DNA from: an uncultured Verrucomicrobiae bacterium
GTDB lineage: Bacteria > Verrucomicrobiota > Verrucomicrobiia > Chthoniobacterales > Terrimicrobiaceae
Reading direction: 5' to 3'
DNA: 64,000 bases
Assembly: GCA_963706955.1 (NCBI GenBank)
Contig: CAVPOC010000008.1
Location: 1,044,293-1,108,292, forward strand
The notes beneath the pieces are model-generated. The model did no database searches. It had not been told where the DNA came from and saw nothing but the letters and a program-made list of their open reading frames with translations. This document shows, piece by piece, positions 1 to 64,000 of this stretch. Numbering within the stretch: position 1 is the stretch's first letter; every line of letters starts with the position of its first letter. A program made the translations under genes and the position numbers.

Positions 1-572
1 CCCGAGACTTAGAGGCAGCAACTCAGCATAGAACAGGTCGGTGTCGAGAACCAGAGCATCCACCCCCACCGCACTGAGTGTCTCGGGCCAGGACTGGAAC
101 ATGCCACTGGTCATCGCGGCACACGCCTCGATGGAAAGCTGCAGAGCCTCTTCTCCCCGCGCGTCCCGATCCCGCGGACATATTGATCGACCGAGCCGAT
201 TGGAAACTCGCGTTCACAACAGGGAAGGAATGGTAAGCCAGCGGCGCGAACCAAAGGCTCGGTGTCCGGCAAACAGATCAAGACTATTCGCGAGTCCGCG
301 ACTGAACCTTGCGGGCCAGTGCACTCATTGGATTGAGGTGTCCCGGCACCGGAACAGAAACAAATCCAATTTTCATAGCTGCAGTGATCTACGCCGGCGA
401 TCTTGTGGTTGGGCCGGTTGCACTGTCAAGTGCCGCCAACGTTGTCCGAATAGCGTCCAGGACCGTTCACGCTGTCGCATTCGTCAACTTCTACTTTGCG
501 ATAACCGTCCGCAGCGTCGATATAACTGTCCGAGTGGGCACCCTGTGGTTGGGATTGAGGCCGATCAACTAA

Positions 573-1331
573 GTGACTACTATTCGTGTTAAGAATCTTG
601 AGCTCATGAGCGCATATCCAGCTCCCGACGATGCGAAACCCATGCTCGCACAATTCGAAGAGTTGGCTCGAAAGCGCCGCGCGACTCGCCACTTTCTGCC
701 GCAACCCGTCGAGCACGAGTTGATCGAACGTTTGCTGCGAACAGCACAATGGGCGCCGAGTGGATATAACCTTCAGCCCACACGATTCATTGTGGTAGCC
801 GATCCTACCACCCGATCGAGGATCAGATCGGCATGCATGAATCAAGCATCCATCGAGGAGGCTCCCATCGTGATCGTGTTCGCCGGAGACCACCTTGCGT
901 CCGACAGGTTGGAGGAAGTTCTAAACCGGGATCTTGCAGCTGGTGCGATTACTCCCGATTACGCCAAGTTCCTGCGCAAGATTGTGCGTTTGATGTTCAA
1001 ACACGGGCCGCTCGGCATCAATTGGCTTTGGAAAGCAACCCTAATACCCCTCGCAAGGCTGTCAGTTCCAATCCCCGAGATCATGGCCGTCCACAAACGC
1101 TTTTGGCTCGCGAAACAGGTTGCGCTCTGCGCGATGAATTTCATGCTTGCGGCGGAGGCGGCGGGCCTAGGGACAGTCCCGATGGAAGGCTTCGATGCCG
1201 GGCGATTGCGCCGCGCGCTTGACTTGCCGCGCTCGTGGGAACCGATTCTTGTCGTTCCGATTGGCTACGCCAAGACAGACCCGCCCAAGAGGACACGGGT
1301 GCCGCTGCAACGGGTCATCCTTTGGCGATAG
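573..1331 (+). CDS. Nitroreductase family protein
   Basis: RRATRHF, APSGYNLQPTRF and GLGTVPMEGFD motifs are typical of the nitroreductase fold. Confidence 0.9.
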   Translation: MTTIRVKNLELMSAYPAPDDAKPMLAQFEELARKRRATRHFLPQPVEHELIERLLRTAQWAPSGYNLQPTRFIVVADPTTRSRIRSACMNQASIEEAPIVIVFAGDHLASDRLEEVLNRDLAAGAITPDYAKFLRKIVRLMFKHGPLGINWLWKATLIPLARLSVPIPEIMAVHKRFWLAKQVALCAMNFMLAAEAAGLGTVPMEGFDAGRLRRALDLPRSWEPILVVPIGYAKTDPPKRTRVPLQRVILWR

Positions 1332-2240
1332 ACTGCTAGCTCAATTACGTAGCATTATCGGACCGCAAATGTCGGTCGCAGCGATGCCTTTTGCGCGCGC
1401 TGAAGTCCGAAAGAGACATCTTCATGATGCTGGGGAAACAGTGCCGTCGCTCGCAGCAGGCCGAAGAAAAATTAGTCAACTTAGCTTAAAAAGGTCAGGA
1501 GGACGCGGGCCTTGGGCCATTGGCAATACCTCTAAGCGCGCTCATCACTCTTTTGCGGACGCATCTTCTCAGACGGAGGTCCTCTCAACTATATTACGGA
1601 TTGCGGGCGCTCACTGGCAGCACTGCAAAAACTAAACTAACCTATGACAAACCCGAACTAGTAGAACTCAATGCTTCCGAAATGGAAGCGATCGGCGTCG
1701 GCTACGGCAGCAGCAGGCGTCCGAGACTCGGTGCGCTGATCGTGCTCCTTCTTCTAGCTCTCCTTCTCCGAAGCCGCACGGCGGCCCCAGATGCGGAAGC
1801 CGCCGCGGTCTGACGAGAGTATCTTCGGTCCGATGTCTGCAAAAAAGCCTCTTGCGGCAATTCGTCTCGAAGATTTATGGGCAGGCACACGGGGATCGTC
1901 CCGTGTGCCTGCTTCGTCAAAGGTTTTCATGATGGTATGCAGCGATTCACATTTGATCCACCCCTCTCGTGATCCGCGCATAAACCGCCGCCCCGCACTG
2001 ACAGCGCTCGCCAAAACTCGCGCTCTCTGAGTGCCCTTTTCGGAATCATTCCTGAGAGATGCCATAGGCAGTCCTAACCCGATTACCGCTGAGAAAAAAA
2101 GAGAACCCACGAGCCGTTCGCCTGTGGTCTCCTTGCGATAATTCTCAGCTTCAATTGTAGCGGCGGCCTGGGCGCCTCCCCTGCGCCGACCGGGCCCTGC
2201 CGCCGTGGTGACACAACCGCTACAAAAGACCGACTACAGC

Positions 2241-3506
2241 TCAATCCATCTTGTTTTGCTGCCAGGATTCCTCGATCGCTTCGACGCCTGCTTCGGGAGT
2301 CATGTTTCCGGCGGCTATGTCTGCGGAGACGTCGTTAAAGACGCGTCCAGTGTCAGGTCCAAGCAACTGATCGATAGCAATCCCGATCCATTGGGACTTG
2401 CCGATCTCCTCGGCGATCGCCTTGAGGAAAGGATCCTTAATTGCTTGAGCCGTCCCTTCGACGGCGGGGATGAACACGCCTGCCTCAGCTATTTTGGTCT
2501 GGGTTTCTTTTCCGAGCCACACCCTCATGAAATCCACTGTCTCTTTAGGTGCCTGCTTGGAAACCAACCAACCGTCCAGGCTCGCGAACAGATCATTGGC
2601 TTTGCCCTTGCCATCTTTGACTTCAGGAAAGAAGAACCATCCCATCTTCTCGTTAGGAAGGCCCTTCTTGTCGGCAGCGTTTCTCCTGCCCTCGACCAAA
2701 TCCCAAGGGCCCATCAGATGAAAGGCCGCCTGGCCGTCGTGAAACACCCCCGATGCTTCCGGATAGGTGTTGGATAGATAGCCCTTCTGAAATGGCTCGA
2801 GGGCGGCGAGCTCTTTATAGAGCTGAAACGCCTTGAGTACGTTTGGATTAGCAAACCCGCCATCCTTGTCCTCATAAGCGGCCTGAAAGCCCTCCTTGCC
2901 GAGGATGCGCATCATGAGCAGGGCGGGGTAAAAATGCAGGGGCCACTTATCCTTGCCACCCGCCGCTATCGGCGTGATGCCCGCCGCCTTGAGCTTTTTG
3001 ACGGCTTCCATGAAATCCTCCCATTGTTTGATCTGCGTCGGATCGACACCAGCCTTTTGGCACAACTCTTTATTATACCAAAAAACCATTGGTGCGAGGT
3101 CGTTGGGCACCCCGTAGGCTTTACCGTCAACGACGAAATTTTGCGCGGTTGCAGGATAAAAGGTCTCGTTGAACCCTCCCTCGGCAATCTCGCTGGTGAT
3201 GTCTTTGCAGATGCCCGCGGCGACCTGTTCGTGCATCACTCCACCGCCCCAACTATGAAAGGCGCTCGGGCGGTCCTTGGACTGCAGCAGCGTCGGCAAT
3301 TTGGCCTTAAAAGCTTCATTCTCCAGATAGTTGAACTGCACGTCCACACCCGGATTGGCGGCTTCGTATTTTTTGGCAGCCTCCTCCCAAATCTCTAGGA
3401 TCTTGGGAACCGATTGCAGGTGAAGGATTTTGACGACGGTTTCCGCCCGCACGGACGAACTAAGCAATCCTAGCAGGGTACAGAGTAGTGATAGTGTGAG
3501 TTTCAT
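2241..3506 (-). CDS. Sugar ABC transporter substrate-binding protein
   Basis: Signal peptide; SBP family 1 motifs (FWYNKEL, GITPIAAGGKDKWP); lies downstream of two permeases. Confidence 0.9.
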   Translation of the reverse strand: MKLTLSLLCTLLGLLSSSVRAETVVKILHLQSVPKILEIWEEAAKKYEAANPGVDVQFNYLENEAFKAKLPTLLQSKDRPSAFHSWGGGVMHEQVAAGICKDITSEIAEGGFNETFYPATAQNFVVDGKAYGVPNDLAPMVFWYNKELCQKAGVDPTQIKQWEDFMEAVKKLKAAGITPIAAGGKDKWPLHFYPALLMMRILGKEGFQAAYEDKDGGFANPNVLKAFQLYKELAALEPFQKGYLSNTYPEASGVFHDGQAAFHLMGPWDLVEGRRNAADKKGLPNEKMGWFFFPEVKDGKGKANDLFASLDGWLVSKQAPKETVDFMRVWLGKETQTKIAEAGVFIPAVEGTAQAIKDPFLKAIAEEIGKSQWIGIAIDQLLGPDTGRVFNDVSADIAAGNMTPEAGVEAIEESWQQNKMD

Positions 3507-3738
3507 GGCGTTGTTTCTATGGTGAAAATGCGACGTCCGATCGCATGCTTGATTTGCGGTTTTAGGGGGTTCAGATTTGCCGTCTAGCTACCGGCTTTCG
3601 GCTCCGTGGGAAGATAGCCTCGACGGGAGCCCGCTGGCAAGGACGCTCGTTAGTATCGTTGTGGAGGTCACGGTTTGTCTAGCGCCGTCCGGGATCGATG
3701 CCGTTCAGGGATATGATCCAGTCGATTCATAGTCCGCT

Positions 3739-4565
3739 CTATCCCTTGACCGCGCCAGAGGTGAGGCCGGCAATAATATGTTTTTGTGCCGCCAGATAAA
3801 AGAGGATCGCCGGTGCGAGAGTCAGGCTGATGTAGGCGAGGACCTTGCCCCAGTCGGTTCCATATTGGCCCTGGTACTGCATGATGCCCAATGGCCAAGG
3901 ATAGAGCGATTCACTATTGATCATTACCAGAGGCAGCAGAAAGGCATTCCAGCTCCCAACCAAGGCCAGGACGCCGACTGTTGCCAGCACCGGTCGCGAC
4001 AAAGGCAGCGTGATCTGCCAGAAATAGCGCGTGTAACTGCAGCCATCGACCACCGCCGCCTCGAGCAGTTCTTTGGGCAATTGCGAAAAGAAGCCCGTGC
4101 AAGATCACCACCGAAAAGCCAAGGTTAAAGGCTACCTGAGGCAGAATCACCCCCCAATAGGTATCCAGCAGCCCTAAATCGCGCACTCGAATGAAGACCG
4201 GCAAGACCGCGGTCGCGAAGGGAAAGGTCAGCCCAAGCGCCAGATAATTGCCGATCAATTTTCGGCCGGCAAAATGCATGTGGGAGAGCGTGAACGCGGC
4301 CATCGAACTGACCAGCACCGTTAGCGACGGTGCTCACAAGGGCGATGATGGCCGAGTTTCCGAGCATCTGCCAAAAGCGGTGGCCCGTGAGGATCTCGAT
4401 GTAATTGTCGACGATCCATTCTCGGGGCAGTCCGAAAGCATTGGTGCGCAAGTCTCCCGTCGTTTTAAAACCGCCGATGACCGTTGCCCACAAGGGCAGG
4501 ATCACTGGGCCGGAAATCAAAAACAGTATCAGGAGCCGATAATAACGAAAAAGTCCTCTATCCAT
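3739..4565 (-). CDS. Carbohydrate ABC permease (MalG-like), split by two indels
   Basis: ORF pieces 4125-4565, 3914-4318 and 3739-4080; EAA motif ELLEAAVVDG; C-terminal IAGLTSGAVKG. Confidence 0.85.
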
Positions 4566-4567
4566 AA

Positions 4568-5531
4568 TTAGCGAGCCTCAGATTCGCGCATGAACAACCG
4601 CTTGTAGAAAATCATCACCAGCACGCAGATGACGAAGAGAATAACACCGACGGCGCTGCCGAAGCCGACCCTCATGCGCTTGATTCCAAACGTGTACAAG
4701 TAGGACACCGCCGAGTGGGTCGAATTCGACGGGCCACCATCCGTTAGCGGGATGATCATGTCGAAGAACTGCAGCGAGCCCAAAATGCTGAAGAACAGCG
4801 AAAGGACAATGACGTGCTTCATCATCGGGAGCACGACGTGCAGGGTCGATTTCCAGCGACTGGCGCCATCGATTTGCGCTGCCTCGAGGATCTCACTGGA
4901 AATGCCCTGCCGGCCGGCAACAAACAACGCCATGTGGAAACCAAAATATTTCCAAATGACGACCACCAAGAGGGCGGCCATGGCCCAGCCCTTCTCGGCG
5001 AGCACTTGCGGCGCTTCGAGACCGAACCAGCTGTAAATCACGGCAACGACACCGTAGTTGCCATCATACATGTAGCGCCAGATCAGGCCGGCCGCGACCT
5101 CGCCAAGGATGTATGGCAGAAAGAAAACCGCCCGGAAGAACACGCTCGAGCGCTGTCCGATCCGAGATCAACAGAGCGACACTCAGCGCGAGCGGCACTT
5201 GGATGAATGCCGAGACGAGGATCACCAGCAGGTTGTTGAAAAGCGCATTGTGGAAAATGGGATCGCTTAGTGCCCGAACATAGTTCTGCAGATTGATCCA
5301 TTTCGTCGGCGCCCCGTATCCGTTCCAGTTGTAAAATCCGTAATAGGCTGCTTCCACCACCGGGAAGGTCACGAATATGGTAAACAGGAGAAGTGCCGGG
5401 GGTAGAAAGAGAAGGCAGGTGGTAAGTTGGCCCGATTGTGAAAAGTCCCGCAGACGCTTGCCAATGGTTTGCTTTGCAACCGCAGGCGGCGGCGCGGTCT
5501 CCTGTGTGGAAGTAAGTTCTTTGCTAATCAC
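4568..5531 (-). CDS. Carbohydrate ABC permease (MalF-like), one indel
   Basis: ORF pieces 5064-5531 and 4568-5143; EILEAAQIDGA motif. Confidence 0.85.
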
Positions 5532-5779
5532 AGGACGTTTCAGCTAAAGGTTGTAACTTAGTCGCGCATTCCACGAGGCCGGATTCTCCTCGAGAGCCGT
5601 GCCGGAAGCGATGCTTGGCTGAGTTTGCTCGATAAGAAGGCAGGGGGCGATGGTCTCGGCATCATACGAAATGCTCCGGTGGTCGTTGTGGTCCTCGCAA
5701 GCCAACTAACCAGATCTAGTCTCATCTTGGATAGGATGTCCGGCCACGATTTGAAGATTCGTCCGACTGGTTTGTGGCA

Positions 5780-6932
5780 TTATTGTGTGGATTTCTGAAG
5801 CGGATTCCAGGTCGCCGGCAATGGCTCGGCCAGCTTGCAGGTCGTGGCGAAGGAAACTGTTTGTCCCGAGTCGGCCGATCGGATGATCGACTCCATGATG
5901 TCGAGGACGTGGAGGGCCAGATCGGCGCTGGCGCGGGGGCTGCCGCCACTGCGCACCGCGCGCGCCAAGTCCAACGCTCCCATGCCGCGACCTTCCGCGC
6001 TGCCCTCCGCCGGAAACTCTGTCCAATCGGCATCGGTTGGCGCGTCCAACCACTCTTGTGGAGAAGTCTTGTTGAGATCTTTCTTGCAGACGAACACGGA
6101 ACCATCAAAGGCGTTCGGGTCGGGCAAGCGGATGGCGCCCCCTGTGCCATGGACTTCCAGCTCGCGTGTCGCAATGGGCTCGTCAAAGCTGAATCTGGCA
6201 GTGGCGATCGGCCCGGAGGCAAACTCCAGCAGCGCCGAGATCTGCGTATCCACGGTGACTTCGAAGGTCTCTCCCGCGCGCGGCCCGCTGCCGATCGTCC
6301 GTTTATTCTGGGCTCGCCGGCCAAAGCCGGAGACCGTCTTCACGGGGCCAAAGAGCTGGACGAGCGCAGTGAGGTAGTATGGGCCCATATCCAGCAGCGG
6401 CCCTCCACCTTTTTGGAAAAGAAACTCTGGGTTTGGATGCCAGGCATCCGGGCCTGGATAGCCAAACGTGGCCTTGGCCGAGATCGGGGTGCCTATCCGG
6501 CCAGCCTCGATCACTCGGCGTGCCGTCTGCAAGCCCGCACCCAGGAAGGTGTCGGGAGCATTGCCCAAGTGGACTTTGTTCTCAGCAGCCGCCGCGATAA
6601 TCGTCTCGGCCCTCTTCGAGCGACAACGCGAACGGCTTCTCGCCATAGACATGCTTGCCTGAACGAATCGCCTGGAGCGCCACGCTGGCGTGGACCGCAG
6701 GGATGGTCAGATTTATGATCAATTCAACGTCGGGCATCTCCAAAACCGTGGCCAGATCCGCGGAGTGCGGCACCCCGTACTTCGCCGCCTGTGCCGACGC
6801 GCGACTCAAATCGATGTCCGCGCACGCAATGACGTTGACATCTGGGAAGCGGACCAGGTTCGTCAGGTATTGGTCGCTGATGTTACCGCAACCAACGACG
6901 GCAATTCCGACCGGTTCAAAAGTATTGCTCAT
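5780..6932 (-). CDS. Gfo/Idh/MocA oxidoreductase, frameshifted
   Basis: N-terminal VVGCGNIS, GKHVYGEKP, then GGGPLLDMGPYY in the next frame. Confidence 0.85.
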
Positions 6933-6963
6933 AGATGTTTTCTCGTTGGAATCGTTTGACCGA

Positions 6964-7868
6964 TTATCGATTGGCGGTAAATGCATCCGGGCCGAACTGC
7001 TTGGCAATCCAGGCTGCGGAAATTTTCGTGGATTCGAGGTTTGTCGGGGCCTCGGGCACGTCGACTTCGACAACGATCCAGCCGTTAAACGATGAGGGAA
7101 GCGCGCCCAACGCCGGCGGCCAGGTCGATATCGCCCCGACCCGGCTCTGTCCAGACGGTAAACTTTCCTCGGGTGGCCTCGTGGTAGCTGGCGCCGGCAG
7201 CTTTTGACTGCCTTCACTTGATCGGCATGAACATCCTTGAGATGCATTCCTGCGATTCGCGTGGAATAACGACTCATGATCTTGACTGGGTCCACTCCGG
7301 CCCAGGTGAGATGGCCGGTATCCGGACCGAATCCGAGGATCGAGTCTGGGACGCCCTGCAGAACCGTATCGATTTCGTTTTCCACTTCGATCGCGCTTCC
7401 GACGTGAGGGTGCAGCATGGGCCGCACTCCTTCAGCGACAATGGCGGCTAGCCGCGGCGCCGACGCCATCGACGACTTTCGCCAAGATCGGCCGCGTCAG
7501 CATCCGCACCGATCGCCGGATGTTCTACACGGACTCCGTCCACATTGGCGGCAAGGAAGACCTCTGTGTTGCCGAGCTCCGCCTGAACAGCCGCATGCCG
7601 TTTCGCGCTCTCGGCGATCTTGATCCAGCGGAGTGTCATGGAACGACGCTGCAAAGTAACCGGGTGCCGGAACAAACCCATAATCGGCAAGAAGAGCACG
7701 GTACTCGGACGGCGTCAACTCGGCCGGCGGGTCGGCCTGGATCGCTTTGAACGGAGTGGTGGCGATTTCTGAAAAGGCTTGGCGAAGGACCGGAACAGAA
7801 AGGTCAAATCCTCTTTCAGTGAGCACCCACGGGAGCGGGTTCAAGGCGATTTTGGCGTGGCTGGTCAT
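6964..7868 (-). CDS. Sugar phosphate isomerase/epimerase (IolE-like TIM barrel), several indels
   Basis: HPHVGSAIE, GPDTGHL and MHLKDV metal-binding motifs found across frames. Confidence 0.75.
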
Positions 7869-8081
7869 AGGTGGTTGTCCCGGCAGACTAGCCGGACAAC
7901 CCCTCCTCAGATAGAATTTCTCAATGGCCTTTAGAACATTCGTCCGACTTTCCGACAGTCGAAGCACTTTCCGGCGATGCAGACGCGCCAGCCGGCCGGC
8001 TGCAACCGATCGCCTCCGCGGTTGACATCATGAACCGCAGAAAGCCGCAGGCTCTCGGCGTACCCGAATCAGGTCGTCAGT

Positions 8082-8956
8082 TCAACTGTGCTTTGCTGAG
8101 AGCGAAACGCTGCCGGCGGTTGTGCCGAAGAAGCGTCGAAAGTGGCGATTGAGGTGCGCCTGGTCACAGAAGCCCGTGGTGGCTGCGATCTCGGCCAATG
8201 AAAGGGAAGGATTGCGCTGGCCGATGAGTTTGCGCGCGTGGTTTAGGCGGACGAGGAGCAAATATTGATGCGGGGTATGGCCGGTGAGTTGACGGAACAT
8301 GAGCGCAAAATGACTGCGACTCATCTTCGCCAGCGAAGCCAGCTCGTTCAAAGAGAGGTCTTCGGCAAAATCTTTCTCCAGACGCTCAACTGCTCGCCTG
8401 ATGTCCAGGCGGAACAGCCGTCTTTCGTTCCCCTTTTTTACAGTCCCAAGCACGCGCAAAGCTAGGGCACGGGCAAGCGGCTCGAAATAGAGCGGACCAT
8501 GTGGGCATTGATCCTCGGTCTCTTCCATGAGAAGCCGGCATAAGGCTTCCGTCCGCTGGTCGATGGCAAAGAAATGATGCCAATGCGACTTCGGAGATAA
8601 CCTCGAAGAGCCCCATCTCTTTGGCCATCGCCTCGAAAAAAGCAGGCGAGAAGCTGAAGTTAACAACAAAGCCCGCGGCACCCTCCCACTCGCCAAAAAC
8701 CGGCACGCCTGGAGGCGAAACAAAGATATTTCCCCGGTGAATGTGGTGATGGTGCAAACCAAGCTCCGGAACCGTAATCCACGTGTCTCCCTTCTCTGTT
8801 CTTGGCCTGTACCAGAAGGTGTAAGTGTTCTGAGCGGGAGTTACGGCAGAGGAAACGTTGGCGGGAAGCCTGTGGATGGCGACTTTGAGCGCATCGACCC
8901 CGGAGCGATCGCTCCGCAGAACAACCAGAGTCATTAACATTTAAAGCTCCGGCCAT
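8082..8956 (-). CDS. AraC family regulator, copy 1 (indels)
   Basis: AraC HTH (MSRSHFALMFR...GFCDQAHLNRHFRR); closely paralogous to 9033-10007. Confidence 0.85.
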
Positions 8957-9032
8957 TTTTGGCTACAGCTTCACGCGCAGGAACATAACAGCTCAATCTC
9001 GGACGGCACTCGAAACCTCTCGCTGGCAGAAT

Positions 9033-10007
9033 TCACAGATTCAGGACGTTCGCGCTCGTCGGTCTTTGACCTAACGCCGGATCACCCTGCCGCGACATCG
9101 CTGACTGCTTGCCAGGCGGAGCGTGAACAACGCTGTGCTGTGACCGGAAAGCTGCGGGGGTCGTGCCGAAAACGCGGCGAAAATGACGGCTGAGGTGCGC
9201 TTGGTCGCAAAAGCCGCTTGCCGCGGCAATCTCGGCCAGCGGAAGTGCCGAGTTGCCTTGCGCGATGAGTTTGCGCGCATGATTTAACCGCACCAAAAGC
9301 AGGTATTGGTGCGGCGTGTAACCCGTAAATTCTCGAAACATGAGCGCAAAATGGCTGCGGCTCATCTGCGCCATGGTCGCAAGTTCACCCAAAGAAATCT
9401 CGTCCGCGAAATCGGTTTCCAGATGTTGGACAGCGTGGCGGATGCCCGGTGGCACGCTCGCAGCACGCCAGGCGCGGCCGCGCTGATCGCGCACCGTCCC
9501 CAGAACCTTCAGCGCCAAGGCGCGGGCAAGTGGCTCGAAGTAGAGCGGACCATTGGGACATTGTTCCTCGGTTTCCTCCATCAGGAGCCGACACAATGCT
9601 TCGATCCGCTGGTCGATGGCAAAAAAATGGTGCCAAGGCCGCTTTGAAATAAGCTCTGAAAGACCCATCTGCGCGGCAAGAGATTCGAAAAAGCGGGCAT
9701 CGAAACTGAAGTTGGCCACGGTGCCCTCAGCCTCTTCCTGTTCACCATGCACAGGCAAGGCAGGCGGAGAGATCAGCAAGTGATTGCGACTGACATGATG
9801 GTGGTCCAACCCAAGCTCCGGAACCGTCAACCATGTGTGTCCTCTCTCTGCCCGCGGCCTGTACCAAAACGTGTAAGCGTCTTGTTCAGGTGTGAAGGAC
9901 GACCAGGCATTCGCCGGAAACCTGTGGATGGTAACCGATAGCTCCTTGACCGCGGAGCGATCGCTCCGGTGAATAATCAAGTCATTGACGTTTATCGGCC
10001 CGGGCAT
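9033..10007 (-). CDS. AraC family regulator, copy 2
   Basis: AraC HTH GFCDQAHLSRHFRRVFGTTP. Confidence 0.9.
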   Translation of the reverse strand: MPGPINVNDLIIHRSDRSAVKELSVTIHRFPANAWSSFTPEQDAYTFWYRPRAERGHTWLTVPELGLDHHHVSRNHLLISPPALPVHGEQEEAEGTVANFSFDARFFESLAAQMGLSELISKRPWHHFFAIDQRIEALCRLLMEETEEQCPNGPLYFEPLARALALKVLGTVRDQRGRAWRAASVPPGIRHAVQHLETDFADEISLGELATMAQMSRSHFALMFREFTGYTPHQYLLLVRLNHARKLIAQGNSALPLAEIAAASGFCDQAHLSRHFRRVFGTTPAAFRSQHSVVHAPPGKQSAMSRQGDPALGQRPTSANVLNL

Positions 10008-10098
10008 TTTTGGCTACATCTTCCGGCGGAGGAACATAGCAGCTCGGTGGTTCGGGCACACTCAAAAATCTTCTGCACCGCATTGATCGTTGGCGGAC

Positions 10099-12496
10099 TC
10101 AAGCTGGCAACGGCTCGATTCTCGCGATGCTCTCCATGCGCCAGTGGCAGCCGAGCACGCGGTTTTCACCGACGACTTCGATCCTGCCTTTCGATTTGAT
10201 GTCGCTGCTGGATGCACCGACGAATAGCTCGAATTCGCCGGCCTCGACCACGCGCTGATAGGCGGTATTGGTGAAATTGAGCATGTCCACGGGAATGGAG
10301 AAGCTCACCACCGCGCGTTCTTTCGGCCGCAGCGTGACTCTCTGGAAAGCCTTCAACTCCTTTACCGGGCGGACCAATGACGCGAAGACGTCGCGGAAGT
10401 AGACTTGAACGACTTCGCACCCCTCGCGCTCGCCGGTATTCTCAAGGTCGATCGCCACCTCCACGGTTCCATCACTGGTGCTGACTTGATTCTCTTTAAT
10501 CCGCAATTCGCGATAGGTGAACTGGGTATAGCTCAGGCCATAACCAAACGCGTACTTGGTGCCGAAGTGATAAGCGATCGGAGCGCCGCCACTCTTGAGC
10601 TTGTGGTTATAGTAGTACGGCACCGCGCCGACATTTTTTGGGATCGAGACTACCAGGCGTCCGCTAGGGTTTTCCTTGCCCGTTAGGAGATCCGCTATGG
10701 CTTCGCCTCCTTCCTGACCTGGTTGGAACGCCATCAGAACTGCTGCGGCTTGGTCTTCGAGCCCATTGAGAGAATACGGGCGGCCGGAGGTAACCACCAC
10801 CACTGTGGGTGTGCCGGTCGCGATGATTCGCCGGACGAGCTCTTCCTGGACCCCTGGCAATTGGAGGCTGTCAGTGTCTGAACCTTCGCCCACCGTTCCG
10901 GTCTGGAACAAGCCGGCCAAGTCGCCAACGAAAACGATGGCGACATCGGACTGCTGCGCGCACTCCACCGCGCTGTCGATCTGAGAAAGATCACGGCTGA
11001 TTGGCGAGGTTCGCTTCAGGCTTGCCGCGACGTCGGAATCGACGTCACCGGGAAAGACGGGCGCTTCCGGATTGCGTTCGGTCAGGATCTCGCATCCTTT
11101 CGCATAACGAACGTTGTTCTCACCAAATCGCTCCAGGAGAGCTTGCAGCGGGGTCTTGGCGTATTGGGCGTCTTCTTGCATGTTGGCGACGATCAAATGC
11201 ACCGGAAAGGAATAGCCACTAAACATCGCCAACTGATCGTCGGCGGTTGGACCTATCACCGCCACCTTCGGGCTCTTCGTAGGGTCCAGCGGAAGCACGC
11301 CGCGATTTTCCAGCAACACGATCGACTGCAACGCCACCTGTTTCGCGAGCTGTATTGCGTTTTCCGCTCGAAGGTTCAGCTGACTCTCGTCGGCATACGG
11401 GTTTTCAAAGAGACCTAGACGAAACTTCTCGGTGAGAATGCGCCCTACGATTTCATCGATCTTTTCCTCCGTTATTTGACCGCGTTTCAGCGCCTCTTGG
11501 AGATTTTCTGTGCAGTCAAACCCGGGCAATTCGATGTCCAAGCCTGCATTGAAGGCGAGCGCCGCCGCCTCGGCTTTGTCGCGGGCGACTGCGTGATGGA
11601 TATGGAGCAAGCTAACACCCCCATAGTCGGCGACAACGAGACCATCAAACCCCCACTGGTCTCTTAGAAGAGTCGTCAGCAGGTAATGCCACGAATGACA
11701 CGGCTCGTTGTCGATGTCATGATAGGCAGGCATGACCGAGCCCGGCATTGGCTTGCTTCACCGCCATTTCAAAAGGCAGCAGAAAGGTGTCGCTCAGTTC
11801 CTTGATGCCGAGATGCACGGGAGCATGATTGCGACCGCCCTCGCTGAAGGAATGACCTGCATAGTGCTTTAAGGTGGCCAGCAGTTCGCGATTCTCGCCC
11901 TGGAGTCCCCTGACGTAACGGGTAGCGAGAACACCGATGAGGTAAGGATCCTCTCCCATCGTTTCTTCGGTGCGTCCCCAGCGAACATCGCGCGACACGT
12001 CAAGAACGGGTGCGAGACCTTGATGACAACCAATCTGCTTGGCCTCTTTTCGAATCTCACCACCAACCTGCTCAATGAGCTCCGGATTCCAGGTCGAGCC
12101 GTAGTTCAAGGCGGAAGGAAAGAGCGTCGCACCTTTTGCCATGAGGCCGACCAGGCACTCTTCGTGCGACATCGCGGGGATGCCGAGCCGAGTCTCCTCG
12201 ACGAGAAACTTCTGCAGGGTGTTGAGGGCGCGGACGCCCTCTTTGGCATCGACCGGGTGGGTGCCGAGTGGCCGGGTGATTTGGCCCATCCCCGCCTTGA
12301 GCATCTCCTTGAAGGCCTCGCTCGTCGTCCTCTGTGCGAAAACATCCTCGCGCATGCGATGCTCGCCGTTCGCGGAGAGGATCAACCAATGAGAATACAT
12401 TTGGGCGATTTTCTCGGTCAAAGTCATCCGTCCGAGAAGGTCAACGACGCGTTCTGTGACCGGCAACCGAGAGTCTTTGTAGGGATATGTAACCAT
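10099..12496 (-). CDS. GH3 beta-glucosidase/beta-xylosidase, one indel near 11740
   Basis: RDVRWGRTEETMGEDP, LKHYAG, catalytic VADY, C-terminal Fn3-like RPVKELKAF. Confidence 0.9.
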
Positions 12497-12498
12497 GG
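12488..12498. repeat. Putative attL core TGTAACCATGG
   Basis: Identical to 24063-24073; both copies are followed by a similar (A/T)TTT(A/T)AG(G)AAAGGC. Confidence 0.65.
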
Positions 12499-12627
12499 AT
12501 TTAAGGAAAGGCGTTCACCCAGTTTCACAAGGCTTTATCCTCAACGACTTGCAAAAAGTTGAAAACCCCGTAAAACGTGGTAAAACTTAACGTGTGTTAT
12601 AAGTGGGGTTATACAACCAACTCGCCA

Positions 12628-13750
12628 ATGGCTTCGGTAGTTAAACAAAACAGCAAATACTGGGTTGCGGCATTCCGCGACGCAAGCGGAAAGCAGCATC
12701 GGCGCACGACGCGAGAGACAAGCAAGAAGAGGGCGCAAGCGGTCGCGGAGCAATTTGAGCGCGTGGCGAAACGACAAGTGAGCGCCGCGAAGACAAGGAA
12801 GACGTTCGCCGAGTTCTACCGCGCCCACTATGGCGAAGACTTGCCACATGCCACCGTGCGCTCCTTCGCCACTCAGTGGCTGGCTTCCCGCAAGATGGAA
12901 ACGTCCGTGGTTTCGCATAGGATTTACGCGAACGCGTTGGGGAGGTTCCTCGCGTTTCCTCGGCGAGCACGCGGACGAAGGCCTCGATGAGATCACCCGC
13001 TCACAAATCGCAAGCTTTCGCGACGCCCAACTCGCCACGAGCGCAAGCGCCACGGTCAAATTGGAATTGCGGGTCGTCAAGATGATGTTTCGCTCGGCGA
13101 GGCGCGACGGGTTCCTCCTCGATGACCCCTCCGAAAGCGTCAAGCCCGCCAAATTGGTGGCGACGTTTGAGCGGCGTCCATTCACCATCGACGAGGTGCG
13201 ACGCATCATTGGTGTCGCTAATGATGAGTGGCGCTCCCTCATCCTATTCGGTCTCTACACGGGGCAGCGCCTTGGCGACCTCGTGGCGTTGACGTGGAGC
13301 CAAGTTGACCTCGAACGCGACGAGGTCCGGCTCACCACGCGCAAGACAAACAAGCCGCTCATCGTGCCCATCGCCGCTCCACTGAAAGAGCATTTGCTCG
13401 CGATTGCCAAAGACGATCCACGCGCCCCCGTGCACCCCCGAGCGCAACGCATCGCCACCGCCTCTCATGGGGTCATCGCGCAACTCTCGAAGGAGTTCGG
13501 AGAGATTCTCATTGCCGCGGGCCTTCGCAATCCAGCGTTGATGAGCACGCGCAAAGGAAAGCGCCAAGGGCAGGAGTTGAGCTTCCATTCATTGCGCCAC
13601 ACGAGCGTATCACTCATGAAGGATGCGGGCGTGCCAGACGCCGTGGTCATGGCGCTCGTTGGCCACAACACCGCTGCAATGTCGCGGCACTACACGCACG
13701 TTGGCAAGGAAGCGCTGGCGAAGGCTGCGCGAGCGTTGCCCGAGATCTAA
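12628..13750 (+). CDS. Tyrosine recombinase/integrase, indel near 12960
   Basis: YTGQRLGD, SFHSLRHT, LVGH and HYTH catalytic residues; N-terminal arm-binding domain. Confidence 0.92.
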
Positions 13751-14262
13751 AAACCCAACCGATCCCCTCGAATCCGCAAATATTCGTCCCACTCGGCTCG
13801 CACCCTCCCCTTGAAGTCACTCATTTGGAGGATGGCACGCTCGTTTCGGAAGACATGGCGAATGACGCCTTCCCAAGTTGAGGGGTTGTCAGCCTCCCCG
13901 ACCAAAAAATGATCGATTCGGGCGTCAATCTTGTTGTCAAGGGCTTGTGAGCCAATCATCACCCGATTCTCGCGGATCATGATCTCGTGGATGGCGAACT
14001 TGCCGTAGGCCACGATGACGACGCCCTTCTCAATGCGCTCGCCCTCAAAGACGGGGACGATCGCCGCGAGCACTCCACACGCTCGGAGGCCGTAGAAAAA
14101 CGGCTCGCTCTCGGTGTTCCATTCGTCGGGAGCGCGGTCGATGAGTTGGATCTCGTCGGAGATGTCGAACAACATTCCCAAGCGTAGCATCAGCTTCCAA
14201 CCCTTGCAAAAACGCAAGCGCCAATTTATTATTCCGTAATGGCCGTAACAATTCGGCTTCAA
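13747..14262 (-). CDS. Hypothetical protein (start may be near 14190)
   Basis: Open frame convergent with the integrase; no recognised motif. Confidence 0.45.
   Translation of the reverse strand: MKPNCYGHYGIINWRLRFCKGWKLMLRLGMLFDISDEIQLIDRAPDEWNTESEPFFYGLRACGVLAAIVPVFEGERIEKGVVIVAYGKFAIHEIMIRENRVMIGSQALDNKIDARIDHFLVGEADNPSTWEGVIRHVFRNERAILQMSDFKGRVRAEWDEYLRIRGDRLGF
14204..14232 (+). promoter_or_regulatory. Sigma70-like promoter upstream of the capsid gene
   Basis: TTGCAA-N17-TATTAT, followed by SD AAAGGAGGA before ATG 14285. Confidence 0.55.
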
Positions 14263-14284
14263 CCTACAAAGGAGGATTCACAAT

Positions 14285-15322
14285 ATGCCTGCAACCACCA
14301 TTCCGGCAGAGCTGCTTTACTCAACCGCGAGCTTGATCGAGAGCTTCAAGGTTGTGCCGCTCGCGCCCCAATTTTTGCGCGATCACTTGTTTCCGCGAGT
14401 CTCGGAGACTGCTAGCGATCAGGTCGCGGTAGACTTCTACAACGGGAGCCAAAAGTTCGCGCCCTATTGCTCTCGCTTCTCCAAGGGCACGGCCATTCCG
14501 AGGGAGCGAACGTTGACAAGCCTTTTCAGCCCGCCCTTCATCAAGCCAATCAGAAACTTGACCGCGGACGAGCTTTACTACAAGACGGCCATCCAAGCTG
14601 CGAACGCCACTGGTGATCGAGACGCGGAGTTGATGTTATTGGATTACCAGGAACTCGACGCCATGATTGGGCGGCGTGAGGAATGGATGGCCAGCCAATG
14701 CCTCTTCACCGGCAAAGTCGTTTGCCTCGATGGAGACACTTCCGAGGTCGTGGCTGAGTTGGTTTATGCACCCCGACCAAGACCGTCCCAGCCAAGCTTT
14801 GGAGCGACCCCACGTCCGATCCTCTTGGTGACATCCGTGGTGCTCTTCGCCTTGTATCAAGCGCGAGCGGAGCGAGCGCGGACATTGTGATCATGGGTAG
14901 GACCGCCGCTGACGCCTTTGAATCCCATGCTGGGGTTCAATCAAGCCTACGACAAGCTCCGCATCTCCCCAGGCCAATTGGCGCCTGCTACCGTGGGATG
15001 GGGAGTTCAAAGCCTTGGAACTTACCGGGGGATTCCCCTCTACGTTTACGAGGCGGAATACCTGAACTCGGCTGGGGCCTTGACCCCATACGTTCCACCC
15101 GACAACGTCTTGATCGCGGCTTCCTCTCTTGGAGGAACGATGGCTTATGCCGGAATCGCTCAAGTGGACGCTGCCGAAAGCGGACTCAAGGTTTACGCGG
15201 CTCGGAGGGTTCCGGTCGTGGCCTACGAGGCCTTGGAAGACTACCGGAAGTTCCGCTTGTCTTCTCGTCCCATTCCCGTGCCTCAAAACTTGGCAGCGTG
15301 GAGCCTGCTCGACGTCCTCTAA
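14285..15322 (+). CDS. Major capsid protein, lambda gpE family (two indels)
   Basis: FLRDHLFP, PPFIKP, IGRREEWMASQCLFTGKV, KLWSDPTSDPLGDI, YEAEY and LSSRPIPVP; joined length ~345 aa. Confidence 0.8.
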
Positions 15323-15350
15323 AATTCAACACTGGAGAAACCTAATAATC

Positions 15351-15859
15351 ATGGCAAATCCCATCACACTTCAATCCTCACCCGGCCTTTCCGAAATCCT
15401 TGGCGCTTACGACACCGGCCATTGGGAAACGGTCACGGCCTCAACTCAAGCCCGCCACCGGGGTCGTGCTTCGGGGAAGCGTGCTCTAGGCCGTAGCGGC
15501 CGATGGTGGCAAGCTTACCTTGACCGTTGGCGTGGCAGGAGGCGAGCGCCTACGGCGTCCTTCTCGATGCGAGCGTTGACACCACCACGGCCTATGGCAA
15601 CGGCACCGTCACGGCAAGCGTGGCTCGCGCTGGATCGTTTAGAGGTGCGGCGCTGATCGTGGGAGCTGGAACCGACGAAGCCGCTTTAGCCAAGCAGCTC
15701 CGGTTGCTCGGCATCTTTATCGAAGGAGCCATCGCTCCGGTGGCTCTGGCCTCGGCCGAAGCCGACGAAGATGAAGCCGAGGCCAAGAAAAAGGCCGATG
15801 CGGCCAAGAAAAAGGCCGACCTCGAGAAGTGGGGTTACAAGGGCCAAAAATCAACGTGA
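15351..15859 (+). CDS. Head decoration protein (lambda gpD-like), frameshifted
   Basis: Follows the capsid gene; GVVLRGSVL, YGVLLDASVD, VARAGSF and KQLRLLGIFIE resemble the gpD family. Confidence 0.6.
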
Positions 15860-15937
15860 ACCTTTAGGGACGAATTGGCCAGGCTCGTCGCTCCTTCTGT
15901 CCGTAGGGGCGGCGGGTTGGCTGCTGTTTTGAAACCA

Positions 15938-16226
15938 ATGAAGCTCTCTGTCAATGTGGTCCACGGTGGGAAATACGTGCGGGCGGGAGACCTATTGCCA
16001 GCGGACTTCGTGCTGCCGCTGCATTTGGAAGCTTTTGTCATCGACGAACCGTCACAGGTCTCGCGGGCCGATCTCCGTTTTTTCTTCTGGAGTTGAGGGA
16101 CATCAGAGGGACATGCGGACGGAGGCTCGGCTCGCGAAACCTGCGATGAATTATCGGGAAGCCGAGGAGGAGTTCACACCCAAATTTGTCAAGATCGCTA
16201 AGAAGAAAGGAAAACAATGCGACTAA
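15938..16226 (+). CDS. Small phage-like hypothetical protein (paralogue A), probable indel
   Basis: MKLSVNVVHGGKYVRAGDLLP. Confidence 0.45.
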
Positions 16227-16481
16227 GCTGCAATCTAATCACCAACCACGGCCCGGGAACGCCAAGCGTGTGGTACAACGCCGGGGCAATCAATCCCCGA
16301 TCACCTCGTCCCCGACCACGCCTTGCAGTACCGGATCTCCGAGAAGGAAGGTGCCAAGCTGTACCGCGAGATCCTGGAGTGGAGGGCGATAGTGGCTGAG
16401 CGTCGGGAGAAGGCCAAGCGCGAGGCGGCAGAGGAGCGAGCAAAGGCGAAGCGCGAGAAGGCGCGTGCCGGTAAGGGTTAG
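16217..16481 (+). CDS. Small phage-like hypothetical protein (paralogue B), probable indel
   Basis: MRLSCNLITNH...WYNAGAI, continuing into a charged helix in another frame. Confidence 0.45.
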
Positions 16482-17054
16482 ATGAAGCAGAACGGGGTTC
16501 GGAATGGCAAGAAGCCAGCAATCCAGTAGCAGCCGAAGAAGCCCTACTCGTTCCCACCGCGCTGGTGGCGAGGCAAAGGACACGAGCTGACCGATCGCGG
16601 TAATGATCGAGATACTGCGGTACCAGAGGCCCCTCGGGTCCAGCGGCCCCTTCAGTAACCGGCGTCGAGACAGCAACTCCAACAAGAAGAGAAGGGGCCC
16701 GCGTAGCGGCTAAAGCTCGTTGGGCCAAAGCAAAGGAGAAGGAGAAGGCAATCCATGGAGATGAATGACGATAACGATCAGGGTCAGGACCAGGAGCCGC
16801 CGCCGGCAAAACGGCGTTGACACCCCGTCGGGGATTCTGCAAACTCCGAAAGAGCTGGTCGAAAGTCCGTTTCCGCTCCGAAACCAAGCTTGGAAGGAGA
16901 CGTTCTGCTCCTGGACCCGAGAACCAAATTCCTATCCCTGACTGCAATCCGCAAGCCCGCTCCAACACTCGTCCACGTGATCCCCGCAGAGGCGACCGTT
17001 CTCCCGCCAGCCCTGGCAGGATCGCCCGGCGTTGGGGGTGCCCGGCAGGTCACC

Positions 17055-17699
17055 ATGCCGCTCGCGTCAGCCACCGAGGTTGCCCTGTCTCGTCTCACTC
17101 GGATCCTGTTACTCGTTGCGGTGGCGCTCTGCCTGGGCGCACCCACCGCCGGCGCCGACGCGGCGAAGAAGCTGGATAACAATCTCGCGGCGCTGTGGAC
17201 GAAGATCCTTGAGACACCGAGCGCCGAGAACCCCTTCGGCACCGGCGGTGCCGAATTTGCGTGCTTCGACCTCGGCGGCACGGTTGCGCCGTTTGGGCCC
17301 TCCCCGCCGGCGTCGAGTCGTGCACGGTAAAGCCCGGCACCAAGATATTCGTCACGGCGTCCTCATTCGAGTGCAGCACGTTCGAGGGGAATGGCGACGA
17401 CATGACGCCGAATTACGGGCGTGTGCCCGCGCAATCGGACGTGCAAGCAGGCGCCCAGCGTCACCGTCGACGATAAGTCCGTGCCGGTGACCGAGGCGGA
17501 GACACCCCTGCTGAACATCACCCTGCCCGCGAACAACATTTTCGGCCTGCCGTCGGGGACGACAGGTCTATCCGTGGGGCACGGCTGGGTCACGCTCTTA
17601 CACCCGCTGACGCCCGGGACGCATACGATCGAAATCGTCGTCACCGGTAAGCTCACCACCATCACGACCACGATCGTCGTCGAGCCCGGTCTTAAGTGA
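17055..17699 (+). CDS. Secreted hypothetical protein, frameshifted
   Basis: Signal-like ILLLVAVALCLG; three frames join into one beta-rich protein ending HPLTPGTHTIEI. Confidence 0.55.
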
Positions 17700-17933
17700 A
17701 TACCATTGTGTCTCAACGTGTTTCGGGATGGACCCGCCCATGAAACCTGTTGTGGCAGTGCAGAACTCCCGTTGGTAGCCTAGCCCGAGCCACGCGTTCC
17801 GCCCCGCGGCTCTACGGTCCTTGGAGGGGCCTATCCCCCAGGCGCGTAGTGCCACAGCATCTTTCGCTGCGATGAATCCTGTTGCCGCTGAGCCCAGGAA
17901 GTGCGCGGCGGCCCAGCCGGTGCGCCTAGCTGC

Positions 17934-18092
17934 CCCGTGGTCGATACGGCAAACAGCCTCCTGCGCGGGCCTGGCAGCGATGGGCACCACAACCGGGTCA
18001 CCCGCTCCGGCGAGGTCAGCGAGCTCATCCAGTTCGGCAACATCGTCCCGACCGGGCTGGAGACCTCGGGCAACACGATCTACATGGCACGC
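17934..18092 (+). pseudogene. Fragment resembling a ScyD/ScyE family protein
   Basis: DGHHNRVTRSGEVSELIQFGNIVPTGLETSGNTIYMA. Confidence 0.4.
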
Positions 18093-18225
18093 GGCACAAG
18101 TCGCGGGTGGAGCGGCTGGGTCGGCTTGCCTCGGGTGAGAAACGGTCAAGCCTTGACTGGCGAGGATGATGACCGGGGAACGGATGGACTTCTCGAAATA
18201 ACGGGGGTAATACGGACCAAAAACA

Positions 18226-18747
18226 ATGAACACAATGAACCGGCATACCACATTCACTATAACGACTATGGCAGTCCTCTGCCTCGGAATTGCCCTTGGT
18301 CCCAGCGACGCACTCGGCCAGCAAAAGACCCTCAAAGAACTAATCGTAGGCACTTGGATATTGGAGTCCGTGTACGACCAAACTGAAGACGGCGTAAAGC
18401 ACACCCCATGGGGTGATGGCGTAAAAGGGCAGGCCATCTATACGAGCGATGGACATTTTTCTTGGATGATAATGTCAGCCAACCGTCCGAAAGCGGACAC
18501 CAGTCCGCGCATCCCAGTTGGACAAGCAATCGCCTACTGGGGCACCTACACGATCAATGAGGAGGCAAAGACAATCACAGACAAATTTGAGCGTTGCACA
18601 TTTCCTCAGTGGGATGGAGGGGGAGGAACGGTAAGTATTGCATTTCCTACGGATGATGAATATCACTTCACCGTTACGAAACCTTTTCCAGATCCATCGC
18701 TGGGGGGGCCTATCGCACCACACCTGATTTTCAAGCGAGCGAAGTAG
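18226..18747 (+). CDS. Lipocalin-like domain secreted protein
   Basis: Signal peptide; LIVGTWIL and IAYWGTYTINE motifs. Confidence 0.8.
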   Translation: MNTMNRHTTFTITTMAVLCLGIALGPSDALGQQKTLKELIVGTWILESVYDQTEDGVKHTPWGDGVKGQAIYTSDGHFSWMIMSANRPKADTSPRIPVGQAIAYWGTYTINEEAKTITDKFERCTFPQWDGGGGTVSIAFPTDDEYHFTVTKPFPDPSLGGPIAPHLIFKRAK

Positions 18748-19143
18748 GAACCGCAGAACAGGAAGGCGGGCTCGCGAAGAGCGGCCTATATCTGAGCGGT
18801 GCCTTCACGGTTGCGCCACAATGGCCGTGGTGGCCTTTTTAAGCACCGAAAGAGGCTAGTGGCTGCGTAGGTAGCGGATTCGGCGAAATCGGAAGAATAT
18901 GAACTGACAACACCGAAGGCATCTATTTGGATACATGTACACATCTCCTCGATACGCGCTAAAAAGTATCAGAGATTCTTTTAGAGCGGGGGCGACGGAA
19001 TCAACGTCTCATCAATCTCGATGCGGGTTAACACGGCATGTCCAGTGAGGTCGAGCGGCCGTGCCTGTCTGCGCAATGGTGCCTGTGAGCCGAACGGACC
19101 TAGAAGGTGTCCGTTGTTGTCGAAGCTCAATCGACCAGTCACT

Positions 19144-19407
19144 ATGATGCTCTCACGCAAGGAAGGGGTATGCGCTTTCTTATGCCACCTCGTCGCCTCC
19201 GGCAAGTTCTACCCGGCCGGGGATGAGATTCCCGAGGGCGTGGCCGTGCCGGGAGGGGCGATGCGATACATGATTTCCGATGGCGGTGGTAATGTTCCCA
19301 ACGAGAACATTTCCACTGTTCCCCAACGGAACAGCGAGCTTGTCCCACAAGCCACGCCTCATCCGCGCATCTCTTCTCGGCGTAGGGGCCCGCCAAAGGG
19401 CGCGTAG
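19144..19407 (+). CDS. Small phage-like hypothetical protein (paralogue C)
   Basis: FLCHLVASGKFYPAGDEIP resembles the ORFs at 15938 and 16217. Confidence 0.4.
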   Translation: MMLSRKEGVCAFLCHLVASGKFYPAGDEIPEGVAVPGGAMRYMISDGGGNVPNENISTVPQRNSELVPQATPHPRISSRRRGPPKGA

Positions 19408-20032
19408 AAGCGGGCTTGATCGTGGGGAGCGCCCCAATGTGCCGCCTTGGTGGTGAACGACCCGTGGCGAGCGGTAAAGAGGGCGTGGAAGGGTGGTCTG
19501 CAACGGTTCCCAATGGGGACGGTAGGTTCTTTGGGAGCGGAAAACTGGAGTGAGGAGCGGCGCGTGGCACAATTTGCAGAGATTACGACCGCAGCACCAT
19601 TTTTTTCAAACCCTCCCGTTGAGGGTATTGAACCTATCCCGTAGGCGTTTTAGGATTGAGGCGCTGATACATAGCCGGGGGTGAGGTGGCGTCCTTTCGC
19701 AATCGGATCTAGTCAGCCCGGTTGCACCTTTCTCCGCTACCTCACCCCTTTTTTTGGCGCATCACAGCTCAATGTAGTAGCCAGTTACCCAGCAATTGCA
19801 CCCCCGCGACGCGATGGCCTTCCTCTTGACCATAGCAAGTTTTTCTTTTCCGCAAATAGGACAGCGGAATCCCCATTGTTTCCATTGTGGCAAGTCGATG
19901 CACTTGAACACCGGAAAGGCCGTGTTGCTTTCCACGTTGTGCATGAACCTGACGGGAGGTTGTTTCGGGAGTTTAATTTTCATTTCGCCTCCTTCGCCGC
20001 TTGCGCTTTGAGTGGGAGCTTCTTCCACATGG

Positions 20033-20824
20033 TCATTTGGTGAAAATCAACTTCGTGCCCGCGATGATGAGCAGGGCTGCCAAAAGCAAGCAGACCGTGC
20101 GAACCGAAAACCGTTGGCTGCCTAAATACGAACCCAGCGTGCCACCAGCCACGGCGGGGGCCGCCAGCAACCAGGCAAACGACGGAATCGGCCGACCGCT
20201 GCTGAAGTAACCAAGCAGCGCGGCGATCGAATTAACGAGAATGAACAGAAGCTGAAACCGCCGCGGCCGGTCGCGTGTGTGCCCACCGACGAAATACCAA
20301 GAGCGGCGTAAGAAAAATCCCGCCGCCAGTGCCCGTGAGACCCGCAAGCAGCCCGATGCCCGCGCCCACTCCCATCGCGGTAGGCAAGGTCGGGGGCGAA
20401 ACCTCTGCCGCGTCGCTCCGATGAAAGAATAGCCGAAAAGCGGAAACCAAAAGCACGAGACCCACCAACGGATTGAAGACGGAAGCAGGCAGATGGAGAT
20501 AGCCGCCGAGATAGGCGGCCGGGACGGGAAAGCAGCGCAAAGGGCCAAAACAGACTCCACGAGAAATGCCCTGCCCGCCAGAACTGAAACGTTCCAATGG
20601 ATGCCACCAGAATGTTGAGAACGAGAGCGGTTCGGCTTGATGAGCGCGGCGGCAAAGCCACAAAGCGTCATGGTGGCGATATAACCTGATGCGCCTGCCT
20701 GACCCACCGACGAATAGAGGAAGGCGACCAAACCGATGGCAACTGAAACTAGAGCAAGCTGCGCGTAGTCCACACGGGGTTCCAATGTGGCCCTAACAAG
20801 TATTCTGTCTTTTGCTATGATCAT
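20033..20824 (-). CDS. TauE/SafE sulfite exporter family, frameshifted
   Basis: YSSVGQAGASGY, GLTGTGGGIFLTP and FILVNSIA. Confidence 0.8.
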   Translation of the reverse strand: MIIAKDRILVRATLEPRVDYAQLALVSVAIGLVAFLYSSVGQAGASGYIATMTLCGFAAALIKPNRSRSQHSGGIHWNVSVLAGRAFLVESVLALCAAFPSRPPISAAISICLLPSSIRWWVSCFWFPLFGYSFIGATRQRFRPRPCLPRWEWARASGCLRVSRALAAGFFLRRSWYFVGGHTRDRPRRFQLLFILVNSIAALLGYFSSGRPIPSFAWLLAAPAVAGGTLGSYLGSQRFSVRTVCLLLAALLIIAGTKLIFTK

Positions 20825-21000
20825 GCCAAATCGGAGTTATTCGCTAGCGATTAGTCGGCCCGCCCGAGACGCGGCCCTCTTCAAAGCTATGGAAGAACTT
20901 TCCCTTGAGGATTGCCGGGTTCGCGCTGTCTGGCTTATTGCGCTTGCGTCGTGGTTCCGCGTCCGCCTCATCGAGGGGACGCCCGTTGGTTTTGTCTTTC

Positions 21001-21225
21001 GTGGTCATGAAATGAGGTCTGAAATGAGGTCGGAAAGCCCGTGAAATGAGAGCCCCCTTTTTGGACGTTCTCATTTCACGGCTTTTCGAGGAAGCTTCTT
21101 GTGTTTATGAGGCTTCGCGGGCATCGCACCCCTTCTCATTTCACGTTTCACGCGTATACACGTGAAACGTGAAACGAAGGGGTTTTTCGTGAAATGAGAT
21201 TTGCAACGAACGTGAAACGAGAAAA
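21001..21225. repeat. Iteron-like cluster, putative replication origin of element 1
   Basis: TGAAATGAG at 21008, 21020, 21042 and 21190; reverse copies at 21070 and 21135; 14-bp perfect inverted repeat 21139-21152/21161-21174. Confidence 0.7.
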
Positions 21226-21464
21226 TGCCCATGGCTTCTTTAGACGACCCTATACCGCCGGCCAGCGATGGTGATTTTCCCCTCGGCTTCGAGTTCTTTC
21301 GCTGCTCTCGAAACGCTCGACCTTGATGTATCGAGTTCGATGGCCAGCTCACCGCAACTCGCCGCACCCCCCAGATCGACAATCAATCTATGGACTTTCG
21401 TCTTGAGCGATTTCGGCCTTGTAGGTGATTTCGATATTGCCGATGATATTGTCGTAGCATCGCC

Positions 21465-22270
21465 CTAAGGCTTAAATGTCCAGATGTAATGTTCGTTGTG
21501 ACTCTGAGGCGAGTTGCGATTCTTATCGAAGCTCTGGAAAAAGCTGCAGCCCTTGTCGGTGTAGTCAGTGTTTTCCTTGAGCTTGAGGATCCAGAAGACG
21601 CTGTCTTCGCGTCGCGACGTGCCGCGCATCTCGCCGTGCGCCCCGCGTGGTGGACGAGAATGACAGCGATTTTTCTCCGGTGAAGGTCGAGCAGCCATGA
21701 AAGCAAAAGCTCCAGAGCGTCGCTTTCGTTTTCCTTCACGCCGCTGACGAGCGTTGAGAGGTTATCGACGACCAAAACCTTTTGACCGGTGTCGATGCAG
21801 AATTGCTTGATTGCCTCCTGCACTTCTGGCAAGCGCAGGTTGAGCACGTGCCCCGTAAGCGCGAAAAGGATCTCGTGGTTTGGTAGAGTCAAATTCTCGC
21901 ACTTGTCACCAAACGATATCTCGCGTTGCTGCATCAGCTCGGCGGGCATCTCGCCATCGAGATAGCAAACGGTGGCGGCTTCCTCCCCGGCCTCCCATGG
22001 ACCCAAGCTTTCGCCACGGGCAAGGGCGTGGGCAATCGCCCATGCGATCCACGTCTTGCCGACACCACGCCGTGAGAAGACGAAGCCGGTATCACCTTCG
22101 CGAAACCAATCGCCGAGCAACCTTTTGCGCGGCTTGATCTTCATCTTGCGGAATGCCGCACCTTTGAGAGCGCCTTTCTTCAACGCTTCAAAGACCTCCT
22201 CTTTGGTAGGCGCTCCGTTGGCTTGATCACTTTCGGGCGTCGCGCCCCTTGCTGAATTACTATTGGGCAT
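21465..22270 (-). CDS. AAA_25/RepA-like ATPase (helicase), frameshifted; 3' end uncertain
   Basis: Walker A SRRGVGKT, YLDGEM, Walker B VVDNLS, VHHAG and MRGTSRRED. Confidence 0.8.
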
Positions 22271-22977
22271 AAAGATTGAATCGGTCGCGGGCGAAATAGA
22301 TGACACGCTGCACCACCCCGTTGTCATGAACGCCCCAGGGCATCCTCGTGAATTGCGAAGCGCACCAAAGCGCGGTGTCGGCCCCGATGGAGGCCGCCTC
22401 ACTCATGAGGTCATGAGGGCGCTTGCGTTGCATACCACCCGTGCGCGGACTCGTTCCCGCTGAACACGATCAAGGCCAAGGGGAACTCGCGAGAGAGATG
22501 AAAGTGGAGCCTCGCCTGATAGTCGAGCTTCGCTGCTCGCGTGAAGCCGTCGAGCCAGTCAAAGGCCCGCAAGTCAAACTCGACCATAATGAAGCGGCGC
22601 TCGAGGACTTGATCTCGCTCTTGAGAGAGCGTCCCCCCAGCCTTCGTGAGCCCCACTTGGACTTGAAGGGGTTGGGACGACAAATTGTCGAGGTGCTCGC
22701 GTGCTTGATCAGACGTCGCGAAGCGCGGTGCCGAATTTCCACACCGCGCTCGCCGAAGCAGACAAACTCGCTTCGGCTTGAACGCCCACCGGAGAATCTC
22801 CTCCTGGCTCTCGCATGGGTCGCTTAATTCTTCCCACGTGCGGAGGGTCACGTCTCGGTAGAGAAGCTGGATTTCACCCATCTTCACCGAGTTGACCGGG
22901 AGAGCGAGGCGCCTCTCGAAACCATGACTCGAAATGCGGCATCGCGTAAACCGTCGCGATCGTGTTCGCAATCTCAC
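22260..22977 (-). CDS. Primase-like protein (RepB-type DNA primase-like), frameshifted; start uncertain
   Basis: RRFIMVEFD, VFSGNESAHGWY and SQFTRMP motifs; adjacent to the AAA ATPase. Confidence 0.6.
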
Positions 22978-23510
22978 GCGGTTGCTCCTGGCGGGTCATC
23001 AACGGGCGTAGGCGATTGACTCAATTTCGCGGGCAGGAACGCCAGCGCGTCTACAGGCTTGTCGGTAGCCCGATACATCCAGAAAGTGAACTCCGCGCCC
23101 GGCGCAGGGCACGGGTGGATGCTTTCGGCTTTCATCCTCTTCCCCGATTGATTATTTTATGACAACGAAGGTTCATGCTCTGGTCGGCGCTCGGGTTGAG
23201 TATTAAAAGAAGGGCTGCTCCTCGCTGGAGAAGGCTCATTCCTTTGTCGGAGAGTTTCATTTGAAGCGCCCGGGCGAAAGCCAATTCACGCGCCAATCGT
23301 GGCGAAGCGAATGTTGCCGCACACTTTCGTCGAAGGGGAACCACATTGGCGTCCGCCAGTAATCGACCGTTCTGGCTGCTCACGGGAACGGGTGCGCGAA
23401 GCCTTTCTTGGCCGTCCACGTTGGTTCGCCTTATGACGGTGAGGATTGACATCGGGAGTTTCAGGCTGGGACGAAGACGCGCTGGCATCTTTACGAAATC
23501 GTATCAATCT

Positions 23511-23774
23511 TCATGCTGCGACTTGCTGTTTGCGGCCTTTGCAGCCGGGGCCAGCTTGAGCGGGCGAGTTGTGGATCGACGAGGCGAGAAGTTTCCTAAC
23601 GGAATCCAACTCGACCAAGCGCTTTCCGTGCTTGGCGGTGGGCTTCATCTTAACGAGCACGGTCTTGATCTTTTTAGAGCGAATCCATTTATAGGCGAAC
23701 GCCTCGCGAATACCATATAGGTGGCGCAAGTCTTTCACGTCAGTCCATTCAGGGAGGGGTGCATTGGGTTTCAT
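23511..23774 (-). CDS. Excisionase/AlpA-like HTH protein
   Basis: PEWTDVKDLRHLYGI...KIKTV...GKRLVELDSV; same family as the ORFs at 56895 and 57086. Confidence 0.7.
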   Translation of the reverse strand: MKPNAPLPEWTDVKDLRHLYGIREAFAYKWIRSKKIKTVLVKMKPTAKHGKRLVELDSVRKLLASSIHNSPAQAGPGCKGRKQQVAA

Positions 23775-24062
23775 TCTTTAATACTTAAGTATGCGCAAAT
23801 ACCGCCGGTTTGCAAAAAATGTTGCGCGTGAAGGGGTTACAATATAACACGTGTTAAGATATTGGCACCAATAAGGGCTTGATTTCCATGGCTCATAGCC
23901 ATGCGCCCAAAACGGGGAAGCCACCAAAAAAAAAGTTTTGCGCCACCCACGTTGAGGCCATCGTTATAAGTATGGTTACACCTTCAAGGATGAGGCGCGG
24001 AGTGGTTTACTCTAACAAGTTATCGCGCTTGGCGTTGCGCCAAGCCAAAGGCTCCTCGCCTT

Positions 24063-24073
24063 TGTAACCATGG
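24063..24073. repeat. Putative attR core TGTAACCATGG
   Basis: Direct repeat of 12488-12498. Confidence 0.65.
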
Positions 24074-24408
24074 TTTTTAGAAAGGCTCGAATAGTCACGT
24101 CGGGGCCTAAATTTGTCGAGCCACCGTTGGATCAAGAGAACGCACGCTTGGCGCGTGCGGGCCGGCGGCTGCCGGAGCGTCTCCGGTGAACGCACTAGTT
24201 GAGGCGCAGCGCTCATGCGAAAATAGGGTTCGGCCGTGTAGCGGCTTTGGCTACAGATCCTTCGATACGACTCCGAAGGGTCACAGCCGGGACGAGTTCG
24301 CTCCCCAGAACATGTGCTCTGGAAAACGTACGAGGCGCGCAGATTTCGCGTACTCCATTCTTGCCTTCACGGCCGCCGGAAAAATAACGTCCGCTCACCT
24401 TTGGAGAG

Positions 24409-25398
24409 ATGACAGGCATTGAGATAATCGTTGGCATTGTCCTGGGCGTCACCGCGTATCTCTTGCTGCGCGCGTTGATGATGGGCTTCTTTACAGTGGC
24501 GCCGAACGAACGCGCCGTGCTGACGAGCTTTGGCCGGGCTCAACGCATCGGACGAGCCACCACGCTCGATACTCCGCTAGCCGACGACCTCCCCGAAGCA
24601 GATCGAGAACGCTACAGCTATCCGCAACTACACGTCATTGGCCCGGGCGGTCCCTATTTTCGGTGGCCCTGGCAACGAGTGCATAAAGTTAACGTCGCGA
24701 TTTCCACAGCCAGCATCGCCTTTGATCCCGAAACCCCGGAAGCAAATCAAGGAGGTCTGGTGCTTGAGGCAGTCACCCAGGATCAGCTTAACATTGGCTT
24801 GAGCGGACAAATTCGCTTCAGTGTGAGCGAAGGCAATCTTTATGCGTTCCTCTTCGGGGTAAAAAACCCGATTGCGCATGTGATGGGATATTTCATCTCC
24901 GTTCTGCGGGAGCGCATCGCGAATTTCAAGGCACCGCGCGAGGATGGAGCGCTTGCGCCGGAAGACCTCCGCTTTGAGGGCATTTCCATTAACGATCTTC
25001 GAAAGAATGTGAATCTTCTTAACGAGCAAATGGACCTCGAGTGCCGCAGCTCGGCGGCACGTTACGGGATCACGCTCGACGCCTCATTGATCACTGGGAT
25101 CGACCCGCCCCACCAAATCGAAAGTGCCCTCGCCGCCATCAACACCGCCCACAACGAAGTTTCTTCGGACGTCAGCGTGGCGCAGGCGCTTGCCGACCAG
25201 CGGATCGAAGAGTCCAAGCGTGCCGTGGAAATCCAAACTATGAAAGCGGAAGCAGAAGTGGAGCCGCTCAGGTGGCTCGCCGAACAGCTCCAATTGCTGA
25301 AGCAAAGCGGACCGGAGGCCATTCCGGGGTACCTGCGCAATGTTCGGCTCGACCTCTACAAGCGCGCGAAGCGCATCATTCTCGACATGGGACGATGA
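24409..25398 (+). CDS. SPFH/band 7 domain membrane protein
   Basis: N-terminal TM, FFTVAPNERAVLTSFG, C-terminal coiled coil. Confidence 0.85.
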   Translation: MTGIEIIVGIVLGVTAYLLLRALMMGFFTVAPNERAVLTSFGRAQRIGRATTLDTPLADDLPEADRERYSYPQLHVIGPGGPYFRWPWQRVHKVNVAISTASIAFDPETPEANQGGLVLEAVTQDQLNIGLSGQIRFSVSEGNLYAFLFGVKNPIAHVMGYFISVLRERIANFKAPREDGALAPEDLRFEGISINDLRKNVNLLNEQMDLECRSSAARYGITLDASLITGIDPPHQIESALAAINTAHNEVSSDVSVAQALADQRIEESKRAVEIQTMKAEAEVEPLRWLAEQLQLLKQSGPEAIPGYLRNVRLDLYKRAKRIILDMGR

Positions 25399-26306
25399 CT
25401 TTTCTGCTCGCCTTTTTCATCACCCTGATCGTGTGCATCATTCTGGTGCCGCTGGTGACTGGCTTGGGAAAGTTCTTCTGTCTGTTCGCGATCGTGCAGG
25501 AGTGCGAAGCCCACGTTTTTTTGCTCTTTGGACGCGTGATTGGCGTCATCGACGACCCCGGCCTGCATCTGCTCGCCTTTAAGATCGGCCCGCACGCGCT
25601 CCTCATCCGATTTTTCGGCGCAGTGCGGCGCGTCGATCTGCGACTCGATCAAGAATATTTGCGCAGCGAGCCGGTCAACTCGGAAGAAGGGACGCCGATG
25701 GGCATCGGCGTGTGGTACGAAATGCGCGTAGGCAATCCGGCCGATTATCTTTTCCGCAACACTGATCCGCGTGGCTCCTTACGCGCCAATGTTCGCAATG
25801 CCACTGTGCGCTGCCTGAGCAACATGCCGCTGCAAAACCTTCTCGAGGACCGCCACAAGATGAGCCGGCGGGTTCGCGAGGAAGTCTCTCCGAAATCAGA
25901 GGCGTGGGGGTTCCATTTGGGATCTGTTTACATCCGCAAGGTTCACTTTCGAGATGATCAGATGATCCACCAAATCGAGCAAAAAGTGGTCAACCGCCTC
26001 CGACAGGTCACCTCCGCCATCCGCCAACAAGGCGCCAACCAGGTGGCGATCATCAAGAGCGGCGCCGAGCGCACCGCCGCGGCTGAATTTGCGCACGCCG
26101 CCGCCGTTCGCCCGTATCTGGTCGGCAAAGCCATCCAGGAGATCGCCATGGATAAGGAAATCCTCGAGGCTGTCTTTCAAATTCTTGAGACGGAGAAAAT
26201 GCTCGATGGCGACGTCGATTTGACACTCGTCCCCCGCGAGAGCCTGTTCGCCCGTCTTCTCGCGACTCAGGGCGCTGCTTTAGGGGCGGCGCCCGCGCCG
26301 CAGTAG
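25395..26306 (+). CDS. Second SPFH/band 7 domain protein
   Basis: ATGA overlap with the previous gene; TM, FGRVIGVIDDPGLH, WGFHLGSVYIRKV. Confidence 0.85.
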   Translation: MTFLLAFFITLIVCIILVPLVTGLGKFFCLFAIVQECEAHVFLLFGRVIGVIDDPGLHLLAFKIGPHALLIRFFGAVRRVDLRLDQEYLRSEPVNSEEGTPMGIGVWYEMRVGNPADYLFRNTDPRGSLRANVRNATVRCLSNMPLQNLLEDRHKMSRRVREEVSPKSEAWGFHLGSVYIRKVHFRDDQMIHQIEQKVVNRLRQVTSAIRQQGANQVAIIKSGAERTAAAEFAHAAAVRPYLVGKAIQEIAMDKEILEAVFQILETEKMLDGDVDLTLVPRESLFARLLATQGAALGAAPAPQ

Positions 26307-26340
26307 AAAAGCACGGTATTTCCGTTACGGTTAACTCGTA

Positions 26341-27660
26341 ATGGAGTCTGTCGCGCGCAAGATCGTTCGCCGCCTGAGAGAGGCAGGTCATCAGGCCCTC
26401 TTTGCGGGAGGGTGTGTCCGCGATTCCCTAATGGGCAAAACGCCGCACGACTTCGACATTGCTACCTCGGCCCGGCCGGAGCAGGTGCAAGCGCTCTTTC
26501 CGCGAACAATTGCTGTAGGCGCCCAATTTGGCGTCATTCTGGTGGTCGAAGAGGGCCGCGATTACCAGGTGGCAACGTTTCGCTCCGATGGGACCTACCT
26601 CGACGGCCGCCACCCGCGAAGCGTCAGCTTCACCACTCCGGAAGGAGATGCGAGACGCCGGGATTTCACCATCAATGGCCTTTTCTACGATCCGATCGAA
26701 GGGAAGGTGCTCGACTTCGTGGGCGGCCGCGAGGACCTCGAAACCCGCACTCTCCGCGCGATCGGAAATCCTGCGGAGCGTTTCGCTGAAGATAGGTTGC
26801 GCCTTCTGCGCGCAGTGCGATTCGCCACCGTGCTGGACTTCACCATCGAACCCGACACTTGGAATGCGCTCTGCGCCGCGGTCGAAACAATTCACGACGT
26901 CAGCGCCGAACGCATCCGAGACGAACTGGTCAAGATTTTTGCCTCACCTCAACGGCTGCGTGGATTTGATCTCCTCGATGCTAGTGGATTAATGGAGGAG
27001 ATCCTCCCGGAAATCGAGCCATTGAGAGGCTGCGAACAGCCGCCGGATTTCCACCCAGAAGGCGACGTATTCGTCCATACGCGGCTCATGCTGGCGCTTC
27101 TGCCAAAAGACGCTTCTGTGCTTCTGGTCTTGGCGACACTCTTCCACGATCTCGGCAAGCCACCGACAATGGAGCGCGACCAGACGGGACGCATCCGCTT
27201 TAGCGGACATGAGTCGGTGAGCGCGCAGATGACCGAGAAAATCATGCGGCGGCTGCGGTTTTCCAATGAGGAGATCGAGGCCACCACAGCCATGGTCCAA
27301 AACCACATGGTCTTCAAGGATGTCCAAAATATGCGCGTGTCGCGTCTCAAGCGTTTCCTTGCACGTCCAACCTTCGACGACGAGCTCGAGTTGCACCGCG
27401 TTGACTGCTTGGCAAGCCACGGCAATCTCGACAATTACGAATTCCTGAGGCGTCGAAGCGAAGATCTTGCCAATGAACCTCTTATCCCCCCACCACTCGT
27501 CACCGGCCATGACCTCATCGCCTTGGGGTGGAAGCCTGGGCCGAAGTTCAAGGCCGTCCTCGATGCCGTCCAAGTGCGGCAGCTCGAAGGCATCCTGCGC
27601 ACCCGTGAAGAGGCCATCACCTGGGTGGAAAAGGAGTTCCCGGCCATACCCCTCGATTAG
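26341..27660 (+). CDS. cca: CCA tRNA nucleotidyltransferase/poly(A) polymerase family with HD domain
   Basis: GGCVRD, DFDIAT, RRDFTING, EDRLRLLRAVRF, HPEGDV and HDLGK. Confidence 0.9.
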   Translation: MESVARKIVRRLREAGHQALFAGGCVRDSLMGKTPHDFDIATSARPEQVQALFPRTIAVGAQFGVILVVEEGRDYQVATFRSDGTYLDGRHPRSVSFTTPEGDARRRDFTINGLFYDPIEGKVLDFVGGREDLETRTLRAIGNPAERFAEDRLRLLRAVRFATVLDFTIEPDTWNALCAAVETIHDVSAERIRDELVKIFASPQRLRGFDLLDASGLMEEILPEIEPLRGCEQPPDFHPEGDVFVHTRLMLALLPKDASVLLVLATLFHDLGKPPTMERDQTGRIRFSGHESVSAQMTEKIMRRLRFSNEEIEATTAMVQNHMVFKDVQNMRVSRLKRFLARPTFDDELELHRVDCLASHGNLDNYEFLRRRSEDLANEPLIPPPLVTGHDLIALGWKPGPKFKAVLDAVQVRQLEGILRTREEAITWVEKEFPAIPLD

Positions 27661-27767
27661 CGGAGTTCCAGCGGGCGGATCCTTGGCCGTCGGAGATTTC
27701 CTCTTTCAACACCAAAGCGGTCCTGATACAGAAGGAAGCCGGTAGTTGAACGTTGGATTGCTACCTT

Positions 27768-27786
27768 ATATTAGCTAAACTAATAT
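27768..27786. promoter_or_regulatory. Palindromic putative operator upstream of sdhC
   Basis: ATATTAG-N5-CTAATAT ends 4 bp before the sdhC ATG. Confidence 0.45.
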
Positions 27787-27790
27787 CCAA

Positions 27791-28534
27791 ATGTCTGCCT
27801 CCTCCGCTTCCACGACGACCTCCCCAGGAATCTCTCATGCGTTAAATCGGTGGATTTTTTCGTCCATCGGCAAGAAGACCATTGTTGCCGTCACTGGAAT
27901 CGTGCTGGTGCTCTTTGTCATCGGACACATGATCGGCAACCTGACCGTCTTCTTTGGCCGCGATGTAATTAACGCGTACACGATGCATCTTCGCGATCTT
28001 GGTCCGCTGCTTTGGCTGATCCGGCTCTTTATGCTGACCTCCGTGATCCTTCACATCTGGTTCACGATGCTGGTGTGGAAGGAAAACATGGCCGCTCACC
28101 CTCAAAAGTATGCGGTCTTCGCACCGATGACGACGACGATTTTCGCGCGGACGATGCGTCTGACCGGTCTAATCCTTCTGGCTTTCATTGTCTTTCATCT
28201 GGCGCATTTCACGCTGCTGCTGGTCGATCCCGGCTACGCCAACTATCACGCCGATCTGCACGGGAGAGAAGTGCACGATGTCTATCGAATGGTCATCGTC
28301 GGTTTTCGCAATCCACTCGTCAGCCTATTCTACATCGTGGCCATGGCGCTTCTGGCATTCCACCTGAGTCACGGCGTGGCGAGTTTGTTTCAGACCTTGG
28401 GCGTTACGGACCAGAAGATGCGCTTCTACTACGAGACTGGGGGGCAAATCCTGGCTTGGGTCCTGTTTGTTGGCTATATCGCGATACCAGTTTCGGTCCT
28501 TTTCTTCGGCCTTGGCAGTGGAGTTGTAAAATGA
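27791..28534 (+). CDS. sdhC: Succinate dehydrogenase cytochrome b subunit
   Basis: SSIGKK, GHMIGNL, FHLAHF and FHLSHG heme His residues; precedes sdhA. Confidence 0.92.
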
Positions 28535-30451
28535 CACTCGACGCGCACATCCCTCCCGGTCCGCTGGAAAGAAAATGGACGACCTACAAGAACAACGCCA
28601 AGATCATTAGCCCAGCGAACAAGCGTAAGTTCAAGCTAATCATCGTGGGAAGCGGATTGGCCGGAGCGTCAGCTGCGGCGACGCTTGGCGAGCAGGGATT
28701 CAATATCGAGTGTTTCTGTTACCAGGACAGCGCGCGCCGGGCGCACTCGATCGCCGCCCAAGGCGGAATCAACGCCGCCAAGAACTATCAGAACGATGGC
28801 GACAGCGTCTATCGGCTCTTCTACGACACCATCAAAGGGGGAGACTTCCGAGCCCGAGAGGCGAACGTTTACCGGTTGGCCGAGGTCAGCGCCGCGATCA
28901 TCGACCAGTGCGTCGCACAAGGGGTGCCGTTTGCGCGCGAATACGGTGGTCTTCTGGCCAACCGCTCCTTCGGCGGCGCGCAGGTCTCCCGCACGTTTTA
29001 TGCGCGCGGCCAAACTGGCCAGCAGCTTCTCCTGGGGGCCTATCAGGCGCTTTGCGCACAGATCACCGCCGGGCAGGTCAAGATGTTTCCGCGCACCGAG
29101 ATGCTCGATCTCGTCCTCGTCGACGGACACGCCAAGGGCATCGTCGTTCGCGACATGGTGACCGGCGAGATTCGCAGCCATGCCGGCGACGCAGTCCTGC
29201 TCTGCACAGGTGGCTACGGCAATGTCTTTTATCTCTCGACCAACGCCAAAGGCTGCAACGTGACCGCCACCTTCCGCGCCTACAAGCGCGGCGCCTTGTT
29301 CGCCAATCCGTGTTACACCCAGATTCATCCGACTTGCATCCCGGTCAGCGGGGAGTATCAATCGAAACTCACCCTGATGTGCGAGTCGCTTCGCAACGAC
29401 GGCCGCGTCTGGGTTCCCAAGCGCAAGGAGGATTGCAACAAGCCTCCCCACGAGATTCCGGAGGAGGCGCGCGATTACTACCTCGAGCGCAAATATCCGA
29501 GCTATGGCAATCTGGCGCCGCGCGATATTTCTTCCCGCAGCGCCAAGGAAGCCTGTGACGAAGGCAGAGGAATCGGTCCGGGCGGACTCGGCGTTTACCT
29601 GGATTTCTCCGATGCCATCAAGCGCCTCGGGCGGAACGTTGTCGAGGAGCGCTACAGCAATCTCTTCGAGATGTATGAGAACATCACCGGCGAAAATGCT
29701 TATGAGCGGCCGATGCGCATTTACCCGGCCGTCCATTACACCATGGGCGGATCGTGGGTGGACTACAATTTGATGAGCAACGTTCCCGGTCTGCACGTCC
29801 TGGGCGAAGCAAACTTCTCCGACCATGGCGCCAATCGCCTCGGCGCCTCGGCACTCATGCAAGGTCTCGCCGACGGCTATTTCGTCATCCCCTATACCAT
29901 CGGCAACTATCTCGCCGGCGAATTCAACAAAAAGCGTCCCCAAACCAGCGATCCCGCATTCCAGCAAACGGAAAAGGAGGTCCGCGAACGCGTCCAGCGC
30001 CTGCTCAGTATCAATGGAACCCGAACTGTCGACAGCTTCCACCGCGAGCTTGGCCTCCTCATGTGGGACAAATGCGGGATGGCGCGCGAGAAGGCAGGGC
30101 TGGAGGAAGCCATCGCGAGGATGCCGAAGCTCCGGGAGGAATTCTGGTCATGATGTCAAAGTCCTTGGCGCCGGGGAAAACATCAACCAATCCCTTGAAA
30201 AGGCCGGACGGGTCGCCGATTTCCTCGAGTTCGGCGAACTGATGTGCCGCGATGCCTTAGATCGCAATGAATCGTGTGGCGGGCACTTCCGTGTCGAATA
30301 TCAAACTCCGGACGGCGAGGCACTGCGCGATGACGAGAATTACGCCCACGTTTCCGCCTGGAAGTACGAAGGCCCAGACAAGGAACCGACCCGAATCAAA
30401 GAACCGCTCGTCTATGAAACCGTAAAGCTGGCGACGAGAAGCTATAAGTAG
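28531..30451 (+). CDS. sdhA: Succinate dehydrogenase flavoprotein (indel near 30150)
   Basis: [35 protein letters not shown] and ESCGGHFR. Confidence 0.95.
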
Positions 30452-30464
30452 GTTGAGAGGTGAT

Positions 30465-30880
30465 GGTTGAGAGTTGAGAGGAACAGCAACGATGTTCAAT
30501 TTCGAAAAACTGGAAGTCTGGCGAAAGTCGATCGAATTCGCTGACCTTGTCTATAAGCTAACGCGTCCCTTCCCGGTGGATGAGCGTTTTGGACTTACAA
30601 ACCAAATGCGACGTGCTTCAGTTGCGGTTTCGTCGAACATCGCCGAGGGAAGCACGCTCTTCGAAGACAGATTACTCCCGGTTCATCGAATTAGCGGCCG
30701 GCTCGCTCTTCGAAGTTGTATCTCAAGCACACATCGGCACCAGGCAAGGATACCTGAAGGAAGAGGCTTTTCAGCTACTACACGCAAGCGCCGAAGAACT
30801 GAGCCGAATGCTAAGCGGATTAAGGTCCTACCTCATAAAAGGCCCCGCGTGACCAATCTCTCAACTCTCAACTCTCAACC
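30465..30880. repeat. 16-bp perfect inverted repeats built of TCTCAAC heptamers, flanking the four-helix-bundle gene
   Basis: GGTTGAGAGTTGAGAG at 30465-30480 / CTCTCAACTCTCAACC at 30865-30880. Confidence 0.85.
30492..30852 (+). CDS. Four helix bundle protein (23S rRNA IVS protein family), one indel
   Basis: [44 protein letters not shown]. Confidence 0.9.
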
Positions 30881-31639
30881 ATGAACTTTACTTTGCGTGT
30901 TTGGCGGCAGAGCGGGCCGAAGGAAAGCGGGCGTTTCGAAGAGTACCCGGCGCATGACATTCCCGCGGATGCTTCCTTCTTGGAGATGTTAGACATTGTC
31001 AACGAAGGGTTGATCGAGAAGAACGTCGAGCCGATCGCCTTTGATCACGATTGCCGTGAAGGAATTTGCGGAACCTGCAGTATCACCATAAACGGATCTC
31101 CCCATGGTCCAGGCCGGGGCACGACGTGTCAGCTCTACATGCGCAAGTTCCATGATCGCGATGTGATCACGGTAGAGCCATTTCGAGCGGCGCCGTTTCC
31201 GGTGTTGCGTGATCTCACCGTCGACCGAAGCGCATTCGACCGTATCATCCAGGCGGGCGGATTTATCACCGAGCGCTGCGGTGCTGCCCCGGACGCGAAT
31301 GCGCTTCCGATTCCTAAACCGATCGCCGACCTTTCCATGGACGCCGCTGCCTGCATCGGTTGCGGCGCATGCGCCGCTGCCTGCCCAAACAGCTCCGCGA
31401 TGCTCTTCGTGAGCGCTAAGACTGGTCACCTTGGTTTGTTGCCCCAAGGCAAAGCCGAAAAGCACCGCCGAATTCTTAAGATGGTTCGCACCATGGACCA
31501 GGAAGGCTTTGGCAATTGCTCGAACTATTATGCATGTGAAGCTGTCTGTCCGGCCGGCATTCCGGCGGCGTTTATCGCGCGGCTAAATCGTGAGTACACT
31601 GTGGCGTCGGCGAGAGAATCGGTCGGCGCGACATATTAG
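30881..31639 (+). CDS. sdhB: Succinate dehydrogenase Fe-S subunit
   Basis: [22 protein letters not shown] and [12 protein letters not shown]. Confidence 0.95.
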
Positions 31640-31694
31640 CTTCCATCAATCCTTCGTTGCTCCTGCGGGGTAATTGCTTTACCTGATTGCCCGG

Positions 31695-32741
31695 ATGATT
31701 CCGGTTTCGGACACGCAAGCGAAGCAGACGAACGGCCCACCGGCGGCCGGTTCCTCGCTGTTGCATCATTCGTTGACCCTCTTGCAGGTTGCCGTCACCG
31801 TCGGGCTGCTTTGGTGGCTGTTTCATAACCCTGAGCGCCGCGCCGTGATGGCAGCGGCATTGAAAGCGGCCGATTGGCGTTGGGTCATAGTGGCCATTGT
31901 CGCAGCGGGAGTTTGCGAGTTCTTTGGAATCCTTCGCTGGCAACTTTTCCTGCGCATGCTGCACATCGAGGTGCCGCTTCGCAAAACCTCAAATTTGTTT
32001 TTTATCGGCGCATTTTTTAACCAATTTCTTCCCGGCACGACCGGCGGCGACGTCGTCCGCGTGATTTTTCTTATGCAAGACCACCCGGAGAACAAGACCG
32101 AAGGATTGTTGAGCGTCGCGGTGGACCGTCTGCTGGCAGTGCTGGTGCTGGTGATCATGGGGCTGCTCTTTGCCTGGATCCGCAGCGATTGGTTTGCGAG
32201 CAGTTTTGCGGTTGGCCACCTGATGAAATGGTTCGCGATTACCCTCTTCGTCATGGCGCTCGCACTCGTAGCCTCGTTTGTCCTTACGAGCCGTCACTTG
32301 GTCACTCTGCTCCCGCGGCGTTTTCCCTTTCGGAGGCAGATTATTAAGCTTTCCAGGATTTGGCAGCTGTGTCTGGAGAATCGCCGCGAAGCCCTGCTCG
32401 GCGCGATCTATACCGTCCCGATGTTGTTGGCGTATTTCGCAGCGTTCTGCTTTGTTGCGAAAGCCTTCACCAACAAGGTGAGCTTTTGGGATATGACCTC
32501 GATCATGCCTCTGGTGACAGCAATCTCTTCCCTGCCGATCAGCCTCAACGGGATCGGCGTGCGTGAGGCACTCTTCGAAGAATTGCTGGCACAACTGTGC
32601 GGCGTTTCGCGCGGCACGGGGCTCTTGATCTCTATAACCGGAATGACCGTTTATTTACTTTGGGGATTGGTCGGCGGGTTCTTCTACCTTGGACGAATTA
32701 CCAGGCGCTACCGCGCTTGCAGCGAGACTCCAGGAAAATAA
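31695..32741 (+). CDS. Lysylphosphatidylglycerol synthase TM / flippase-like membrane protein
   Basis: FFNQFLPGTTGGDVVR, DRL and LPISLNGIGVRE. Confidence 0.85.
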   Translation: MIPVSDTQAKQTNGPPAAGSSLLHHSLTLLQVAVTVGLLWWLFHNPERRAVMAAALKAADWRWVIVAIVAAGVCEFFGILRWQLFLRMLHIEVPLRKTSNLFFIGAFFNQFLPGTTGGDVVRVIFLMQDHPENKTEGLLSVAVDRLLAVLVLVIMGLLFAWIRSDWFASSFAVGHLMKWFAITLFVMALALVASFVLTSRHLVTLLPRRFPFRRQIIKLSRIWQLCLENRREALLGAIYTVPMLLAYFAAFCFVAKAFTNKVSFWDMTSIMPLVTAISSLPISLNGIGVREALFEELLAQLCGVSRGTGLLISITGMTVYLLWGLVGGFFYLGRITRRYRACSETPGK

Positions 32742-34538
32742 ATAGCCGCCGGTGCCACGCTCCACCAAAGCCCGGTCCGTCTCCCCTCGGCTATAGTGGT
32801 AAAGGTATAACGGTCACTTAGCGCTCTGATGAAGCGCGGCGGATTGTTGACAAAGGGATTTTCCTCGAGCAGATCGGAGACGGTAGGCGAACCCTCGAGC
32901 AAGCGCTCGAGAAAGCGCAAGAACCAAGGGTTTTGCTCAGCCGTTCCCAAAGCGGCGAACCACATTTGCCAGTCGAGCCGCGGCATGTAGGGAGCTACCC
33001 AGGGAGGAGCACGCCGTGGGTCGCCCGGCTTGAAACGGAAAGAATATGCTTTCCACGTGACTCCATCATCCGATCCCTGAACCAAAATTTCTCTGCGTTC
33101 CTTCGTCATGACCGCAAAAAGCCCATAGCCGTTGATGGTCCGAAACGGAGCCACCCCTTCATAGGCCATCATCAGCGGCGCGAGTAAAGGCATGGGTCGA
33201 CGAAAGGCAGCTGAGAGCGGCACCAGGCTGAGCAGAACGATCGCAACCGCTGCCGCAAGAACAACCTTTCTCGGCAGAAAACGTGCCGGCCGGACGCGTG
33301 GTCGATTGACCCGCGACCTTGACGGCGCCAACCGCCTCCAAACCGCGTCGTCCACGCACATCAAACAGAGAAGCAGCGTCAGCAGATTGAAGAACCCATA
33401 GTTGCCGGTGAGCGCGATCAAGAGCTGAAGCGTTGCGATGCCTCCCACCCCGAACAATCGGATGCGTCTCGGCGCAAACAGGAAAAAGGGAAGCACGAGT
33501 TCGATGGCGAACATCGCCCAGACGCTGATCGTCTGCCAAGTCGCGGGCGACTGTTGCGCAAACCAGGCAAGCGAAGTCGGAAGGGGCTGGGTGAAATAGT
33601 GGTATCTCGAGGGCAGTCCCATCAGCCCAAGCGGGATCGCCACTCGTTAGCTTGACCACGCCGGAAGCGAAAATAAGTCGAAACAGCAACCAGATGATCA
33701 GGAAACGTGCGGGAGGTGGAGGATTCGCAGGCCTTGCCAAACGCAGACCCACCGGCGCGAGAAAAATGCTCATGAATCCGGCTTCGAGCAGCAGAATATC
33801 CCACTGATACTGATAGAAGAGCTGTCCGGCGACAGTGAGCGAAAGGTAGTCGGACCAAAGGAACACCAGACACGGCAACGGCACGAATCCAATAATCAAG
33901 ACGAGGGCCGCAAAAATTCCGGCACCACACCAGGCGTAGAGCGCTGTATCACCGGCGCCTAACCAGCAGACACTAGGAAACTGCAGGAACCCAGCATCCC
34001 CGAGAATTTCGCGCACTCTGTCAAAAAACTCAGCTGCGGGAAGAATTCCCTTTGCTCCATTCAGTCCGGAAAGCTGAACCCAATAGGAAATAAACGCCAG
34101 GAGATAGACCACTCCAAGCAACCGCAAGAATAGCCAGGTGGATATTGCGAATGTTGGCACGCGCACGTCTGCACCCCAAAGGAGTTGCGTCACGCGGGAA
34201 AAGAACATCCGATTCCGAGCAACCGCGCGGTAAGCCGCGTCCGCGGGCCGGGCGAACCAAGACTTCTCGTTATAGAGCGAGAGAAGTGTTCGCCCACTGG
34301 CGGAAGCCGTCGCCAGAGCTGCAAAAACCGCCGGTGCGCCGGACAATCGTTCGCCCGCAGCGCCTACCCACTGGACAGCTTCATTTGATTCTTGCTTCGC
34401 GATGTCGAGGAATTCCTCAGCCGCCTTTTGGGAAGTGAGATAACGAACGCGGTCTCCAGTAGTGGCACGCCAGCGCTCGACCCAACGTGCGCAGAACTTG
34501 CAGTCGCCATCATAAATCAGGGTCGGACGCCGCGCCAT
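32708..34538 (-). CDS. Lipase maturation factor family protein with N-terminal DCC thiol-disulfide domain (indel near 33610)
   Basis: YDGDCKFC; QWDILLLEAG, SGVVKL, TQPLP, YGLFA and MPRLDWQMWF. Confidence 0.88.
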
Positions 34539-34654
34539 TGGCAGCCCACGCTCGGCGCTCGGCTCTCAACATTCAACTCAAAAGCTGGCGAGAGCGCCGA
34601 TCAAGCCACTGGACGCAACTTGAACGTTGAAGGTTACGCCCTAAGAGCTGAGAA

Positions 34655-35443
34655 TTGGGCTCTGTGACCTTACTCGACTGGCTCGAACGCCATCTCTCTC
34701 GCTTCGCTATTCCGCGGCTCATCCGTTATGTCGTCGCGCTCAACGCGCTTGTCTTTATCCTACTAACCCTCGATCCAAAGTATGTCTCAGCGTTGGTCCT
34801 CGACCGCGACGCGATTCTTCAAGGTCAGGTTTGGAGACTCGTCAGCTGGATCTTCATTCCCGATACGCTTAGCCCCCTTTGGGTAATCTTTTACCTTATG
34901 GTTGTCTGGTGGACAGGCGAGCTGCTTGAAAGCACCTGGGGAACATTCCGGCTGAACGCCTACTATTTCCTGGGCATGTTCTTCTGCGTCGCTTCGGCGC
35001 TGATATTTGGCGCTTCCGGCGGCAACATGTTTCTCAATCTCTCCTTATTTCTCGCGGTGGCGACGCTTGCGCCAAACATGGAGATTCTTTTTCTGCTCGT
35101 CATCCCACTTAAACTTAAGTGGGTTGCGCTGATCAGCTTGCTTTGGCCCGCCTACATCCTCGTGACGGGTTCGCTGCCCGTGAAGATGATAGTTATCATG
35201 TGCCTTGGCAATTACCTGATCTTTTTCGCGCCATCGTTGATCAAACGGTCGCGGGAAAATCGTCAGACCGTGCAGCGCCGCGCCCGATTCGACGCGGCCA
35301 AGGACTCCTCGCCAACTTTGCATCGCTGCGAAGCGTGCGGAATCACCGAGGCAACCGATCCGCATGCCGACTTTCGTGTGGCCAGCGATGGCAAAGAATA
35401 TTGCACGCGTCATCTACCTAACGAAACCATCAAAGTCGGGTAG
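34655..35443 (+). CDS. Rhomboid-like membrane protein with C-terminal Cys motif
   Basis: GQVWRLVSWIF, LESTWGTFR and HRCEACG...YC. Confidence 0.7.
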   Translation: MGSVTLLDWLERHLSRFAIPRLIRYVVALNALVFILLTLDPKYVSALVLDRDAILQGQVWRLVSWIFIPDTLSPLWVIFYLMVVWWTGELLESTWGTFRLNAYYFLGMFFCVASALIFGASGGNMFLNLSLFLAVATLAPNMEILFLLVIPLKLKWVALISLLWPAYILVTGSLPVKMIVIMCLGNYLIFFAPSLIKRSRENRQTVQRRARFDAAKDSSPTLHRCEACGITEATDPHADFRVASDGKEYCTRHLPNETIKVG

Positions 35444-35450
35444 CGCCTCC

Positions 35451-36278
35451 CTATCTGGATACAGAAGCTTTGGTTTGAGCAATGACCTCCTCCGGCGAGT
35501 AGCCTTGCGCTCGCAAGGATCGCAAGCTTAGGGCGGCGTTACGTTTGGCTAGCCGGCGTCCATCCTTGTCGAGCAGAAGGGGACAATGAAAGAAGGCGGG
35601 CGGTTGAGCGTTGAGCGCTCGATAGACCAGGATCTGCCGCGCTGTCGAGGTGAGAAGGTCCGCTCCGCGGACAACTTCGGTGACACCCATCGCCAGATCA
35701 TCGACGACCACGGCAAGCTCGTAGGCGGGTATGTCATCTCGATTCCAGACAAGAAAATCGCCGAAGTCGCGCGAGGCTGTCCGGGTGATTGCCCCGCAGT
35801 GACCGTCCTGAAACGTGATCAATGCTCCATCCGGCACACGAAATCGCCAGTTGGTGCCCTTTGGTTCCAGGCAATCTAAGCCCTCTTCGGCGGGGATTCG
35901 CCATTCAATCGGAAAGATAGGATCTTCCTCGTGCGGAGCGAGAGCTGCTCGCGCCACATCGCTTCGTGAGCGGATGCACGGATAGATGTGACCAGCGTCG
36001 CGCAGCTTGCGCCAGGCGTTCAGATACAGCTCGCGTCTTCGGCTTTGATAAGCTGGCCCCTCGTGCCATTCGATTCCAAGCCACTTGAGGTCCGCCATGG
36101 CGGCCTCGGCATAGTTGGGCCTGCAGCGCTGCGGATCGAGATCGTCAATTCGCAAGATCGTGACGCCTTTGAATTGGTTCGCACGCTCGTGAGCCTTCCA
36201 AAAGGTGGCAGCGTGTCCGAGATGAAGGTAGCCGGTCGGCGTCGGTGCAATCCGGCCGCGATAACGAGACCTCACCAT
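35451..36278 (-). CDS. gluQ: tRNA glutamyl-Q(34) synthetase
   Basis: APTPTGYLHLGH, AVVVDD, VVRGADL, RLAKR; no anticodon-binding domain. Confidence 0.88.
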   Translation of the reverse strand: MVRSRYRGRIAPTPTGYLHLGHAATFWKAHERANQFKGVTILRIDDLDPQRCRPNYAEAAMADLKWLGIEWHEGPAYQSRRRELYLNAWRKLRDAGHIYPCIRSRSDVARAALAPHEEDPIFPIEWRIPAEEGLDCLEPKGTNWRFRVPDGALITFQDGHCGAITRTASRDFGDFLVWNRDDIPAYELAVVVDDLAMGVTEVVRGADLLTSTARQILVYRALNAQPPAFFHCPLLLDKDGRRLAKRNAALSLRSLRAQGYSPEEVIAQTKASVSR

Positions 36279-36326
36279 GGGAGAACTGTCAGAAGGAGAG
36301 GCCGTTGCTCGAAGCACGCCGAAGGT

Positions 36327-39300
36327 CTAATCAACCCGCTCGAGGATCACAGCGCCATAGTCCGGAATGTACAAGGCGTTAGAGCGTCCCAACCTGGCGT
36401 CACGGCCGCCATTGGAGTGCTCGCCCTCATTTTCGGCGGAGATCGCAAACGCCGGCCATGTCGAGTTCCAGAGCTCGCGGTAAATCCCCTCGTACAGGTT
36501 GAGGTAGCTAAGGTTGTGAAATCCTGCCCAGCCGCCAAAGTTGAACACGGCGAAGTAGTCGCCGCGTTGACCTCGTGAAATGGCCAAAAGTTGACCGTCC
36601 GCAAATCGAACATCAATCGGCGCAGGACCCTTGATCGCTGGGCGAGTCCGTCGCAGGTCGCAAAGGACGTTCCACCAGGCGCGAATCCGGCCGCGGTCCG
36701 CATCCGCCAAATAGCCGTCGAGGTCAAGTGTCGCGGACGAGCCGAATTCGAATTGCTTGTCTTCACCCGCTTCAGCACCCATGAAGGCCATCGGAATGCC
36801 TCGCGAAAGCAGTGTGCCAGCAGCCGCCACTTTCGCCATCCGAAAGCCCTGCCCCAAACCAGCAACGTAGGCGATTCGATCGCGGACGTTTCCCACCTCA
36901 TCGTGGCTTTCCGCGTAGTTCGTGACGTTGTACCATTCCTGGCACTCGGTCTGGCTCAGCTTGAAGGCCTCAGCCAGTCGCGACATGCCAAGCTGTCTTC
37001 GACAAGCGTCAACCATCCGGTCATGAAAATCGTCGCACCATTGCGTATCCATCGGGCCGCCGAAATTTGTTAGTGACCATTCGTTAGGAAGGTGTTCGGC
37101 CATGAGAATGCAACGTGAATCGACCTCTTCACGCAGAGCCCAACGGATAGCATGAAGAAAGTCCCAGCCGCCACCCGAGCCTAACTCGCGCACGAAACCG
37201 CTCCATGGATCCCAAGCGCCCGAGTGGACGATCGTGGCGGTATGGTCGAGACGGAAACCATCGAGATGGTATTCGCGGGCAAGATAAACAAGGTTTTGCG
37301 CAAAAAAATGCCGGCATTGCGGTTGATCGAAATTGATCATCGCGCCCCATTGAGTGTCGCCATCGAAAAAGCTGTCCTTGGCGATCGACCAAAGAATGTT
37401 GTCCGTTGAGCCCGCGTGATTGAAAACAACATCCACGAGCACGGCCAGTCCATTGCGATGACATGTGTCCACCAATTCTTTGAGAGCTTCGGGACCACCA
37501 TAGCTGTTTTCGATGGCGTAGAAGTAGGCTGGATCGTATCCCCAGGAGTTCTCAGTGCCCACTTCGTTGAGTGGCATCACCAGGATGGCGGTGACGCCGA
37601 GTTCGCGAAGGTAACCGCCCTCGCGATCAATTTCGCGCGCAACGCGTCTTAAGGGAAGCTCTTCGGAGAAGCGATTCGAAAACCTTCTGACATGAATCTG
37701 GTAAACATTCAAGTGCTCCCAACCTGGACGGCGCCAACTTGCATCTTGCCAGGCGAATTTATCTGACTGAACCAGTTTGGACACGTCCTGGTTCCACGAA
37801 GTCTTTACCCAACCGGCCGCCGGATCTTGCAGCTTTTCGGAGTCATTGAGCAGGAGTTGGTATTCGACACCGTGATAATCGGTGCGCCCGAGTTTCCCTT
37901 GGATATCATTGATGGGAACACGTGCCCACCAATAGGCGCCGTCGAGCGTCGAGCGCATCTCTAAGGCGTTCTGCTCCCAGTTGCTCCATGGGCCAATCAC
38001 GCGCAGACGAGCAGCTCCGGGCGCGTGCACGGCGAAGTGAATGTGACCATCTTCAGAATACGCTCCCGGACGCCGGATGTTGAATGGCGGATTTTGGAAA
38101 ATCTCGGGCGGCGGCTTGAACTCAAGCACGGGGGAACGTTCCATGACGATGTAACGCTCTATGGTTCCAGGATTTTCGGGCCCTTTGACCGAGTGACGCT
38201 CAATCGCCTCCCATCTTCCCTGCTCATCTCGGAACTTGAGCGAAGTGACAACACGCGGATAGGTGAAAACCGTGATCCGACCATCTTCTCCGACCTCTTG
38301 GGACTGGACGATCGCGGCCCGTGCCCGATTGACCCAAACGTGAACAAACAGCTTCCCGCGCAGAGCACGGCGGGGAGGGCGCGCGACGATGGACAAATCA
38401 AGTTGTTGGTTTCGCTGAGGTTCGGCATCGAAAATGGCGGAGTCACCTTCCAGCGTCCAGATCTCGGAGCCTTGCCGAATGTTTACCCTGCGAATGGCCT
38501 CGCGACTCTCCCATTCCGGATTCGCTGCTGGATTGCGGAACTGCAGACCATAACCCAAGCCCGTGTAGAGGGCTGCCTCGTAGGTGGCCCAGCCAGATGC
38601 ATCGAGATTGCCTTCGACATCCGCGCTGAAGTCGGAGTTGTCTTGCCAGTAGCGAAGCTGTGCTCGTTGCGAAAGCTCCTGCCGAAAGTGCACCAAAAGC
38701 TTCTTCTTCTCCGGGACAGCGCTGGCGATTTCGGCGGCATCGCCATGGGTCCAGATTTCCGGTCCGTCTTCCGCAGACCAGAGGCGGTTGGCAAAGTCGG
38801 GCTCGAAGCCAGTAAATTCACCATCCAGGCGCCGAATGAACTTAAAGTGAAGGAAGGACTGTTCGTCGGCCGCAAGATTCAGATCGAAGAACGGGCCGAG
38901 ACTGTCTTCGCCTGCCTGCATGACACGACGTTCCACGGCCCTGACGGGATCCCAGAGAAAAAGCTGGCTTGGACGATAGCGCCTCTCCGAGATCAAACGC
39001 ACCCTGAGAGCAAGCGCCGAGCGCTCCAGTGGATCCGAGATCAAGACGCGCTGGGCATCTTGCGCGAACCAAACTTCCTCTGCAAGTGCTCCCGTTGCGG
39101 TGCGCGGAACCTTGCGCTGATGAGCATCTTTTTCCCAGTCACCAGGCCGGCCGGCTTCATTGAAATCGAACAACATGAAGCAGACATCATTGAGGATCCC
39201 AGGCTCGAGACCGTAATCGAATTCCACCCAGCCGGGCCCTCCTGGTATCGAAGAAGGGCGTAAGTAAAGCTTCGTGGGGGTTCCCTCACGCCAGATGTGC

Positions 39301-39344
39301 AAGCCAGGATTTCTAAAGCGGGTATAAGCGTAAAAACGTGACAT
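36327..39344 (-). CDS. GH13 alpha-glucan enzyme (GlgB/TreZ-like) with long N-terminal extension
   Basis: SWGYDP, DVVFNH, DGFRLD, AEH and ESHDE catalytic motifs. Confidence 0.85.
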   Translation of the reverse strand: MSRFYAYTRFRNPGLHIWREGTPTKLYLRPSSIPGGPGWVEFDYGLEPGILNDVCFMLFDFNEAGRPGDWEKDAHQRKVPRTATGALAEEVWFAQDAQRVLISDPLERSALALRVRLISERRYRPSQLFLWDPVRAVERRVMQAGEDSLGPFFDLNLAADEQSFLHFKFIRRLDGEFTGFEPDFANRLWSAEDGPEIWTHGDAAEIASAVPEKKKLLVHFRQELSQRAQLRYWQDNSDFSADVEGNLDASGWATYEAALYTGLGYGLQFRNPAANPEWESREAIRRVNIRQGSEIWTLEGDSAIFDAEPQRNQQLDLSIVARPPRRALRGKLFVHVWVNRARAAIVQSQEVGEDGRITVFTYPRVVTSLKFRDEQGRWEAIERHSVKGPENPGTIERYIVMERSPVLEFKPPPEIFQNPPFNIRRPGAYSEDGHIHFAVHAPGAARLRVIGPWSNWEQNALEMRSTLDGAYWWARVPINDIQGKLGRTDYHGVEYQLLLNDSEKLQDPAAGWVKTSWNQDVSKLVQSDKFAWQDASWRRPGWEHLNVYQIHVRRFSNRFSEELPLRRVAREIDREGGYLRELGVTAILVMPLNEVGTENSWGYDPAYFYAIENSYGGPEALKELVDTCHRNGLAVLVDVVFNHAGSTDNILWSIAKDSFFDGDTQWGAMINFDQPQCRHFFAQNLVYLAREYHLDGFRLDHTATIVHSGAWDPWSGFVRELGSGGGWDFLHAIRWALREEVDSRCILMAEHLPNEWSLTNFGGPMDTQWCDDFHDRMVDACRRQLGMSRLAEAFKLSQTECQEWYNVTNYAESHDEVGNVRDRIAYVAGLGQGFRMAKVAAAGTLLSRGIPMAFMGAEAGEDKQFEFGSSATLDLDGYLADADRGRIRAWWNVLCDLRRTRPAIKGPAPIDVRFADGQLLAISRGQRGDYFAVFNFGGWAGFHNLSYLNLYEGIYRELWNSTWPAFAISAENEGEHSNGGRDARLGRSNALYIPDYGAVILERVD

Positions 39345-39565
39345 GCCGCAGGCTTAGCTAAGCGGAAGCTGATTTGCTCAATACCTCAGCACCTCGATCT
39401 GTCCCATCAGGACGGAATGAATTCCCATAGATTGCTTCAGCAGCGTCTCGACGGTTAACAAAGGCTTCGTTAGATGCAAGGAAAACTAGCTGCGCGCCAA
39501 AGCTCGGAATCATGGTCAAAATGAGAGAGATCGTCTTCTATGGACCCACGATCAGCTGACCGATA

Positions 39566-41011
39566 ATGGATCCTCTTCGCGGAAAACAAACTCATTTTGA
39601 TGCGGTCGTCGTCGGATCTGGTCCGAACGGCCTCGCAGCTGCCGTGACCCTTGCGCGCGCAAAGCTTTCCGTCCTCGTGCTCGAAGCGAGTGAATCGATT
39701 GGTGGCGGCACCCGGTCCATGGAACTGACATTGCCCGGCTTTATCCATGACGTCTGCTCCGCGGTACATCCGCTCGCGGTCGGCTCGCCATTCTTTCGCA
39801 ATTTGCCGCTTCACGACCATGGACTCGAATGGATCCACCCAGAAATACCGCTGGCACATCCCCTTGGGGGAGGCGGCAGCGTTTCGCTGCGGCGATCATT
39901 GGCCGAAACTGCCAGACTGCTCGAAAACGACGGCCCCGCTTACTCGGCTCTCATGCAACCCTTGGTCGACAACTGGTGGGGATTGGCCCGTGAATTCCTG
40001 CAACCGATGATTCACTTGCCTCGCGATCCCCTCGCCTTCATTCGTTTTGGCCTGCGGGCGATTCAGCCGGCGCAATGGCTGGCCAGGCGTTTTTCCGGTG
40101 ACCCCGCTCGGGCGCTATTCGCGGGCTTGGCCGGGCATTCTTTTCTGCCTTTGAGCGCGCCAGCTTCCGCCGCCTTTGGACTGGTGCTCGGCGCCGCCGG
40201 ACATGCTGTCGGCTGGCCGTTCCCGCGCGGCGGCGCACAGAAGATCGCCGATGCGCTCGCCAGTTATCTCCAGTCGCTGGGAGGCCAGATCGAAATCGCG
40301 AGACCGGTGGCTAGACTTTCCGACCTGCCTGCTTCGCGCGCGCTGCTTCTCGACCTGACGCCCCGAGCTCTGCTCAAATTAGCTGGGAACACGCTGCCGC
40401 TACGATATCGCCACGCGCTGGAGCGTTTCCCGTACGGTTCGGGAATTTTTAAGGTTGATTATGCCTTAAGCGCCCCAATTCCCTGGAGCGCCGAAGAATG
40501 CCGCCGGGCCGGCACCGTGCACGTTGGCGGAACATCCGCTGAGATCGCCGCCGCCGAGGACACGGTTGCACGGAAGCGCTCCCTCGCACCTAAGCCATTT
40601 ATTCTGCTGGCGCAGCCAACGCTAAGTGATCCATCTCGCGCGCCGAGTGGCAAGCATGTGGCCTGGGCTTACTGCCACACTCCCAGCGGTTCTCTCAGTG
40701 ATCTGACTGACCGCATCGAAACTCAAATCGAGCGGTTCGCTCCGGGGTTCCGAGATTGCATTCTGGCGCGGCATACGATGAACAGCGTCGCACTCGAACA
40801 ACACAACCCCAACCTCATCGGCGGAGCCGTCAACGGTGGCTCTCTCGACCTGAAGCACCTGCTCGTCCGGCCTGTCTTGCGTCCGAACCCCTACCGGACG
40901 CCGCTACGCGGTGTCTATCTCTGTTCAGCCTCAACCCCACCGGGTGGCGGAGTCCACGGTATGTGCGGGTATCACGCGGCGCGATGGGCATTAAAGGAGG
41001 TCTTTGGCTAA
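39566..41011 (+). CDS. Phytoene dehydrogenase-like FAD oxidoreductase
   Basis: VGSGPNGL, HDVCSAVHP and STPPGGGVHGMCG. Confidence 0.9.
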   Translation: MDPLRGKQTHFDAVVVGSGPNGLAAAVTLARAKLSVLVLEASESIGGGTRSMELTLPGFIHDVCSAVHPLAVGSPFFRNLPLHDHGLEWIHPEIPLAHPLGGGGSVSLRRSLAETARLLENDGPAYSALMQPLVDNWWGLAREFLQPMIHLPRDPLAFIRFGLRAIQPAQWLARRFSGDPARALFAGLAGHSFLPLSAPASAAFGLVLGAAGHAVGWPFPRGGAQKIADALASYLQSLGGQIEIARPVARLSDLPASRALLLDLTPRALLKLAGNTLPLRYRHALERFPYGSGIFKVDYALSAPIPWSAEECRRAGTVHVGGTSAEIAAAEDTVARKRSLAPKPFILLAQPTLSDPSRAPSGKHVAWAYCHTPSGSLSDLTDRIETQIERFAPGFRDCILARHTMNSVALEQHNPNLIGGAVNGGSLDLKHLLVRPVLRPNPYRTPLRGVYLCSASTPPGGGVHGMCGYHAARWALKEVFG

Positions 41012-41068
41012 TAGCCGGGCGGAGGATGCTCGCGGTTTTCTCGTTCCACTCAAGAACCCACTATCCGC

Positions 41069-42424
41069 GTGACAGGCTCACTGGTAATTCCCTGTTCGGA
41101 GACCCCTAGGATCAACGTGAGCTTCGAGCTTTTGTATCTGCTGATTGGCGTGCTGCTCGTGTCGGTGGCCATACTCGCGTCATCAGTAAAGCGCTTGCCG
41201 CTTTCTGAGGCGATGATCTATCTGGCCGCCGGAACAGCTTTGGGGCCGCTGGGACTTCGCTTTCTGTTTGTTGATCCGGAAGCGCACTCCGAACTGCTCG
41301 AACGCGCCGCGGAAATTGCGGTCATTATCTCGCTCTTCACGACAGGACTGAAGTTACGTGTTCCGCTCCGTGATCCACAATGGTGGGTTCCTCTTTGCCT
41401 GGCTTCCGGTTCCATGGTCTTGACGGTTGGAATGATAACCCTCGTGGCGATCTTTGGACTCGGTTTGCCACTGGGAGCAGCGGTTCTTCTCGGTGCGATT
41501 CTTGCCCCAACCGATCCGGTCCTCGCTTCCGGCGTTCAACTCGAGAACATTCGCGATCGCAACCGACTACGCTTCAGCCTGACCGGTGAAGCGGGCTTGA
41601 ACGACGGGACCGCCTTTCCCCTGATAATGCTCGCTCTCGGGCTGTGCGGCCTTCATGATCTTGGCGCCTGGGGTTGGAAGTGGTGGACGATCGATGTGAT
41701 CTGGGCGATTTTTGCCGGTCTCGGCGTCGGTGCGCTCTGTGGAACCATGATCGGCCAAGGAGTAATTTACCTTCGGCGGGAACATCACGAAGGCATCGGA
41801 AGGGATGAATTGCTCGCACTGGGACTCATTGCACTCTCTTACGGCGCGGCTCTGCAGCTCCATGGATACGGATTTCTCGCCGTCTTTGCCGCAGGCCTGA
41901 CTTTGCGGACAGTCGAACGGAAACATACCGGGAAAGAGCCGCCGCCGGAAGAACTTGCCGTGGAGGCTGCTTTGAAGCCCGATGAAATCGCAACCCATCC
42001 GGACAAAGGCCCGGCGCATATGGCCGGCGCTATCCTTACGATCAACGAGCAAATGGAACGCATCGTTGAAATCGCCATCGTGCTCGTTGTCGCCGCTGCA
42101 CTGTCGCCCCAATATCTCCATTTCGAGGCGACATGGTTCATCGCGATCTTTTTTCTACTCATCCGACCGCTGGCAGTATGGTTCGGGTTGCTCGGACAGA
42201 AGGTCCCCCCATCCGAGCGTCGCCTCATCTCCTGGTTTGGCATCCGGGGAATTGGATCGCTCTACTATCTGATGTTTGTGCTGAATCGAGGGATACCAGA
42301 GGATCTGACATCACAGCTGATCTCTATAACGCTGACCACGATTGCCGTTTCCATCGTGGTGCATGGAATCACGGTGACGCCGCTCATGGATTGGCACCAA
42401 AGCCGACGCAGACGACAAAGTTGA
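41069..42424 (+). CDS. Cation:proton antiporter (CPA1/NhaP-like)
   Basis: [17 protein letters not shown] and WFGIRGIGS. Confidence 0.9.
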
Positions 42425-42569
42425 GTCCCCGCAGAGCCGACATTTACAACCCCGATATGAGATGTCGTCGATCGTTTACTGGACTCGGCGGACTTTCCCG
42501 ACCTTTGAACAAGGCAATCAGAGATTCTGTTTCGGCATCCATGCCGGCATTGACCTGCGAAACATGGGT

Positions 42570-42755
42570 ATGACAAAACTAGAACTCAAAGGCAGTTGGA
42601 ACGAGATCAAAGGCAAACTAAAACAGAAGTACGGACAACTCACCGACGATGACCTGACCTTTGCCGAGGGTAAAGACGATGAATTACTCGGCCGTTTGCA
42701 ACAACGGCTCGGCAAGACCAAGGAGGACATCCGTCGCGAGCTAGAAGGGCTGTAA
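42570..42755 (+). CDS. CsbD family protein
   Basis: [23 protein letters not shown]. Confidence 0.9.
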
Positions 42756-42850
42756 AACCTCCCCGGCGTTCCCAGCCTCGAGAGCGAAGTTAAGCGGTTG
42801 CCGTTCGCGCGCATTGACGCGCTGACGGAGGCGTTATCTATGTACCTACT

Positions 42851-43738
42851 ATGAAAGACGCTCTCGATCTTTTGAAACAGGCTGCTTGGGATTGGTTCGA
42901 CGATAGCGCTCCGACCCTGGGCGCCGCCGTCGCGTACTACACCGTCTTCTCACTTGCCCCCCTCTTTGTCATCGCCGTATTCATCGCCGGCCTGGTCTTC
43001 GGCCAGGAGGCGGCGCAGGGTCAGATCTTTGTTCAATTGCGTGCGTTGATCGGCGAGACCAGTGCCGCCGCCATGGAAGACGTGGTGGAAAGCGCCAATT
43101 CACAGCCGAAGACCGGCGTGTTTGCCACGATTGTCGGATTTGTTGTTTTGATTGTCGGCGCCTCGGGAGTTTTTGCGCAGATGCAGGCTTCACTCAATGC
43201 CATCTGGCGCGTGGAACCCAAGCCCGGACGCGGTATCTGGGGGCTTCTTCAAGATCGAATCCTCTCTTTTGGCTTTATACTCGTCGTCGGATTTCTCCTT
43301 CTGATCTCCCTGATTCTGACCGCGATCATCGCGTTTATCGGAACATGGTTTGGCGGCTTCCTGCCTGGCGTCGAGACGCTCATCCAGATCCTGAACGCCA
43401 TCCTCTCCTTGGCGATCATCACCTTGCTCTTCGCCATGATTTTCAAGTTTCTGCCCGATGTGAAGATCGCCTGGCGCGATGTCTGGATCGGTGCCCTGAT
43501 CACGGCCGGGCTCTTTACCGCAGGCAAAGAAATTCTCGGGCTCTATCTGGGAAAGAGTGGCGTGGCTTCGTCCTACGGTGCGGCCGGATCCCTGATCGTC
43601 CTGCTCTTATGGGTCTACTACTCGGCGCAGATTGTCTTTTTCGGAGCCGAGTTCACGAAGGCTTATGCAAATAAATTCGGCTCGCGTGTCGTCCCGGCAG
43701 AAAATGCAGTCGCCGTGGCGAAAAGACGGTTGACCTGA
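42851..43738 (+). CDS. YihY/BrkB family membrane protein
   Basis: GAAVAYYTVFSLAP and YGAAGSLIVLLLWVYYS. Confidence 0.9.
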   Translation: MKDALDLLKQAAWDWFDDSAPTLGAAVAYYTVFSLAPLFVIAVFIAGLVFGQEAAQGQIFVQLRALIGETSAAAMEDVVESANSQPKTGVFATIVGFVVLIVGASGVFAQMQASLNAIWRVEPKPGRGIWGLLQDRILSFGFILVVGFLLLISLILTAIIAFIGTWFGGFLPGVETLIQILNAILSLAIITLLFAMIFKFLPDVKIAWRDVWIGALITAGLFTAGKEILGLYLGKSGVASSYGAAGSLIVLLLWVYYSAQIVFFGAEFTKAYANKFGSRVVPAENAVAVAKRRLT

Positions 43739-43788
43739 ATCCACGAGCGTCCTGCCTAAGAAAAAACAGAGCAGCACGCGGCTGCGTT

Positions 43789-44253
43789 CTACGGCTTCAA
43801 GTCAACCGCGGCTCTGTTGCTGCCGTCCATATAAAAGGGCACTGATTCATGCTCGTGAATGATTAGCCATCTTCCTTCGATCTTGCATAGGCCAACTGTT
43901 TCCCGCAGCCAGATATCTGTTCTCTCGCCGCTAACCTTTTGGCCGCTTATTCGGTTAAGGCTGTGACAGAAGGCCACATCGTCGCCAACCCTTATCGTCA
44001 GATCGCGGATCTCGAGGCTGATCGGTCCTCGAAAGGTCTTAAACCACTCTTCCAGATTCTGCTTCAGATCACTCTGTGCTTGCAATGGAGGCGCTAGAAA
44101 AAATCCCACACTTTCCGGCGACGTATGCGATAAAACTGCGTCGGCATCCTTGGCGCAAATCGCGCCTGCCCAAGCCTCAATTACCCGGCGGATTTCGGAT
44201 TCGTTCGTTGCTTCGTTCATAAGCGATTTCAGGTTTTTACGGATCTCGGACAC
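43789..44253 (-). CDS. SnoaL/NTF2-like protein
   Basis: WLRETVG...WLIIHEHESVPF. Confidence 0.8.
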   Translation of the reverse strand: MSEIRKNLKSLMNEATNESEIRRVIEAWAGAICAKDADAVLSHTSPESVGFFLAPPLQAQSDLKQNLEEWFKTFRGPISLEIRDLTIRVGDDVAFCHSLNRISGQKVSGERTDIWLRETVGLCKIEGRWLIIHEHESVPFYMDGSNRAAVDLKP

Positions 44254-44273
44254 GTCGGAAGAGGCTGTAGTTC

Positions 44274-44949
44274 TTAATACTCATCATGACGACGCCACCA
44301 CTCGTAGGGTGGTGTCTGCGGCCATCCGGCTGGTGAATCCTCCCACTGCTCTTGTCGGCCGAGCGGTGTCAGGTCGAGCAGAGCGAAGCTACTGACCAAG
44401 TGCTCAACACCGCGAGCAGTCGTGAAGTAGGTCTGGAAAATAGCATCGCCGTTTCGCAGGAACACGCTGAGTCCAAAGGTTTCGCCTTCTGGAGTTGTGA
44501 GTCCGAAATCGTCATTGAAATCCGTGCCGGCGGAGGAAAACCATGGGATCGCTCCATCCCATCCGCCGTCTGTACGCCTCGAGATTTGCGAGCGGCGCGC
44601 GCGAGACCAGCACAAGGGAAGTGTTGCGAGTGTGCAGGTGCGCAACCGGACCAAGGTGGTCGACCACCATGGAGCAGCCTGGACAACCCGCCGAAGGCCA
44701 GCCGTCAACATCTGGCGCAAACATGAAATGGTAAATAATGAGCTGGCGACGTCCGGCAAAGAGATCAAGCAGACTTGCTTTGACCCTCGGGTCCCTCAAA
44801 GATGTAGTTCTTCTCGATCGGGAACATCGGCAGGCGGCGACGTTCGGCCGTGAGACATCGCGCGCCCGCGTAGCCGCCTTCTCCTTGACCAACAATTGGT
44901 CTCGAGCTCGCTGCCACTCCTCCCGCGAGATGATCGGCGGATGGCTCAT
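44274..44949 (-). CDS. DUF899 thioredoxin-like protein, frameshifted
   Basis: LLVKEK, LIIYHFMF, GCPGCS and LLDLTPLGRQE. Confidence 0.85.
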
Positions 44950-45317
44950 CAGTGATTCGTTTTAGAGTTCTCTTTCGACGACATGGGATCCTTCACGGTT
45001 GTCTTTGTTTTTCTTCTTAGATACTTCGAGGCGGCAAGGGCTGTCCATCCGGTGGTGGTGGCAGCAGCAGCAGTTGCAGCGCGATGGTAGCAAGGCAAAA
45101 CGGACACATGGCTCAAGCTGCTCCTTTCCAACATGTGCAGTTTCGCCGGGTCTACCATCGCCATGAATGACGAGTTCGGAAGCTGTCATGATATGGTCAT
45201 GAAAAAATCGCAAGCCTTCATAGAAGTTTGTGAATTTCAATACTTCGACGAACGAACCGATCGAAAAAGGACGCCTCCAGAAAGTCACGCCGAGACCATG
45301 ACCATCGATCCTGGGGT

Positions 45318-46307
45318 TCAGGGATGCTCGGGCCAATTGATGTTATCCAGCAGCTGGGCCAGCCGCACACCGGCTTTAGTCAACTGTCGCGCAGCATAAA
45401 CGCGGTTAGCGTCCAAATAATTGACGGGCAATTCAATGTCGATCCGCAGGAGATTCTTGTCTGCATCGACCTCTGTTTTCTGAAAGACGATCCCTAGATA
45501 GGCCAGAGCGGCAATGCGCACCGATTCGATCACCCACACTTCTGGCCAGCCGTACAGGTCTCCCGGCGTTTTCGTGGTCTCTTCGGTGCTGATGTTCTTT
45601 GATAGGAGATCTGCCAGCGCTGTCGCCTCGGCAGTATCGTGAATCGCTTTAACAAGCAGGACGTCCCAGAAAGCGTGCAGTTGTTCGGAAGGAGTGGTTC
45701 CATAAAAGAGAAGATTTCCGCCGCGGTCGTTCGGTTTCCCGAATGCCTGTGCCGGAAAGGTAATGAGCTCGGCCCTGCCCGGTCTATCGAGAGTGTAATA
45801 ACCGGTCCCACAGTGCAGGGGCTGGTGCACGTCACCGACCAAATGGACGAGAAGCCGGAGTGCCTGCACCTTGGTAAGCTCCTGCGAATTTGAAACCGGC
45901 GCTTCAAGAACCTGAATACAACGGGAAATCGCCTTGGCGATGCTGTCTTGTGGTGTGAACGCGCGGGCCTCCTCGGCAGATAAAGTGCCGAGCGGAAGAT
46001 TGACAAAATGCCATGTCCGATTGTTGGGGAACTTTCGATTAAACTCCTGGGCTTCGGAGTCTTCATTCAGCGGTCCCTTACCACGTGCAGCTGAGACGAG
46101 ATCGTCGGCCCAAGAAGCGACCGAGACGAGGCTCTCGTCGCCGCCTTCCGCCAACAAGTGTTTCACGTTCGCGCGAGTGTCAGGAGAGATGAGACGCTCG
46201 GCGATCAACGCGATGACTGCGTGACCTTCGGGTGCCCAGGAAAACGCCTTTGCGGGCCAGAGGGCCAAAGACGCCAAGCCGATCAAAACTGGAAGGAGAC
46301 TCTTCAT
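45318..46307 (-). CDS. S1/P1 nuclease family protein with signal peptide
   Basis: Mature N-terminus WAPEGH, WAD, WHFVN, HLVGDVHQPLH, DRGGN, LHAFWD and AGVRLA. Confidence 0.92.
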   Translation of the reverse strand: MKSLLPVLIGLASLALWPAKAFSWAPEGHAVIALIAERLISPDTRANVKHLLAEGGDESLVSVASWADDLVSAARGKGPLNEDSEAQEFNRKFPNNRTWHFVNLPLGTLSAEEARAFTPQDSIAKAISRCIQVLEAPVSNSQELTKVQALRLLVHLVGDVHQPLHCGTGYYTLDRPGRAELITFPAQAFGKPNDRGGNLLFYGTTPSEQLHAFWDVLLVKAIHDTAEATALADLLSKNISTEETTKTPGDLYGWPEVWVIESVRIAALAYLGIVFQKTEVDADKNLLRIDIELPVNYLDANRVYAARQLTKAGVRLAQLLDNINWPEHP

Positions 46308-46355
46308 GCGCCATCCTACCGAGTATGCGGCAAGGTGGCTAGCGATGCGACAGCA

Positions 46356-47342
46356 TCACCTTAACACAGAGAACCTGAAGTAATTCTTCTCTATCTTATC
46401 GGGAACGAGGATGCGAAGCGTCCTTTCGAAATTCGCGATCTCCCTGCTTTCGATCAGCTTGAAATTGTTTTCCCTTTCCAGGAACTCATCCGTGAAAATC
46501 CTCTTAATTGCCAGATACGACGCGAACATCGTCGTTGGAATATCGAATAACTTGAACTCCTTCCCGTTCACAAAGTCTCCCTCGATGTAAAACGGAAACG
46601 GTCTGATCTTGGTTTCGACGACAATCTGCTTCAGGCCGGCCGCCCGCCTCTTGAAGCTGTCCTGGTCAAGTTCCACGAGGTTCTGCGGAATTTGCACCTC
46701 GATGGTTCGGTACCTGTTGATGATATCGCACTCGGTTTCTGAGATCTTTTTGCCAGCCGCGTCCTTCTCTATGATCTTTATCTTGTCGGAGTGTTCGAAG
46801 GCTTCAAATACCCGCCGCAAGAAGTTATTGTAGTAGCCTATCGCGAGCGAGGTGGAAGGAAGGAGAGTGAAATGCTGGAGTCTTTCGGCTACCTCCATTT
46901 CTTCTCGTATTCGACTGCAGGCGTTCCCGACAGCCGCAACCAGGTTGTCTCTTTTTCTGAACTTCGCAACCTCGATGCCACTCCAATCAGAGAAGAGCTC
47001 GACACCTTCCTCCAATACCAGAAAGGTGCGGTTCGGTCCGAGCCGGCCGAGAAATAGTCCAAACTCAAAGATGACATTGTCGCGAGTAACTTTGACCTGC
47101 TTCTCTCTGATAATCGCCTCGTCATCACCCGTGAAGACAGCAATTACAAAATCATAGAAACTGGCGCGGTTAAGCAGCGTATCGAGGTAGTTCCTGTTAG
47201 CTTTGAAAATGTTTTCGCTCCAAATATCCACATCGGCTTCGCTGTCGAAGTGGCTTTTTACGGCCCGAGCCAACGGCAGAGCTTCTTTGGAAGAAGCTAT
47301 GAAAATATTCGCGCGCCTTTTGGTTGCAGTATAGTTCGGCAT
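46356..47342 (-). CDS. TIR-STING fusion (Cap12-like cyclic dinucleotide receptor/NADase)
   Basis: TIR: IFIASSKE, RDNVIFEFGLFLG; prokaryotic STING: LPSTSLAIGYYNNF, RPFPFY, DIPTT, REIANFERTL. Confidence 0.9.
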   Translation of the reverse strand: MPNYTATKRRANIFIASSKEALPLARAVKSHFDSEADVDIWSENIFKANRNYLDTLLNRASFYDFVIAVFTGDDEAIIREKQVKVTRDNVIFEFGLFLGRLGPNRTFLVLEEGVELFSDWSGIEVAKFRKRDNLVAAVGNACSRIREEMEVAERLQHFTLLPSTSLAIGYYNNFLRRVFEAFEHSDKIKIIEKDAAGKKISETECDIINRYRTIEVQIPQNLVELDQDSFKRRAAGLKQIVVETKIRPFPFYIEGDFVNGKEFKLFDIPTTMFASYLAIKRIFTDEFLERENNFKLIESREIANFERTLRILVPDKIEKNYFRFSVLR

Positions 47343-47440
47343 GAAGTGTCAGTAAGAAACTAGACCTAATGCTCTCTAATAAAAGCACTCCGGGCCGCGG
47401 CCTGCTCGCCCGTGAGATCCCGAAATCGTGAAATATTTTT

Positions 47441-48328
47441 TTGCCACATCCGAATGCGGGAGTCAAGCCGCGGGAAACCGCACGGAGCTCCGCTCATTCT
47501 CGAGTCGAGTGCGCTTTGGCATTGACGAGCCGCCCTGGTGTAAACGATTTGGTCCCGGTGGACCTAGCCACCGCAGAAAGGACGCCAAAACAGAATCAGT
47601 TAGTCGTGATTGAAAAGGTCAACAAGTTCTATGGCGACCTCCATGTGCTTAACGACATCACGACAACCATCACCCGCGGCGAAGTCGTCATCGTCATCGG
47701 CCCATCCGGCTCTGGAAAATCGACGCTCTGTCGGGCGATCAATCGGCTCGAGACAATCGACTCCGGAACCATCCTCATCGACGGCAAGCCGCTCCCTGAG
47801 GAAGGCAAAGAACTCGCCAGACTGCGCGCCGATGTTGGGATGGTCTTTCAATCATTTAATCTCTTTGCGCACAAAACCGTCCTCGAAAATGTGACGCTCG
47901 GACCGATCAAAGTCCGAAGCGTAAAACCAAACGACGCTCGCGCAAGGGCCATGCTCCTGCTCGAGCGCGTCGGCGTTGCCAACCAGGCACAAAAGTATCC
48001 TCACCAGCTTTCCGGCGGACAGCAGCAGCGCGTGGCCATCGCGCGCTCCTTGGCCATGGACCCAAAGCTGATTTTGTTGGATGAACCGACTAGCGCCCTC
48101 GACCCTGAAATGATTTCCGAAGTGCTCGATGTCATCGTGAACCTTGCAAGCGGTGGCATGACAATGCTGGTCGTAACTCATGAAATGGGTTTTGCCAGTA
48201 ACGTGGGCAGCCGGGTGGTTTTCATGGCAGACGGAGAAATCCTTGAAGAAGCTCCGCCGGCGGAGTTTTTTAGGAATCCTCAAACTGCGCGAGCGGCCGA
48301 TTTCCTGTCGAAAATACTCGCGCACTAA
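47441..48328 (+). CDS. Amino acid (glutamate) ABC ATPase, GluA-like; true start probably further downstream
   Basis: GPSGSGKST, LSGGQQQR and DEPTSALD. Confidence 0.9.
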   Translation: MPHPNAGVKPRETARSSAHSRVECALALTSRPGVNDLVPVDLATAERTPKQNQLVVIEKVNKFYGDLHVLNDITTTITRGEVVIVIGPSGSGKSTLCRAINRLETIDSGTILIDGKPLPEEGKELARLRADVGMVFQSFNLFAHKTVLENVTLGPIKVRSVKPNDARARAMLLLERVGVANQAQKYPHQLSGGQQQRVAIARSLAMDPKLILLDEPTSALDPEMISEVLDVIVNLASGGMTMLVVTHEMGFASNVGSRVVFMADGEILEEAPPAEFFRNPQTARAADFLSKILAH

Positions 48329-48355
48329 AAGGTTGAAAGGAAGAGTAGTCTCCGC

Positions 48356-49255
48356 ATGAGACAGGCAAGGTTCACACTAGCAGTCTTCGTGGTGGCGGTC
48401 GCCGGCGCGCTGACTCTGAATTCATGTGGCGACTCCAGCAAAACGTCGAGCACCGGCAATGCCGAAGCGAATGGTCCTTATCAGCTTGCCGTGAAGATTG
48501 ATCCAAAATTCGAAGCCGGCAGCACCATGGAGAAACTCTCCAAGGCAAAAAAGATCACCATTGGCACCAAGTTCGATCAACCCTTGTTTGGTCTGAAAGG
48601 GCCGGACGGCAAGCCCCGAGGCTTTGACGTCGCAATCGGCTCGCTGGTCGCCTCACGCCTGGGAATTCCTTACGAAAATATTGAGTGGGTGGAGACGGTC
48701 TCGCTCAACCGCGAACCCTTCTTGCAACAGGGGCGGGTAGATATCGTCGTGGCAACTTACACCATCAACGATGAACGCAAGAAGGTCGTCGACTTTGCCG
48801 GGCCTTATTACGAGGCGGGTCAATCGATCATGGTTCTTAAATCGAACACCGACGTGAAAGGCCCCGAAGACCTTCGCGGCAAGCCGGTCTGCTCGGTCGA
48901 GGGTTCCACTCCCGCGGCACGCATCGTGAAAGATTACGGCGCCAATCTCGTCGCGACCGACGCCTACTCGAAATGCCTCGAGCCACTACGCAATGGTCAG
49001 GTCATTGCAGTTACCACTGACAATGTCATCCTGGCTGGTTTTGTTGACCAGAATCCCGAGTTCAAACTCGTCGGCGAACCTTTCACGAAAGAGCCATATG
49101 GCATAGGTGTGAAGAAGAACGACGACAAATTGCGCGCGTTTATCAATGATGTTCTCGAAGATGCCGAGAAGGACGGAACCTGGAAACGGCTTTGGCAGGA
49201 AACGGCCGGCAAGGTTCTGCCGACTCCCAGTCCACCGGTGCTCGCGCGATACTAA
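48356..49255 (+). CDS. Glutamate ABC substrate-binding lipoprotein, GluB-like
   Basis: Lipobox LNSC; GTKFDQPLFG, ATYTINDERK and EPYGIG. Confidence 0.88.
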   Translation: MRQARFTLAVFVVAVAGALTLNSCGDSSKTSSTGNAEANGPYQLAVKIDPKFEAGSTMEKLSKAKKITIGTKFDQPLFGLKGPDGKPRGFDVAIGSLVASRLGIPYENIEWVETVSLNREPFLQQGRVDIVVATYTINDERKKVVDFAGPYYEAGQSIMVLKSNTDVKGPEDLRGKPVCSVEGSTPAARIVKDYGANLVATDAYSKCLEPLRNGQVIAVTTDNVILAGFVDQNPEFKLVGEPFTKEPYGIGVKKNDDKLRAFINDVLEDAEKDGTWKRLWQETAGKVLPTPSPPVLARY

Positions 49256-49308
49256 GATCTCCGCCGAACGTTCTTCATCGCGGATACAAGATTGCCAAGG
49301 ACGAGTCG

Positions 49309-49957
49309 TTGAAAGTCATCCTTGAGAACTTTGGTCTGTTTTGGCTCGGTTTCATCTCCACCCTGAAGTTACTCGGTGTCTCTGGGATCGGTGCGCTCCT
49401 CCTGGGCACGTTGATGGCTTCGTTGCGTGTATCCCCCTTCGGTTCTTTTCGAGCCCTCTCCGCCATCTATACCGAGCTTCTTCGCAACACTCCTTTGACC
49501 CTGGTGTTTTTTTTCTGCGTGTTCGTTCTGCCGAAACTCGGCATCGTCCTCGACTTTCAAATATCCGCGATAGTTGCCTTGACCGCCTACACAGCTCCCT
49601 TCGTCGCAGAAGCACTCCGGTCGGGGATTAACGGTGTGCCGATCGGTCAGGCCGAGGCGGCTCGCAGTCTTGGTCTAAGATTCGACCAGAGTACTAACGC
49701 TAGTCGTTCTTCCACAAGCTGTGCGCATGGTTATTCCTCCTTTGATCAATGTGTTCATCGCGCTAACCAAGAACACCTCGGTCGCCGGAGGCTTCTTTGT
49801 CTTTGAGCTCTTCAGCGTTGGAAAACGCCTGGCCAACTTACATGGTTCGGCTGTCGTTCCGATTCTGGTCGGTATTGCGTGCTTCTACCTTCTTATTACC
49901 GTTCCCCTCGGTCAGTTGTCTCAGCGGCTGGAAGCCAGAATTGCGCTCGTCCGATGA
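49309..49957 (+). CDS. Amino acid ABC permease, GluC-like (indel near 49690)
   Basis: RNTPL, EALRSGI, GQAEAARSLG and LTKNTS. Confidence 0.85.
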
Positions 49958-50787
49958 GTTCCTCAGTTCTTTACGATGCCCCAGGTCCAAAGACGCGCCG
50001 GGTATCAAACATTGTCTCGATTGTTGGTTTGCTCGCGATTGGCAGTGCCCTCGCGTGGCTGCTAGCGACGCTCGCCGCGCCCCGCGAGATTCGACCGGGT
50101 TTGGTCCAACCCGGCCTGTTTGACTCCTCGCGCTGGAATATCTTCTACGAGCCTTTCCAAGGCTACAGCCCCTTTCAGGTTTGGTACGGAATCTTCACCG
50201 GACTGGCGGCTACCTTTAGTGCTGCAGTTGTCGCGGCGTTGCTCGCCATGTCGCTCGCCCTTGTGGTCTGCCTTTTGCGCCTGACGAAGAACGCAGGCGT
50301 GCGAGTGCCCACGGCGGTGATGCTGGAGTTCCTTCGCGGGATGCCGATTCTGCTAATGATGCTGTTCATCCTACTCGTCTCTGGGATCTCCGTTTTTTGG
50401 GTGGTTGTGGCATCATTGGCTCTATACAATGGTGCCGTTATCGGTGAAGCGATTCGCTCGGGAATCCAATCTCTGCCGCGAGGACAGCGCGAGGCAGGTC
50501 TCGCTTTGGGGCTTAGCAGTATCCAGGTCCGATTAATCATCGAGTTGCCGCAGGCCTTGCGCCAGATGATGCCAACAATTGTCGCTCAGTTGGTGGTTTT
50601 GCTAAAAGACACGTCCCTCGCTTACATCATCGGATATGAGGATCTTCTTAAGAAGATTACCCATCTCTCGAACTTCTACGGTGACCGTTATTTCTTTTCC
50701 GTGTTCTTTGTCGCCCTCGTCGCCTACCTGCTGGTGAACCTGAGCATCTCGCGTTTCGCCTGGCACCTATCCAAACACGTGCACTAA
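49954..50787 (+). CDS. Amino acid ABC permease, GluD-like
   Basis: MSSSVLYDAPGP, GQREAG and LLKDTSL. Confidence 0.88.
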   Translation: MSSSVLYDAPGPKTRRVSNIVSIVGLLAIGSALAWLLATLAAPREIRPGLVQPGLFDSSRWNIFYEPFQGYSPFQVWYGIFTGLAATFSAAVVAALLAMSLALVVCLLRLTKNAGVRVPTAVMLEFLRGMPILLMMLFILLVSGISVFWVVVASLALYNGAVIGEAIRSGIQSLPRGQREAGLALGLSSIQVRLIIELPQALRQMMPTIVAQLVVLLKDTSLAYIIGYEDLLKKITHLSNFYGDRYFFSVFFVALVAYLLVNLSISRFAWHLSKHVH

Positions 50788-50819
50788 CAATCTGCCAACC
50801 CAAGGCGTGCTCGCGAAAG

Positions 50820-51175
50820 CTTTCCAAGTTCTGCAACGGCAGGAGGCGCAACCGCAGTACTCGTTGCAAAAACAGGAAGCAGGCTCAGAAGCTGGCTGAC
50901 GTTTTCTAGGAAGCGGCAAACCCCAAGAGCACAGCGGCACAAACCAGGCGCGTGATTGCGGCCCTCCATGCGGAGATCACGGGCGAGGGCTTGCCAGTTC
51001 AGACCTTGCGGCAATTTTTTCATCAATGGAACGAAAGTAAGAGGGCGGAAACAGTCCTTCCACCGTGGGACATTACGAGAACCTGGCGGCGAAGTTTCTC
51101 GCCTTCATGGGCGAGCGAGCGGATGCCGACATCGCAGAGGTGACTACGCACGATATACTCGCCTACTGGGACAAC
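50820..51175 (+). pseudogene. N-terminal remnant of the same integrase family as elements 1 and 2
   Basis: GRRRNRST...AQKLAD, internal stop, LHAEITGEGLP...KFLAFMGERADADIAEVT aligns by eye with the protein at 55031. Confidence 0.7.
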
Positions 51176-51439
51176 GGGGGAGCGCAGACCGGATATCAGT
51201 TCCGGGTGATCTTGAACTAATGACCGTGAAGCCCCCGTCCATCCGAGGGCTCGCGCGACGTACGAATTCGATCTATTGTAATCGAGCGGTGGCAATCCGC
51301 GATCTCCGCCCGGGGACACGAACTGAACCGGCGGCCAAGGCCGTGTGATCTCTACAGCGAAACAGGAACAGATCTCACCGAGGAGCTGACTCATGGCTAA
51401 GACTGGGCATGACTCCGCGACGGACCCGAAGGCCCTCCT

Positions 51440-51600
51440 TGGCCAAACTCGCGGCGCAAAACATGGCGGTAAAAGAAGAGCAGGGCGTTGAATGCCTGAT
51501 TGTGCGTTGCGCCTGCGACGTTCTGGCGCACGGCAAGATCTGTCAGAAATCCTTTGACATCTTCCGTGTTGAGATGATCCGGGGGCTTGCCCCGTAGCTT
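51440..51600 (-). pseudogene. Integron-integrase-like N-terminal (SAM-like) fragment
   Basis: DVKGFLTDLAVRQNVAGATHNQAFNALLFFYRHVL. Confidence 0.7.
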
Positions 51601-51604
51601 CGCT

Positions 51605-51817
51605 CTTGCCCGCCGATTTTGTCGACGCAAAGCGATGGCCCATAAATTCGCGAAAGTAGCCCGCGATTCCCTTCTCGCTGGTGAGGTTGGGCACGAAGGC
51701 GTTCAGATATATGCGGTCGATACATTCCAGTTCCAAAACGACATTTTCGCGTTGGAGTTCGGCGACCGAGGGAGCGATGCTCAGAGTTGCCGTCCGGTTG
51801 GGTTCTTGTCCGCCCAT
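51605..51817 (-). pseudogene. N-terminal fragment of a putative transposase-like gene
   Basis: VLELECIDRIYLNAFVPNL motif; truncated. Confidence 0.45.
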
Positions 51818-52011
51818 TTTGGGCCAACCGCCGCTTGACGGCTATATTCCGGTTCTCGCTCCGGCGAAAACCGCGCTACCTAGCCGGACGCCCTTTCCAC
51901 CGCTTTATATCTCGCTTGATCTGAGGCGCAGCCTCGTTAGGTCATCGCCCTGTTCCAAATTCAGGGTTAATACGCGTGCCATTCACGTGTTTGGGTATTT
52001 AAATTCTATCA

Positions 52012-53123
52012 CGATGTGTGATGCTTCAGGAGAGGGAGCGATTTGGAAACTTTCCGCGATCGTTCTGCTGAGTTGCTTTTTTCTCTTGGGTTCCCTGCGA
52101 GCGCAAGCTCCACCAGCAGCGCCGCCACCCGTAGCATCGGAGAGCGCTCCGCCTAGGTTGTCAGCTGAAGAGCTCAATCAACTGCTCGCTCCCGTCGCAC
52201 TCTATCCCGATCCTCTTGTTGCGTTGATACTGCCCGCATCCACCGTGCCGTCGGACCTAGTCCTTGCCACGCGTTATCTTTCCTCAAACGGCGATCCGGC
52301 GCAGGTGGCGAACCAACCATGGGATGACAGTGTCAAGTCGCTCGTCCGGTATCCGGATGTTGTGAAATGGATGGACCAAAACCTTGAGTGGACGACACAG
52401 GTCGGCGAAGCCTTTCTTGACCAACCGGCTGAAGTGATGAATGCCATTCAGCAACTCCGAGCGCGGGCTATAGCTGCGGGCAACCTCATCGATACTCCAC
52501 AGCAAAGGATCGTGAAGGAAGAAAGCTGCGTTTGCGTTCGCATCGTGCCGGCAGAGCCCGAGGTGATCTATGTGCCGCAATACGATCCGGAAGTTGTGTA
52601 TGTGCAGCCCTATGCACCGTATCTCAGGCCCGCGTTGACCTTTGGAGTCGGGTTTGCCGTCGGCCCTTGGCTCAATTACGATTGTGATTGGCCACGGCGC
52701 AGGGTGTGCGTGGGCGACTGGCATCCAGGATGGAAGCACGACTGGAATCCAGGATGGACCTGGAACCGAGGATGGAGAGGGGACTGGAATCGGAAAGGGG
52801 GCGGCGATTACGCGGTCAATGTTGTTAGTATCGACAGATACAGCGCGCGATTTTGGGAGCCCAACCCGAGGATCCACCGCCAACACTGGCAGCGCCAGCG
52901 TAATGATAACTTCGATCCGAACGCCCATGGCGCGGGTCGACGATTCCCAGCCGTCGCAAGGCCATCGCGGCTAGACTTAGGCGGCGGAGGAGAAATTTTT
53001 GGGGACGGCGGACAACACAAGGGCGCTCGAGAGCTCAAGGGCGGCGGACAACACAAGGGCGCTCGAGAACACAAGGGCAAAGGGGGCAAGGGCGACAAAA
53101 AAGAGGGAAAAGGCAAGGACTGA
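52012..53123 (+). CDS. DUF3300 domain protein
   Basis: LLAPVALYPDPL, WDDSVKSL and IYVPQYDP; G/K-rich tail. Confidence 0.88.
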
Positions 53124-53859
53124 GCTTGATCCTCATCCGGCTTGCTTCGTGACCGTCCGTCGTCCTTCAGGCAATTCGTACTTTTTCGGCTTGCCCTACC
53201 GCAAGAAGATGAAGACCGTATTCAGTAAACTAACTATTCGGCCTATGAAAGCCGCGATCACTATTTTGTCCTTACTCGTGGCGATCTGCCTCGGACTTCT
53301 GGCTTATCAGCAGCACACGTATTCCACGCTATTTGAACGGCAAAACCAAGCGATCGCCCTCGTTCAGAGGCAATACGAAACGAGCCTTCGCGAGAACCAA
53401 GCCCTCAGAGCGAAAGGCGAGATTCAAGCTCGCTCACAGATCGCTCTTTCACAGGCGCAACCTATCGCAGTTCGCTATCGAAAAATTTTCGAGGCGCAGA
53501 ACCGAGCGACGCGTTAAGTATCGGGCCGGGTGCACCTGACCTAAACCTGTCCTAGCGACTGTTCGGTGCCGCCCTCGCTTGCGCGTCATGGCGCGTCACC
53601 TGCTCATCGTTGACCGGCGGCGACCCGCGTGCGACAAACCGTGTGGTGTTCCCTCCCCTCTCACCCCTTTGGAATACTTGGAACTGGCTTTCGCAAAAGA
53701 GGCCAGACCGCGGCTTGCCCAAGAAACTCCGCGGAACTAACCGGCATGAAGATTGCGATGACCATTCGCGGTGGAACCTACGTCATCGACCCGAGTGGCG
53801 AAGGGGCACCGGCGACAGTTGAGCGATGCGCCCTGGTTCCAAAAGCAGATTGATCGCGA

Positions 53860-54135
53860 TCAGCTCAACGCAAGCTCTTCGCCACGGAAAGATAGCAACA
53901 GCAGTTCGAGTTTGTTGAGGGCCTCATGCTCATCGGGCCCGGTCGCTTCGAGGGCGACCCGGTCGCCACAATTCAAATTGGCAGTAAGCACTTCCAGTAG
54001 GCTCGCCGCCGAAAACCTCTCACCGCCCTTCCAGATCGTGATGGTGCTCTTGAACCTAATCACCCACCGCACAAAGAGCGCCGCCGGCCTCGCGTGCAAC
54101 CCGAGCTTGTTGACAATCTGGACCTCTCTCAACAT
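53860..54135 (-). CDS. HPr family phosphocarrier
   Basis: VNKLGLHARPAA; regulatory Ser in AASLL. Confidence 0.85.
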   Translation of the reverse strand: MLREVQIVNKLGLHARPAALFVRWVIRFKSTITIWKGGERFSAASLLEVLTANLNCGDRVALEATGPDEHEALNKLELLLLSFRGEELALS

Positions 54136-54339
54136 CTGAGGAACATACAGTCGCCCGGATCGGCTTCCAAATCACGAAGTGAAAATCCCGGCTTGGGAGG
54201 CAACGATCAGGGGGCTGCCCGATAATTCAGGCGACGATTAACCGTGGGCTTCGGACTCGCCCAGCTTCCAAATTGCTCAGAGCCTAGGACTTAGGGGCGA
54301 CTTCCGAGCCTGGGAGCACTTGCTGCGGGTGCCAGGGCC

Positions 54340-54531
54340 CTAGTCCGCGTCAAGAGCCTCTTCCGATTCTGAGTGCTTCACGAGAGCCTGACATACTCCT
54401 CCAGACACCTGAAACGGCGTCCCGAATAAGCTCCATCCATTCATCATGTGGGCCTTGACGAACTTTTCGAGTTCGCTTGGATGGGCATATGCGACCAGCT
54501 TGTAATCGACAAAGTTATTCACAGGAAACAT
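54340..54531 (-). CDS. Small DUF1737-like protein
   Basis: YKLV...GWSLFGTP...CQALVK. Confidence 0.55.
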   Translation of the reverse strand: MFPVNNFVDYKLVAYAHPSELEKFVKAHMMNGWSLFGTPFQVSGGVCQALVKHSESEEALDAD

Positions 54532-54731
54532 GGGATTGCTGATAACGTTGGTGAGCCTCCCGCCTCCTATAGCCTCTTTGCGAACGTTTAGTGACGAACG
54601 AGTTTTTTTTAATCCCGACTGGGCGAATGAACAGCTCCGTAGACTTTTGGACAGTTATAGGGCAGCAGCGCGAAAACGTCAGAACCCAAGAACCTTCGTA
54701 CGTGATTTGCTATCAGGGACATACGGCACAA

Positions 54732-54763
54732 GGATTCGAACCAGGGACCTAGTGATTACAAAT
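54732..54763 (-). pseudogene. Degenerate 3' half of tRNA-Thr(UGU), probable relic att site
   Basis: Minus strand reads ATTTGTAATCACTAGGTCCCTGGTTCGAATCC: anticodon loop, variable loop and T loop; stems imperfect. Confidence 0.55.
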
Positions 54764-54882
54764 TAGTGCAAGGGACCGCAAGCCCAACGACATGTCAGCA
54801 AGCTCCTGGAAACGGTCACGGACTTACTCGGAAATGGTCTTACCAATGATAGAGTCTAGACGTAAGAACCTGATAATCAATA

Positions 54883-54915
54883 TGGTGGAGGCGAGGGGAG
54901 TTGAACCCCTGTGTC
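54883..54915 (-). ncRNA. ssrA: 3' fragment of tmRNA (or tRNA-Ala), att site of element 2
   Basis: Minus strand GACAC-AGGGG-TTCAACT-CCCCT-CGCCTCC-ACCA: T arm plus Ala-type acceptor strand; rest of the gene absent. Confidence 0.75.
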
Positions 54916-55030
54916 GGCAACAGAGATCCACTAATGTTCGCAGACGTCCATTTTACAAGGGTTTGTCCACATTGGACATTGACGGACATTCTCGGACACT
55001 CTAACTGAGACTCTAACCACACATTTGCAA

Positions 55031-56181
55031 ATGTCCTGCGTTTGGAAACCGCCGAAGAGCCGATTCTGGATCGCGCAGTTTACCGATCACACTGGTACAC
55101 GACGCAATCGGAGCACGAAGACAACCGACCGTCGGAAGGCAGAGAAGCTAGCCGAGCATTACGAAGAGGCATACGCGAGAAAGCGCACCGCCCGGCAGAT
55201 CCGAGAAGTGATCTCCAGCGCCCACAAAGAAATTACCGGTGAGCAACTGGTCAACAAATCGTTTCGCTCTTTTTCGAAGTCATGGCTTGCGGCAAAGCGG
55301 AATGAAGTAGCGGAGGCGACATTAAAGTTCTACTCGAAGGCAGTGGATAAATTCCTCGCTCACCTTGGCACGCTAGCCGATGCGGACTTGAGCGAAATTA
55401 CCCGTGAACACATTTTGGACTTTCGCAATCGCGAGGCGGAGACGTTCGCACCGAAAACGGTAAACCACGATCTGAAAGCGGTGAAAATGCTCTTCCGATC
55501 CGCAAAGCGGGACGGATTGATTGCTGATAATCCGGCCGAGGATGTCAAAACTGTCAGCCAACGGGGAGAGAAGCGGACTGGCGTCCTTTCTCCATGGATG
55601 AGCTTCGCGCCGTTCTCTCCGTAGCAGATGAGGAATGGAAGAGCATGATTCTTTTCGGCCTCTACAGCGGGGCGCGCCTTTTTGATGTGGCAACGCTGAC
55701 GTGGCAAAATGTGGACCTTCCCGCCAAGGAATTGCGCTTCATCGCCAGAAAAACGGGCAAGACGATCATCGTTCCCCTGGACGGGCCGCTGGCCGCGCAC
55801 GTCGAAGCGCTGCCTGCCGCCGATTCCGTTAACGCCCCGCTGCATCCCCGTGCCTTTGGCATTGTGGAAAGGCAGCGAAAAACGGGCCATCTTTCAAATC
55901 AGTTTGCGGATTTGCTCGCGCAGGCCGGACTAAAGGAGAAGCAGCCACACCGCAAAACGCTTCGCAGGGAACACGGGCGATGCCGCGCGCAGGCCGACAT
56001 CTCGTTCCACAGTTTGCGGCATACCGCCGTCACCTTACTGAAGGAAGCCGGAATCCCCCAGGCGGTCGTCATGGAGCTTGTTGGCCACAACAACCAGGAA
56101 ATGAGCCAGCATTATACTCGCGTAGGCCGTATGGCCCTGGAAGGTGCGGCAAGAGCATTTCATGACCTTCTGGCTCGTTAA
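55031..56181 (+). CDS. Tyrosine recombinase/integrase (indel near 55585)
   Basis: YSGARLFD, SFHSLRHT, LVGH and HYTR; paralogous to 12628-13750. Confidence 0.92.
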
Positions 56182-56545
56182 CCGGCTCTCCGGAGGAGGA
56201 GGGGCCGCTGCGTTTCCAGAACTCGGCCCGAAATTGAATCGGCGGAGACTGTGGCCTTCTGGCCAATTCTGCGCAATCATCGTGGGGTTCTCTGGCAATG
56301 CGGGCGCTGATCGTAGGGCACTCGGAAAAGGGGCGCGCTAAAACCGCAAGACCCTTCACGCGCTTAGGCACCTTCTGCTGTTCTTTGCCGCTTGCGGAAT
56401 CCGTCCAGCCGCTCGCGGATTTGCTCCTCAGTGTATCCTTTGACTCTCATCATTGCTTAGCACATCTTAGTACGTCTAGCAAAGGCCGACAGGGTGGTGC
56501 TGGCCAGATTTTGGCTTTTCCCAAGCGTGTCCAATAATCATTCTA

Positions 56546-56574
56546 TTGACAGGCACGTGGGCTTAAACTAATCT
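56546..56574 (+). promoter_or_regulatory. Sigma70-like promoter of the xis/replication operon
   Basis: TTGACA-N17-TAATCT. Confidence 0.6.
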
Positions 56575-56894
56575 CACTACCGACATAGGAAGACACCTTC
56601 AGTAGGGTCCTCGAGAAATGATTGGGCACCTCTACCAAGTAGAACCCAAACAAACGCGAGACATCCTTTTCAAGACTGAAACCTTCTTAGCCAAAACTCA
56701 ACCTGACTGATCTCAGCGCCGCGAGCGCGAGACACCCATCCGCCGGTTGAGAAACCTCAAGACCTGACTGACCTCGTGCTTCCGAGTGCGAGGCGCTCAT
56801 GGACGGCTGAAGAACCGATAACCCGAAAGAAAAGGAGGATTCTTATGTCCCGAAGGACTCTGTTGCGCACAGATTAGCGCGCGAAATTAAGCCT

Positions 56895-57089
56895 ATGTGG
56901 CTTCGCCTGCCGGTGGCCGTGAAGCAAACCGGCATTTGCCAGGCGAAGCTATACCAGTGGATCAAGGACGGGCGAATCCGTTCGGCACACATTCGTGAAC
57001 CCGATAAAACCAGGGGAATCCGTGTCATCGATGCGGAGAGCCTCAACGAATTCATCGAAAGCATGGCGGGAGGAGGTGCGAGCACGTGA
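56895..57089 (+). CDS. Excisionase-like HTH protein
   Basis: WLRLP...KLYQWIKDGRIRS...RGIRVIDAESL. Confidence 0.8.
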   Translation: MWLRLPVAVKQTGICQAKLYQWIKDGRIRSAHIREPDKTRGIRVIDAESLNEFIESMAGGGAST

Positions 57090-57408
57090 CTACGCCGACG
57101 CACACTACCGCACCAATCCCAGCAGCCAACTACACGCCGCTCAGTAAAGACCAAATCGCCGCTCCATTGGACTTGGCCCAGCGTACTACCTCACCAATCA
57201 AAATAGCCAGCGGCGCTTTTGTTCCTCGAGTGGACGGACCACAAAGGAGCCCGTGTACCTCTTTGGCTTCTCTAGGTCGCATCTGTACCAGCTCCTAGCG
57301 GAGGGAAAGATTCGTTCGACCTGTGTTAGACGCAGAGGAGCACTTCGAGGTCGGCGTCTTTTTTGCTGCGAATCGATCCGGGCATTGCTCAACAAGCATG
57401 CAGAGTGA
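57086..57408 (+). CDS. Second excisionase-like HTH protein, frameshifted
   Basis: EWTDHKG...SRSHLYQLLAEGKIRSTCVRRRGALRGRRLF across frames. Confidence 0.65.
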
Positions 57409-58004
57409 GGAGAGAGGAACAATGATCCCCGAAAAACCGGACCCTTGTTCGCATTCTTCACGCGATGTCGATAGCAGCTCACCGGCATAACCGGAAGCGG
57501 CGTCGAGAAAAGAGGACGCAGTGAGAGCCTTTCGTCGAACCCATCGACATCGCTACCGCTCCAGCAAACAGGGCGTCCTCCGCATTATAGCCAAGCGCCA
57601 TCGGCTGAGTAAGAAGTCGCCCTTTGGGATATTACCTACGACCACGTCTGCCGCGCCAAGCTTACCCAAGAAGACCTCGAGGAATACCAGTGGCTAATCC
57701 TTAGAGCGCTTTCGGCGCTGTCTGCGGAGATTGGAATTTCGTTCACCGCAGGGGTGCCAGGGCCGGATGGCTCGACCGGTTTCCTTTGGCTTTTTCGTCC
57801 TGGCCGAGAGCCGCGGCAAACAAACGACCGCGAACCTCCTCCCGGCGAGACTTCAGTGTCCTTTCTCGTGAAGGAGGAATCTTAAGTGACCCGCGCCGCG
57901 AAGCCCCACCTCCACCGCGTTGCTCAATTGGCTGACCGGCTTTTGGCCAATGCGGTCACCGGGCTCGAATACGATACGGACAACCCGATCGGAGGCAACG
58001 CCTG

Positions 58005-59054
58005 ATGAGTGACTTCCCTGCTGCCGGCGATTGGCGCGATACAATCATATCCATCGTGGAGAACGCGAAAGACGTCAACACGATAGACATCCCCATCGGC
58101 CGCGTCCTCTGATTATATTCGCGACGGGCGCTGGAACGCCCCTGTGACTAAAATTCGAAAAGTGTATGCTGACAGCCTTGAGAGAGCAGAAAGGAACGGC
58201 AGCCTTCAGCCGCACAGGGTGGCCAAGGACGCCATTGCCGGGTTCAAGAAGAAACTCCCCGGATTCACGGTAAGTGGTCAGTTCAAAAAACGGGCCGCCT
58301 CGGATTTGATCGTTCATTCGGGGATATTTTGCGTCGACATGGACTTGGTGTCTCCTGAAGAACAACCCGGCCTGATCGAACGCCTCAAGGAGGACCCCCA
58401 TGTCCAGGTAGTATTTGTTTCCCCATCGGGGTGGGGACTCAAAGTGCTGGTTTCAATTCAGCCCGACCCGCATACGTCGCAAAGATGTCGGCAGCCATCT
58501 CCGGAGCCGGCGGACATGGCACCACTTTTGCCGTTGCCCTGGTGCTACGGTACGGCTTCGCCCTGACCGAAGAGGAAGCCTGGCCGGTCTTGCTCGAATA
58601 CAACAGGCGATGCAGGCCACCATGGAGCGAGAAGGAGCTTCGTCACAAACTCAAAGATGCCGCCAAGGAGGGCAGGCAGCCCCTCCCTCGTGGCTATCTT
58701 CTTGGCGCAACTTTCCCACATCATGAACAAGCGCCAAAACATCACTACGGCGCATCGAAGTTCGTGCGGGTGGATACACACGAGCCATTGCGAGGCGGGT
58801 CAGTTGATCCTAATTTGCACGACACTATCCCGTCGGCCCCGCCGAACGAAGACCAGCGCGATCGCGAATCGGTATTGATCGGGCGTGATTCCGCGGGGCC
58901 AGTCATAGACCCCGCCCCAAGCGTGGTAAACCGTGGTACGACGCAAGAACCAACCAATCATCCTCTAAATCGTCCAAGCGCCGCTCAGCCGTTAGGCGCC
59001 AGTGCCGGTCGGGGAGATTCCGAGACCACGCAACCGCCACAACGACGTGTGTAG
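58005..59054 (+). CDS. Primase-like protein (BT4734/VirE-N type plus helical primase C-terminal-like domain), frameshifted
   Basis: KKKLPGFTVSGQF, HSGIFCVDMD, FVSPSGWGLK; then AISGAGGHGTTF...CRPPWSEKELRHK. Confidence 0.7.
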
Positions 59055-59245
59055 GCCAAGCTCGGGCGCTGGTAGCGCAGAAACGCCAAACGGCGAATCC
59101 GGTGTCAGAGAGGAAAACTATCCGCCGATCCGCCCCAAAACCAGACAAAACGTAGAGAGCTCCCAACATTCGACATCCTGGAAGGTAGACGGCGAGGCGG
59201 ACCGTCGGGTTGCGGCCGTCCTTGAGCATGAGCGCCAGACTGGCG

Positions 59246-59279
<34 letters not shown>

Positions 59280-59300
59280 CCGCTTGATGGGCATCAACCT

Positions 59301-61446
59301 GTGGACATCTCCTCCTTATACTCCAACGCCGTTCTTTTTGGGCGCGATCCTGCTCCCGGAATTGTCGCTGTTGAGGCGGCCGGCCATGATGTTGTTGAAT
59401 ACGTCCGAGGCTCGAACGGCATAACCAATACCTGCAATCTTCGGTTTCAACCATTCATGTGGGAACGCAACGGCGACTCTCTCGAGCCGCGGACCTTCGA
59501 TAGCTGGAACGCCATGAGGTCGGTATACAATCGCTCGCGGCATCAATGCGTCTGGAATCCCGTGCAGCAATACCTGATGGCCAGCGGACGGACCCTCTTT
59601 AAGAATATGAAATTCGGAGATCTCCGGCGGTTGCAGCTCGACATCAAGACCGACTGTCGGGCCGAATATGAGTTTCCCAACCCGTCTCGAGACCGGATCC
59701 TAGCTGTTGCGACAAGCGATTCTTCAGGCCGGGAAGCGGTGCTTGTCTTGGAAGAAGACGCAGACAGCTCCGAAGCGTCGTTGTTGGAGCGTCTGACCAT
59801 GACAATTCTCGAGTTTGATCCTGACGTCATCGAGGGTCACAACGTCCTTGATTTCGCCCTGGACTACATACTCAAGCGTGCCGGCCTGCTTGGACTTTCC
59901 CTTCCGTGGGGCCGTGACGGATCTCGCCTCCGTCGTGGAACGGATTGTTCCGGAAATCCTCGCACCGTTAAAATGAACATCGGCGGCAAACCGGTTGACG
60001 TTCCTGGCTTCCGAAATCCACGGCCGTCACATTGCCGACACGCTTTTGATGGCGAGGCTATACGACGTCGCTGAGCGACGGCTCACCGATTACGATCTTA
60101 AGTCGATCGCGGCTGCGCTGGGCGTAAGGGCTCCCGACCGGGTGCTTCTTCACGCCGGTGACATTCAACGGGCATACCGGGAGGACCGCGAAAGCTTCAT
60201 CGCATACGCGCTAGGCGAGGTCCGCGAGACCCGGGCGGTTGCGGCTATCCTAAGCCAGAGCACCTTTATTCAGGCGATGATATTCCCGATGGCATATCAG
60301 GACGTCATCACCGCTGGGCCGGCATCGAAGATCAACAGCCTGATATTGCGCGAATACCTGCACAATGAGGTTCCGATTCCGAAGCCGCCGCCGCGGCGCG
60401 ACTTGCGCGGGGCGCTTTGTGAGCTTCATGTTCGAGGTATCGTTAAGGACGTGTGGCACGCGGACGTTAGCTCTCTCTACCCATCTACGATGCTTGCGTT
60501 CGATTGCCTCCCGTCGTCTGACAGCCTGGGAGTCGTAGGGCGCGCGTTGACCGATCTTCGCAATTACAGGCTCGCGTGCAAGCGGGCCGTCGATCACGCC
60601 GATGACGCTCAAACCGTGATCCCGCTCAAGGCCCTTCAAGCGGCATTCAAGATTATCATCACCTCGATGTATGGCTATCTATCATGTGAAGGAATGAACT
60701 TTGCCGACCCGAGAGCCGCCGAGATGGTAACAGCTATCGGGCGCAACATCATCACACGGATGCGGGATTGGATTGCTTCTCATGGCGCAAACGTGATTGA
60801 GCTGGACACGGACGGTCTTTATTTCTCCAAGCCGCCTGATGTCACCATCGCTGAGCTCAAGCGGGGGTTGACCGACGCGCTCCCGCGTGCCATCGAAGTT
60901 GAGTTCGCTCGTTACAACTCGATGTTTTCCTACGAGATGAAGAATCACGCTCTCCAAGATGGCGACGGTCGTGTCATCATCAAGGGATCGGCCCTGCGCT
61001 CTCGCTCGCGAGAGCCGTACCTCTCGATTTACCAGGGAGCGGTTCTGTCTATGATGCTACGCGACGGGGCGGCCGAGATACCGGCTTTGTTCGATTCCGC
61101 GGTTAAGGCTGTGCGCAGCCGATCAATACCGCTGGCCAAGCTGACGAGGAGCGAAGAGGTGAGCGAATCGGTCGATGAATATCGGCGCAGAGTCGAAGCC
61201 GGCGAGCGATCAAGGTCGCCATCATACGAAGCTGTAATCGCCAGCGGGAGAGCGTTCCAACGTGGCGACCGCGTGTCGTTCTACATCCGCCGGCGCATCG
61301 ACGGCGAGAAGAAACGGGATCCGCTTTACAAACGAGCGAAGCTCGCCAACCCGGGCGATGGCGTGCGTGACGAGGATGTCGAGTTTTACATCGAGAAGCT
61401 TGAGGACGTTGCCGCGCAGTTCGACGAGTTTGCACCGCGAAACTAA
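59301..61446 (+). CDS. Family B DNA polymerase (indel near 60010), degenerate exonuclease motifs
   Basis: Motif A DVSSLYPS, motif B KIIITSMYGY, motif C DTDG; Exo motifs read DIKT, NVLDFA and YALGE. Confidence 0.9.
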
Positions 61447-61767
61447 AAACATGAACCACGACGACCCCAACACATCGTTGCCGCCGGCCGGCTGCGTGAC
61501 CATACTGACCGTCCGGATGTCTGATCCACACGATCCACTAGCCGACGCTGTGTCGCTCGGTCACCGCGAGCCACCGCTCGCAGGTTGCACGTCGCCGGGT
61601 TCCCCACCTTGCACCCTGCGACTAATCGCGCCGTCTTGACCCAATTCCTGCCAAATCATCCCCTAAATCCAGGTCGGTGTTCTCGCTCGGTCGTTACAGC
61701 CCAACTCGATCGATCTCGTTCGGATGCCTGATACCGTCCGCGGCATCGGCTCCAACCGCATCGAACT

Positions 61768-63432
61768 TTAGCGGATGATCCTTACGTTGCGCCTCGGCGG
61801 CCCGAAGAAGCGGTCCAGGATGGACTCCTCCTCGCCCCGGTGGACAGATTCGCCCCGGAACCCGGTTTTGACCGTCACTCCGCGGTAAGGTCTCCGACTC
61901 CCGCCGCTCCCGGCGGCTCCCCGAAGCATGTTCGCCGCCTCGCATTCCGCGATCAACCTAAGACCGTCAGCTGCATGGGAACTCCAATCGTGGCAGGGTT
62001 CGTCGCGTGCGATGCCCGTCGATATCTCGCGGACCGTGCGGTAGTTGCTCAAGGCCTCCAGCCCCCGCTCGCATTGAGGAATGCGGAAGCTGAACCTTGG
62101 CAACATCTGGCGCAGTCGGTTGACGCCCACCCAGATGTCGTGTGTGCGCGGCACGGCCCTCAGGCTGGTCAGCCCCGCTTCCTTAAGCTCGTTAAGGAAC
62201 GTGCGCCCGCTCTTCTGCGTTTGCATCGCGTCATGCGGCAAGAAGTGGCTGCCATAGAGATAGCCTTTGCCCAGCATCCGGGCCACGCGTTCAACCGGCG
62301 GGATGTCCAGGTCCAGATCGCAATCAATCACACGGATCTCTCCGATCGGGCCAAGTTGAAAATACCACACCGCCGTATTGACGGGGCTGCCCAGATCCCA
62401 CGTCGTGTGCACCAGCGCGGAGTGGTCGACGATCCAAGGCTTGATCGCCCCTTCCACGCGCAACTTGTCGATCGCCGCAGCGTAGATCGCGCCCTCGACC
62501 GGAGCCTGGAAGCACTCCTCCATCACGGTCGGGAATTCCCTTAAGACGAACATCCCCAACTCGGCGCGTTTGCGCTGATACCAACTCATTTGGCCAGATG
62601 AAAAATCACCCACCGAGGTGGGCAACCCGGCGAAATACCGAGCGGTCTCCTCGCCAACCTGGCGCGGAACCGCGTCCTTGTAGCTCGGGTCATGTTGCCA
62701 AGGGAAGAAAACAACCCGCCAGTCGAGCGGTCCCTTCTGCTCCTCCGGCGTTTCCAGCGCGGACTTGACCAAACTCCACAAATGCCCGTTGCGCCCGCCT
62801 TTCCATGTCGTCTCCACGACGCACACGCCGTCGCCGACCGATGGCAGAGCGCCCGTGAGAATCTCCTCGCTGCGGGCAAGGTCGCTCGACTGGATGACGC
62901 CCCACTCGCTGATCCACAAAAAGCTGTTCGCCCCGCCGCGGGCGTGCGTTCCCGCGAACATCGCGTTGGTCTTCGCTTCCTCGTGGCGGACGAATTTCAC
63001 CGCCAGTTCCCCCGTGTTCGAGCGCGTGATGGGCAGCTCACGCTTGAGCGCCGGGTCGAGCGAGTCATAGGCCACCATTACGATATCGCGAAGCTTCTGC
63101 CGGGCGTCCTCGATTGTCTGATCTATCAGCGAAATTTGCTGCCCCAACCCGAAGCAAAGCCGGTCCGCGCAAATGACGCCCAAACACGTGCTGATGCCAA
63201 GCTGCTTGGCCTTCAGGATGATGATCCGCCTGCACCCTTGCCGGTAGATCAGATCGATGATCTGAGCCTGCTGCGGGCGCGGCGCAAACTTGATTACCGA
63301 CCCGTCGCGGGTGCGGATCGAGTAGAGCCGCTCCAGCCGCCAGATGGGGTCGCGGAACGCCTCCAGCGCCCGCCGCGTGTCAATGCCTGCCGCCGCTTGC
63401 GGGACTGCTTGTTTCCTGGCTTCGCTCACCAT
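61768..63432 (-). CDS. Phage terminase large subunit
   Basis: IIILKAKQLGIST Walker A, WISEWG Walker B, VETT; nuclease TWDLG and HAADGLR. Confidence 0.88.
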   Translation of the reverse strand: MVSEARKQAVPQAAAGIDTRRALEAFRDPIWRLERLYSIRTRDGSVIKFAPRPQQAQIIDLIYRQGCRRIIILKAKQLGISTCLGVICADRLCFGLGQQISLIDQTIEDARQKLRDIVMVAYDSLDPALKRELPITRSNTGELAVKFVRHEEAKTNAMFAGTHARGGANSFLWISEWGVIQSSDLARSEEILTGALPSVGDGVCVVETTWKGGRNGHLWSLVKSALETPEEQKGPLDWRVVFFPWQHDPSYKDAVPRQVGEETARYFAGLPTSVGDFSSGQMSWYQRKRAELGMFVLREFPTVMEECFQAPVEGAIYAAAIDKLRVEGAIKPWIVDHSALVHTTWDLGSPVNTAVWYFQLGPIGEIRVIDCDLDLDIPPVERVARMLGKGYLYGSHFLPHDAMQTQKSGRTFLNELKEAGLTSLRAVPRTHDIWVGVNRLRQMLPRFSFRIPQCERGLEALSNYRTVREISTGIARDEPCHDWSSHAADGLRLIAECEAANMLRGAAGSGGSRRPYRGVTVKTGFRGESVHRGEEESILDRFFGPPRRNVRIIR

Positions 63433-63913
63433 TGCTGCTGCCTCCATTAATGCCGCCGCCCAGCGTCCCCCCGCCCGCGAAGAGTCCGCCAAGGAAGGCG
63501 GCCAGCTCGGTTCCCGCCTCCAGCCTCACCTCGGTGGGACGGTCCCAGCCAACCAGCTTGGAGAGCTGCGCCCCGACCGCCAGCTTCTGCGGGAACACCG
63601 CGTGCTTCTGGCCCCGCGTGATCAGCGCGTCGCACCTCGGGTTGTCCATCGAGGCGTCGCCCGGCTTGGCCTCATACATCTCCACCAGCGACCGGATGTA
63701 AGCCTCGCGTGAAAGCGCACACCGCGCCGAAGACTCCGCTTTCAACTCCTCAATGCGCTCGCGCACTCCAGGCCGCTTCATCCAGTTGGCCGCATTGCCA
63801 TCTGCCTGCTTGCCCGAATATTCAGCCGCCTGACGATATGCGTCGGCCCCCGACAACCCGCTTGCAACGCATTGGGCAAACTTTTCATGCCGGACATTCT
63901 TGAGGGAAGCCAT
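63380..63913 (-). CDS. Phage terminase small subunit-like protein
   Basis: RHEKFAQ...ADAYRQA...VRERIEEL HTH directly upstream of TerL. Confidence 0.75.
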   Translation of the reverse strand: MASLKNVRHEKFAQCVASGLSGADAYRQAAEYSGKQADGNAANWMKRPGVRERIEELKAESSARCALSREAYIRSLVEMYEAKPGDASMDNPRCDALITRGQKHAVFPQKLAVGAQLSKLVGWDRPTEVRLEAGTELAAFLGGLFAGGGTLGGGINGGSSNGERSQETSSPASGGRH

Positions 63914-64000
63914 GAGTGTAAAGATGACGTGATCCGTCGCATACTGCAAGCAGCTTGCAAATACTGGCTGTTACGAGGGTACTTATTGCAATAATTTACT

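Follow-up and report, generated by a model that had tools for sequence, protein, structure and literature searches.

The window analysed here, a 64,000-nucleotide stretch from the genome of an uncultured Verrucomicrobiae soil bacterium (C8:1044293-1108292, running to the end of a contig of 1,108,292 nucleotides), encodes an intact bacterial TIR-STING protein with no signal-making enzyme beside it, followed on the same strand by a gene for an S1/P1-family nuclease. No cyclase is detectable in the genome, the two-gene arrangement is conserved in one other lineage, and purifying selection acts on each of its genes. The missing enzyme is the main oddity of the locus and was overlooked by the first-pass annotation, which had put the two genes forward as a candidate two-gene system. 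We give roughly an even chance to the explanation that an orphan but functional CBASS effector lies next to an unrelated, exported scavenging nuclease; evidence for joint working of the two genes is thin.

The ORF coordinates (Table 1) bear out the earlier placement of the nuclease 48 bp downstream of TIR-STING on the same strand. The two overlapping DUF899 ORFs match PF05988 positions 1-134 and 112-224 (Pfam); integrase fragments, like this likely pseudogene, lie near TIR-STING.

Table 1. Features of the TIR-STING/nuclease locus, in window coordinates
Feature	Position	Strand	Remarks
TIR-STING (Cap12-type CBASS effector)	46356..47342	-	intact ORF, 328 aa; Pfam, PADLOC and PDB matches
TIR (NADase) domain of TIR-STING	46956..47309	-	aa 12-129; PF10137; invariant FEFG glutamate E93
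Prokaryotic STING cyclic-dinucleotide-binding domain of TIR-STING	46413..46859	-	aa 162-310; PF20300
TIR-STING/nuclease spacer	46308..46355	-	48 bp; AGGA 6 nt ahead of nuclease ATG
S1/P1-family nuclease precursor	45318..46307	-	329 aa ORF; PF02265
Predicted Sec signal peptide of nuclease	46239..46307	-	aa 1-23; mature start W24
Divergent intergenic region, TIR-STING and ABC ATPase gene	47343..47440	.	98 bp
Polar amino-acid ABC transporter (ATPase, SBP_bac_3, two permeases), context only	47441..50787	+	Pfam
DUF899 gene in two frames, likely pseudogene, context only	44274..44949	-	two overlapping ORFs, PF05988

The two domains of TIR-STING were identified with Pfam (CAP12/Pycsar TIR, 4e-28; prok_STING, 2.6e-24), and residues 10-317 match the PADLOC CBASS "Effector TIR" model PDLC00729 (1.4e-85). 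Cap12 chains in the PDB align with the protein (9lmq, 2.1e-46; 8hwi, 1.6e-44; 7un8, 8.4e-36), the isolated STING domain of 8hwi matching residues 157-326 (1.6e-44). Residues E93, F94 and G95 are invariant across 30 homologues and also conserved in 9lmq; E93, in the FEFG motif, is presumably the catalytic glutamate of the TIR domain. The frame is full length and retains every residue that is invariant in the 30 closest homologues. With an N-terminal TIR, a C-terminal STING and the retained glutamate all present, the protein belongs to bacterial TIR-STING (Cap12): it has the same CAP12-type TIR and prokaryotic STING as type I CBASS proteins such as that of Sphingobacterium faecium (7un8), and shares the PADLOC effector assignment, the FEFG glutamate and the STING-domain invariants with CBASS composed of CdnE and TIR-STING. 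Bacterial STING is presented in published accounts as half of a cyclase-effector pair, and one report describes the type I CBASS of Epilithonimonas lactis, with CdnE and a TIR-STING (Cap12) effector (mBio 2025, PMC12421889). Unlike type I CBASS, the TIR-STING of the window is without a CD-NTase, both adjacent to the gene and anywhere in the assembly.

In place of the adjacent CD-NTase of a CBASS operon, TIR-STING has a divergent ABC ATPase gene and the S1/P1 nuclease as neighbours, and the upstream intergenic region is too small for a cyclase gene and holds no cyclase remnant. Searches of the whole genome (G000; 15 contigs, 92.5% complete), which reveal the absence that had gone unseen, gave no matches to SMODS (PF18144), PDLC00807, PDLC00784, PF21654, GGDEF or type III CRISPR RAMP genes, and none in tblastn with six cyclases and two GGDEF partners from related loci. 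As controls, PDLC00807 detected the cyclase in three of five other STING genomes, and the GGDEF search was positive in 8 of the 14 genomes of its control set. The sole match to a local cyclase HMM (C8:325698-326342; E 0.002, 18.5 bits) is OmpH/Skp. One DAC domain gene, for a c-di-AMP synthase, is the only dinucleotide synthase found. A related Verrucomicrobiae MAG (G001), whose TIR-STING/nuclease locus is L002, is likewise negative for PDLC00807, PF21654, GGDEF and the type of cyclase seen at locus L054, so that two genomes carry an intact, strongly conserved TIR-STING without any synthase searched for except that of c-di-AMP. A 319-aa ORF upstream in L002 was considered as a cyclase remnant; as it falls in neither a Pfam nor a PADLOC family and does not resemble the L054 cyclase, it is taken as a spurious GC-rich frame. 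The failure to find a cyclase in the genome is the only footing for the idea, raised in the first-pass annotation, of an exogenous signal.

In the clade to which this TIR-STING belongs, the partners are CD-NTases of SMODS/DncV-like or CdnE type, or else GGDEF diguanylate cyclases; about half of the readable members lack a cyclase partner. In 55 loci with a detected CD-NTase-type cyclase, its gene is no more than 4 kb from TIR-STING, and most often the two overlap or abut. Four loci with TIR-STING proteins 79-86% identical to that of the window (L054, L055, L063 and L068) have an SMODS/DncV-like cyclase upstream; downstream DNA is readable at only one of them, L055 (2.5 kb), and contains no nuclease gene. 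Five other clade members, with 4-6 kb readable on each side, show no cyclase, and no S1/P1 gene is found at the cyclase-less loci L003/L070, L056, L083, L182 and L186. One TIR-STING relative in a viral collection has a CdnE-type cyclase and no nuclease. A metagenome contig of 1,351 bp (L072), with an L056-like MBL context, matches 412 bp of the TIR half in the window at 93% identity; the similarity stops at about residue 148, and the contig, probably chimeric or disrupted, was left out of the analysis.

Co-occurrence, which the first-pass annotation had proposed to count, was assessed over 78 other TIR-STING loci at which the downstream DNA is readable; an S1/P1 gene lies nearby at only two, L002 and L065. 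At L065, where TIR-STING is 60% identical to that of the window, the nuclease lies 0.8 kb away in convergent orientation, directly behind a different TIR_2 gene, and is a non-orthologous member of another S1/P1 subfamily (27% identical). At the S1/P1 density of this order we estimate about 0.09 chance neighbours in 77 loci, so one further case is only suggestive. Of the 201 genomes covered for the order, 94 carry S1/P1 genes and four carry STING; in none of the other three STING genomes are the two adjacent.

The nuclease matches PF02265 (S1-P1_nuclease; Pfam, 1.5e-42) over residues 24-323, covering profile positions 1-256 of 258, and is similar to PDB entries 8qjl (2.5e-14), 4cxo, 1ak0 and 5fb9; it is the sole S1/P1 gene detected in G000. 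Its hydrophobic N-terminus, MKSLLPVLIGLASLALWPAKAFS followed by W24, is predicted to be a signal peptide ending just before the mature Trp1, as the first-pass annotation had it: W24 pairs with residue 1 of the mature chain in 8 of 8 PDB matches, and A-F-S ahead of it fits the preference of signal-peptide cleavage for small residues at -3/-1. Equivalent layouts are predicted at L002 (QTAFA ahead of W) and L065 (SEAAS ahead of W). The zinc-binding motifs, earlier described as intact, have all nine positions present: among 39 S1/P1 sequences W24 is conserved in 36, H29 in 38, and D68, H100, H155, D159, H165, H211 and D215 in every one, and these are what we take to be the nine zinc ligands of nuclease P1. 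The mature Trp and the nine ligand positions are shared with a bacterial S1/P1 nuclease (8qjl), nuclease P1 (1ak0), nuclease S1 (5fb9) and plant ENDO2 (4cxo). Fungal, plant and bacterial S1/P1 enzymes are secreted, and the window nuclease resembles them in its predicted export. Its chain exceeds those of the solved enzymes by about 60 residues; the extra residues correspond to gaps in the PDB chains near residues 75-98 and 168-195 and are common to its relatives in family f7. The statement that nuclease P1 cuts the 3'-5' bonds of cyclic dinucleotides agrees with a study in which P1 was a 3'-5'-specific reagent applied to these compounds in vitro (PMC9980059).

As a single query on genome contigs the nuclease recovered one partial relative; the others came from genome-set searches. 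Nearest are six loci of family f7 (47-50% identical), which have sugar-ABC components as neighbours in four cases and ribose-5-phosphate isomerase (RpiA) in two; no TIR or STING gene occurs at any of the six. These surroundings tell against the proposed two-gene system, as do the frequency of S1/P1 genes in the order and the lack of a nuclease at the closest cyclase-bearing relatives wherever downstream DNA is readable. Neither the window nuclease nor that of L002 matches a PADLOC family, and both fall outside the catalogued defence families. A search of the available literature found no paper linking S1-P1 nucleases with CBASS or STING; the first-pass annotation likewise knew of no described system with this pairing.

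The L002 pair is about 74% identical to that of the window at the DNA level, with a 39-bp gap, entirely different flanks and again no cyclase. The DNA match shared by the two genomes comprises the two genes alone (window 45436-47321). The flanks that the pair has in one genome are found away from it in the other, on different contigs, and orthologues of the ABC transporter are located on G001:C19, apart from the pair; the pair and its flanks have parted company between G000 and G001. In an empty-site test the two flanks from one genome do not lie side by side in the other, and no clean insertion site was seen. Other synteny blocks, of 2-7 genes of unrelated function, also survive between the two genomes. 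TIR-STING is 86% identical to its L002 counterpart (dN 0.079, synonymous change saturated), compared with 70-85% for eight flanking orthologues, and is under strong purifying selection; the two genes of the pair have equal, saturated synonymous divergence. The first-pass annotation had held that the pair would not be a system if it were unique to this genome and separately transcribed and if the nuclease did not cleave cyclic dinucleotides. Because G001 keeps the same pair, uniqueness to a single genome fails, and that ground for rejection applies only by half.

The sequence of the 48-bp gap is not conserved relative to the L002 spacer; a promoter and terminator scan found neither in the gap on the coding strand, and an Rfam scan of 43500-48500 gave no match. 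Short metatranscriptome contigs lie on both genes (four runs from four studies), with DNA carry-over possible, and for this reason their coverage of TIR-STING, in three of the four runs, is weak evidence of expression. One such contig ends 9 bp beyond the TIR-STING stop codon; none of the short contigs from the four runs spans 46308-46355, which is evidence neither for nor against co-transcription.

The explanation that we prefer would make the locus a site of two separate functions, neighbours by chance. TIR-STING would descend from a cyclase-wired clade and would have lost its cyclase both here and in the sister genome. By analogy with solved relatives, its ligand would be a 3'3' cyclic dinucleotide, with c-di-GMP the likeliest, and in the ligand-bound state it would polymerise and destroy NAD+. 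Since the host makes no c-di-GMP, the trigger would come from outside the core genome, from an invading element or an unassembled cyclase; effectors lacking a cyclase, if functional, must respond to a signal of other origin, and would turn c-di-GMP into a non-self cue. The nuclease would leave the cytoplasm by the Sec route and, as a zinc-dependent nuclease/3'-nucleotidase, break down nucleic acid outside the cell or in the periplasm for uptake, a role probably resembling that of its nearest relatives. The adjacency may have arisen once, in the common ancestor of G000 and G001, and would persist as a small block of synteny in which the two genes have no mechanistic link. Several observations count against this explanation: the pair survived a change of both flanks; only 48 and 39 bp separate the two genes, which share a strand and have no terminator-like site between them; a second, non-orthologous S1/P1 gene is found near the L065 TIR-STING, and others near further TIR genes (L219/L220, G162/G192 and G074); and an orphan effector under strong purifying selection needs some ligand source, which this explanation does not supply.

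The conservation of the pair as a unit amid different flanks, its compact layout, the independent S1/P1 neighbours and the selection on both genes would suit a true two-gene module, in which a cyclase-less TIR-STING senses a foreign 3'3' cyclic dinucleotide, non-self in a c-di-GMP-free host, with the exported nuclease as partner. The nuclease might serve as an insulator in the periplasm, breaking down 3'-5' cyclic dinucleotides that come from the environment. Alternatively, as a "post-mortem" second effector, it might pour into the dying cell once the envelope has failed through NAD+ loss and degrade the nucleic acids of phage and host, in the way that S1/P1-type nucleases contribute to programmed cell death in plants. 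The absence of every cyclase searched for from both host genomes, the activity of P1 on 3'-5' bonds and the GGDEF partners in the same clade, which point to a c-di-GMP ligand, fit such a module as well. We nevertheless consider it somewhat unlikely, given the rarity of S1/P1 among the other TIR-STING loci, the single further case set against chance, the convergent L065 nuclease with its own TIR_2 neighbour, the cyclase-less clade members that have no S1/P1 and the nutrient-uptake settings of the nearest nuclease relatives. There is no evident route by which cyclic dinucleotides would be taken up, and all three TIR-adjacent nuclease copies (window, L002 and L065) carry predicted signal peptides, which would place them in a compartment different from that of TIR-STING. 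A nuclease predicted to be exported cannot erase an intracellular signal perceived by a cytoplasmic TIR-STING, and the eraser idea is to that extent unsupported. Phage Acb1 is reportedly an eraser of cyclic-nucleotide immune signals; known erasers are phage-encoded and act inside the infected cell. The logic proposed for the window nuclease is the same, removal of the STING ligand by 3'-5' bond hydrolysis, but this enzyme is host-encoded and predicted to be exported, and its dinucleotide activity is putative.

An ordinary CBASS, with TIR-STING no orphan and the nuclease irrelevant, would result if the cyclase were of an unrecognised type or unassembled; 7.5% of markers are missing from the 15-contig assembly, the window runs to a contig end, and TIR-STING is clearly kept functional by selection. 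This we regard as unlikely, because detected cyclases lie so close to TIR-STING in the 55 loci while many kb assembled on both sides here hold none, and because G001 and five more clade members are also without one. The missing cyclase, the DUF899 pseudogene and the integrase fragments could also be read as signs that TIR-STING is a remnant without present function, left behind when the rest of a CBASS operon was lost. Such decay is very improbable for a full-length frame that keeps all residues invariant in its closest homologues, exceeds its flanking orthologues in identity to the G001 copy, and combines low dN with saturated synonymous change; the RNA-library contigs on TIR-STING, weak as evidence, point the same way.

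It is a bolder and improbable proposition that the cyclase-less TIR-STING raises the alarm by itself at foreign dinucleotides of the c-di-GMP type, in bacteria that produce none, with the exported S1/P1 nuclease as its dedicated partner. The nuclease may then clear 3'-5' dinucleotides from the surroundings, leaving an intracellular invader as the sole trigger of the alarm, or may finish off the nucleic acids of the dying cell and the phage. If true, bacteria would have a counterpart of the plant cell-death theme of TIR plus S1/P1 nuclease, to which the scattered S1/P1 genes near other TIR genes would belong. At present the nuclease pairing is a lead and not a system, and it matters only if a lineage-corrected census confirms it; among 150 of the 318 listed TIR_2 places, three S1/P1 pairs lie within 7 kb, against about 0.4 expected by our own rough estimate.

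Our analysis confirms the gene pair described in the first-pass annotation: genes for a TIR-STING protein and an S1/P1 nuclease lie on the same strand, exactly where they had been placed, with 48 bp between them and no promoter- or terminator-like site found in that gap. The TIR-STING protein joins a CAP12/Pycsar-type TIR domain (4e-28) to a prok_STING domain (2.6e-24; both Pfam) and matches the CBASS TIR effector model of PADLOC (1.4e-85); its nearest solved relatives are Cap12 chains (PDB 9lmq, 8hwi, and 7un8; 2e-46 to 8e-36). The nuclease covers the entire PF02265 profile (Pfam, 1.5e-42). The intact zinc-binding motifs ascribed to it are borne out, as all nine positions that we take to be the zinc ligands of nuclease P1 are kept (they are near-invariant among 39 family members), and so is the export signal ending before the mature Trp1: residues 1-23 look like a Sec signal peptide, and in eight of eight PDB alignments W24 pairs with the first residue of the mature protein. 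The TIR-adjacent nucleases of two other loci (L002 and L065) have the same N-terminal layout. Upstream of the TIR-STING gene, 98 bp separate it from a divergent polar-amino-acid ABC transporter; the split DUF899 gene on the other side is likely a frameshift pseudogene, and integrase-like fragments 4-8 kb from the pair, close to the contig end, hint at a variable region.

Coordinates of the gene pair, its flanks, and features of related loci
Feature	Location	Position	Strand	Remarks
S1/P1 nuclease	window	45318-46307	minus	329-aa ORF
TIR-STING	window	46356-47342	minus	328-aa ORF
DNA match shared with G001	window	45436-47321		the two genes only
DUF899 gene, two overlapping frames	window	44274-44949	minus	downstream of nuclease (Pfam)
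Intact DUF899 paralogue	same contig (C8)	529980-530690		
Integrase-like fragment	window	51397-51630	minus	judged by eye only
Integrase-like fragment	window	55025-55624	plus	phage-integrase SAM-like N-terminal domains (Pfam)
GAF-GGDEF diguanylate cyclase	L061	872-1924		metagenome contig; directly after TIR-STING
GAF-GGDEF diguanylate cyclase	L065	1472-2572		metagenome contig; directly after TIR-STING
GAF-GGDEF diguanylate cyclase	L067	1427-2455		metagenome contig; directly after TIR-STING
TIR_2-TM-TPR-like gene with S1/P1	L065	2393-5587		
Relatives of the L065 TIR_2 protein	L219/L220	4983-9362		Alphaproteobacteria MAGs
TIR_2, Ub-Mut7C/Mut7-C RNase, S1/P1	L221 (G162:C22)	3695-7194		in this order
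TIR_2, Ub-Mut7C/Mut7-C RNase, S1/P1	L222 (G192:C33)	3458-8914		in this order
Close nuclease relative (f7)	L180 (G180:C61)	1902-4961		convergent with response-regulator-PAS-GGDEF-EAL gene; single case
Small ORF (143-158 aa)	L054	5443-5919		between SMODS-type cyclase and TIR-STING
Small ORF (143-158 aa)	L060	5541-5972		between SMODS-type cyclase and TIR-STING
Partial TIR-STING	L072	1-1351		metagenome contig
CdnE-type cyclase and TIR-STING	L218	4893-6957		45.6-kb IMG/VR contig

Searches with the TIR-STING protein, or with an alignment built from the 30 homologues nearest to it, returned 51 loci (single protein) and 37 loci (alignment) from genome contigs, 80 loci kept of 121 from metagenome contigs, one from viral contigs, and three from three STING genomes of the order Chthoniobacterales. 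Leaving out 13 duplicates, together with every match that was partial or covered the TIR domain alone, gave 106 distinct full-length loci, 79 of them with at least 1.1 kb downstream. With a family-wide S1/P1 HMM, three of these 79 show a nuclease no more than 4 kb away; one (L053) matches the window at 95.7% identity across its full 3.5 kb, flanks included, and is evidently the same taxon. The proposed association of STING with S1/P1 domains does recur beyond this genome, in the related Verrucomicrobiae MAG G001 (locus L002), but with L053 not counted it is found in only two of 78 other loci.

The second of these, L065, has a TIR-STING protein 60% and a nuclease only 27% identical to those of the window. 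Its nuclease gene is convergent to the TIR-STING and GGDEF genes and follows another gene, for a 699-aa TIR_2-TM-TPR-like protein, after a gap of 90 bp. From the S1/P1 density of the order (109 genes in 201 genomes), an estimated 0.09 or so chance neighbors would be expected within 4 kb over 77 loci; L065, as one further neighbor, is suggestive, not decisive. In both Alphaproteobacteria MAGs (L219/L220), an S1/P1 gene of yet another subfamily lies 1.2 kb from a TIR_2-TPR gene, with a molybdopterin oxidoreductase gene in the interval; this oxidoreductase-nuclease pair and the TIR_2-TPR gene are convergent. Within the order, three among the 150 TIR_2 places listed (of 318) have an S1/P1 gene at a distance of up to 7 kb (G162 and G192, of one Verrucomicrobia genus, and G074), the rough expectation for those 150 being about 0.4; S1/P1 genes may show a mild general clustering with TIR genes.

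S1/P1 genes occur in 94 of the 201 sampled genomes of the order (92 of 199 without the unpublished G163 and G178) and in 41 of 72 genera, and prok_STING in four of the 201 genomes; in the other three STING genomes an S1/P1 gene is 115 kb away (G130), on another contig (G193), or not found (G063). Only 26-32% identical to the S1/P1 genes of its own taxonomic family, the window nuclease is, to judge by these values, not their orthologue. No paper combining S1-P1 nucleases with CBASS or TIR-STING was found in a search of openly available papers and the main texts of preprints, in line with the earlier remark that no such system is described; one paper (PMC9980059) uses nuclease P1 as a reagent.

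TIR-STING genes ordinarily have a CD-NTase gene right beside them (seven of seven upstream ORFs of CdnE-like length were confirmed with PADLOC). In a tree of 30 TIR-STING proteins, the window protein falls in a 22-member clade (support 100/100) with diverse partners: a SMODS/DncV-like cyclase (L054, L055, L063, and L068, 79-86% identical to the window protein, and L060, L064, and L184), a CdnE-type cyclase (L004), or, in a subclade with 98/97 support, a GGDEF gene (L061 and L065, confirmed with Pfam, and L067, without such confirmation). In five members (L003, L056, L083, L182, and L186), where each side can be read for 4-6 kb, no partner was detected, and the cyclase has apparently been lost repeatedly. 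Because GGDEF partners occur in the clade, c-di-GMP can be argued to be its ligand; TIR-STING with GGDEF resembles a CBASS pair that has GGDEF in place of the CD-NTase. No description of such a pairing was found in the literature searched, including passages of PMC13375341 and PMC8204762.

The source genome (G000) gave no matches to SMODS, DncV-like_NTFase, the PADLOC cyclases PDLC00807 and PDLC00784, or six cyclases from related loci; local HMMs found no cyclase, a single 18.5-bit match being rejected as OmpH. Neither GGDEF domains (control genomes positive, eight of 14) nor RAMP proteins were found; one DAC (c-di-AMP synthase) gene is present. GGDEF is absent from all five STING-bearing genomes searched, in agreement with what the original paper on bacterial STING reportedly found. 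Every cyclase searched for is also missing from G001. A strongly conserved protein that by analogy would be a cyclic-dinucleotide-gated NADase is found in two genomes with no detectable means of making its likely ligand, and this orphan state is a more interesting result than the nuclease pairing; no paper on orphan or cyclase-less CBASS effectors was found in the literature searched. The cyclases searched and GGDEF are likewise missing from G004, the genome of L003.

A cyclase might exist in G000 unassembled or unrecognized, the assembly (4.16 Mb, 15 contigs) being 92.5% complete; we consider this unlikely, G001 giving the same result and the PDLC00807 search evidently working, since it detects a cyclase in three of five other STING genomes. 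That the TIR-STING gene is a dead remnant is highly improbable. Synonymous sites are saturated alike between G000 and G001 (pS 0.72 and 0.70 for the two genes) with a dN of 0.079 in TIR-STING and 0.256 in the nuclease, so that both are old companions under purifying selection, which is very strong for TIR-STING.

A real module of TIR-STING and nuclease is favored chiefly by G001, where 39 bp separate the genes and the proteins are 86% (TIR-STING) and 62% (nuclease) identical to those of the window. Conserved genes of G001 match the window at about 74% of DNA positions, and eight flanking orthologues are 70-85% identical in protein. The flanks of the G001 pair are completely unlike those of the window: the left and right flanks of the window map to G001 contigs C25 and C19, and the downstream flank of the G001 pair to G000 contig C3. 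Linkage finds its strongest support here; blocks of 2-7 genes unrelated in function are also kept between the two genomes, and a two-gene block by itself is weak evidence. No nuclease was found in the 2.5 kb readable downstream at L055, which keeps its cyclase, or in 4.1 kb at the cyclase-less L056 (77% identical). Short metatranscriptome contigs from four runs (four studies) fall on TIR-STING in three runs and on the nuclease in two, DNA carry-over being possible, and none bridges the gap; among DNA runs, 14 from eight studies have half or more of the words sampled from the stretch. After the L002 copy, the closest relatives of the nuclease (family f7, 47-50% identical) have as neighbors sugar-type ABC components (four of six loci), ribose-5-phosphate isomerase (two of six), and GH3 enzymes, neighbors typical of an exoenzyme that scavenges nutrients; S1/P1 loci L133-L162, L166-L170, and L174-L180 showed no TIR gene. 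Given this setting and the rarity of the pair, the proposed two-gene system is not established, and we hold a real module to be possible but doubtful. The reading we prefer, at about even chances, is that a functional orphan TIR-STING and an exported nuclease with a scavenging role are neighbors by coincidence, in an arrangement that was inherited.

Other cyclase-less members of the clade include L070 and L073, and the neighbors of such genes differ from locus to locus (an AraC regulator, an MBL-fold protein, a divergent EEP-family nuclease, and an esterase). The small ORFs of L054 and L060 have no Pfam family; ORFs are called at matching position and length in L055 and L063. At L011, L014, and L015, where no CD-NTase was detected, TIR-STING lies among type III CRISPR genes (RAMP, Csm4), with a cytidine-deaminase-domain gene just downstream in the latter two. 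L072 matches 412 bp in the TIR half of the window gene at 93% identity; like L056 it has an MBL-fold gene upstream, and its TIR-STING frame ends at about residue 148. Either the contig is an assembly chimera or the gene is a copy that moved recently and was disrupted. The only relative from the viral collection is the TIR-STING of L218 (51% identical).

What the first reader, a model, noticed from the sequence alone, without database searches (positions are those of the whole stretch)
46356..47342. Orphan TIR-STING with no cyclase in its neighbourhood
Seen: an intact 328-aa TIR-STING with the TIR catalytic Glu (RDNVIFE) and STING motifs PSTSLAIGYYNNF, RPFP and DIPT. Its neighbours are a divergent glutamate ABC operon and an S1/P1 nuclease, and I recognise no CD-NTase anywhere in the 64 kb. 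Known: bacterial TIR-STING (Cap12) is the effector of CBASS operons, normally next to a CD-NTase (CdnE), and is activated by c-di-GMP; the Arg of RPF and Asp of DIP are the guanine-reading residues. Inference: this copy may sense a cyclic dinucleotide made in trans (host diguanylate cyclase, a distant CD-NTase, or phage-perturbed pools) and form a CBASS-independent defence or signalling module.
Basis: partly seen in the sequence, partly recalled or inferred. Interest (0 to 1): 0.85.

Follow-up and report, generated by a model that had tools for sequence, protein, structure and literature searches.

The report
Cyclase-less TIR-STING paired with secreted nuclease
A soil bacterium keeps an intact, well-conserved cell-suicide immune sensor (TIR-STING) although its genome shows no enzyme that could make the sensor's signal, and the gene travels with a secreted nuclease instead, a pattern that recurs in other bacteria.

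Summary
The ORF at 46356-47342 (minus strand) is a real, intact 328-aa TIR-STING (Cap12) of the LrSTING-like "long-lid" subclass. It keeps the catalytic Glu and the guanine-reading Arg and Asp.

The 92.5%-complete Verrucomicrobiae MAG gave no CD-NTase with five profile models and three local HMMs. It also gave no GGDEF, EAL or RAMP hit. The only cyclic-dinucleotide synthase found is a housekeeping CdaA.

The nearest relatives outside the genus (78-86% identical) sit in CD-NTase-E2-TIR-STING operons, so the cyclase was lost. The loss is not recent: the copy in a sister species (86% identical, also without a cyclase) differs at saturated synonymous sites, with dN/dS about 0.03.

Cyclase-less TIR-STINGs are common. 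16 of 62 surveyed representative-genome loci had no cyclase within three genes. 15 of 15 cyclase-less genomes tested had no CD-NTase anywhere, while 9 of 9 positive controls were detected.

The new lead is a co-directional neighbour 48 nt downstream, a signal-peptide S1/P1 nuclease. It lies next to TIR-STING in three lineages that are separate on the TIR-STING tree.

Verdict: observation confirmed, interpretation partly supported (host diguanylate cyclase excluded). This is a new variant of a known kind. The trigger is unknown.

The parts
46356..47342 (-). TIR-STING (Cap12-type) gene, 328 aa, intact
   Evidence: ORF and translation. Pfam PF10137 + PF20300. PADLOC PDLC00729 1.4e-85. PDB Cap12 hits. 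dN/dS 0.03 against the G004 orthologue.
46956..47309 (-). TIR NADase domain (residues 12-129) with catalytic Glu93 in RDNVIFE
   Evidence: Pfam PF10137 E 4e-28. Glu93 is invariant in alignments A1 and A2. It is kept in 68 of 69 aligned TIR-STINGs; the exception is a gap in the aberrant L020 row.
46413..46859 (-). STING cyclic-dinucleotide-binding domain (residues 162-310) with Arg247 (RPF lid motif) and Asp267/Thr270/Thr271 (DIPTT)
   Evidence: Pfam PF20300 E 2.6e-24. Best solved match for this domain is 8hwi, Larkinella STING with c-di-GMP (E 1.6e-44). R247 and D267 are conserved in all 69 aligned rows.
46695..46787 (-). approximate place of the extra 'long lid' insertion (about residues 186-216) typical of LrSTING-like STINGs
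   Evidence: There are 39 residues between positions 180 and 219, against 25 in 20 of the 27 CdnE-linked STINGs (25-29 in all 27). The alignment to 8hwi has essentially no gaps, while the alignment to 9lmq is gapped here. The long lid is described in PMC10739871 (passages read).
46308..46355 (-). 48-nt spacer between the TIR-STING stop and the nuclease start; no terminator-like site on this strand
   Evidence: Sequence. Terminator scan shows nothing between the genes on the minus strand. Co-transcription is inferred, not shown: no RNA contig bridges the spacer.
45318..46307 (-). S1/P1-family nuclease gene, 329 aa, with an N-terminal Sec-type signal peptide (residues 1-23, nt 46239-46307); the mature end is predicted at Trp24
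   Evidence: Pfam PF02265 E 1.5e-42. It is the only copy in the genome. In all 6 solved S1/P1 hits, chain residue 1 (Trp) aligns with query residue 24. Sequence printed.
47343..47440 (-). 98-nt upstream intergenic region shared with the divergent ABC transporter operon; presumed promoter and 5' UTR of TIR-STING
   Evidence: Sequence. No sigma-70 consensus match. Contigs from RNA libraries reach 47404 and 47420, upstream of the start codon. This is weak, because DNA carry-over is not excluded.

Best explanation
The gene encodes a functional cyclic-dinucleotide-gated NADase of the TIR-STING (Cap12) family, long-lid (LrSTING-like) subclass. By homology it should work like the studied members. A 3'3' cyclic dinucleotide, most likely c-di-GMP read by Arg247 and Asp267, closes the STING lid. 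The dimers then polymerise, and the TIR domains (Glu93) destroy NAD+, arresting the cell. The difference here is the wiring. Its lineage came from a CD-NTase-E2-TIR-STING (type II-short CBASS) operon, lost the cyclase and E2 long ago, and has since been kept by selection as a cyclase-less sensor-effector. It is inherited together with, and probably co-transcribed with, a secreted S1/P1 nuclease. The host has no recognisable CD-NTase, GGDEF or EAL enzyme. Any c-di-GMP-like ligand would therefore be non-self (from an invading element or another organism) or made by an unrecognised synthase. Shown: identity, intactness, conservation, absence of known synthases in the assembly, recurrence of the cyclase-less state and of the nuclease neighbour. 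Inferred: ligand, activation mechanism, non-self trigger, and any role of the nuclease.
For: Identity and intact motifs.

No known synthase in the own genome (4.16 Mb, 15 contigs, 92.5% complete). There were 0 hits for SMODS PF18144 and 0 for PADLOC cyclases PDLC00784, 00807, 00774 and 00780 at E<=1. Three local CD-NTase HMMs gave 0 hits at E<=10 over 10,719 open frames. tblastn with the L113 cyclase found nothing. GGDEF 0, EAL 0, RAMPs 0 and no CRISPR array by a crude scan. The one Pol-beta NTase (NTP_transf_2 + DUF4037) occurs in 8 of 19 genomes of the genus and does not track TIR-STING.

Origin in CBASS. L113, L114, L121 and L128 (78-86% identical) carry a CD-NTase and an E2 next to TIR-STING. 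On the tree the window groups with G004 (support 95), inside a 7-row clade that mixes cyclase-linked and cyclase-less members (support 97).

Old loss with retained constraint. G000 against G004 gives dN 0.080, dS 2.46, omega 0.03. G004 (96% complete) also has no cyclase.

Generality. 16 of 62 full-length TIR-STING loci in representative genomes have no cyclase within 3 genes, and 2 more have S1/P1 instead. 15 of 15 such genomes tested, including one complete chromosome and four isolates, have no PF18144 or PDLC00784 match anywhere. The same searches found the cyclase in 5 of 5 and 4 of 4 positive controls. Cyclase-less proteins keep Glu93 (17 of 18), Arg247 (18 of 18) and Asp267 (18 of 18).

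Nuclease link. In genus g1 a full-length S1/P1 gene is found only in G000, G004 and G010, which are the 3 of 19 genomes with full-length TIR-STING. It is adjacent in each, with otherwise different neighbours. G010's TIR-STING is only 33% identical and the gene order is reversed. A fourth case, L122, has a 60%-identical TIR-STING converging on an S1/P1 gene. The tree needs 3 separate origins of the adjacency.

Both genes appear in contigs of soil metatranscriptome libraries from 4 studies.
Against: No ligand source has been identified and no activity can be tested here.

The genome is a MAG with an estimated 7.5% missing, and the window ends at a contig end. A cyclase on an unbinned element is therefore not excluded.

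Only two cyclase models were run on the other genomes. A divergent or unknown synthase family would be missed.

The nuclease carries a signal peptide and its family needs a free N-terminal Trp. It should therefore act outside the cytoplasm, whereas TIR-STING has no export signal, so no direct coupling is evident.

S1/P1 adjacency was seen in only 4 of 141 surveyed loci besides the window, and one of those (L112) is the same species as the window. 15 genomes in other genera of the order carry S1/P1 without TIR-STING.

In G010 a separate CBASS with its own cyclase lies 16 kb away, so that genome is not cyclase-free.

The RNA evidence consists of contigs in RNA libraries. None bridges the two genes, and DNA carry-over is possible.
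Confidence: 0.5

Rival explanations
1. The cyclase exists but was not assembled or binned. It would lie in the missing 7.5% of the MAG, on a plasmid, or beyond the contig end, and would supply the ligand in trans. The system would then be an ordinary CBASS split over two loci.
For: Completeness is 92.5% and the window ends at the end of contig C8. In G010 a CBASS cyclase (PDLC00780, E 2.5e-91) with CapP and a patatin effector lies 16 kb from the TIR-STING, so supply in trans is conceivable.
Against: G004 (96% complete) also lacks any cyclase. 15 of 15 other cyclase-less TIR-STING genomes have none, including a complete 7.2-Mb chromosome and four isolate assemblies, while 9 of 9 positive controls were detected. 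The stretch is held by soil metagenomes of at least 7 studies, and an independent metagenome contig shows the same ABC/TIR-STING/nuclease arrangement (L112).
Confidence: 0.15
2. The gene is a decaying or functionless leftover of a CBASS operon whose cyclase and E2 were deleted. It persists only by chance.
For: The closest relatives outside the genus are in complete CD-NTase-E2-TIR-STING operons. The window holds other broken genes: DUF899 split at 44274-44949 and an integrase split at 55025-56181.
Against: The ORF is intact with all catalytic and ligand-binding residues. Omega is 0.03 over saturated synonymous divergence between the two cyclase-less orthologues. The sequence is 99% identical in an independent metagenome contig. 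Pieces of the gene are present in RNA libraries.
Confidence: 0.1
3. The protein has been rewired to a self-made ligand other than c-di-GMP, for example c-di-AMP from the housekeeping CdaA. Alternatively it acts without a ligand, as a stress or NAD+-homeostasis switch rather than as anti-phage defence.
For: One DAC gene (PF02457, E 1.4e-36) is the only cyclic-dinucleotide synthase found. A bacterial STING (ElSTING) binds c-di-AMP with micromolar affinity, and DisA-linked STING genes have been noted (PMC10739871, passages read).
Against: The DAC is a membrane CdaA next to folP, a housekeeping arrangement, so its product should be present constantly. In the cited work c-di-AMP did not activate the NADase of ElTIR-STING. 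The guanine-reading Arg and Asp and the Rx(F/Y) lid motif, assigned to c-di-GMP recognition, are retained.
Confidence: 0.15
4. The S1/P1 nuclease is an unrelated neighbour. The recurrent adjacency would reflect shared residence in variable or defence islands, or chance, and not a two-gene module.
For: The nuclease is exported whereas TIR-STING is cytoplasmic. It matches no PADLOC model. S1/P1 occurs without TIR-STING in 15 genomes of other genera, and a degraded S1/P1 remnant in G005 has no TIR-STING beside it. Most TIR-STING loci have no S1/P1 nearby.
Against: Within the genus, full-length S1/P1 and full-length TIR-STING coincide in 3 of 3 genomes and in 0 of 16 others. They are always adjacent despite different flanks, different gene order and a 33%-identical TIR-STING in G010. 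There is an independent case in L122. About 1.7 Mb of flanks was surveyed, and S1/P1 is at most single-copy in about a third of related genomes. My rough estimate is that far fewer than one chance neighbour is expected.
Confidence: 0.35

Closest known systems
Bacterial TIR-STING / Cap12 effectors of CBASS (solved: 7un8/7una, which from memory are Sphingobacterium faecium SfSTING; 9lmq; 8hwi Larkinella arboricola LrSTING)
   Same: Same two-domain architecture and length. It has the catalytic Glu and the Rx(F/Y) lid motif with the guanine-reading Arg and the DxPTT motif. It also has the LrSTING-type long-lid insertion.
   Different: No CD-NTase is adjacent, and none is detectable in the assembled genome. 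The published picture is of c-di-GMP made by the CD-NTase of the same operon (PMC8748872, abstract and passages read).
Type II-short CBASS operons CD-NTase-E2-TIR-STING (metagenome loci L113, L114, L121, L128, L119)
   Same: The TIR-STING is 59-86% identical and belongs to the same long-lid clade on the tree.
   Different: Those loci carry a DncV-like CD-NTase and a minimal E2 directly upstream. Here, 98 nt upstream, a divergent ABC transporter operon begins, and a secreted nuclease follows downstream.
Standalone STING receptors of unicellular eukaryotes that bind 3'3'-c-di-GMP (bioRxiv 10.1101/2025.09.04.674280)
   Same: A STING in a genome without a cognate cGAS-like enzyme. Its authors propose that it detects foreign bacterial c-di-GMP (passages read).
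   Different: Those are eukaryotic transmembrane or other fusions. Here the host is a bacterium and the effector is a TIR NADase. No ligand data exist for this protein.
S1/P1 nucleases (solved: 8qjl bacterial S1/P1 nuclease, 1ak0 P1 nuclease, 5fb9 S1 nuclease)
   Same: Pfam PF02265 over the whole domain. The mature N-terminal Trp aligns with residue 1 of all six solved chains. Nuclease P1 is used to digest 3'-5'-linked cyclic dinucleotides completely (bioRxiv 10.64898/2026.08.10.743927, passages read).
   Different: Sequence similarity to solved members is low (best E 2.5e-14 over the N-terminal half). No activity is known for this protein. A link to TIR-domain genes was not found in print.

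Membership tests
TIR-STING (Cap12) effector proteins | N-terminal TIR domain of the CAP12/Pycsar type with the catalytic glutamate | tested here: met
   PF10137 E 4e-28. Glu93 aligns with the conserved Glu in 9lmq and sits on an invariant column.
TIR-STING (Cap12) effector proteins | C-terminal prokaryotic STING domain with cyclic-dinucleotide-contacting residues (lid Arg in Rx(F/Y), DxPTT) | tested here: met
   PF20300 E 2.6e-24. 8hwi E 1.6e-44. R247, D267 and T271 are conserved. Motif classes from PMC10739871.
TIR-STING (Cap12) effector proteins | Cyclic-dinucleotide-dependent filament formation and NAD+ hydrolysis | not testable with these tools
   Needs purified protein and NADase or EM assays.
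CBASS (cyclic-oligonucleotide-based anti-phage signalling system) | A CD-NTase encoded with the effector | tested here: not met
   No CD-NTase was found in the window by PADLOC over the ORFs submitted. None was found in the genome. The same models detect the cyclase in positive controls.
LrSTING-like long-lid STING subclass | Insertion of about 14-15 residues at the start of the STING domain that forms a second lid | tested here: met
   39 residues against 25 in the corresponding segment. The alignment to 8hwi has a single one-residue gap. The definition is from PMC10739871. The fold of the lid itself was not modelled here.
S1/P1 nuclease family (neighbour gene) | PF02265 domain with a mature N-terminal Trp exposed by signal-peptide cleavage | tested here: met
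   PF02265 E 1.5e-42. Trp24 aligns with residue 1 of six solved chains. A hydrophobic signal sequence precedes it. The zinc ligands in the C-terminal half were read by eye only.
c-di-GMP signalling host (source of ligand in trans) | At least one GGDEF diguanylate cyclase in the genome | tested here: not met
   PF00990 gave 0 hits in G000 and 0 in G004 and G010. EAL gave 0. Controls rang in 8 of 14 reference genomes.

The most novel reading that the evidence does not exclude
Cyclase-less TIR-STINGs are bacterial pattern-recognition receptors. The hosts have given up c-di-GMP signalling, so any cytoplasmic c-di-GMP-type dinucleotide marks an invader or an attack and triggers NAD+ depletion. The recurrently linked secreted S1/P1 nuclease would be a functional partner. 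It could act as a periplasmic gatekeeper that destroys 3'-5'-linked dinucleotides and single-stranded nucleic acids before they reach the receptor, or as a first-line barrier to incoming single-stranded DNA.
Probability: 0.2. Interest if true: 0.85.

Novelty: new variant of a known kind. Interest (0 to 1): 0.64.

Why it matters
Bacterial STING is presented in the literature I could read as the receptor of a CD-NTase encoded in the same operon. In this survey about a quarter of surveyed TIR-STING loci (16 of 62) had no cyclase nearby. Every such genome tested had no CD-NTase at all, and 8 of the 15 tested also lacked GGDEF enzymes. Yet the proteins keep their catalytic and guanine-reading residues under strong constraint.

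This raises a testable question: what activates a STING in a cell that cannot make its ligand? An answer involving non-self dinucleotides would move the origin of 'STING as a sensor of foreign cyclic dinucleotides' from eukaryotes back into bacteria. An unknown synthase would add a new signalling enzyme. The repeated pairing with a secreted S1/P1 nuclease is a second, independent lead to an undescribed defence-associated gene.

Tried and rejected
- Pfam SMODS alone is not a valid test for STING-associated cyclases. It missed the CdnE-type proteins next to TIR-STING at E<=1e-5. I therefore switched to PADLOC cyclase models and local HMMs.
- I looked for a conserved third gene. The small ORFs downstream of the nuclease (window 44962-45336; G004 131 aa; L122 180 aa) are unrelated, low-complexity and probably spurious. 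The upstream proteins of G004 (319 aa, 159 aa), L115 (MBL fold) and L124 (AraC/DJ-1) are unrelated to each other.
- The only Pol-beta NTase in the genome (NTP_transf_2 + DUF4037, C8:268696-269577) was considered as a hidden cyclase. I rejected it: it has no cyclase-model hit and no solved relative, sits between housekeeping genes, and its distribution in the genus (8 of 19) does not track TIR-STING.
- A type III CRISPR Cas10 was considered as signal source. No RAMP family hit was found, and a crude repeat scan found no array.
- A sample of 401 genomes of the phylum gave no further full-length TIR-STING, only TIR-only matches. It could therefore not extend the synteny test.
- No TIR-type gene lies within 1.5 kb of the other S1/P1 genes of relatives.
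- RNA libraries: no contig bridges the two genes, so co-transcription is not shown. Parts of the stretch without cover mean nothing.
- Earlier findings of this scan: three look-ups returned nothing.
- Literature searches for cyclase-less or orphan bacterial TIR-STING and for an S1/P1-TIR link found nothing relevant. Morehouse 2020 and Burroughs & Aravind 2020 are not held and may bear on both points. Supplements were not consulted.
- No structure was predicted and no complex job was sent, because I do not claim that the two proteins bind.
Full report
**1. Observation**

The ORF at window 46356-47342 lies on the minus strand and is open for 328 codons from an ATG. It has a CAP12/Pycsar-type TIR domain (PF10137, residues 12-129, E 4e-28) and a prokaryotic STING domain (PF20300, residues 162-310, E 2.6e-24). 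It matches the PADLOC CBASS TIR-effector model PDLC00729 over its whole length (E 1.4e-85). It also matches solved Cap12 proteins: 9lmq E 2e-46, the STING domain of 8hwi E 1.6e-44, and 7un8 E 8e-36.

They fall on invariant or nearly invariant columns: Glu93 in RDNVIFE, Arg247 in RPF, and Asp267/Thr270/Thr271 in DIPTT.

**2. Subclass**

The STING domain aligns to 8hwi (Larkinella arboricola STING with c-di-GMP) with a single one-residue gap. It aligns with gaps to STINGs that lack the insertion. Between positions 180 and 219 it has 39 residues, against 25 in most CdnE-linked STINGs.

This is the 14-15-residue 'long lid' that Hou et al. 2023 describe as auto-inhibitory. The same paper assigns the Rx(Y/F) lid motif to c-di-GMP recognition (PMC10739871, passages read).

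**3. Host and neighbourhood**

Titles of the two related genomes fetched name uncultured Verrucomicrobiae MAGs. The stretch occurs nearly unchanged in soil metagenomes of at least seven studies.

Downstream on the same strand, after a 48-nt spacer with no terminator-like site, lies a 329-aa S1/P1 nuclease (PF02265, E 1.5e-42). Upstream, 98 nt away and divergent, an ABC ATPase/solute-binding/permease operon begins.

PADLOC found no relevant defence-system match among 48 other ORFs of the window; the two hits were weak and unrelated (a Cas3a2 fragment and a homing-endonuclease-like model). The window ends at the end of contig C8.

**4. No known signal synthase in the genome**

The genome is 4.16 Mb in 15 contigs, 92.5% complete. 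Results of the searches:
- SMODS PF18144: 0 hits.
- PADLOC cyclases PDLC00784, 00807, 00774 and 00780: 0 hits at E<=1.
- Three HMMs built here from the three cyclase types seen next to TIR-STING: 0 hits at E<=10 over 10,719 open frames. The S1/P1 HMM found its single target in the same run.
- tblastn with the cyclase of the nearest CBASS relative: nothing.
- GGDEF 0, EAL 0, RAMPs 0, and no CRISPR array by a crude scan.

One DAC gene was found. It is a three-helix membrane CdaA directly after folP, which is a housekeeping arrangement.

The only Pol-beta NTase (NTP_transf_2 + DUF4037) sits between nrd and ribBA genes and has no solved relative. It occurs in 8 of 19 genomes of the genus irrespective of TIR-STING.

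**5. Where the gene came from**

Metagenome contigs with the most similar proteins outside the genus are L113 and L114 (78%), L121 (81%, partial) and L128 (86%, partial). They carry a DncV-like CD-NTase and a minimal E2 directly upstream, which is a type II-short CBASS. L119 (59%) has another cyclase type plus E2, and L123 (53%) has a cyclase and E2 downstream. L115 (77%, and 90% identical to L113) has no cyclase.

On a maximum-likelihood tree of 69 TIR-STINGs, the window groups with G004 (SH-aLRT 95) inside a 7-row clade that mixes cyclase-linked and cyclase-less members (support 97). This clade lies inside the 12-row long-lid clade (support 100). That in turn lies inside a 19-row clade (support 97) whose other branches are all cyclase-less and come from Myxococcota, Chloroflexota, Pseudomonadota, Planctomycetota and Bacteroidota. 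At least 8 switches between 'cyclase' and 'no cyclase' are needed (quick search, unrooted, so gain and loss cannot be told apart; L020 is an aberrant long branch).

**6. The loss is old and the gene is constrained**

The orthologue in G004 is from the same genus, in a 96%-complete genome, and is 86% identical. It also has the nuclease downstream and no cyclase.

Between the two, dN = 0.080 and dS = 2.46 (saturated), giving omega about 0.03. The pair L113/L115 gives omega 0.057, and the nucleases give 0.13-0.20. If the shared arrangement is inherited, which is the parsimonious reading, the protein has been kept intact through long divergence without a cyclase. This argues against a recent deletion and against a dead relic.

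**7. Cyclase-less TIR-STING is general**

80 loci were returned from one genome per species. Of these, 63 covered the full protein and 62 had an intact ORF. The 17 TIR-only matches and L071 were left out.

Neighbours were taken as three ORFs of at least 110 aa on each side. They were examined with Pfam (L010-L032), local HMMs and PADLOC (16 ORFs with clear housekeeping Pfam matches were dropped). The result:

| Context within three genes | Loci (of 62) |
|---|---|
| CdnE directly beside TIR-STING | 27 |
| Another CD-NTase type, usually with E2 | 9 |
| Type III CRISPR csm genes directly upstream | 3 |
| S1/P1 nuclease | 2 |
| No cyclase | 16 |
| Contig too short to judge | 5 |

I then searched whole genomes. 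15 cyclase-less genomes gave 0 of 15 matches to PF18144 and 0 of 15 to PDLC00784. The set includes four isolate assemblies, one of them the complete Schlesneria chromosome, the others three Variovorax (Mucilaginibacter sp. CAU 1740 is a fifth isolate record). The same searches found the cyclase in 5 of 5 and 4 of 4 genomes where TIR-STING sits in CBASS.

GGDEF was found in 7 of the 15, mostly as single weak matches, and in 0 of the 9 CBASS-type genomes. In the window's genus it was found in 3 of 19 genomes, none of which carries TIR-STING. From memory, Morehouse et al. 2020 noted that STING-bearing bacteria tend to lack c-di-GMP signalling. That paper is not held.

Cyclase-less proteins keep Glu93 (17 of 18, the exception being the aberrant L020 row), Arg247 (18 of 18) and Asp267 (18 of 18).

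**8. The nuclease lead**

In 61 related genomes, PF02265 is present in 20. Within genus g1, a full-length copy occurs only in G000, G004 and G010. These are the three genomes with a full-length TIR-STING, and the two genes are adjacent in each.

Several points argue against simple inherited synteny:
- The flanks differ: an ABC operon in G000; peptidase M20 and a cNMP-binding protein in G004; a PTS permease, a TIR-beta-helix protein and a bSEFIR protein in G010.
- G010's TIR-STING is only 33% identical, belongs to another clade, and lies downstream of the nuclease rather than upstream.
- The nucleases do not follow the TIR-STING relationships: G004-G010 72%, G000-G004 62%, G000-G010 63%.

G005 keeps a degraded nuclease remnant with no TIR-STING nearby. 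A further metagenome contig, L122, has a 60%-identical TIR-STING converging on an S1/P1 gene (E 1.2e-61), which itself follows a 699-aa TIR_2 protein. L112 repeats the window's arrangement but is the same species.

On the tree the adjacency needs three origins. About 1.7 Mb of flanks was surveyed, and the gene is at most single-copy in about a third of related genomes. My rough estimate is that far fewer than one chance neighbour is expected. Kin are not independent, and this is not a formal test.

Against a direct partnership: the nuclease has a Sec-type signal peptide, and its Trp24 aligns with residue 1 of all six solved S1/P1 chains, so it should work outside the cytoplasm. It matches no PADLOC model. 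Fifteen genomes of other genera carry it without TIR-STING.

Commercial nuclease P1 digests 3'-5'-linked cyclic dinucleotides completely (bioRxiv 10.64898/2026.08.10.743927, passages read). A role in destroying such molecules is therefore chemically plausible but untested.

**9. Expression**

Contigs from four soil or rhizosphere metatranscriptome libraries (four studies) match pieces of both genes at 95-100% identity. Two of them extend 60-80 nt upstream of the TIR-STING start. None bridges the spacer, and DNA carry-over cannot be excluded. This is only a weak hint of transcription.

**10. Interpretation**

Most likely (about 0.5): this is a working, dinucleotide-gated NADase whose mechanism follows the studied TIR-STINGs. 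It is maintained without its ancestral cyclase, co-inherited with a secreted S1/P1 nuclease, and triggered by a ligand that the host cannot make by any known route.

Rivals:
- An unbinned cyclase (0.15).
- A relic (0.1).
- Rewiring to c-di-AMP or ligand-independent use (0.15).
- Separately, the nuclease is merely a neighbour (0.35).

**11. Comparison with what is known**

The papers I could read describe bacterial STING as sensing c-di-GMP from the CD-NTase of the same operon (PMC8748872; PMC10739871). Standalone STINGs that may sense foreign c-di-GMP have been proposed for choanoflagellates (bioRxiv 10.1101/2025.09.04.674280).

My searches found nothing on bacterial cyclase-less TIR-STING or on an S1/P1 link. 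Two key papers (Morehouse 2020; Burroughs & Aravind 2020) are not held and may mention such contexts. Supplements were not consulted.

**12. Verdict**

The protein is a member of the TIR-STING family by every sequence criterion. It is not part of a CBASS system as defined by a co-encoded CD-NTase. I rate it a new variant of a known kind, with interest 0.64.

Noticed in passing
L026 (742-1863 csm5, TIR-STING 1876-2766); L037 (1162-4608 csm3/4/5, TIR-STING 4626-5516); L043 (6926-8101 csm5, 8119-8877 TIR-like, TIR-STING 8941-9825): In three Saprospirales/Saprospiraceae genomes a TIR-STING lies directly downstream of type III CRISPR csm genes, with no CD-NTase within three genes. This suggests a STING effector wired to Cas10 signalling.
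   Followed up: partly
L193 (G010:C4:311000-328000) 4848-8994, and L009 10610-15213: G010 has a separate CBASS about 16 kb upstream of its S1/P1-TIR-STING pair: CapP, a patatin phospholipase effector and a PDLC00780-type cyclase. A TIR-beta-helix protein and a bSEFIR protein lie just downstream of the pair. Together this looks like a defence island.
   Followed up: partly
window 44274-44949 (-), 55025-56181 (+): A DUF899 gene is split over two overlapping frames, and a phage-type integrase is split into an N-terminal SAM-like part and a catalytic part. These are pseudogenes or assembly frameshifts.
   Followed up: no
window 41037-44954 vs G000:C8:526770-530655: The Na+/H+ exchanger, BrkB and DUF899 stretch just beside the nuclease has an 83-87% identical second copy about 560 kb away on the same contig. 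The window copy carries the broken DUF899.
   Followed up: no
genomes behind L020, L021, L030 (Variovorax spp.): Three Variovorax genomes that carry a cyclase-less TIR-STING gave only one GGDEF match each, two of them weak (E 3e-6, 3e-5). This is unexpectedly few for 7.5-8.1 Mb genomes of this size. It may be a limit of the search's first look, or a real loss of c-di-GMP signalling.
   Followed up: no
L109 (G005:C77:42269-45158) about 1340-1690: A degraded S1/P1 nuclease remnant: three short pieces of the protein within about 350 bp, with no TIR-STING in the 2.9-kb locus.
   Followed up: partly
L122 3488-5587 (-), 2393-3397 (-): A 699-aa TIR_2-domain protein is followed on the same strand by an S1/P1 nuclease. 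This is a second kind of TIR-nuclease pairing.
   Followed up: no
window 59995-61446 (+): A 483-aa ORF near the contig end has a weak match to a PADLOC homing-endonuclease model (PDLC03707, E 1.5e-7). It lies downstream of the split integrase, so this may be a remnant of a mobile element.
   Followed up: no

Follow-up and report, generated by a model that had tools for sequence, protein, structure and literature searches.

B-family DNA polymerases of bacteria are described as non-essential accessory enzymes, among them E. coli Pol II with a role in translesion synthesis, in the accessible part of a 2026 survey from the Timinskas group (PMC12926913). The same text ranks G3 as the second-largest bacterial B-family group and portrays its members as experimentally uncharacterised, proofreading, clamp-bound enzymes of high accuracy, whose exonuclease and polymerase sites are conserved and which have a beta-clamp motif; the conserved exonuclease site is a described property of G3 and not a defining synapomorphy. 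A conserved Glu in motif C (E-x-DTDG) is given as a feature of G3, the EpsilonN-like clade, by Kazlauskas et al. 2020 (PMC7544198), whose accessible sections name Salinibacter phages and Nostoc phage N1 as the only viral G3 carriers.

According to the same sections, the G1 group is defined by a 'GWN' ExoII motif with a conserved Trp, G2 and PolB2 miss ExoIII and have one conserved Asp in motif C, and in the primer-independent piPolB the first of the motif C Asp residues is missing (PMC7544198). Natural inactivation of the exonuclease is reported in the available parts of PMC7544198 and PMC12926913 for eukaryotic Pol alpha and Pol zeta, archaeal PolB2 and bacterial G2. As a laboratory counterpart, P. 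abyssi PolB D215A is the standard exonuclease-minus enzyme, with an about 15-fold loss of fidelity (excerpt of PMC12634111).

The locus described here lies in a stretch of 64,000 nucleotides (the window) from an uncultured Verrucomicrobiae bacterium of soil. Judged from its sequence, it is best explained, with a probability of about 60%, as encoding a polymerase-competent, proofreading-dead G3 replicase of an integrase-primase-PolB island.

Motif states of the polymerase gene

The gene for this family B DNA polymerase, of G3 type and belonging to an element-borne clade, occupies positions 59301..61446 of the plus strand. It consists of two overlapping open reading frames, 59301-60074 (257 aa) and 59995-61446 (483 aa), of which the former matches the exonuclease domain PF03104 (E 2e-09; 37.7 bits, Pfam cut-off 23) and the latter PF00136 (E 3.7e-14; 52.8 bits, Pfam cut-off 23). 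Situated 22 nt upstream of the start is a perfect trinucleotide repeat, (AGT)11 (59247..59279; TRF period 3, 11 copies, 100% matches), which in frame translation reads as in-frame poly-Ser, this frame being closed by stops upstream.

A sequence-only reading had reported ExoI DIKT, ExoII NxxxFA and ExoIII YALGE next to intact motifs A and C, and both the sequence and an alignment to archaeal PolB confirm this. On the plus strand, Glu of ExoI is replaced by Lys (D-I-K-T, codon AAG at 59646..59648), Asp of ExoII by Ala (N-V-L-D-F-A, codon GCC at 59856..59858) and Asp of ExoIII by Glu (Y-A-L-G-E, codon GAG at 60217..60219). The exonuclease site thus reads D-K-A-E instead of D-E-D-D, three of the four metal-binding carboxylates being replaced, and the alignment to the solved archaeal PolB places K, A and E on the positions of ExoI Glu, ExoII Asp and ExoIII Asp. 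ExoIII retains its scaffold, YALGEVRET. Motif A (DVSSLYPS, following the family B pattern DxxSLYPS) and motif C (DTDG, in the context IELDTDG) contain their catalytic Asp residues. Exonuclease activity has probably been lost and polymerase activity retained.

The best solved-structure match of the protein is the archaeal PolB chain 4flt_A (E 2e-28), in which the ExoII Ala aligns with an Ala; E. coli Pol II ranks far lower (E 2e-11). By alignment, the ExoII Asp-to-Ala exchange falls on the D215 position of P. abyssi PolB. However, D215A is a single change in a laboratory mutant, whereas the present enzyme is natural, has two further carboxylates changed and is only distantly related in sequence.

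By sequence, the polymerase fits the bacterial G3 (Pol-epsilon-N-like) group. The Glu preceding x-DTDG is found in 208 out of 208 aligned relatives. Among phages, Salinibacter phages (36%) and Nostoc phage N1 (26%) give the best matches, which bears on the G3 grouping indirectly. All 81 matching records of isolated phages stay below 60% identity and an alignment search of viral_contigs gave three distant relatives (30-36%); within these two collections, the polymerase clade of the island is carried by no known virus. The architecture of N-terminal, exonuclease and polymerase domains is canonical for G3. In contrast to the described members of this group, the exonuclease carboxylates are replaced, a C-terminal clamp motif is not recognisable and the gene is located on an integrative island.

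Like eukaryotic Pol alpha and Pol zeta, archaeal PolB2 and bacterial G2, in which, as far as the available sources describe them, the polymerase is active, the enzyme retains the exonuclease fold with catalytic residues gone. These systems belong to other clades, however, and here the loss is recent and patchy, not ancient. Moreover, unlike G2 and PolB2, the polymerase has all motif scaffolds, ExoIII included, and both Asp residues of motif C. With E. coli Pol II of the G1 group it shares the status of an accessory bacterial B-family polymerase, but the window protein and its relatives have GHN in place of the G1 motif.

Independent copies and the integrity of the reading frame

The exonuclease substitutions also occur in the intact 714-aa copy P0127, encoded on an 87.7-kb contig, and in the fragments P0121 and P0125 from other contigs (AAG in P0127, P0125 and P0126; GCC in P0127, P0121 and P0125; GAG in P0127 and P0121); in all, these codons recur in four other assemblies. 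In four public runs from soil or rhizosphere, each from a different study, the contigs show zero differences at the exonuclease codons they cover (AAG in X1, X8 and X9; GCC in X1 and X9; GAG in X5 and X9), gene stretches without contig cover in single runs carrying no information. Since the same codons are found in other assemblies and in contigs of four runs, the three substitutions are genuine and have become fixed in the lineage of the element, and sequencing error is excluded. The assembly is visibly indel-noisy, which could suggest that errors of sequencing or assembly lie behind the motif changes as well; this is refuted by the independent occurrence of all three codons and by the nature of the noise, which consists of indels and not of substitutions. 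The codons called in the sequence-only reading are hence upheld by independent data.

That reading had also set the substitutions apart from the indel noise elsewhere in the window. As substitutions they are real, but an indel that splits the polymerase gene itself had been missed: an A-run at 60014..60016 (plus strand) contains one extra A, which frameshifts PolB in this assembly. The extra A is absent from P0127, P0121 and P0125, which read through in frame, and from X1 and X5, both of the covering contigs, which leave out one position at 60014. Because it is absent elsewhere and chromosomal genes within the window (GH3, LMF1, DUF899) are split as well, this private single-A insertion is most likely consensus noise of the assembly. 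A programmed frameshift at 60014-60016 was ruled out, the other copies being in frame with one A fewer. The window's own copy of PolB may be damaged.

Further indels are present in X8 (59418 and 60796) and X9 (60119), both contigs of a depth of about 2 in which these indels are flagged as possibly erroneous, and the PolB proteins on a 7.4-kb and a 9.8-kb contig are fragmented. With P0127 as query, no near-identical PolB copy was found in metagenome_contigs, which contained only four distant relatives of 32-35% identity. In the RNA runs X15-X20 just 0.05-0.08 of the sampled words are present.

Motif B contacts the incoming nucleotide through an Asn in other family B enzymes. In the window, this Asn is replaced by Thr (KIIITSMYG against the family B pattern KxxxNSxYG, codon ACC at 60661..60663, plus strand), in agreement with the sequence-only reading. 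Comparison of the copies, however, identifies Thr as a polymorphic allele, present in the window, P0001, P0124 and X1, while P0127 has Asn. The majority of sampled element copies have Thr at this position, which is Asn in 208 out of 208 aligned family members, the element being represented in this alignment by P0127. The Thr is thus a segregating within-population variant and not a fixed feature. The proposal of an enzyme adapted to nucleotides that are modified or non-canonical, an altered motif B going along with a lack of proofreading by which unusual bases would escape excision, draws solely on the Thr of the window allele. Given the Asn of P0127, the Asn kept by exo-degenerate chromosomal relatives throughout the alignment, and the lack of any nucleotide- or DNA-modification gene in the Pfam and phrog annotation of the visible 9 kb, this part of the sequence-only reading was abandoned as very improbable.

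Alternatively, the polymerase could be a decaying, non-functional gene, with the exonuclease substitutions as its earliest visible damage, followed later by the motif B change and the indels. Between the window and the public contigs, 13 codons are changed, nine non-synonymously and four synonymously. The resulting pN/pS of 0.73 rejects an omega of 0.2 or below (p 0.024), but not neutrality. In favour of decay, and counting against the preferred reading as a polymerase-competent replicase, are this ratio, the window frameshift and the varied indels of X8 and X9, the fragmented proteins on two other contigs, the commonness of Thr at an otherwise invariant position, and the split state of the neighbouring integrase and primase-like genes. 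On the other hand, an intact open reading frame exists in P0127, X1 and X5 are devoid of the window insertion, indels occur across the window including the three chromosomal genes, and those of X8 and X9 come from thinly covered contigs. Decay is therefore considered unlikely, though to be taken seriously, and the domain comparison given below speaks against it too.

Exonuclease-site loss among relatives

Relatives are spread over many phyla. Among 208 sampled relatives, 120 lack at least one exonuclease carboxylate and 88 have a complete DEDD. Chromosomal orthologues of the same genus have altered exonuclease motifs in 11 of 16 cases, and the host genome's own chromosomal PolB copy is exo-degenerate as well. 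The sequence-only reading had regarded degenerate motifs shared by cellular homologues as an argument against its view; degeneracy is indeed shared, but the substitutions in the cellular homologues differ from those of the island copy. In the family tree, the exonuclease state changes at least 10 times by parsimony. Departures in the 16 chromosomal copies of the genus affect 33 of 112 exo-catalytic cells of the alignment versus 65 of 1657 other conserved cells. P0127 departs at three of seven exo-catalytic columns versus 12 of 104 other conserved columns, a concentration that exceeds chance. The polymerase columns, in contrast, are invariant in 208 out of 208 sequences, P0127 included, and comprise Asp and Tyr of motif A, Lys, Asn, Tyr and Gly of motif B, and both Asp residues of motif C with the preceding Glu. 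Since cellular homologues also have degenerate exonuclease motifs, loss of the site is, as judged from these alignments, a family-wide tendency, probably reflecting recurrent relaxed selection on exonuclease catalysis and not an adaptation of the element.

A phylogeny, as proposed in the sequence-only reading to trace the loss, groups P0127 with G009e, P0002 and P0003 in an element clade (support 1.0) that is nested inside the Terrimicrobiaceae-type chromosomal PolBs (support 0.974). All three sisters of P0127 retain DEDD. Family-conserved columns are kept at 93 of 107 positions in P0127, similar to the exo-intact sisters (95-97), and many of the departures are clade-wide. The exonuclease domain of P0127 shows no faster decay than its polymerase domain, each being 56% identical to P0002. 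Neither domain thus shows the excess divergence that a decaying gene might display, and the polymerase catalytic residues are all kept.

The consensus of the beta-clamp motif is QxxLF or QxxLxL. Chromosomal copies mostly end in tails of the QADLF or QETLKL type, QADLF being found in the host chromosomal paralogue. Comparison of the C-termini with this consensus revealed no such clamp tail in P0127, P0002 and P0003.

On balance, the comparisons lean towards a broader scenario, in which G3-type PolBs of Chthoniobacterales/Terrimicrobiaceae Verrucomicrobia repeatedly shed proofreading with the polymerase site left invariant. In one large clade (E-L/I-D/H-G/A) the loss would be ancient and fixed; in a single genus it would be recent, with at least six lineages affected independently; and it would have occurred again on a gene-capturing mobile island. 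Such a pattern would contradict the view of G3 as a proofreading, high-accuracy group and would suggest a short-patch, error-tolerant polymerase, possibly replacing the Pol I that is missing in most of these genomes.

The integrative island and its putative replication module

Upstream of the polymerase, a 28-bp sequence (54885..54912) repeats the 3' end of the tmRNA gene of this genome without a mismatch (C8:547404-547431; 100% over 28 nt by blastn) and represents a probable attachment core beside the integrase. The tmRNA gene itself (C8:547402-547758, minus strand) is located about 552 kb from the core, and in most related genomes, too, the tmRNA region is matched by these 27-30 nt. Within the window, neither ARAGORN nor Rfam at gathering thresholds detects a full tRNA or tmRNA; two stretches that resemble a tRNA, near 54725-54766 and 54885-54912, are fragments. 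No second attachment core or direct repeat was found in 54100-64000, the end of the window (64000) being the end of the contig. The missing closing repeat and a contig that ends inside or beside the island count against the preferred reading.

Adjacent to the core, on the plus strand, lies a tyrosine integrase (55025..56181), split into open reading frames 55025-55624, with Phage_int_SAM domains, and 55594-56181, with PF00589 (E 1.1e-20). It is followed by two small DNA-binding HTH_17 proteins, one of excisionase or regulator type (56895..57089, plus strand; PF12728 E 2e-06) and a second one (57253..57408, plus strand; PF12728 E 5.7e-05) under the Pfam cut-off (23.7 vs 27 bits). A primase-like protein with a BT4734-like N-terminal domain (58144..59054, plus strand) directly precedes PolB and is likewise split; PF08800 (E 4.3e-15) and phrog_18375 'DNA primase/helicase' (E 1.4e-13) match the gene, whose open reading frames are 58144-58566 and 58431-59054, the second having no family match.

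Convergent with PolB on the minus strand are an intact 574-aa large terminase subunit (61768..63492; phrog_2 E 1.5e-13), of which a copy with 75.6% nucleotide identity lies at C6:366351-368121, and a small terminase subunit (63380..63949; PF03592 E 3.2e-06, phrog_51 E 2.9e-12), with the contig ending 51 nt beyond. The sequence-only reading had placed PolB on a small terminase-encoding element. An integrase-bearing element in which a primase-like gene adjoins PolB is indeed present, but membership of the terminase pair, for which adjacency speaks, is unproven. Related genomes contain scattered TerL and TerS homologues that are unaccompanied by the PolB module and often stand alone next to transposases. 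The PolB of G009e lies in a related integrase-DUF3854-DUF3631-PolB island, which contains no recognisable terminase and in whose flanks no clear repeat was found.

In the best explanation, the tyrosine integrase and its tmRNA-type attachment core, both small HTH proteins, the primase-like protein and PolB make up a small integrative island, whose polymerase descends from the chromosomal PolB of Terrimicrobiaceae-type Verrucomicrobia. In the element lineage, ExoI Glu would then have changed to Lys, ExoII Asp to Ala and ExoIII Asp to Glu, the exonuclease domain being retained in a structural role and the polymerase site conserved. After excision, the primase-like protein may prime the island and PolB may extend the primers, without the C-terminal beta-clamp motif of its chromosomal paralogues and without removing its own errors; a replicon of about 10 kb might tolerate such error-prone copying. 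Island replication is a predicted role of PolB.

Comparison with plasmid-borne translesion polymerases, which are cargo supplied to the host, raises the alternative that PolB is no replicase but cargo, an exonuclease-minus damage-tolerance or mutagenic polymerase serving the host. Such a short-patch or translesion role would fit the chromosomal paralogues, which are losing proofreading too, and the accessory status of bacterial B-family polymerases, as exemplified by the translesion role of Pol II in the accessible text of PMC12926913. However, in two independent islands PolB comes directly after a primase-like gene, as is usual for a replication module, the clamp-binding tail expected of a host-integrated repair polymerase is absent, and the host is already equipped with an exo-degenerate copy of its own and with three Y-family matches. 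A cargo function thus appears improbable.

Seen as the replicase of its island, PolB resembles the polymerases of pipolins, which in the available parts of PMC5695915 and PMC11551731 are integrative elements of small size that encode a tyrosine recombinase and a B-family polymerase of their own. Unlike piPolB, it has DTD and is probably an ordinary primer-dependent enzyme, with a primase-like neighbour and an origin in the host chromosomal PolB. The island would constitute a primer-dependent, host-derived counterpart to pipolins, with integrase, primase and PolB in less than 10 kb.

This is no new kind of machine, since proofreading loss is well known in other B-family clades. The significance lies in a lineage in which the description of G3 as proofreading, clamp-bound and highly accurate fails: exonuclease carboxylates have been lost in over half of the relatives sampled, through many independent events and with the polymerase site untouched. 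If the broader scenario is true, the island copy would be a natural exonuclease-minus, clamp-independent mini-replicase. The family-wide pattern offers ready-made exo-minus variants for biochemistry, and nature's own experiment on the conditions under which proofreading is dispensable for a cell or a small replicon.

Motif states and authenticity of the substitutions

The family B DNA polymerase (PolB) is located on the plus strand at 59301–61446, close to the end of the window (G000:C8:1044293-1108292), whose last base is also the last base of the contig. It is read as two overlapping ORFs, an N-terminal one of 257 amino acids (59301–60074) matching the exonuclease domain PF03104 (E 2e-09) and a C-terminal one of 483 amino acids (59995–61446) matching the polymerase domain PF00136 (E 3.7e-14). 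Codon-by-codon reading on this strand yields D-I-K-T at ExoI (AAG, 59646–59648), N-V-L-D-F-A at ExoII (GCC, 59856–59858) and Y-A-L-G-E at ExoIII (GAG, 60217–60219), together with DVSSLYPS as motif A, KIIITSMYG as motif B (ACC, 60661–60663) and DTDG as motif C. In the DEDDy exonuclease, the ExoI, ExoII and ExoIII carboxylates serve as ligands of the two metal ions. When aligned with its best match among solved structures, P. abyssi PolB (4flt_A, E 2e-28), the window enzyme has Lys, Ala and Glu at the positions of the ExoI Glu, the ExoII Asp and the ExoIII Asp, so that codons and alignment both confirm the motifs as first read from the sequence. The ExoII Ala aligns with the position of the D215A exchange in P. 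abyssi PolB, which is described as giving an exo-minus enzyme with an approximately 15-fold loss of fidelity (PMC12634111).

The window PolB belongs to a 90%-identity cluster of eight members on four contigs. One of these, P0127, is an unbroken protein of 714 amino acids encoded on an 87.7-kb contig and displays the same Lys, Ala and Glu, which are also found, wherever covered, in the fragments P0121 and P0125 on two further contigs. Parts of this DNA stretch are present in at least 20 public runs from 11 studies, all labelled soil, rhizosphere or sediment. In contigs compared from four runs of four studies (X1, X5, X8 and X9), AAG is unchanged in X1, X8 and X9, GCC in X1 and X9, and GAG in X5 and X9. 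This agreement of codons and residues rules out sequencing errors as the origin of the exonuclease substitutions. The Thr noted earlier in motif B also occurs in P0001 and P0124 and is unchanged in X1; P0127, by contrast, has the canonical Asn, so that the Thr is a polymorphism and not a fixed feature.

The split of PolB is private to the window assembly, because the A-run at 60014–60016 is one base shorter in X1 and X5, the two contigs covering 60014, and P0127, P0121 and P0125 are in frame across this site. The frameshift is probably consensus noise, a private mutation being the less probable origin. Three chromosomal genes of the window are also split into pieces matching successive parts of one Pfam model, namely those for a GH3 glycosidase (11717–12496/10099–11748), an LMF1-family protein (33159–34538/32708–33643) and a DUF899 protein (44512–44949/44274–44768), as are the integrase and primase-like genes of the element. 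As the assembly is indel-prone throughout the window, a lone frameshift in it should always be confirmed at the level of reads.

Family placement and recurrent loss of exonuclease residues

In a word-seeded search with the 483-amino-acid part as query, 369 of 8000 scored candidates reached the cut-off of E 0.001. Nearest were P0002 (57%, 837 amino acids) and then P0003 (52%, 815 amino acids), followed by a large set of proteins at 40–47% on contigs of up to 2.2 Mb. A scan of genome contigs gave 585 relatives among 600 pattern matches; by record titles, the 80 kept relatives belong to Verrucomicrobiota, Planctomycetota, Thermodesulfobacteriota, Methylomirabilota, Armatimonadota and others. Judged by its motif C Glu, its GHN and its phage matches, the window PolB fits the bacterial G3 group. 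The Glu before x-DTDG, present in the window PolB and in 208 of 208 aligned relatives, is given as a synapomorphy of PolEpsilonN, B10 and G3 (Kazlauskas et al., PMC7544198), and the G1 (Pol II-like) group is assigned GWN (PMC7544198), in contrast to GHN in the window enzyme. The best phage matches among 50,697 records, Salinibacter phages (36%) and Nostoc phage N1 (26%), are the two viral exceptions named there as G3 carriers. No exonuclease-degenerate G3 polymerase was reported in the full text of the literature searched, although supplementary files may list exceptions.

A PolB match is found in 38 of 61 sampled related genomes (16 of 18 within the same genus), almost always as a single ORF of 727 amino acids with 44–47% identity to P0127. 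This ORF is the chromosomal orthologue, and contig C3 carries the copy of the window's genome, G000, as its second PolB. Situated at G000:C3:708544-710656 (547-2451 of locus L001), the C3 paralogue has S-G at ExoI, Phe-to-Cys at ExoII and Asp-to-Asn at ExoIII, intact motifs A, B and C and a C-terminus ending in QADLF; its N-terminal part lies in another frame in the assembly. One of these genomes, G009, has a second copy (51% identity).

The alignment of 208 sequences, enriched for Verrucomicrobia by the manner of collection, comprised P0127, P0002, P0003, the C3 paralogue, 30 genome-derived ORFs, non-duplicate ORFs from loci of the contig scans, and non-duplicate proteins from the word-seeded search. 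Locus ORFs below 600 amino acids, proteins below 650 amino acids, duplicates and five loci lacking a usable ORF (L074, L092, L104, L117 and L124) were left out. In a single FastTree run (LG+gamma, 726 trimmed columns, midpoint rooting), P0127, P0002, P0003 and the second G009 copy form one clade on a long stem (support 1.0), nested within Terrimicrobiaceae-type chromosomal PolBs (enclosing clade of 36 leaves, support 0.974). The second G009 copy sits, between ordinary chromosomal genes, in an island that also encodes an integrase, DUF3854 and DUF3631. Nested clade and island together indicate that these polymerases are a small, island-borne lineage, whose gene was apparently acquired from the chromosomal PolB of the host family.

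Nine polymerase-site columns are invariant in all 208 sequences (motif A Asp and Tyr; motif B Lys, Asn, Tyr and Gly; motif C both Asp and the preceding Glu). The exonuclease carboxylates (ExoI Asp, ExoI Glu, ExoII Asp, ExoIII Asp) are D-E-D-D in only 88 of 208, including all 33 sequences from non-Verrucomicrobial records, and E-L/I-D/H-G/A in a large chromosomal clade of Chthoniobacterales type. Among 16 full-length chromosomal copies of the window's genus, 11 have at least one carboxylate replaced, and variously so (G-E-D-D, R-E-D-D, D-Q-D-D, D-A-D-G, D-E-S-N, D-L-A-R, D-Q-S-G); the copy of G000 itself is S-G-D-N. With the columns that are conserved across the non-Verrucomicrobial sequences as reference, 33 of 112 exonuclease-catalytic cells (29%) are altered in the genus copies, versus 65 of 1657 cells (3.9%) in the other conserved columns. 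On the tree, binary parsimony gives at least 10 changes of exonuclease state. With D-E-D-D retained by each of its three sisters in the element clade, P0127 underwent its own loss on its own branch, which adds another instance to a recurrent pattern. The sequence-only reading had named degenerate motifs in cellular homologues as evidence against it; such degeneracy is indeed present in these chromosomal copies, but the substitutions differ.

The island and its neighbours

Upstream of PolB, 54885–54912 is an identical 28-bp copy of the 3' end of the G000 tmRNA, the gene of which (C8:547402-547758) lies about 552 kb away. Next are a tyrosine integrase (55025–56181, plus strand, by domain match), two HTH_17 proteins, the second below the Pfam cut-off, a primase-like protein with a BT4734-like N-terminal domain (58144–59054, plus strand; phrog "DNA primase/helicase", E 1.4e-13) and a perfect (AGT)11 repeat (59247–59279). 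Integrase-primase-PolB islands with a primer-dependent PolB were not reported in the full text of the literature searched. The repeat lies 22 nt upstream of the PolB start and reads as in-frame poly-Ser, closed by upstream stops; contigs of X1 seem to break here. P0002 and P0003 have instead an N-terminal extension of about 115 amino acids with a conserved F-x-A-x-P-I-V-x-x-P-A stretch.

Two terminase genes converge on PolB, one for the large subunit, which is intact (61768–63492), and one for the small subunit (63380–63949), after which the contig ends. Adjacency is the one ground for the earlier description as a terminase-encoding element, given that the pair has a 75.6% nucleotide copy on contig C6 (G000:C6:366351-368121), that homologues (64–89% nucleotide identity), in several dispersed copies, occur in many family genomes without the integrase-primase-PolB part, and that the G009 island contains no recognisable terminase. 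Three scanned terminase neighbourhoods (L136–L138) are isolated islands of one or two genes, two with a transposase beside them, and no recognisable head or tail genes adjoin the terminase in these three.

In one X8 contig, PolB position 60991 is joined to 64 other letters, the first 24 of which match a GGACA-rich repeat just upstream of the integrase (54974–54998; TRF period 10, region 54968–54998). Such a junction might reflect an island variant with a deletion, or else an arm-type site that is repeated. At 54725–54766, separated by 120 nt from the tmRNA-core fragment, a 42-nt fragment shares 88% identity with the 3' portion of tRNA-Thr(tgt) of contig C2; the two fragments suggest that old attachment sites have accumulated left of the integrase. 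A further phage-derived region seems to lie about 40 kb away, where the ORF at 14285–14890 aligns with positions 1–138 of the 329 in Phage_cap_E (E 1.7e-19) and the ORFs after it are in other frames.

Constraint and proposed role

Three comparisons speak for constraint. Of the 107 columns with a conservation of 97% or more in 204 non-element sequences, 14 are altered in P0127 and 10, 12 and 10 in its exo-intact sisters; seven of those 14 are changed in sisters too. Its identity to P0002 is 56% in both the exonuclease and the polymerase domain. Three of four carboxylates are changed versus 12 of 104 other conserved columns, an excess with a chance of about 0.006 under random changes (rough binomial arithmetic). 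Three observations speak against it. Between window and public contigs, 14 positions differ in 13 codons, nine non-synonymous and four synonymous; at a pN/pS of 0.73, omega ≤0.2 is rejected (p 0.024) and omega 1 is not. Other single-base indels occur in X8 and X9 contigs, where depth is about 2 and errors are possible, and PolB proteins on contigs of 7.4 kb and 9.8 kb are fragmented at other places. These comparisons argue for long-term conservation, with constraint possibly relaxed in the present population.

The island PolB would polymerise but be unable to proofread, and may replicate the excised island together with the adjacent primase-like protein. It is without the C-terminal QADLF or QETLKL-type tail of the chromosomal copies, which we take to be a clamp-binding motif from its consensus, and this absence suggests clamp-independent synthesis. 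For a replicon of some 10 kb that tolerates a raised error rate, such synthesis would suffice.

G000 (92.5% completeness) has no PF00476 (Pol I) match and three Y-family matches. G3 PolB and Pol I (PF00476) rarely occur together among 42 related genomes outside the genus (G019–G060), counts from non-independent kin and some incomplete genomes being 19 for PolB only, 9 for PolA only, 2 for both and 12 for neither. As a lead only, G3 PolB may stand in for Pol I; the loss of proofreading in the chromosomal copies fits short-patch work.
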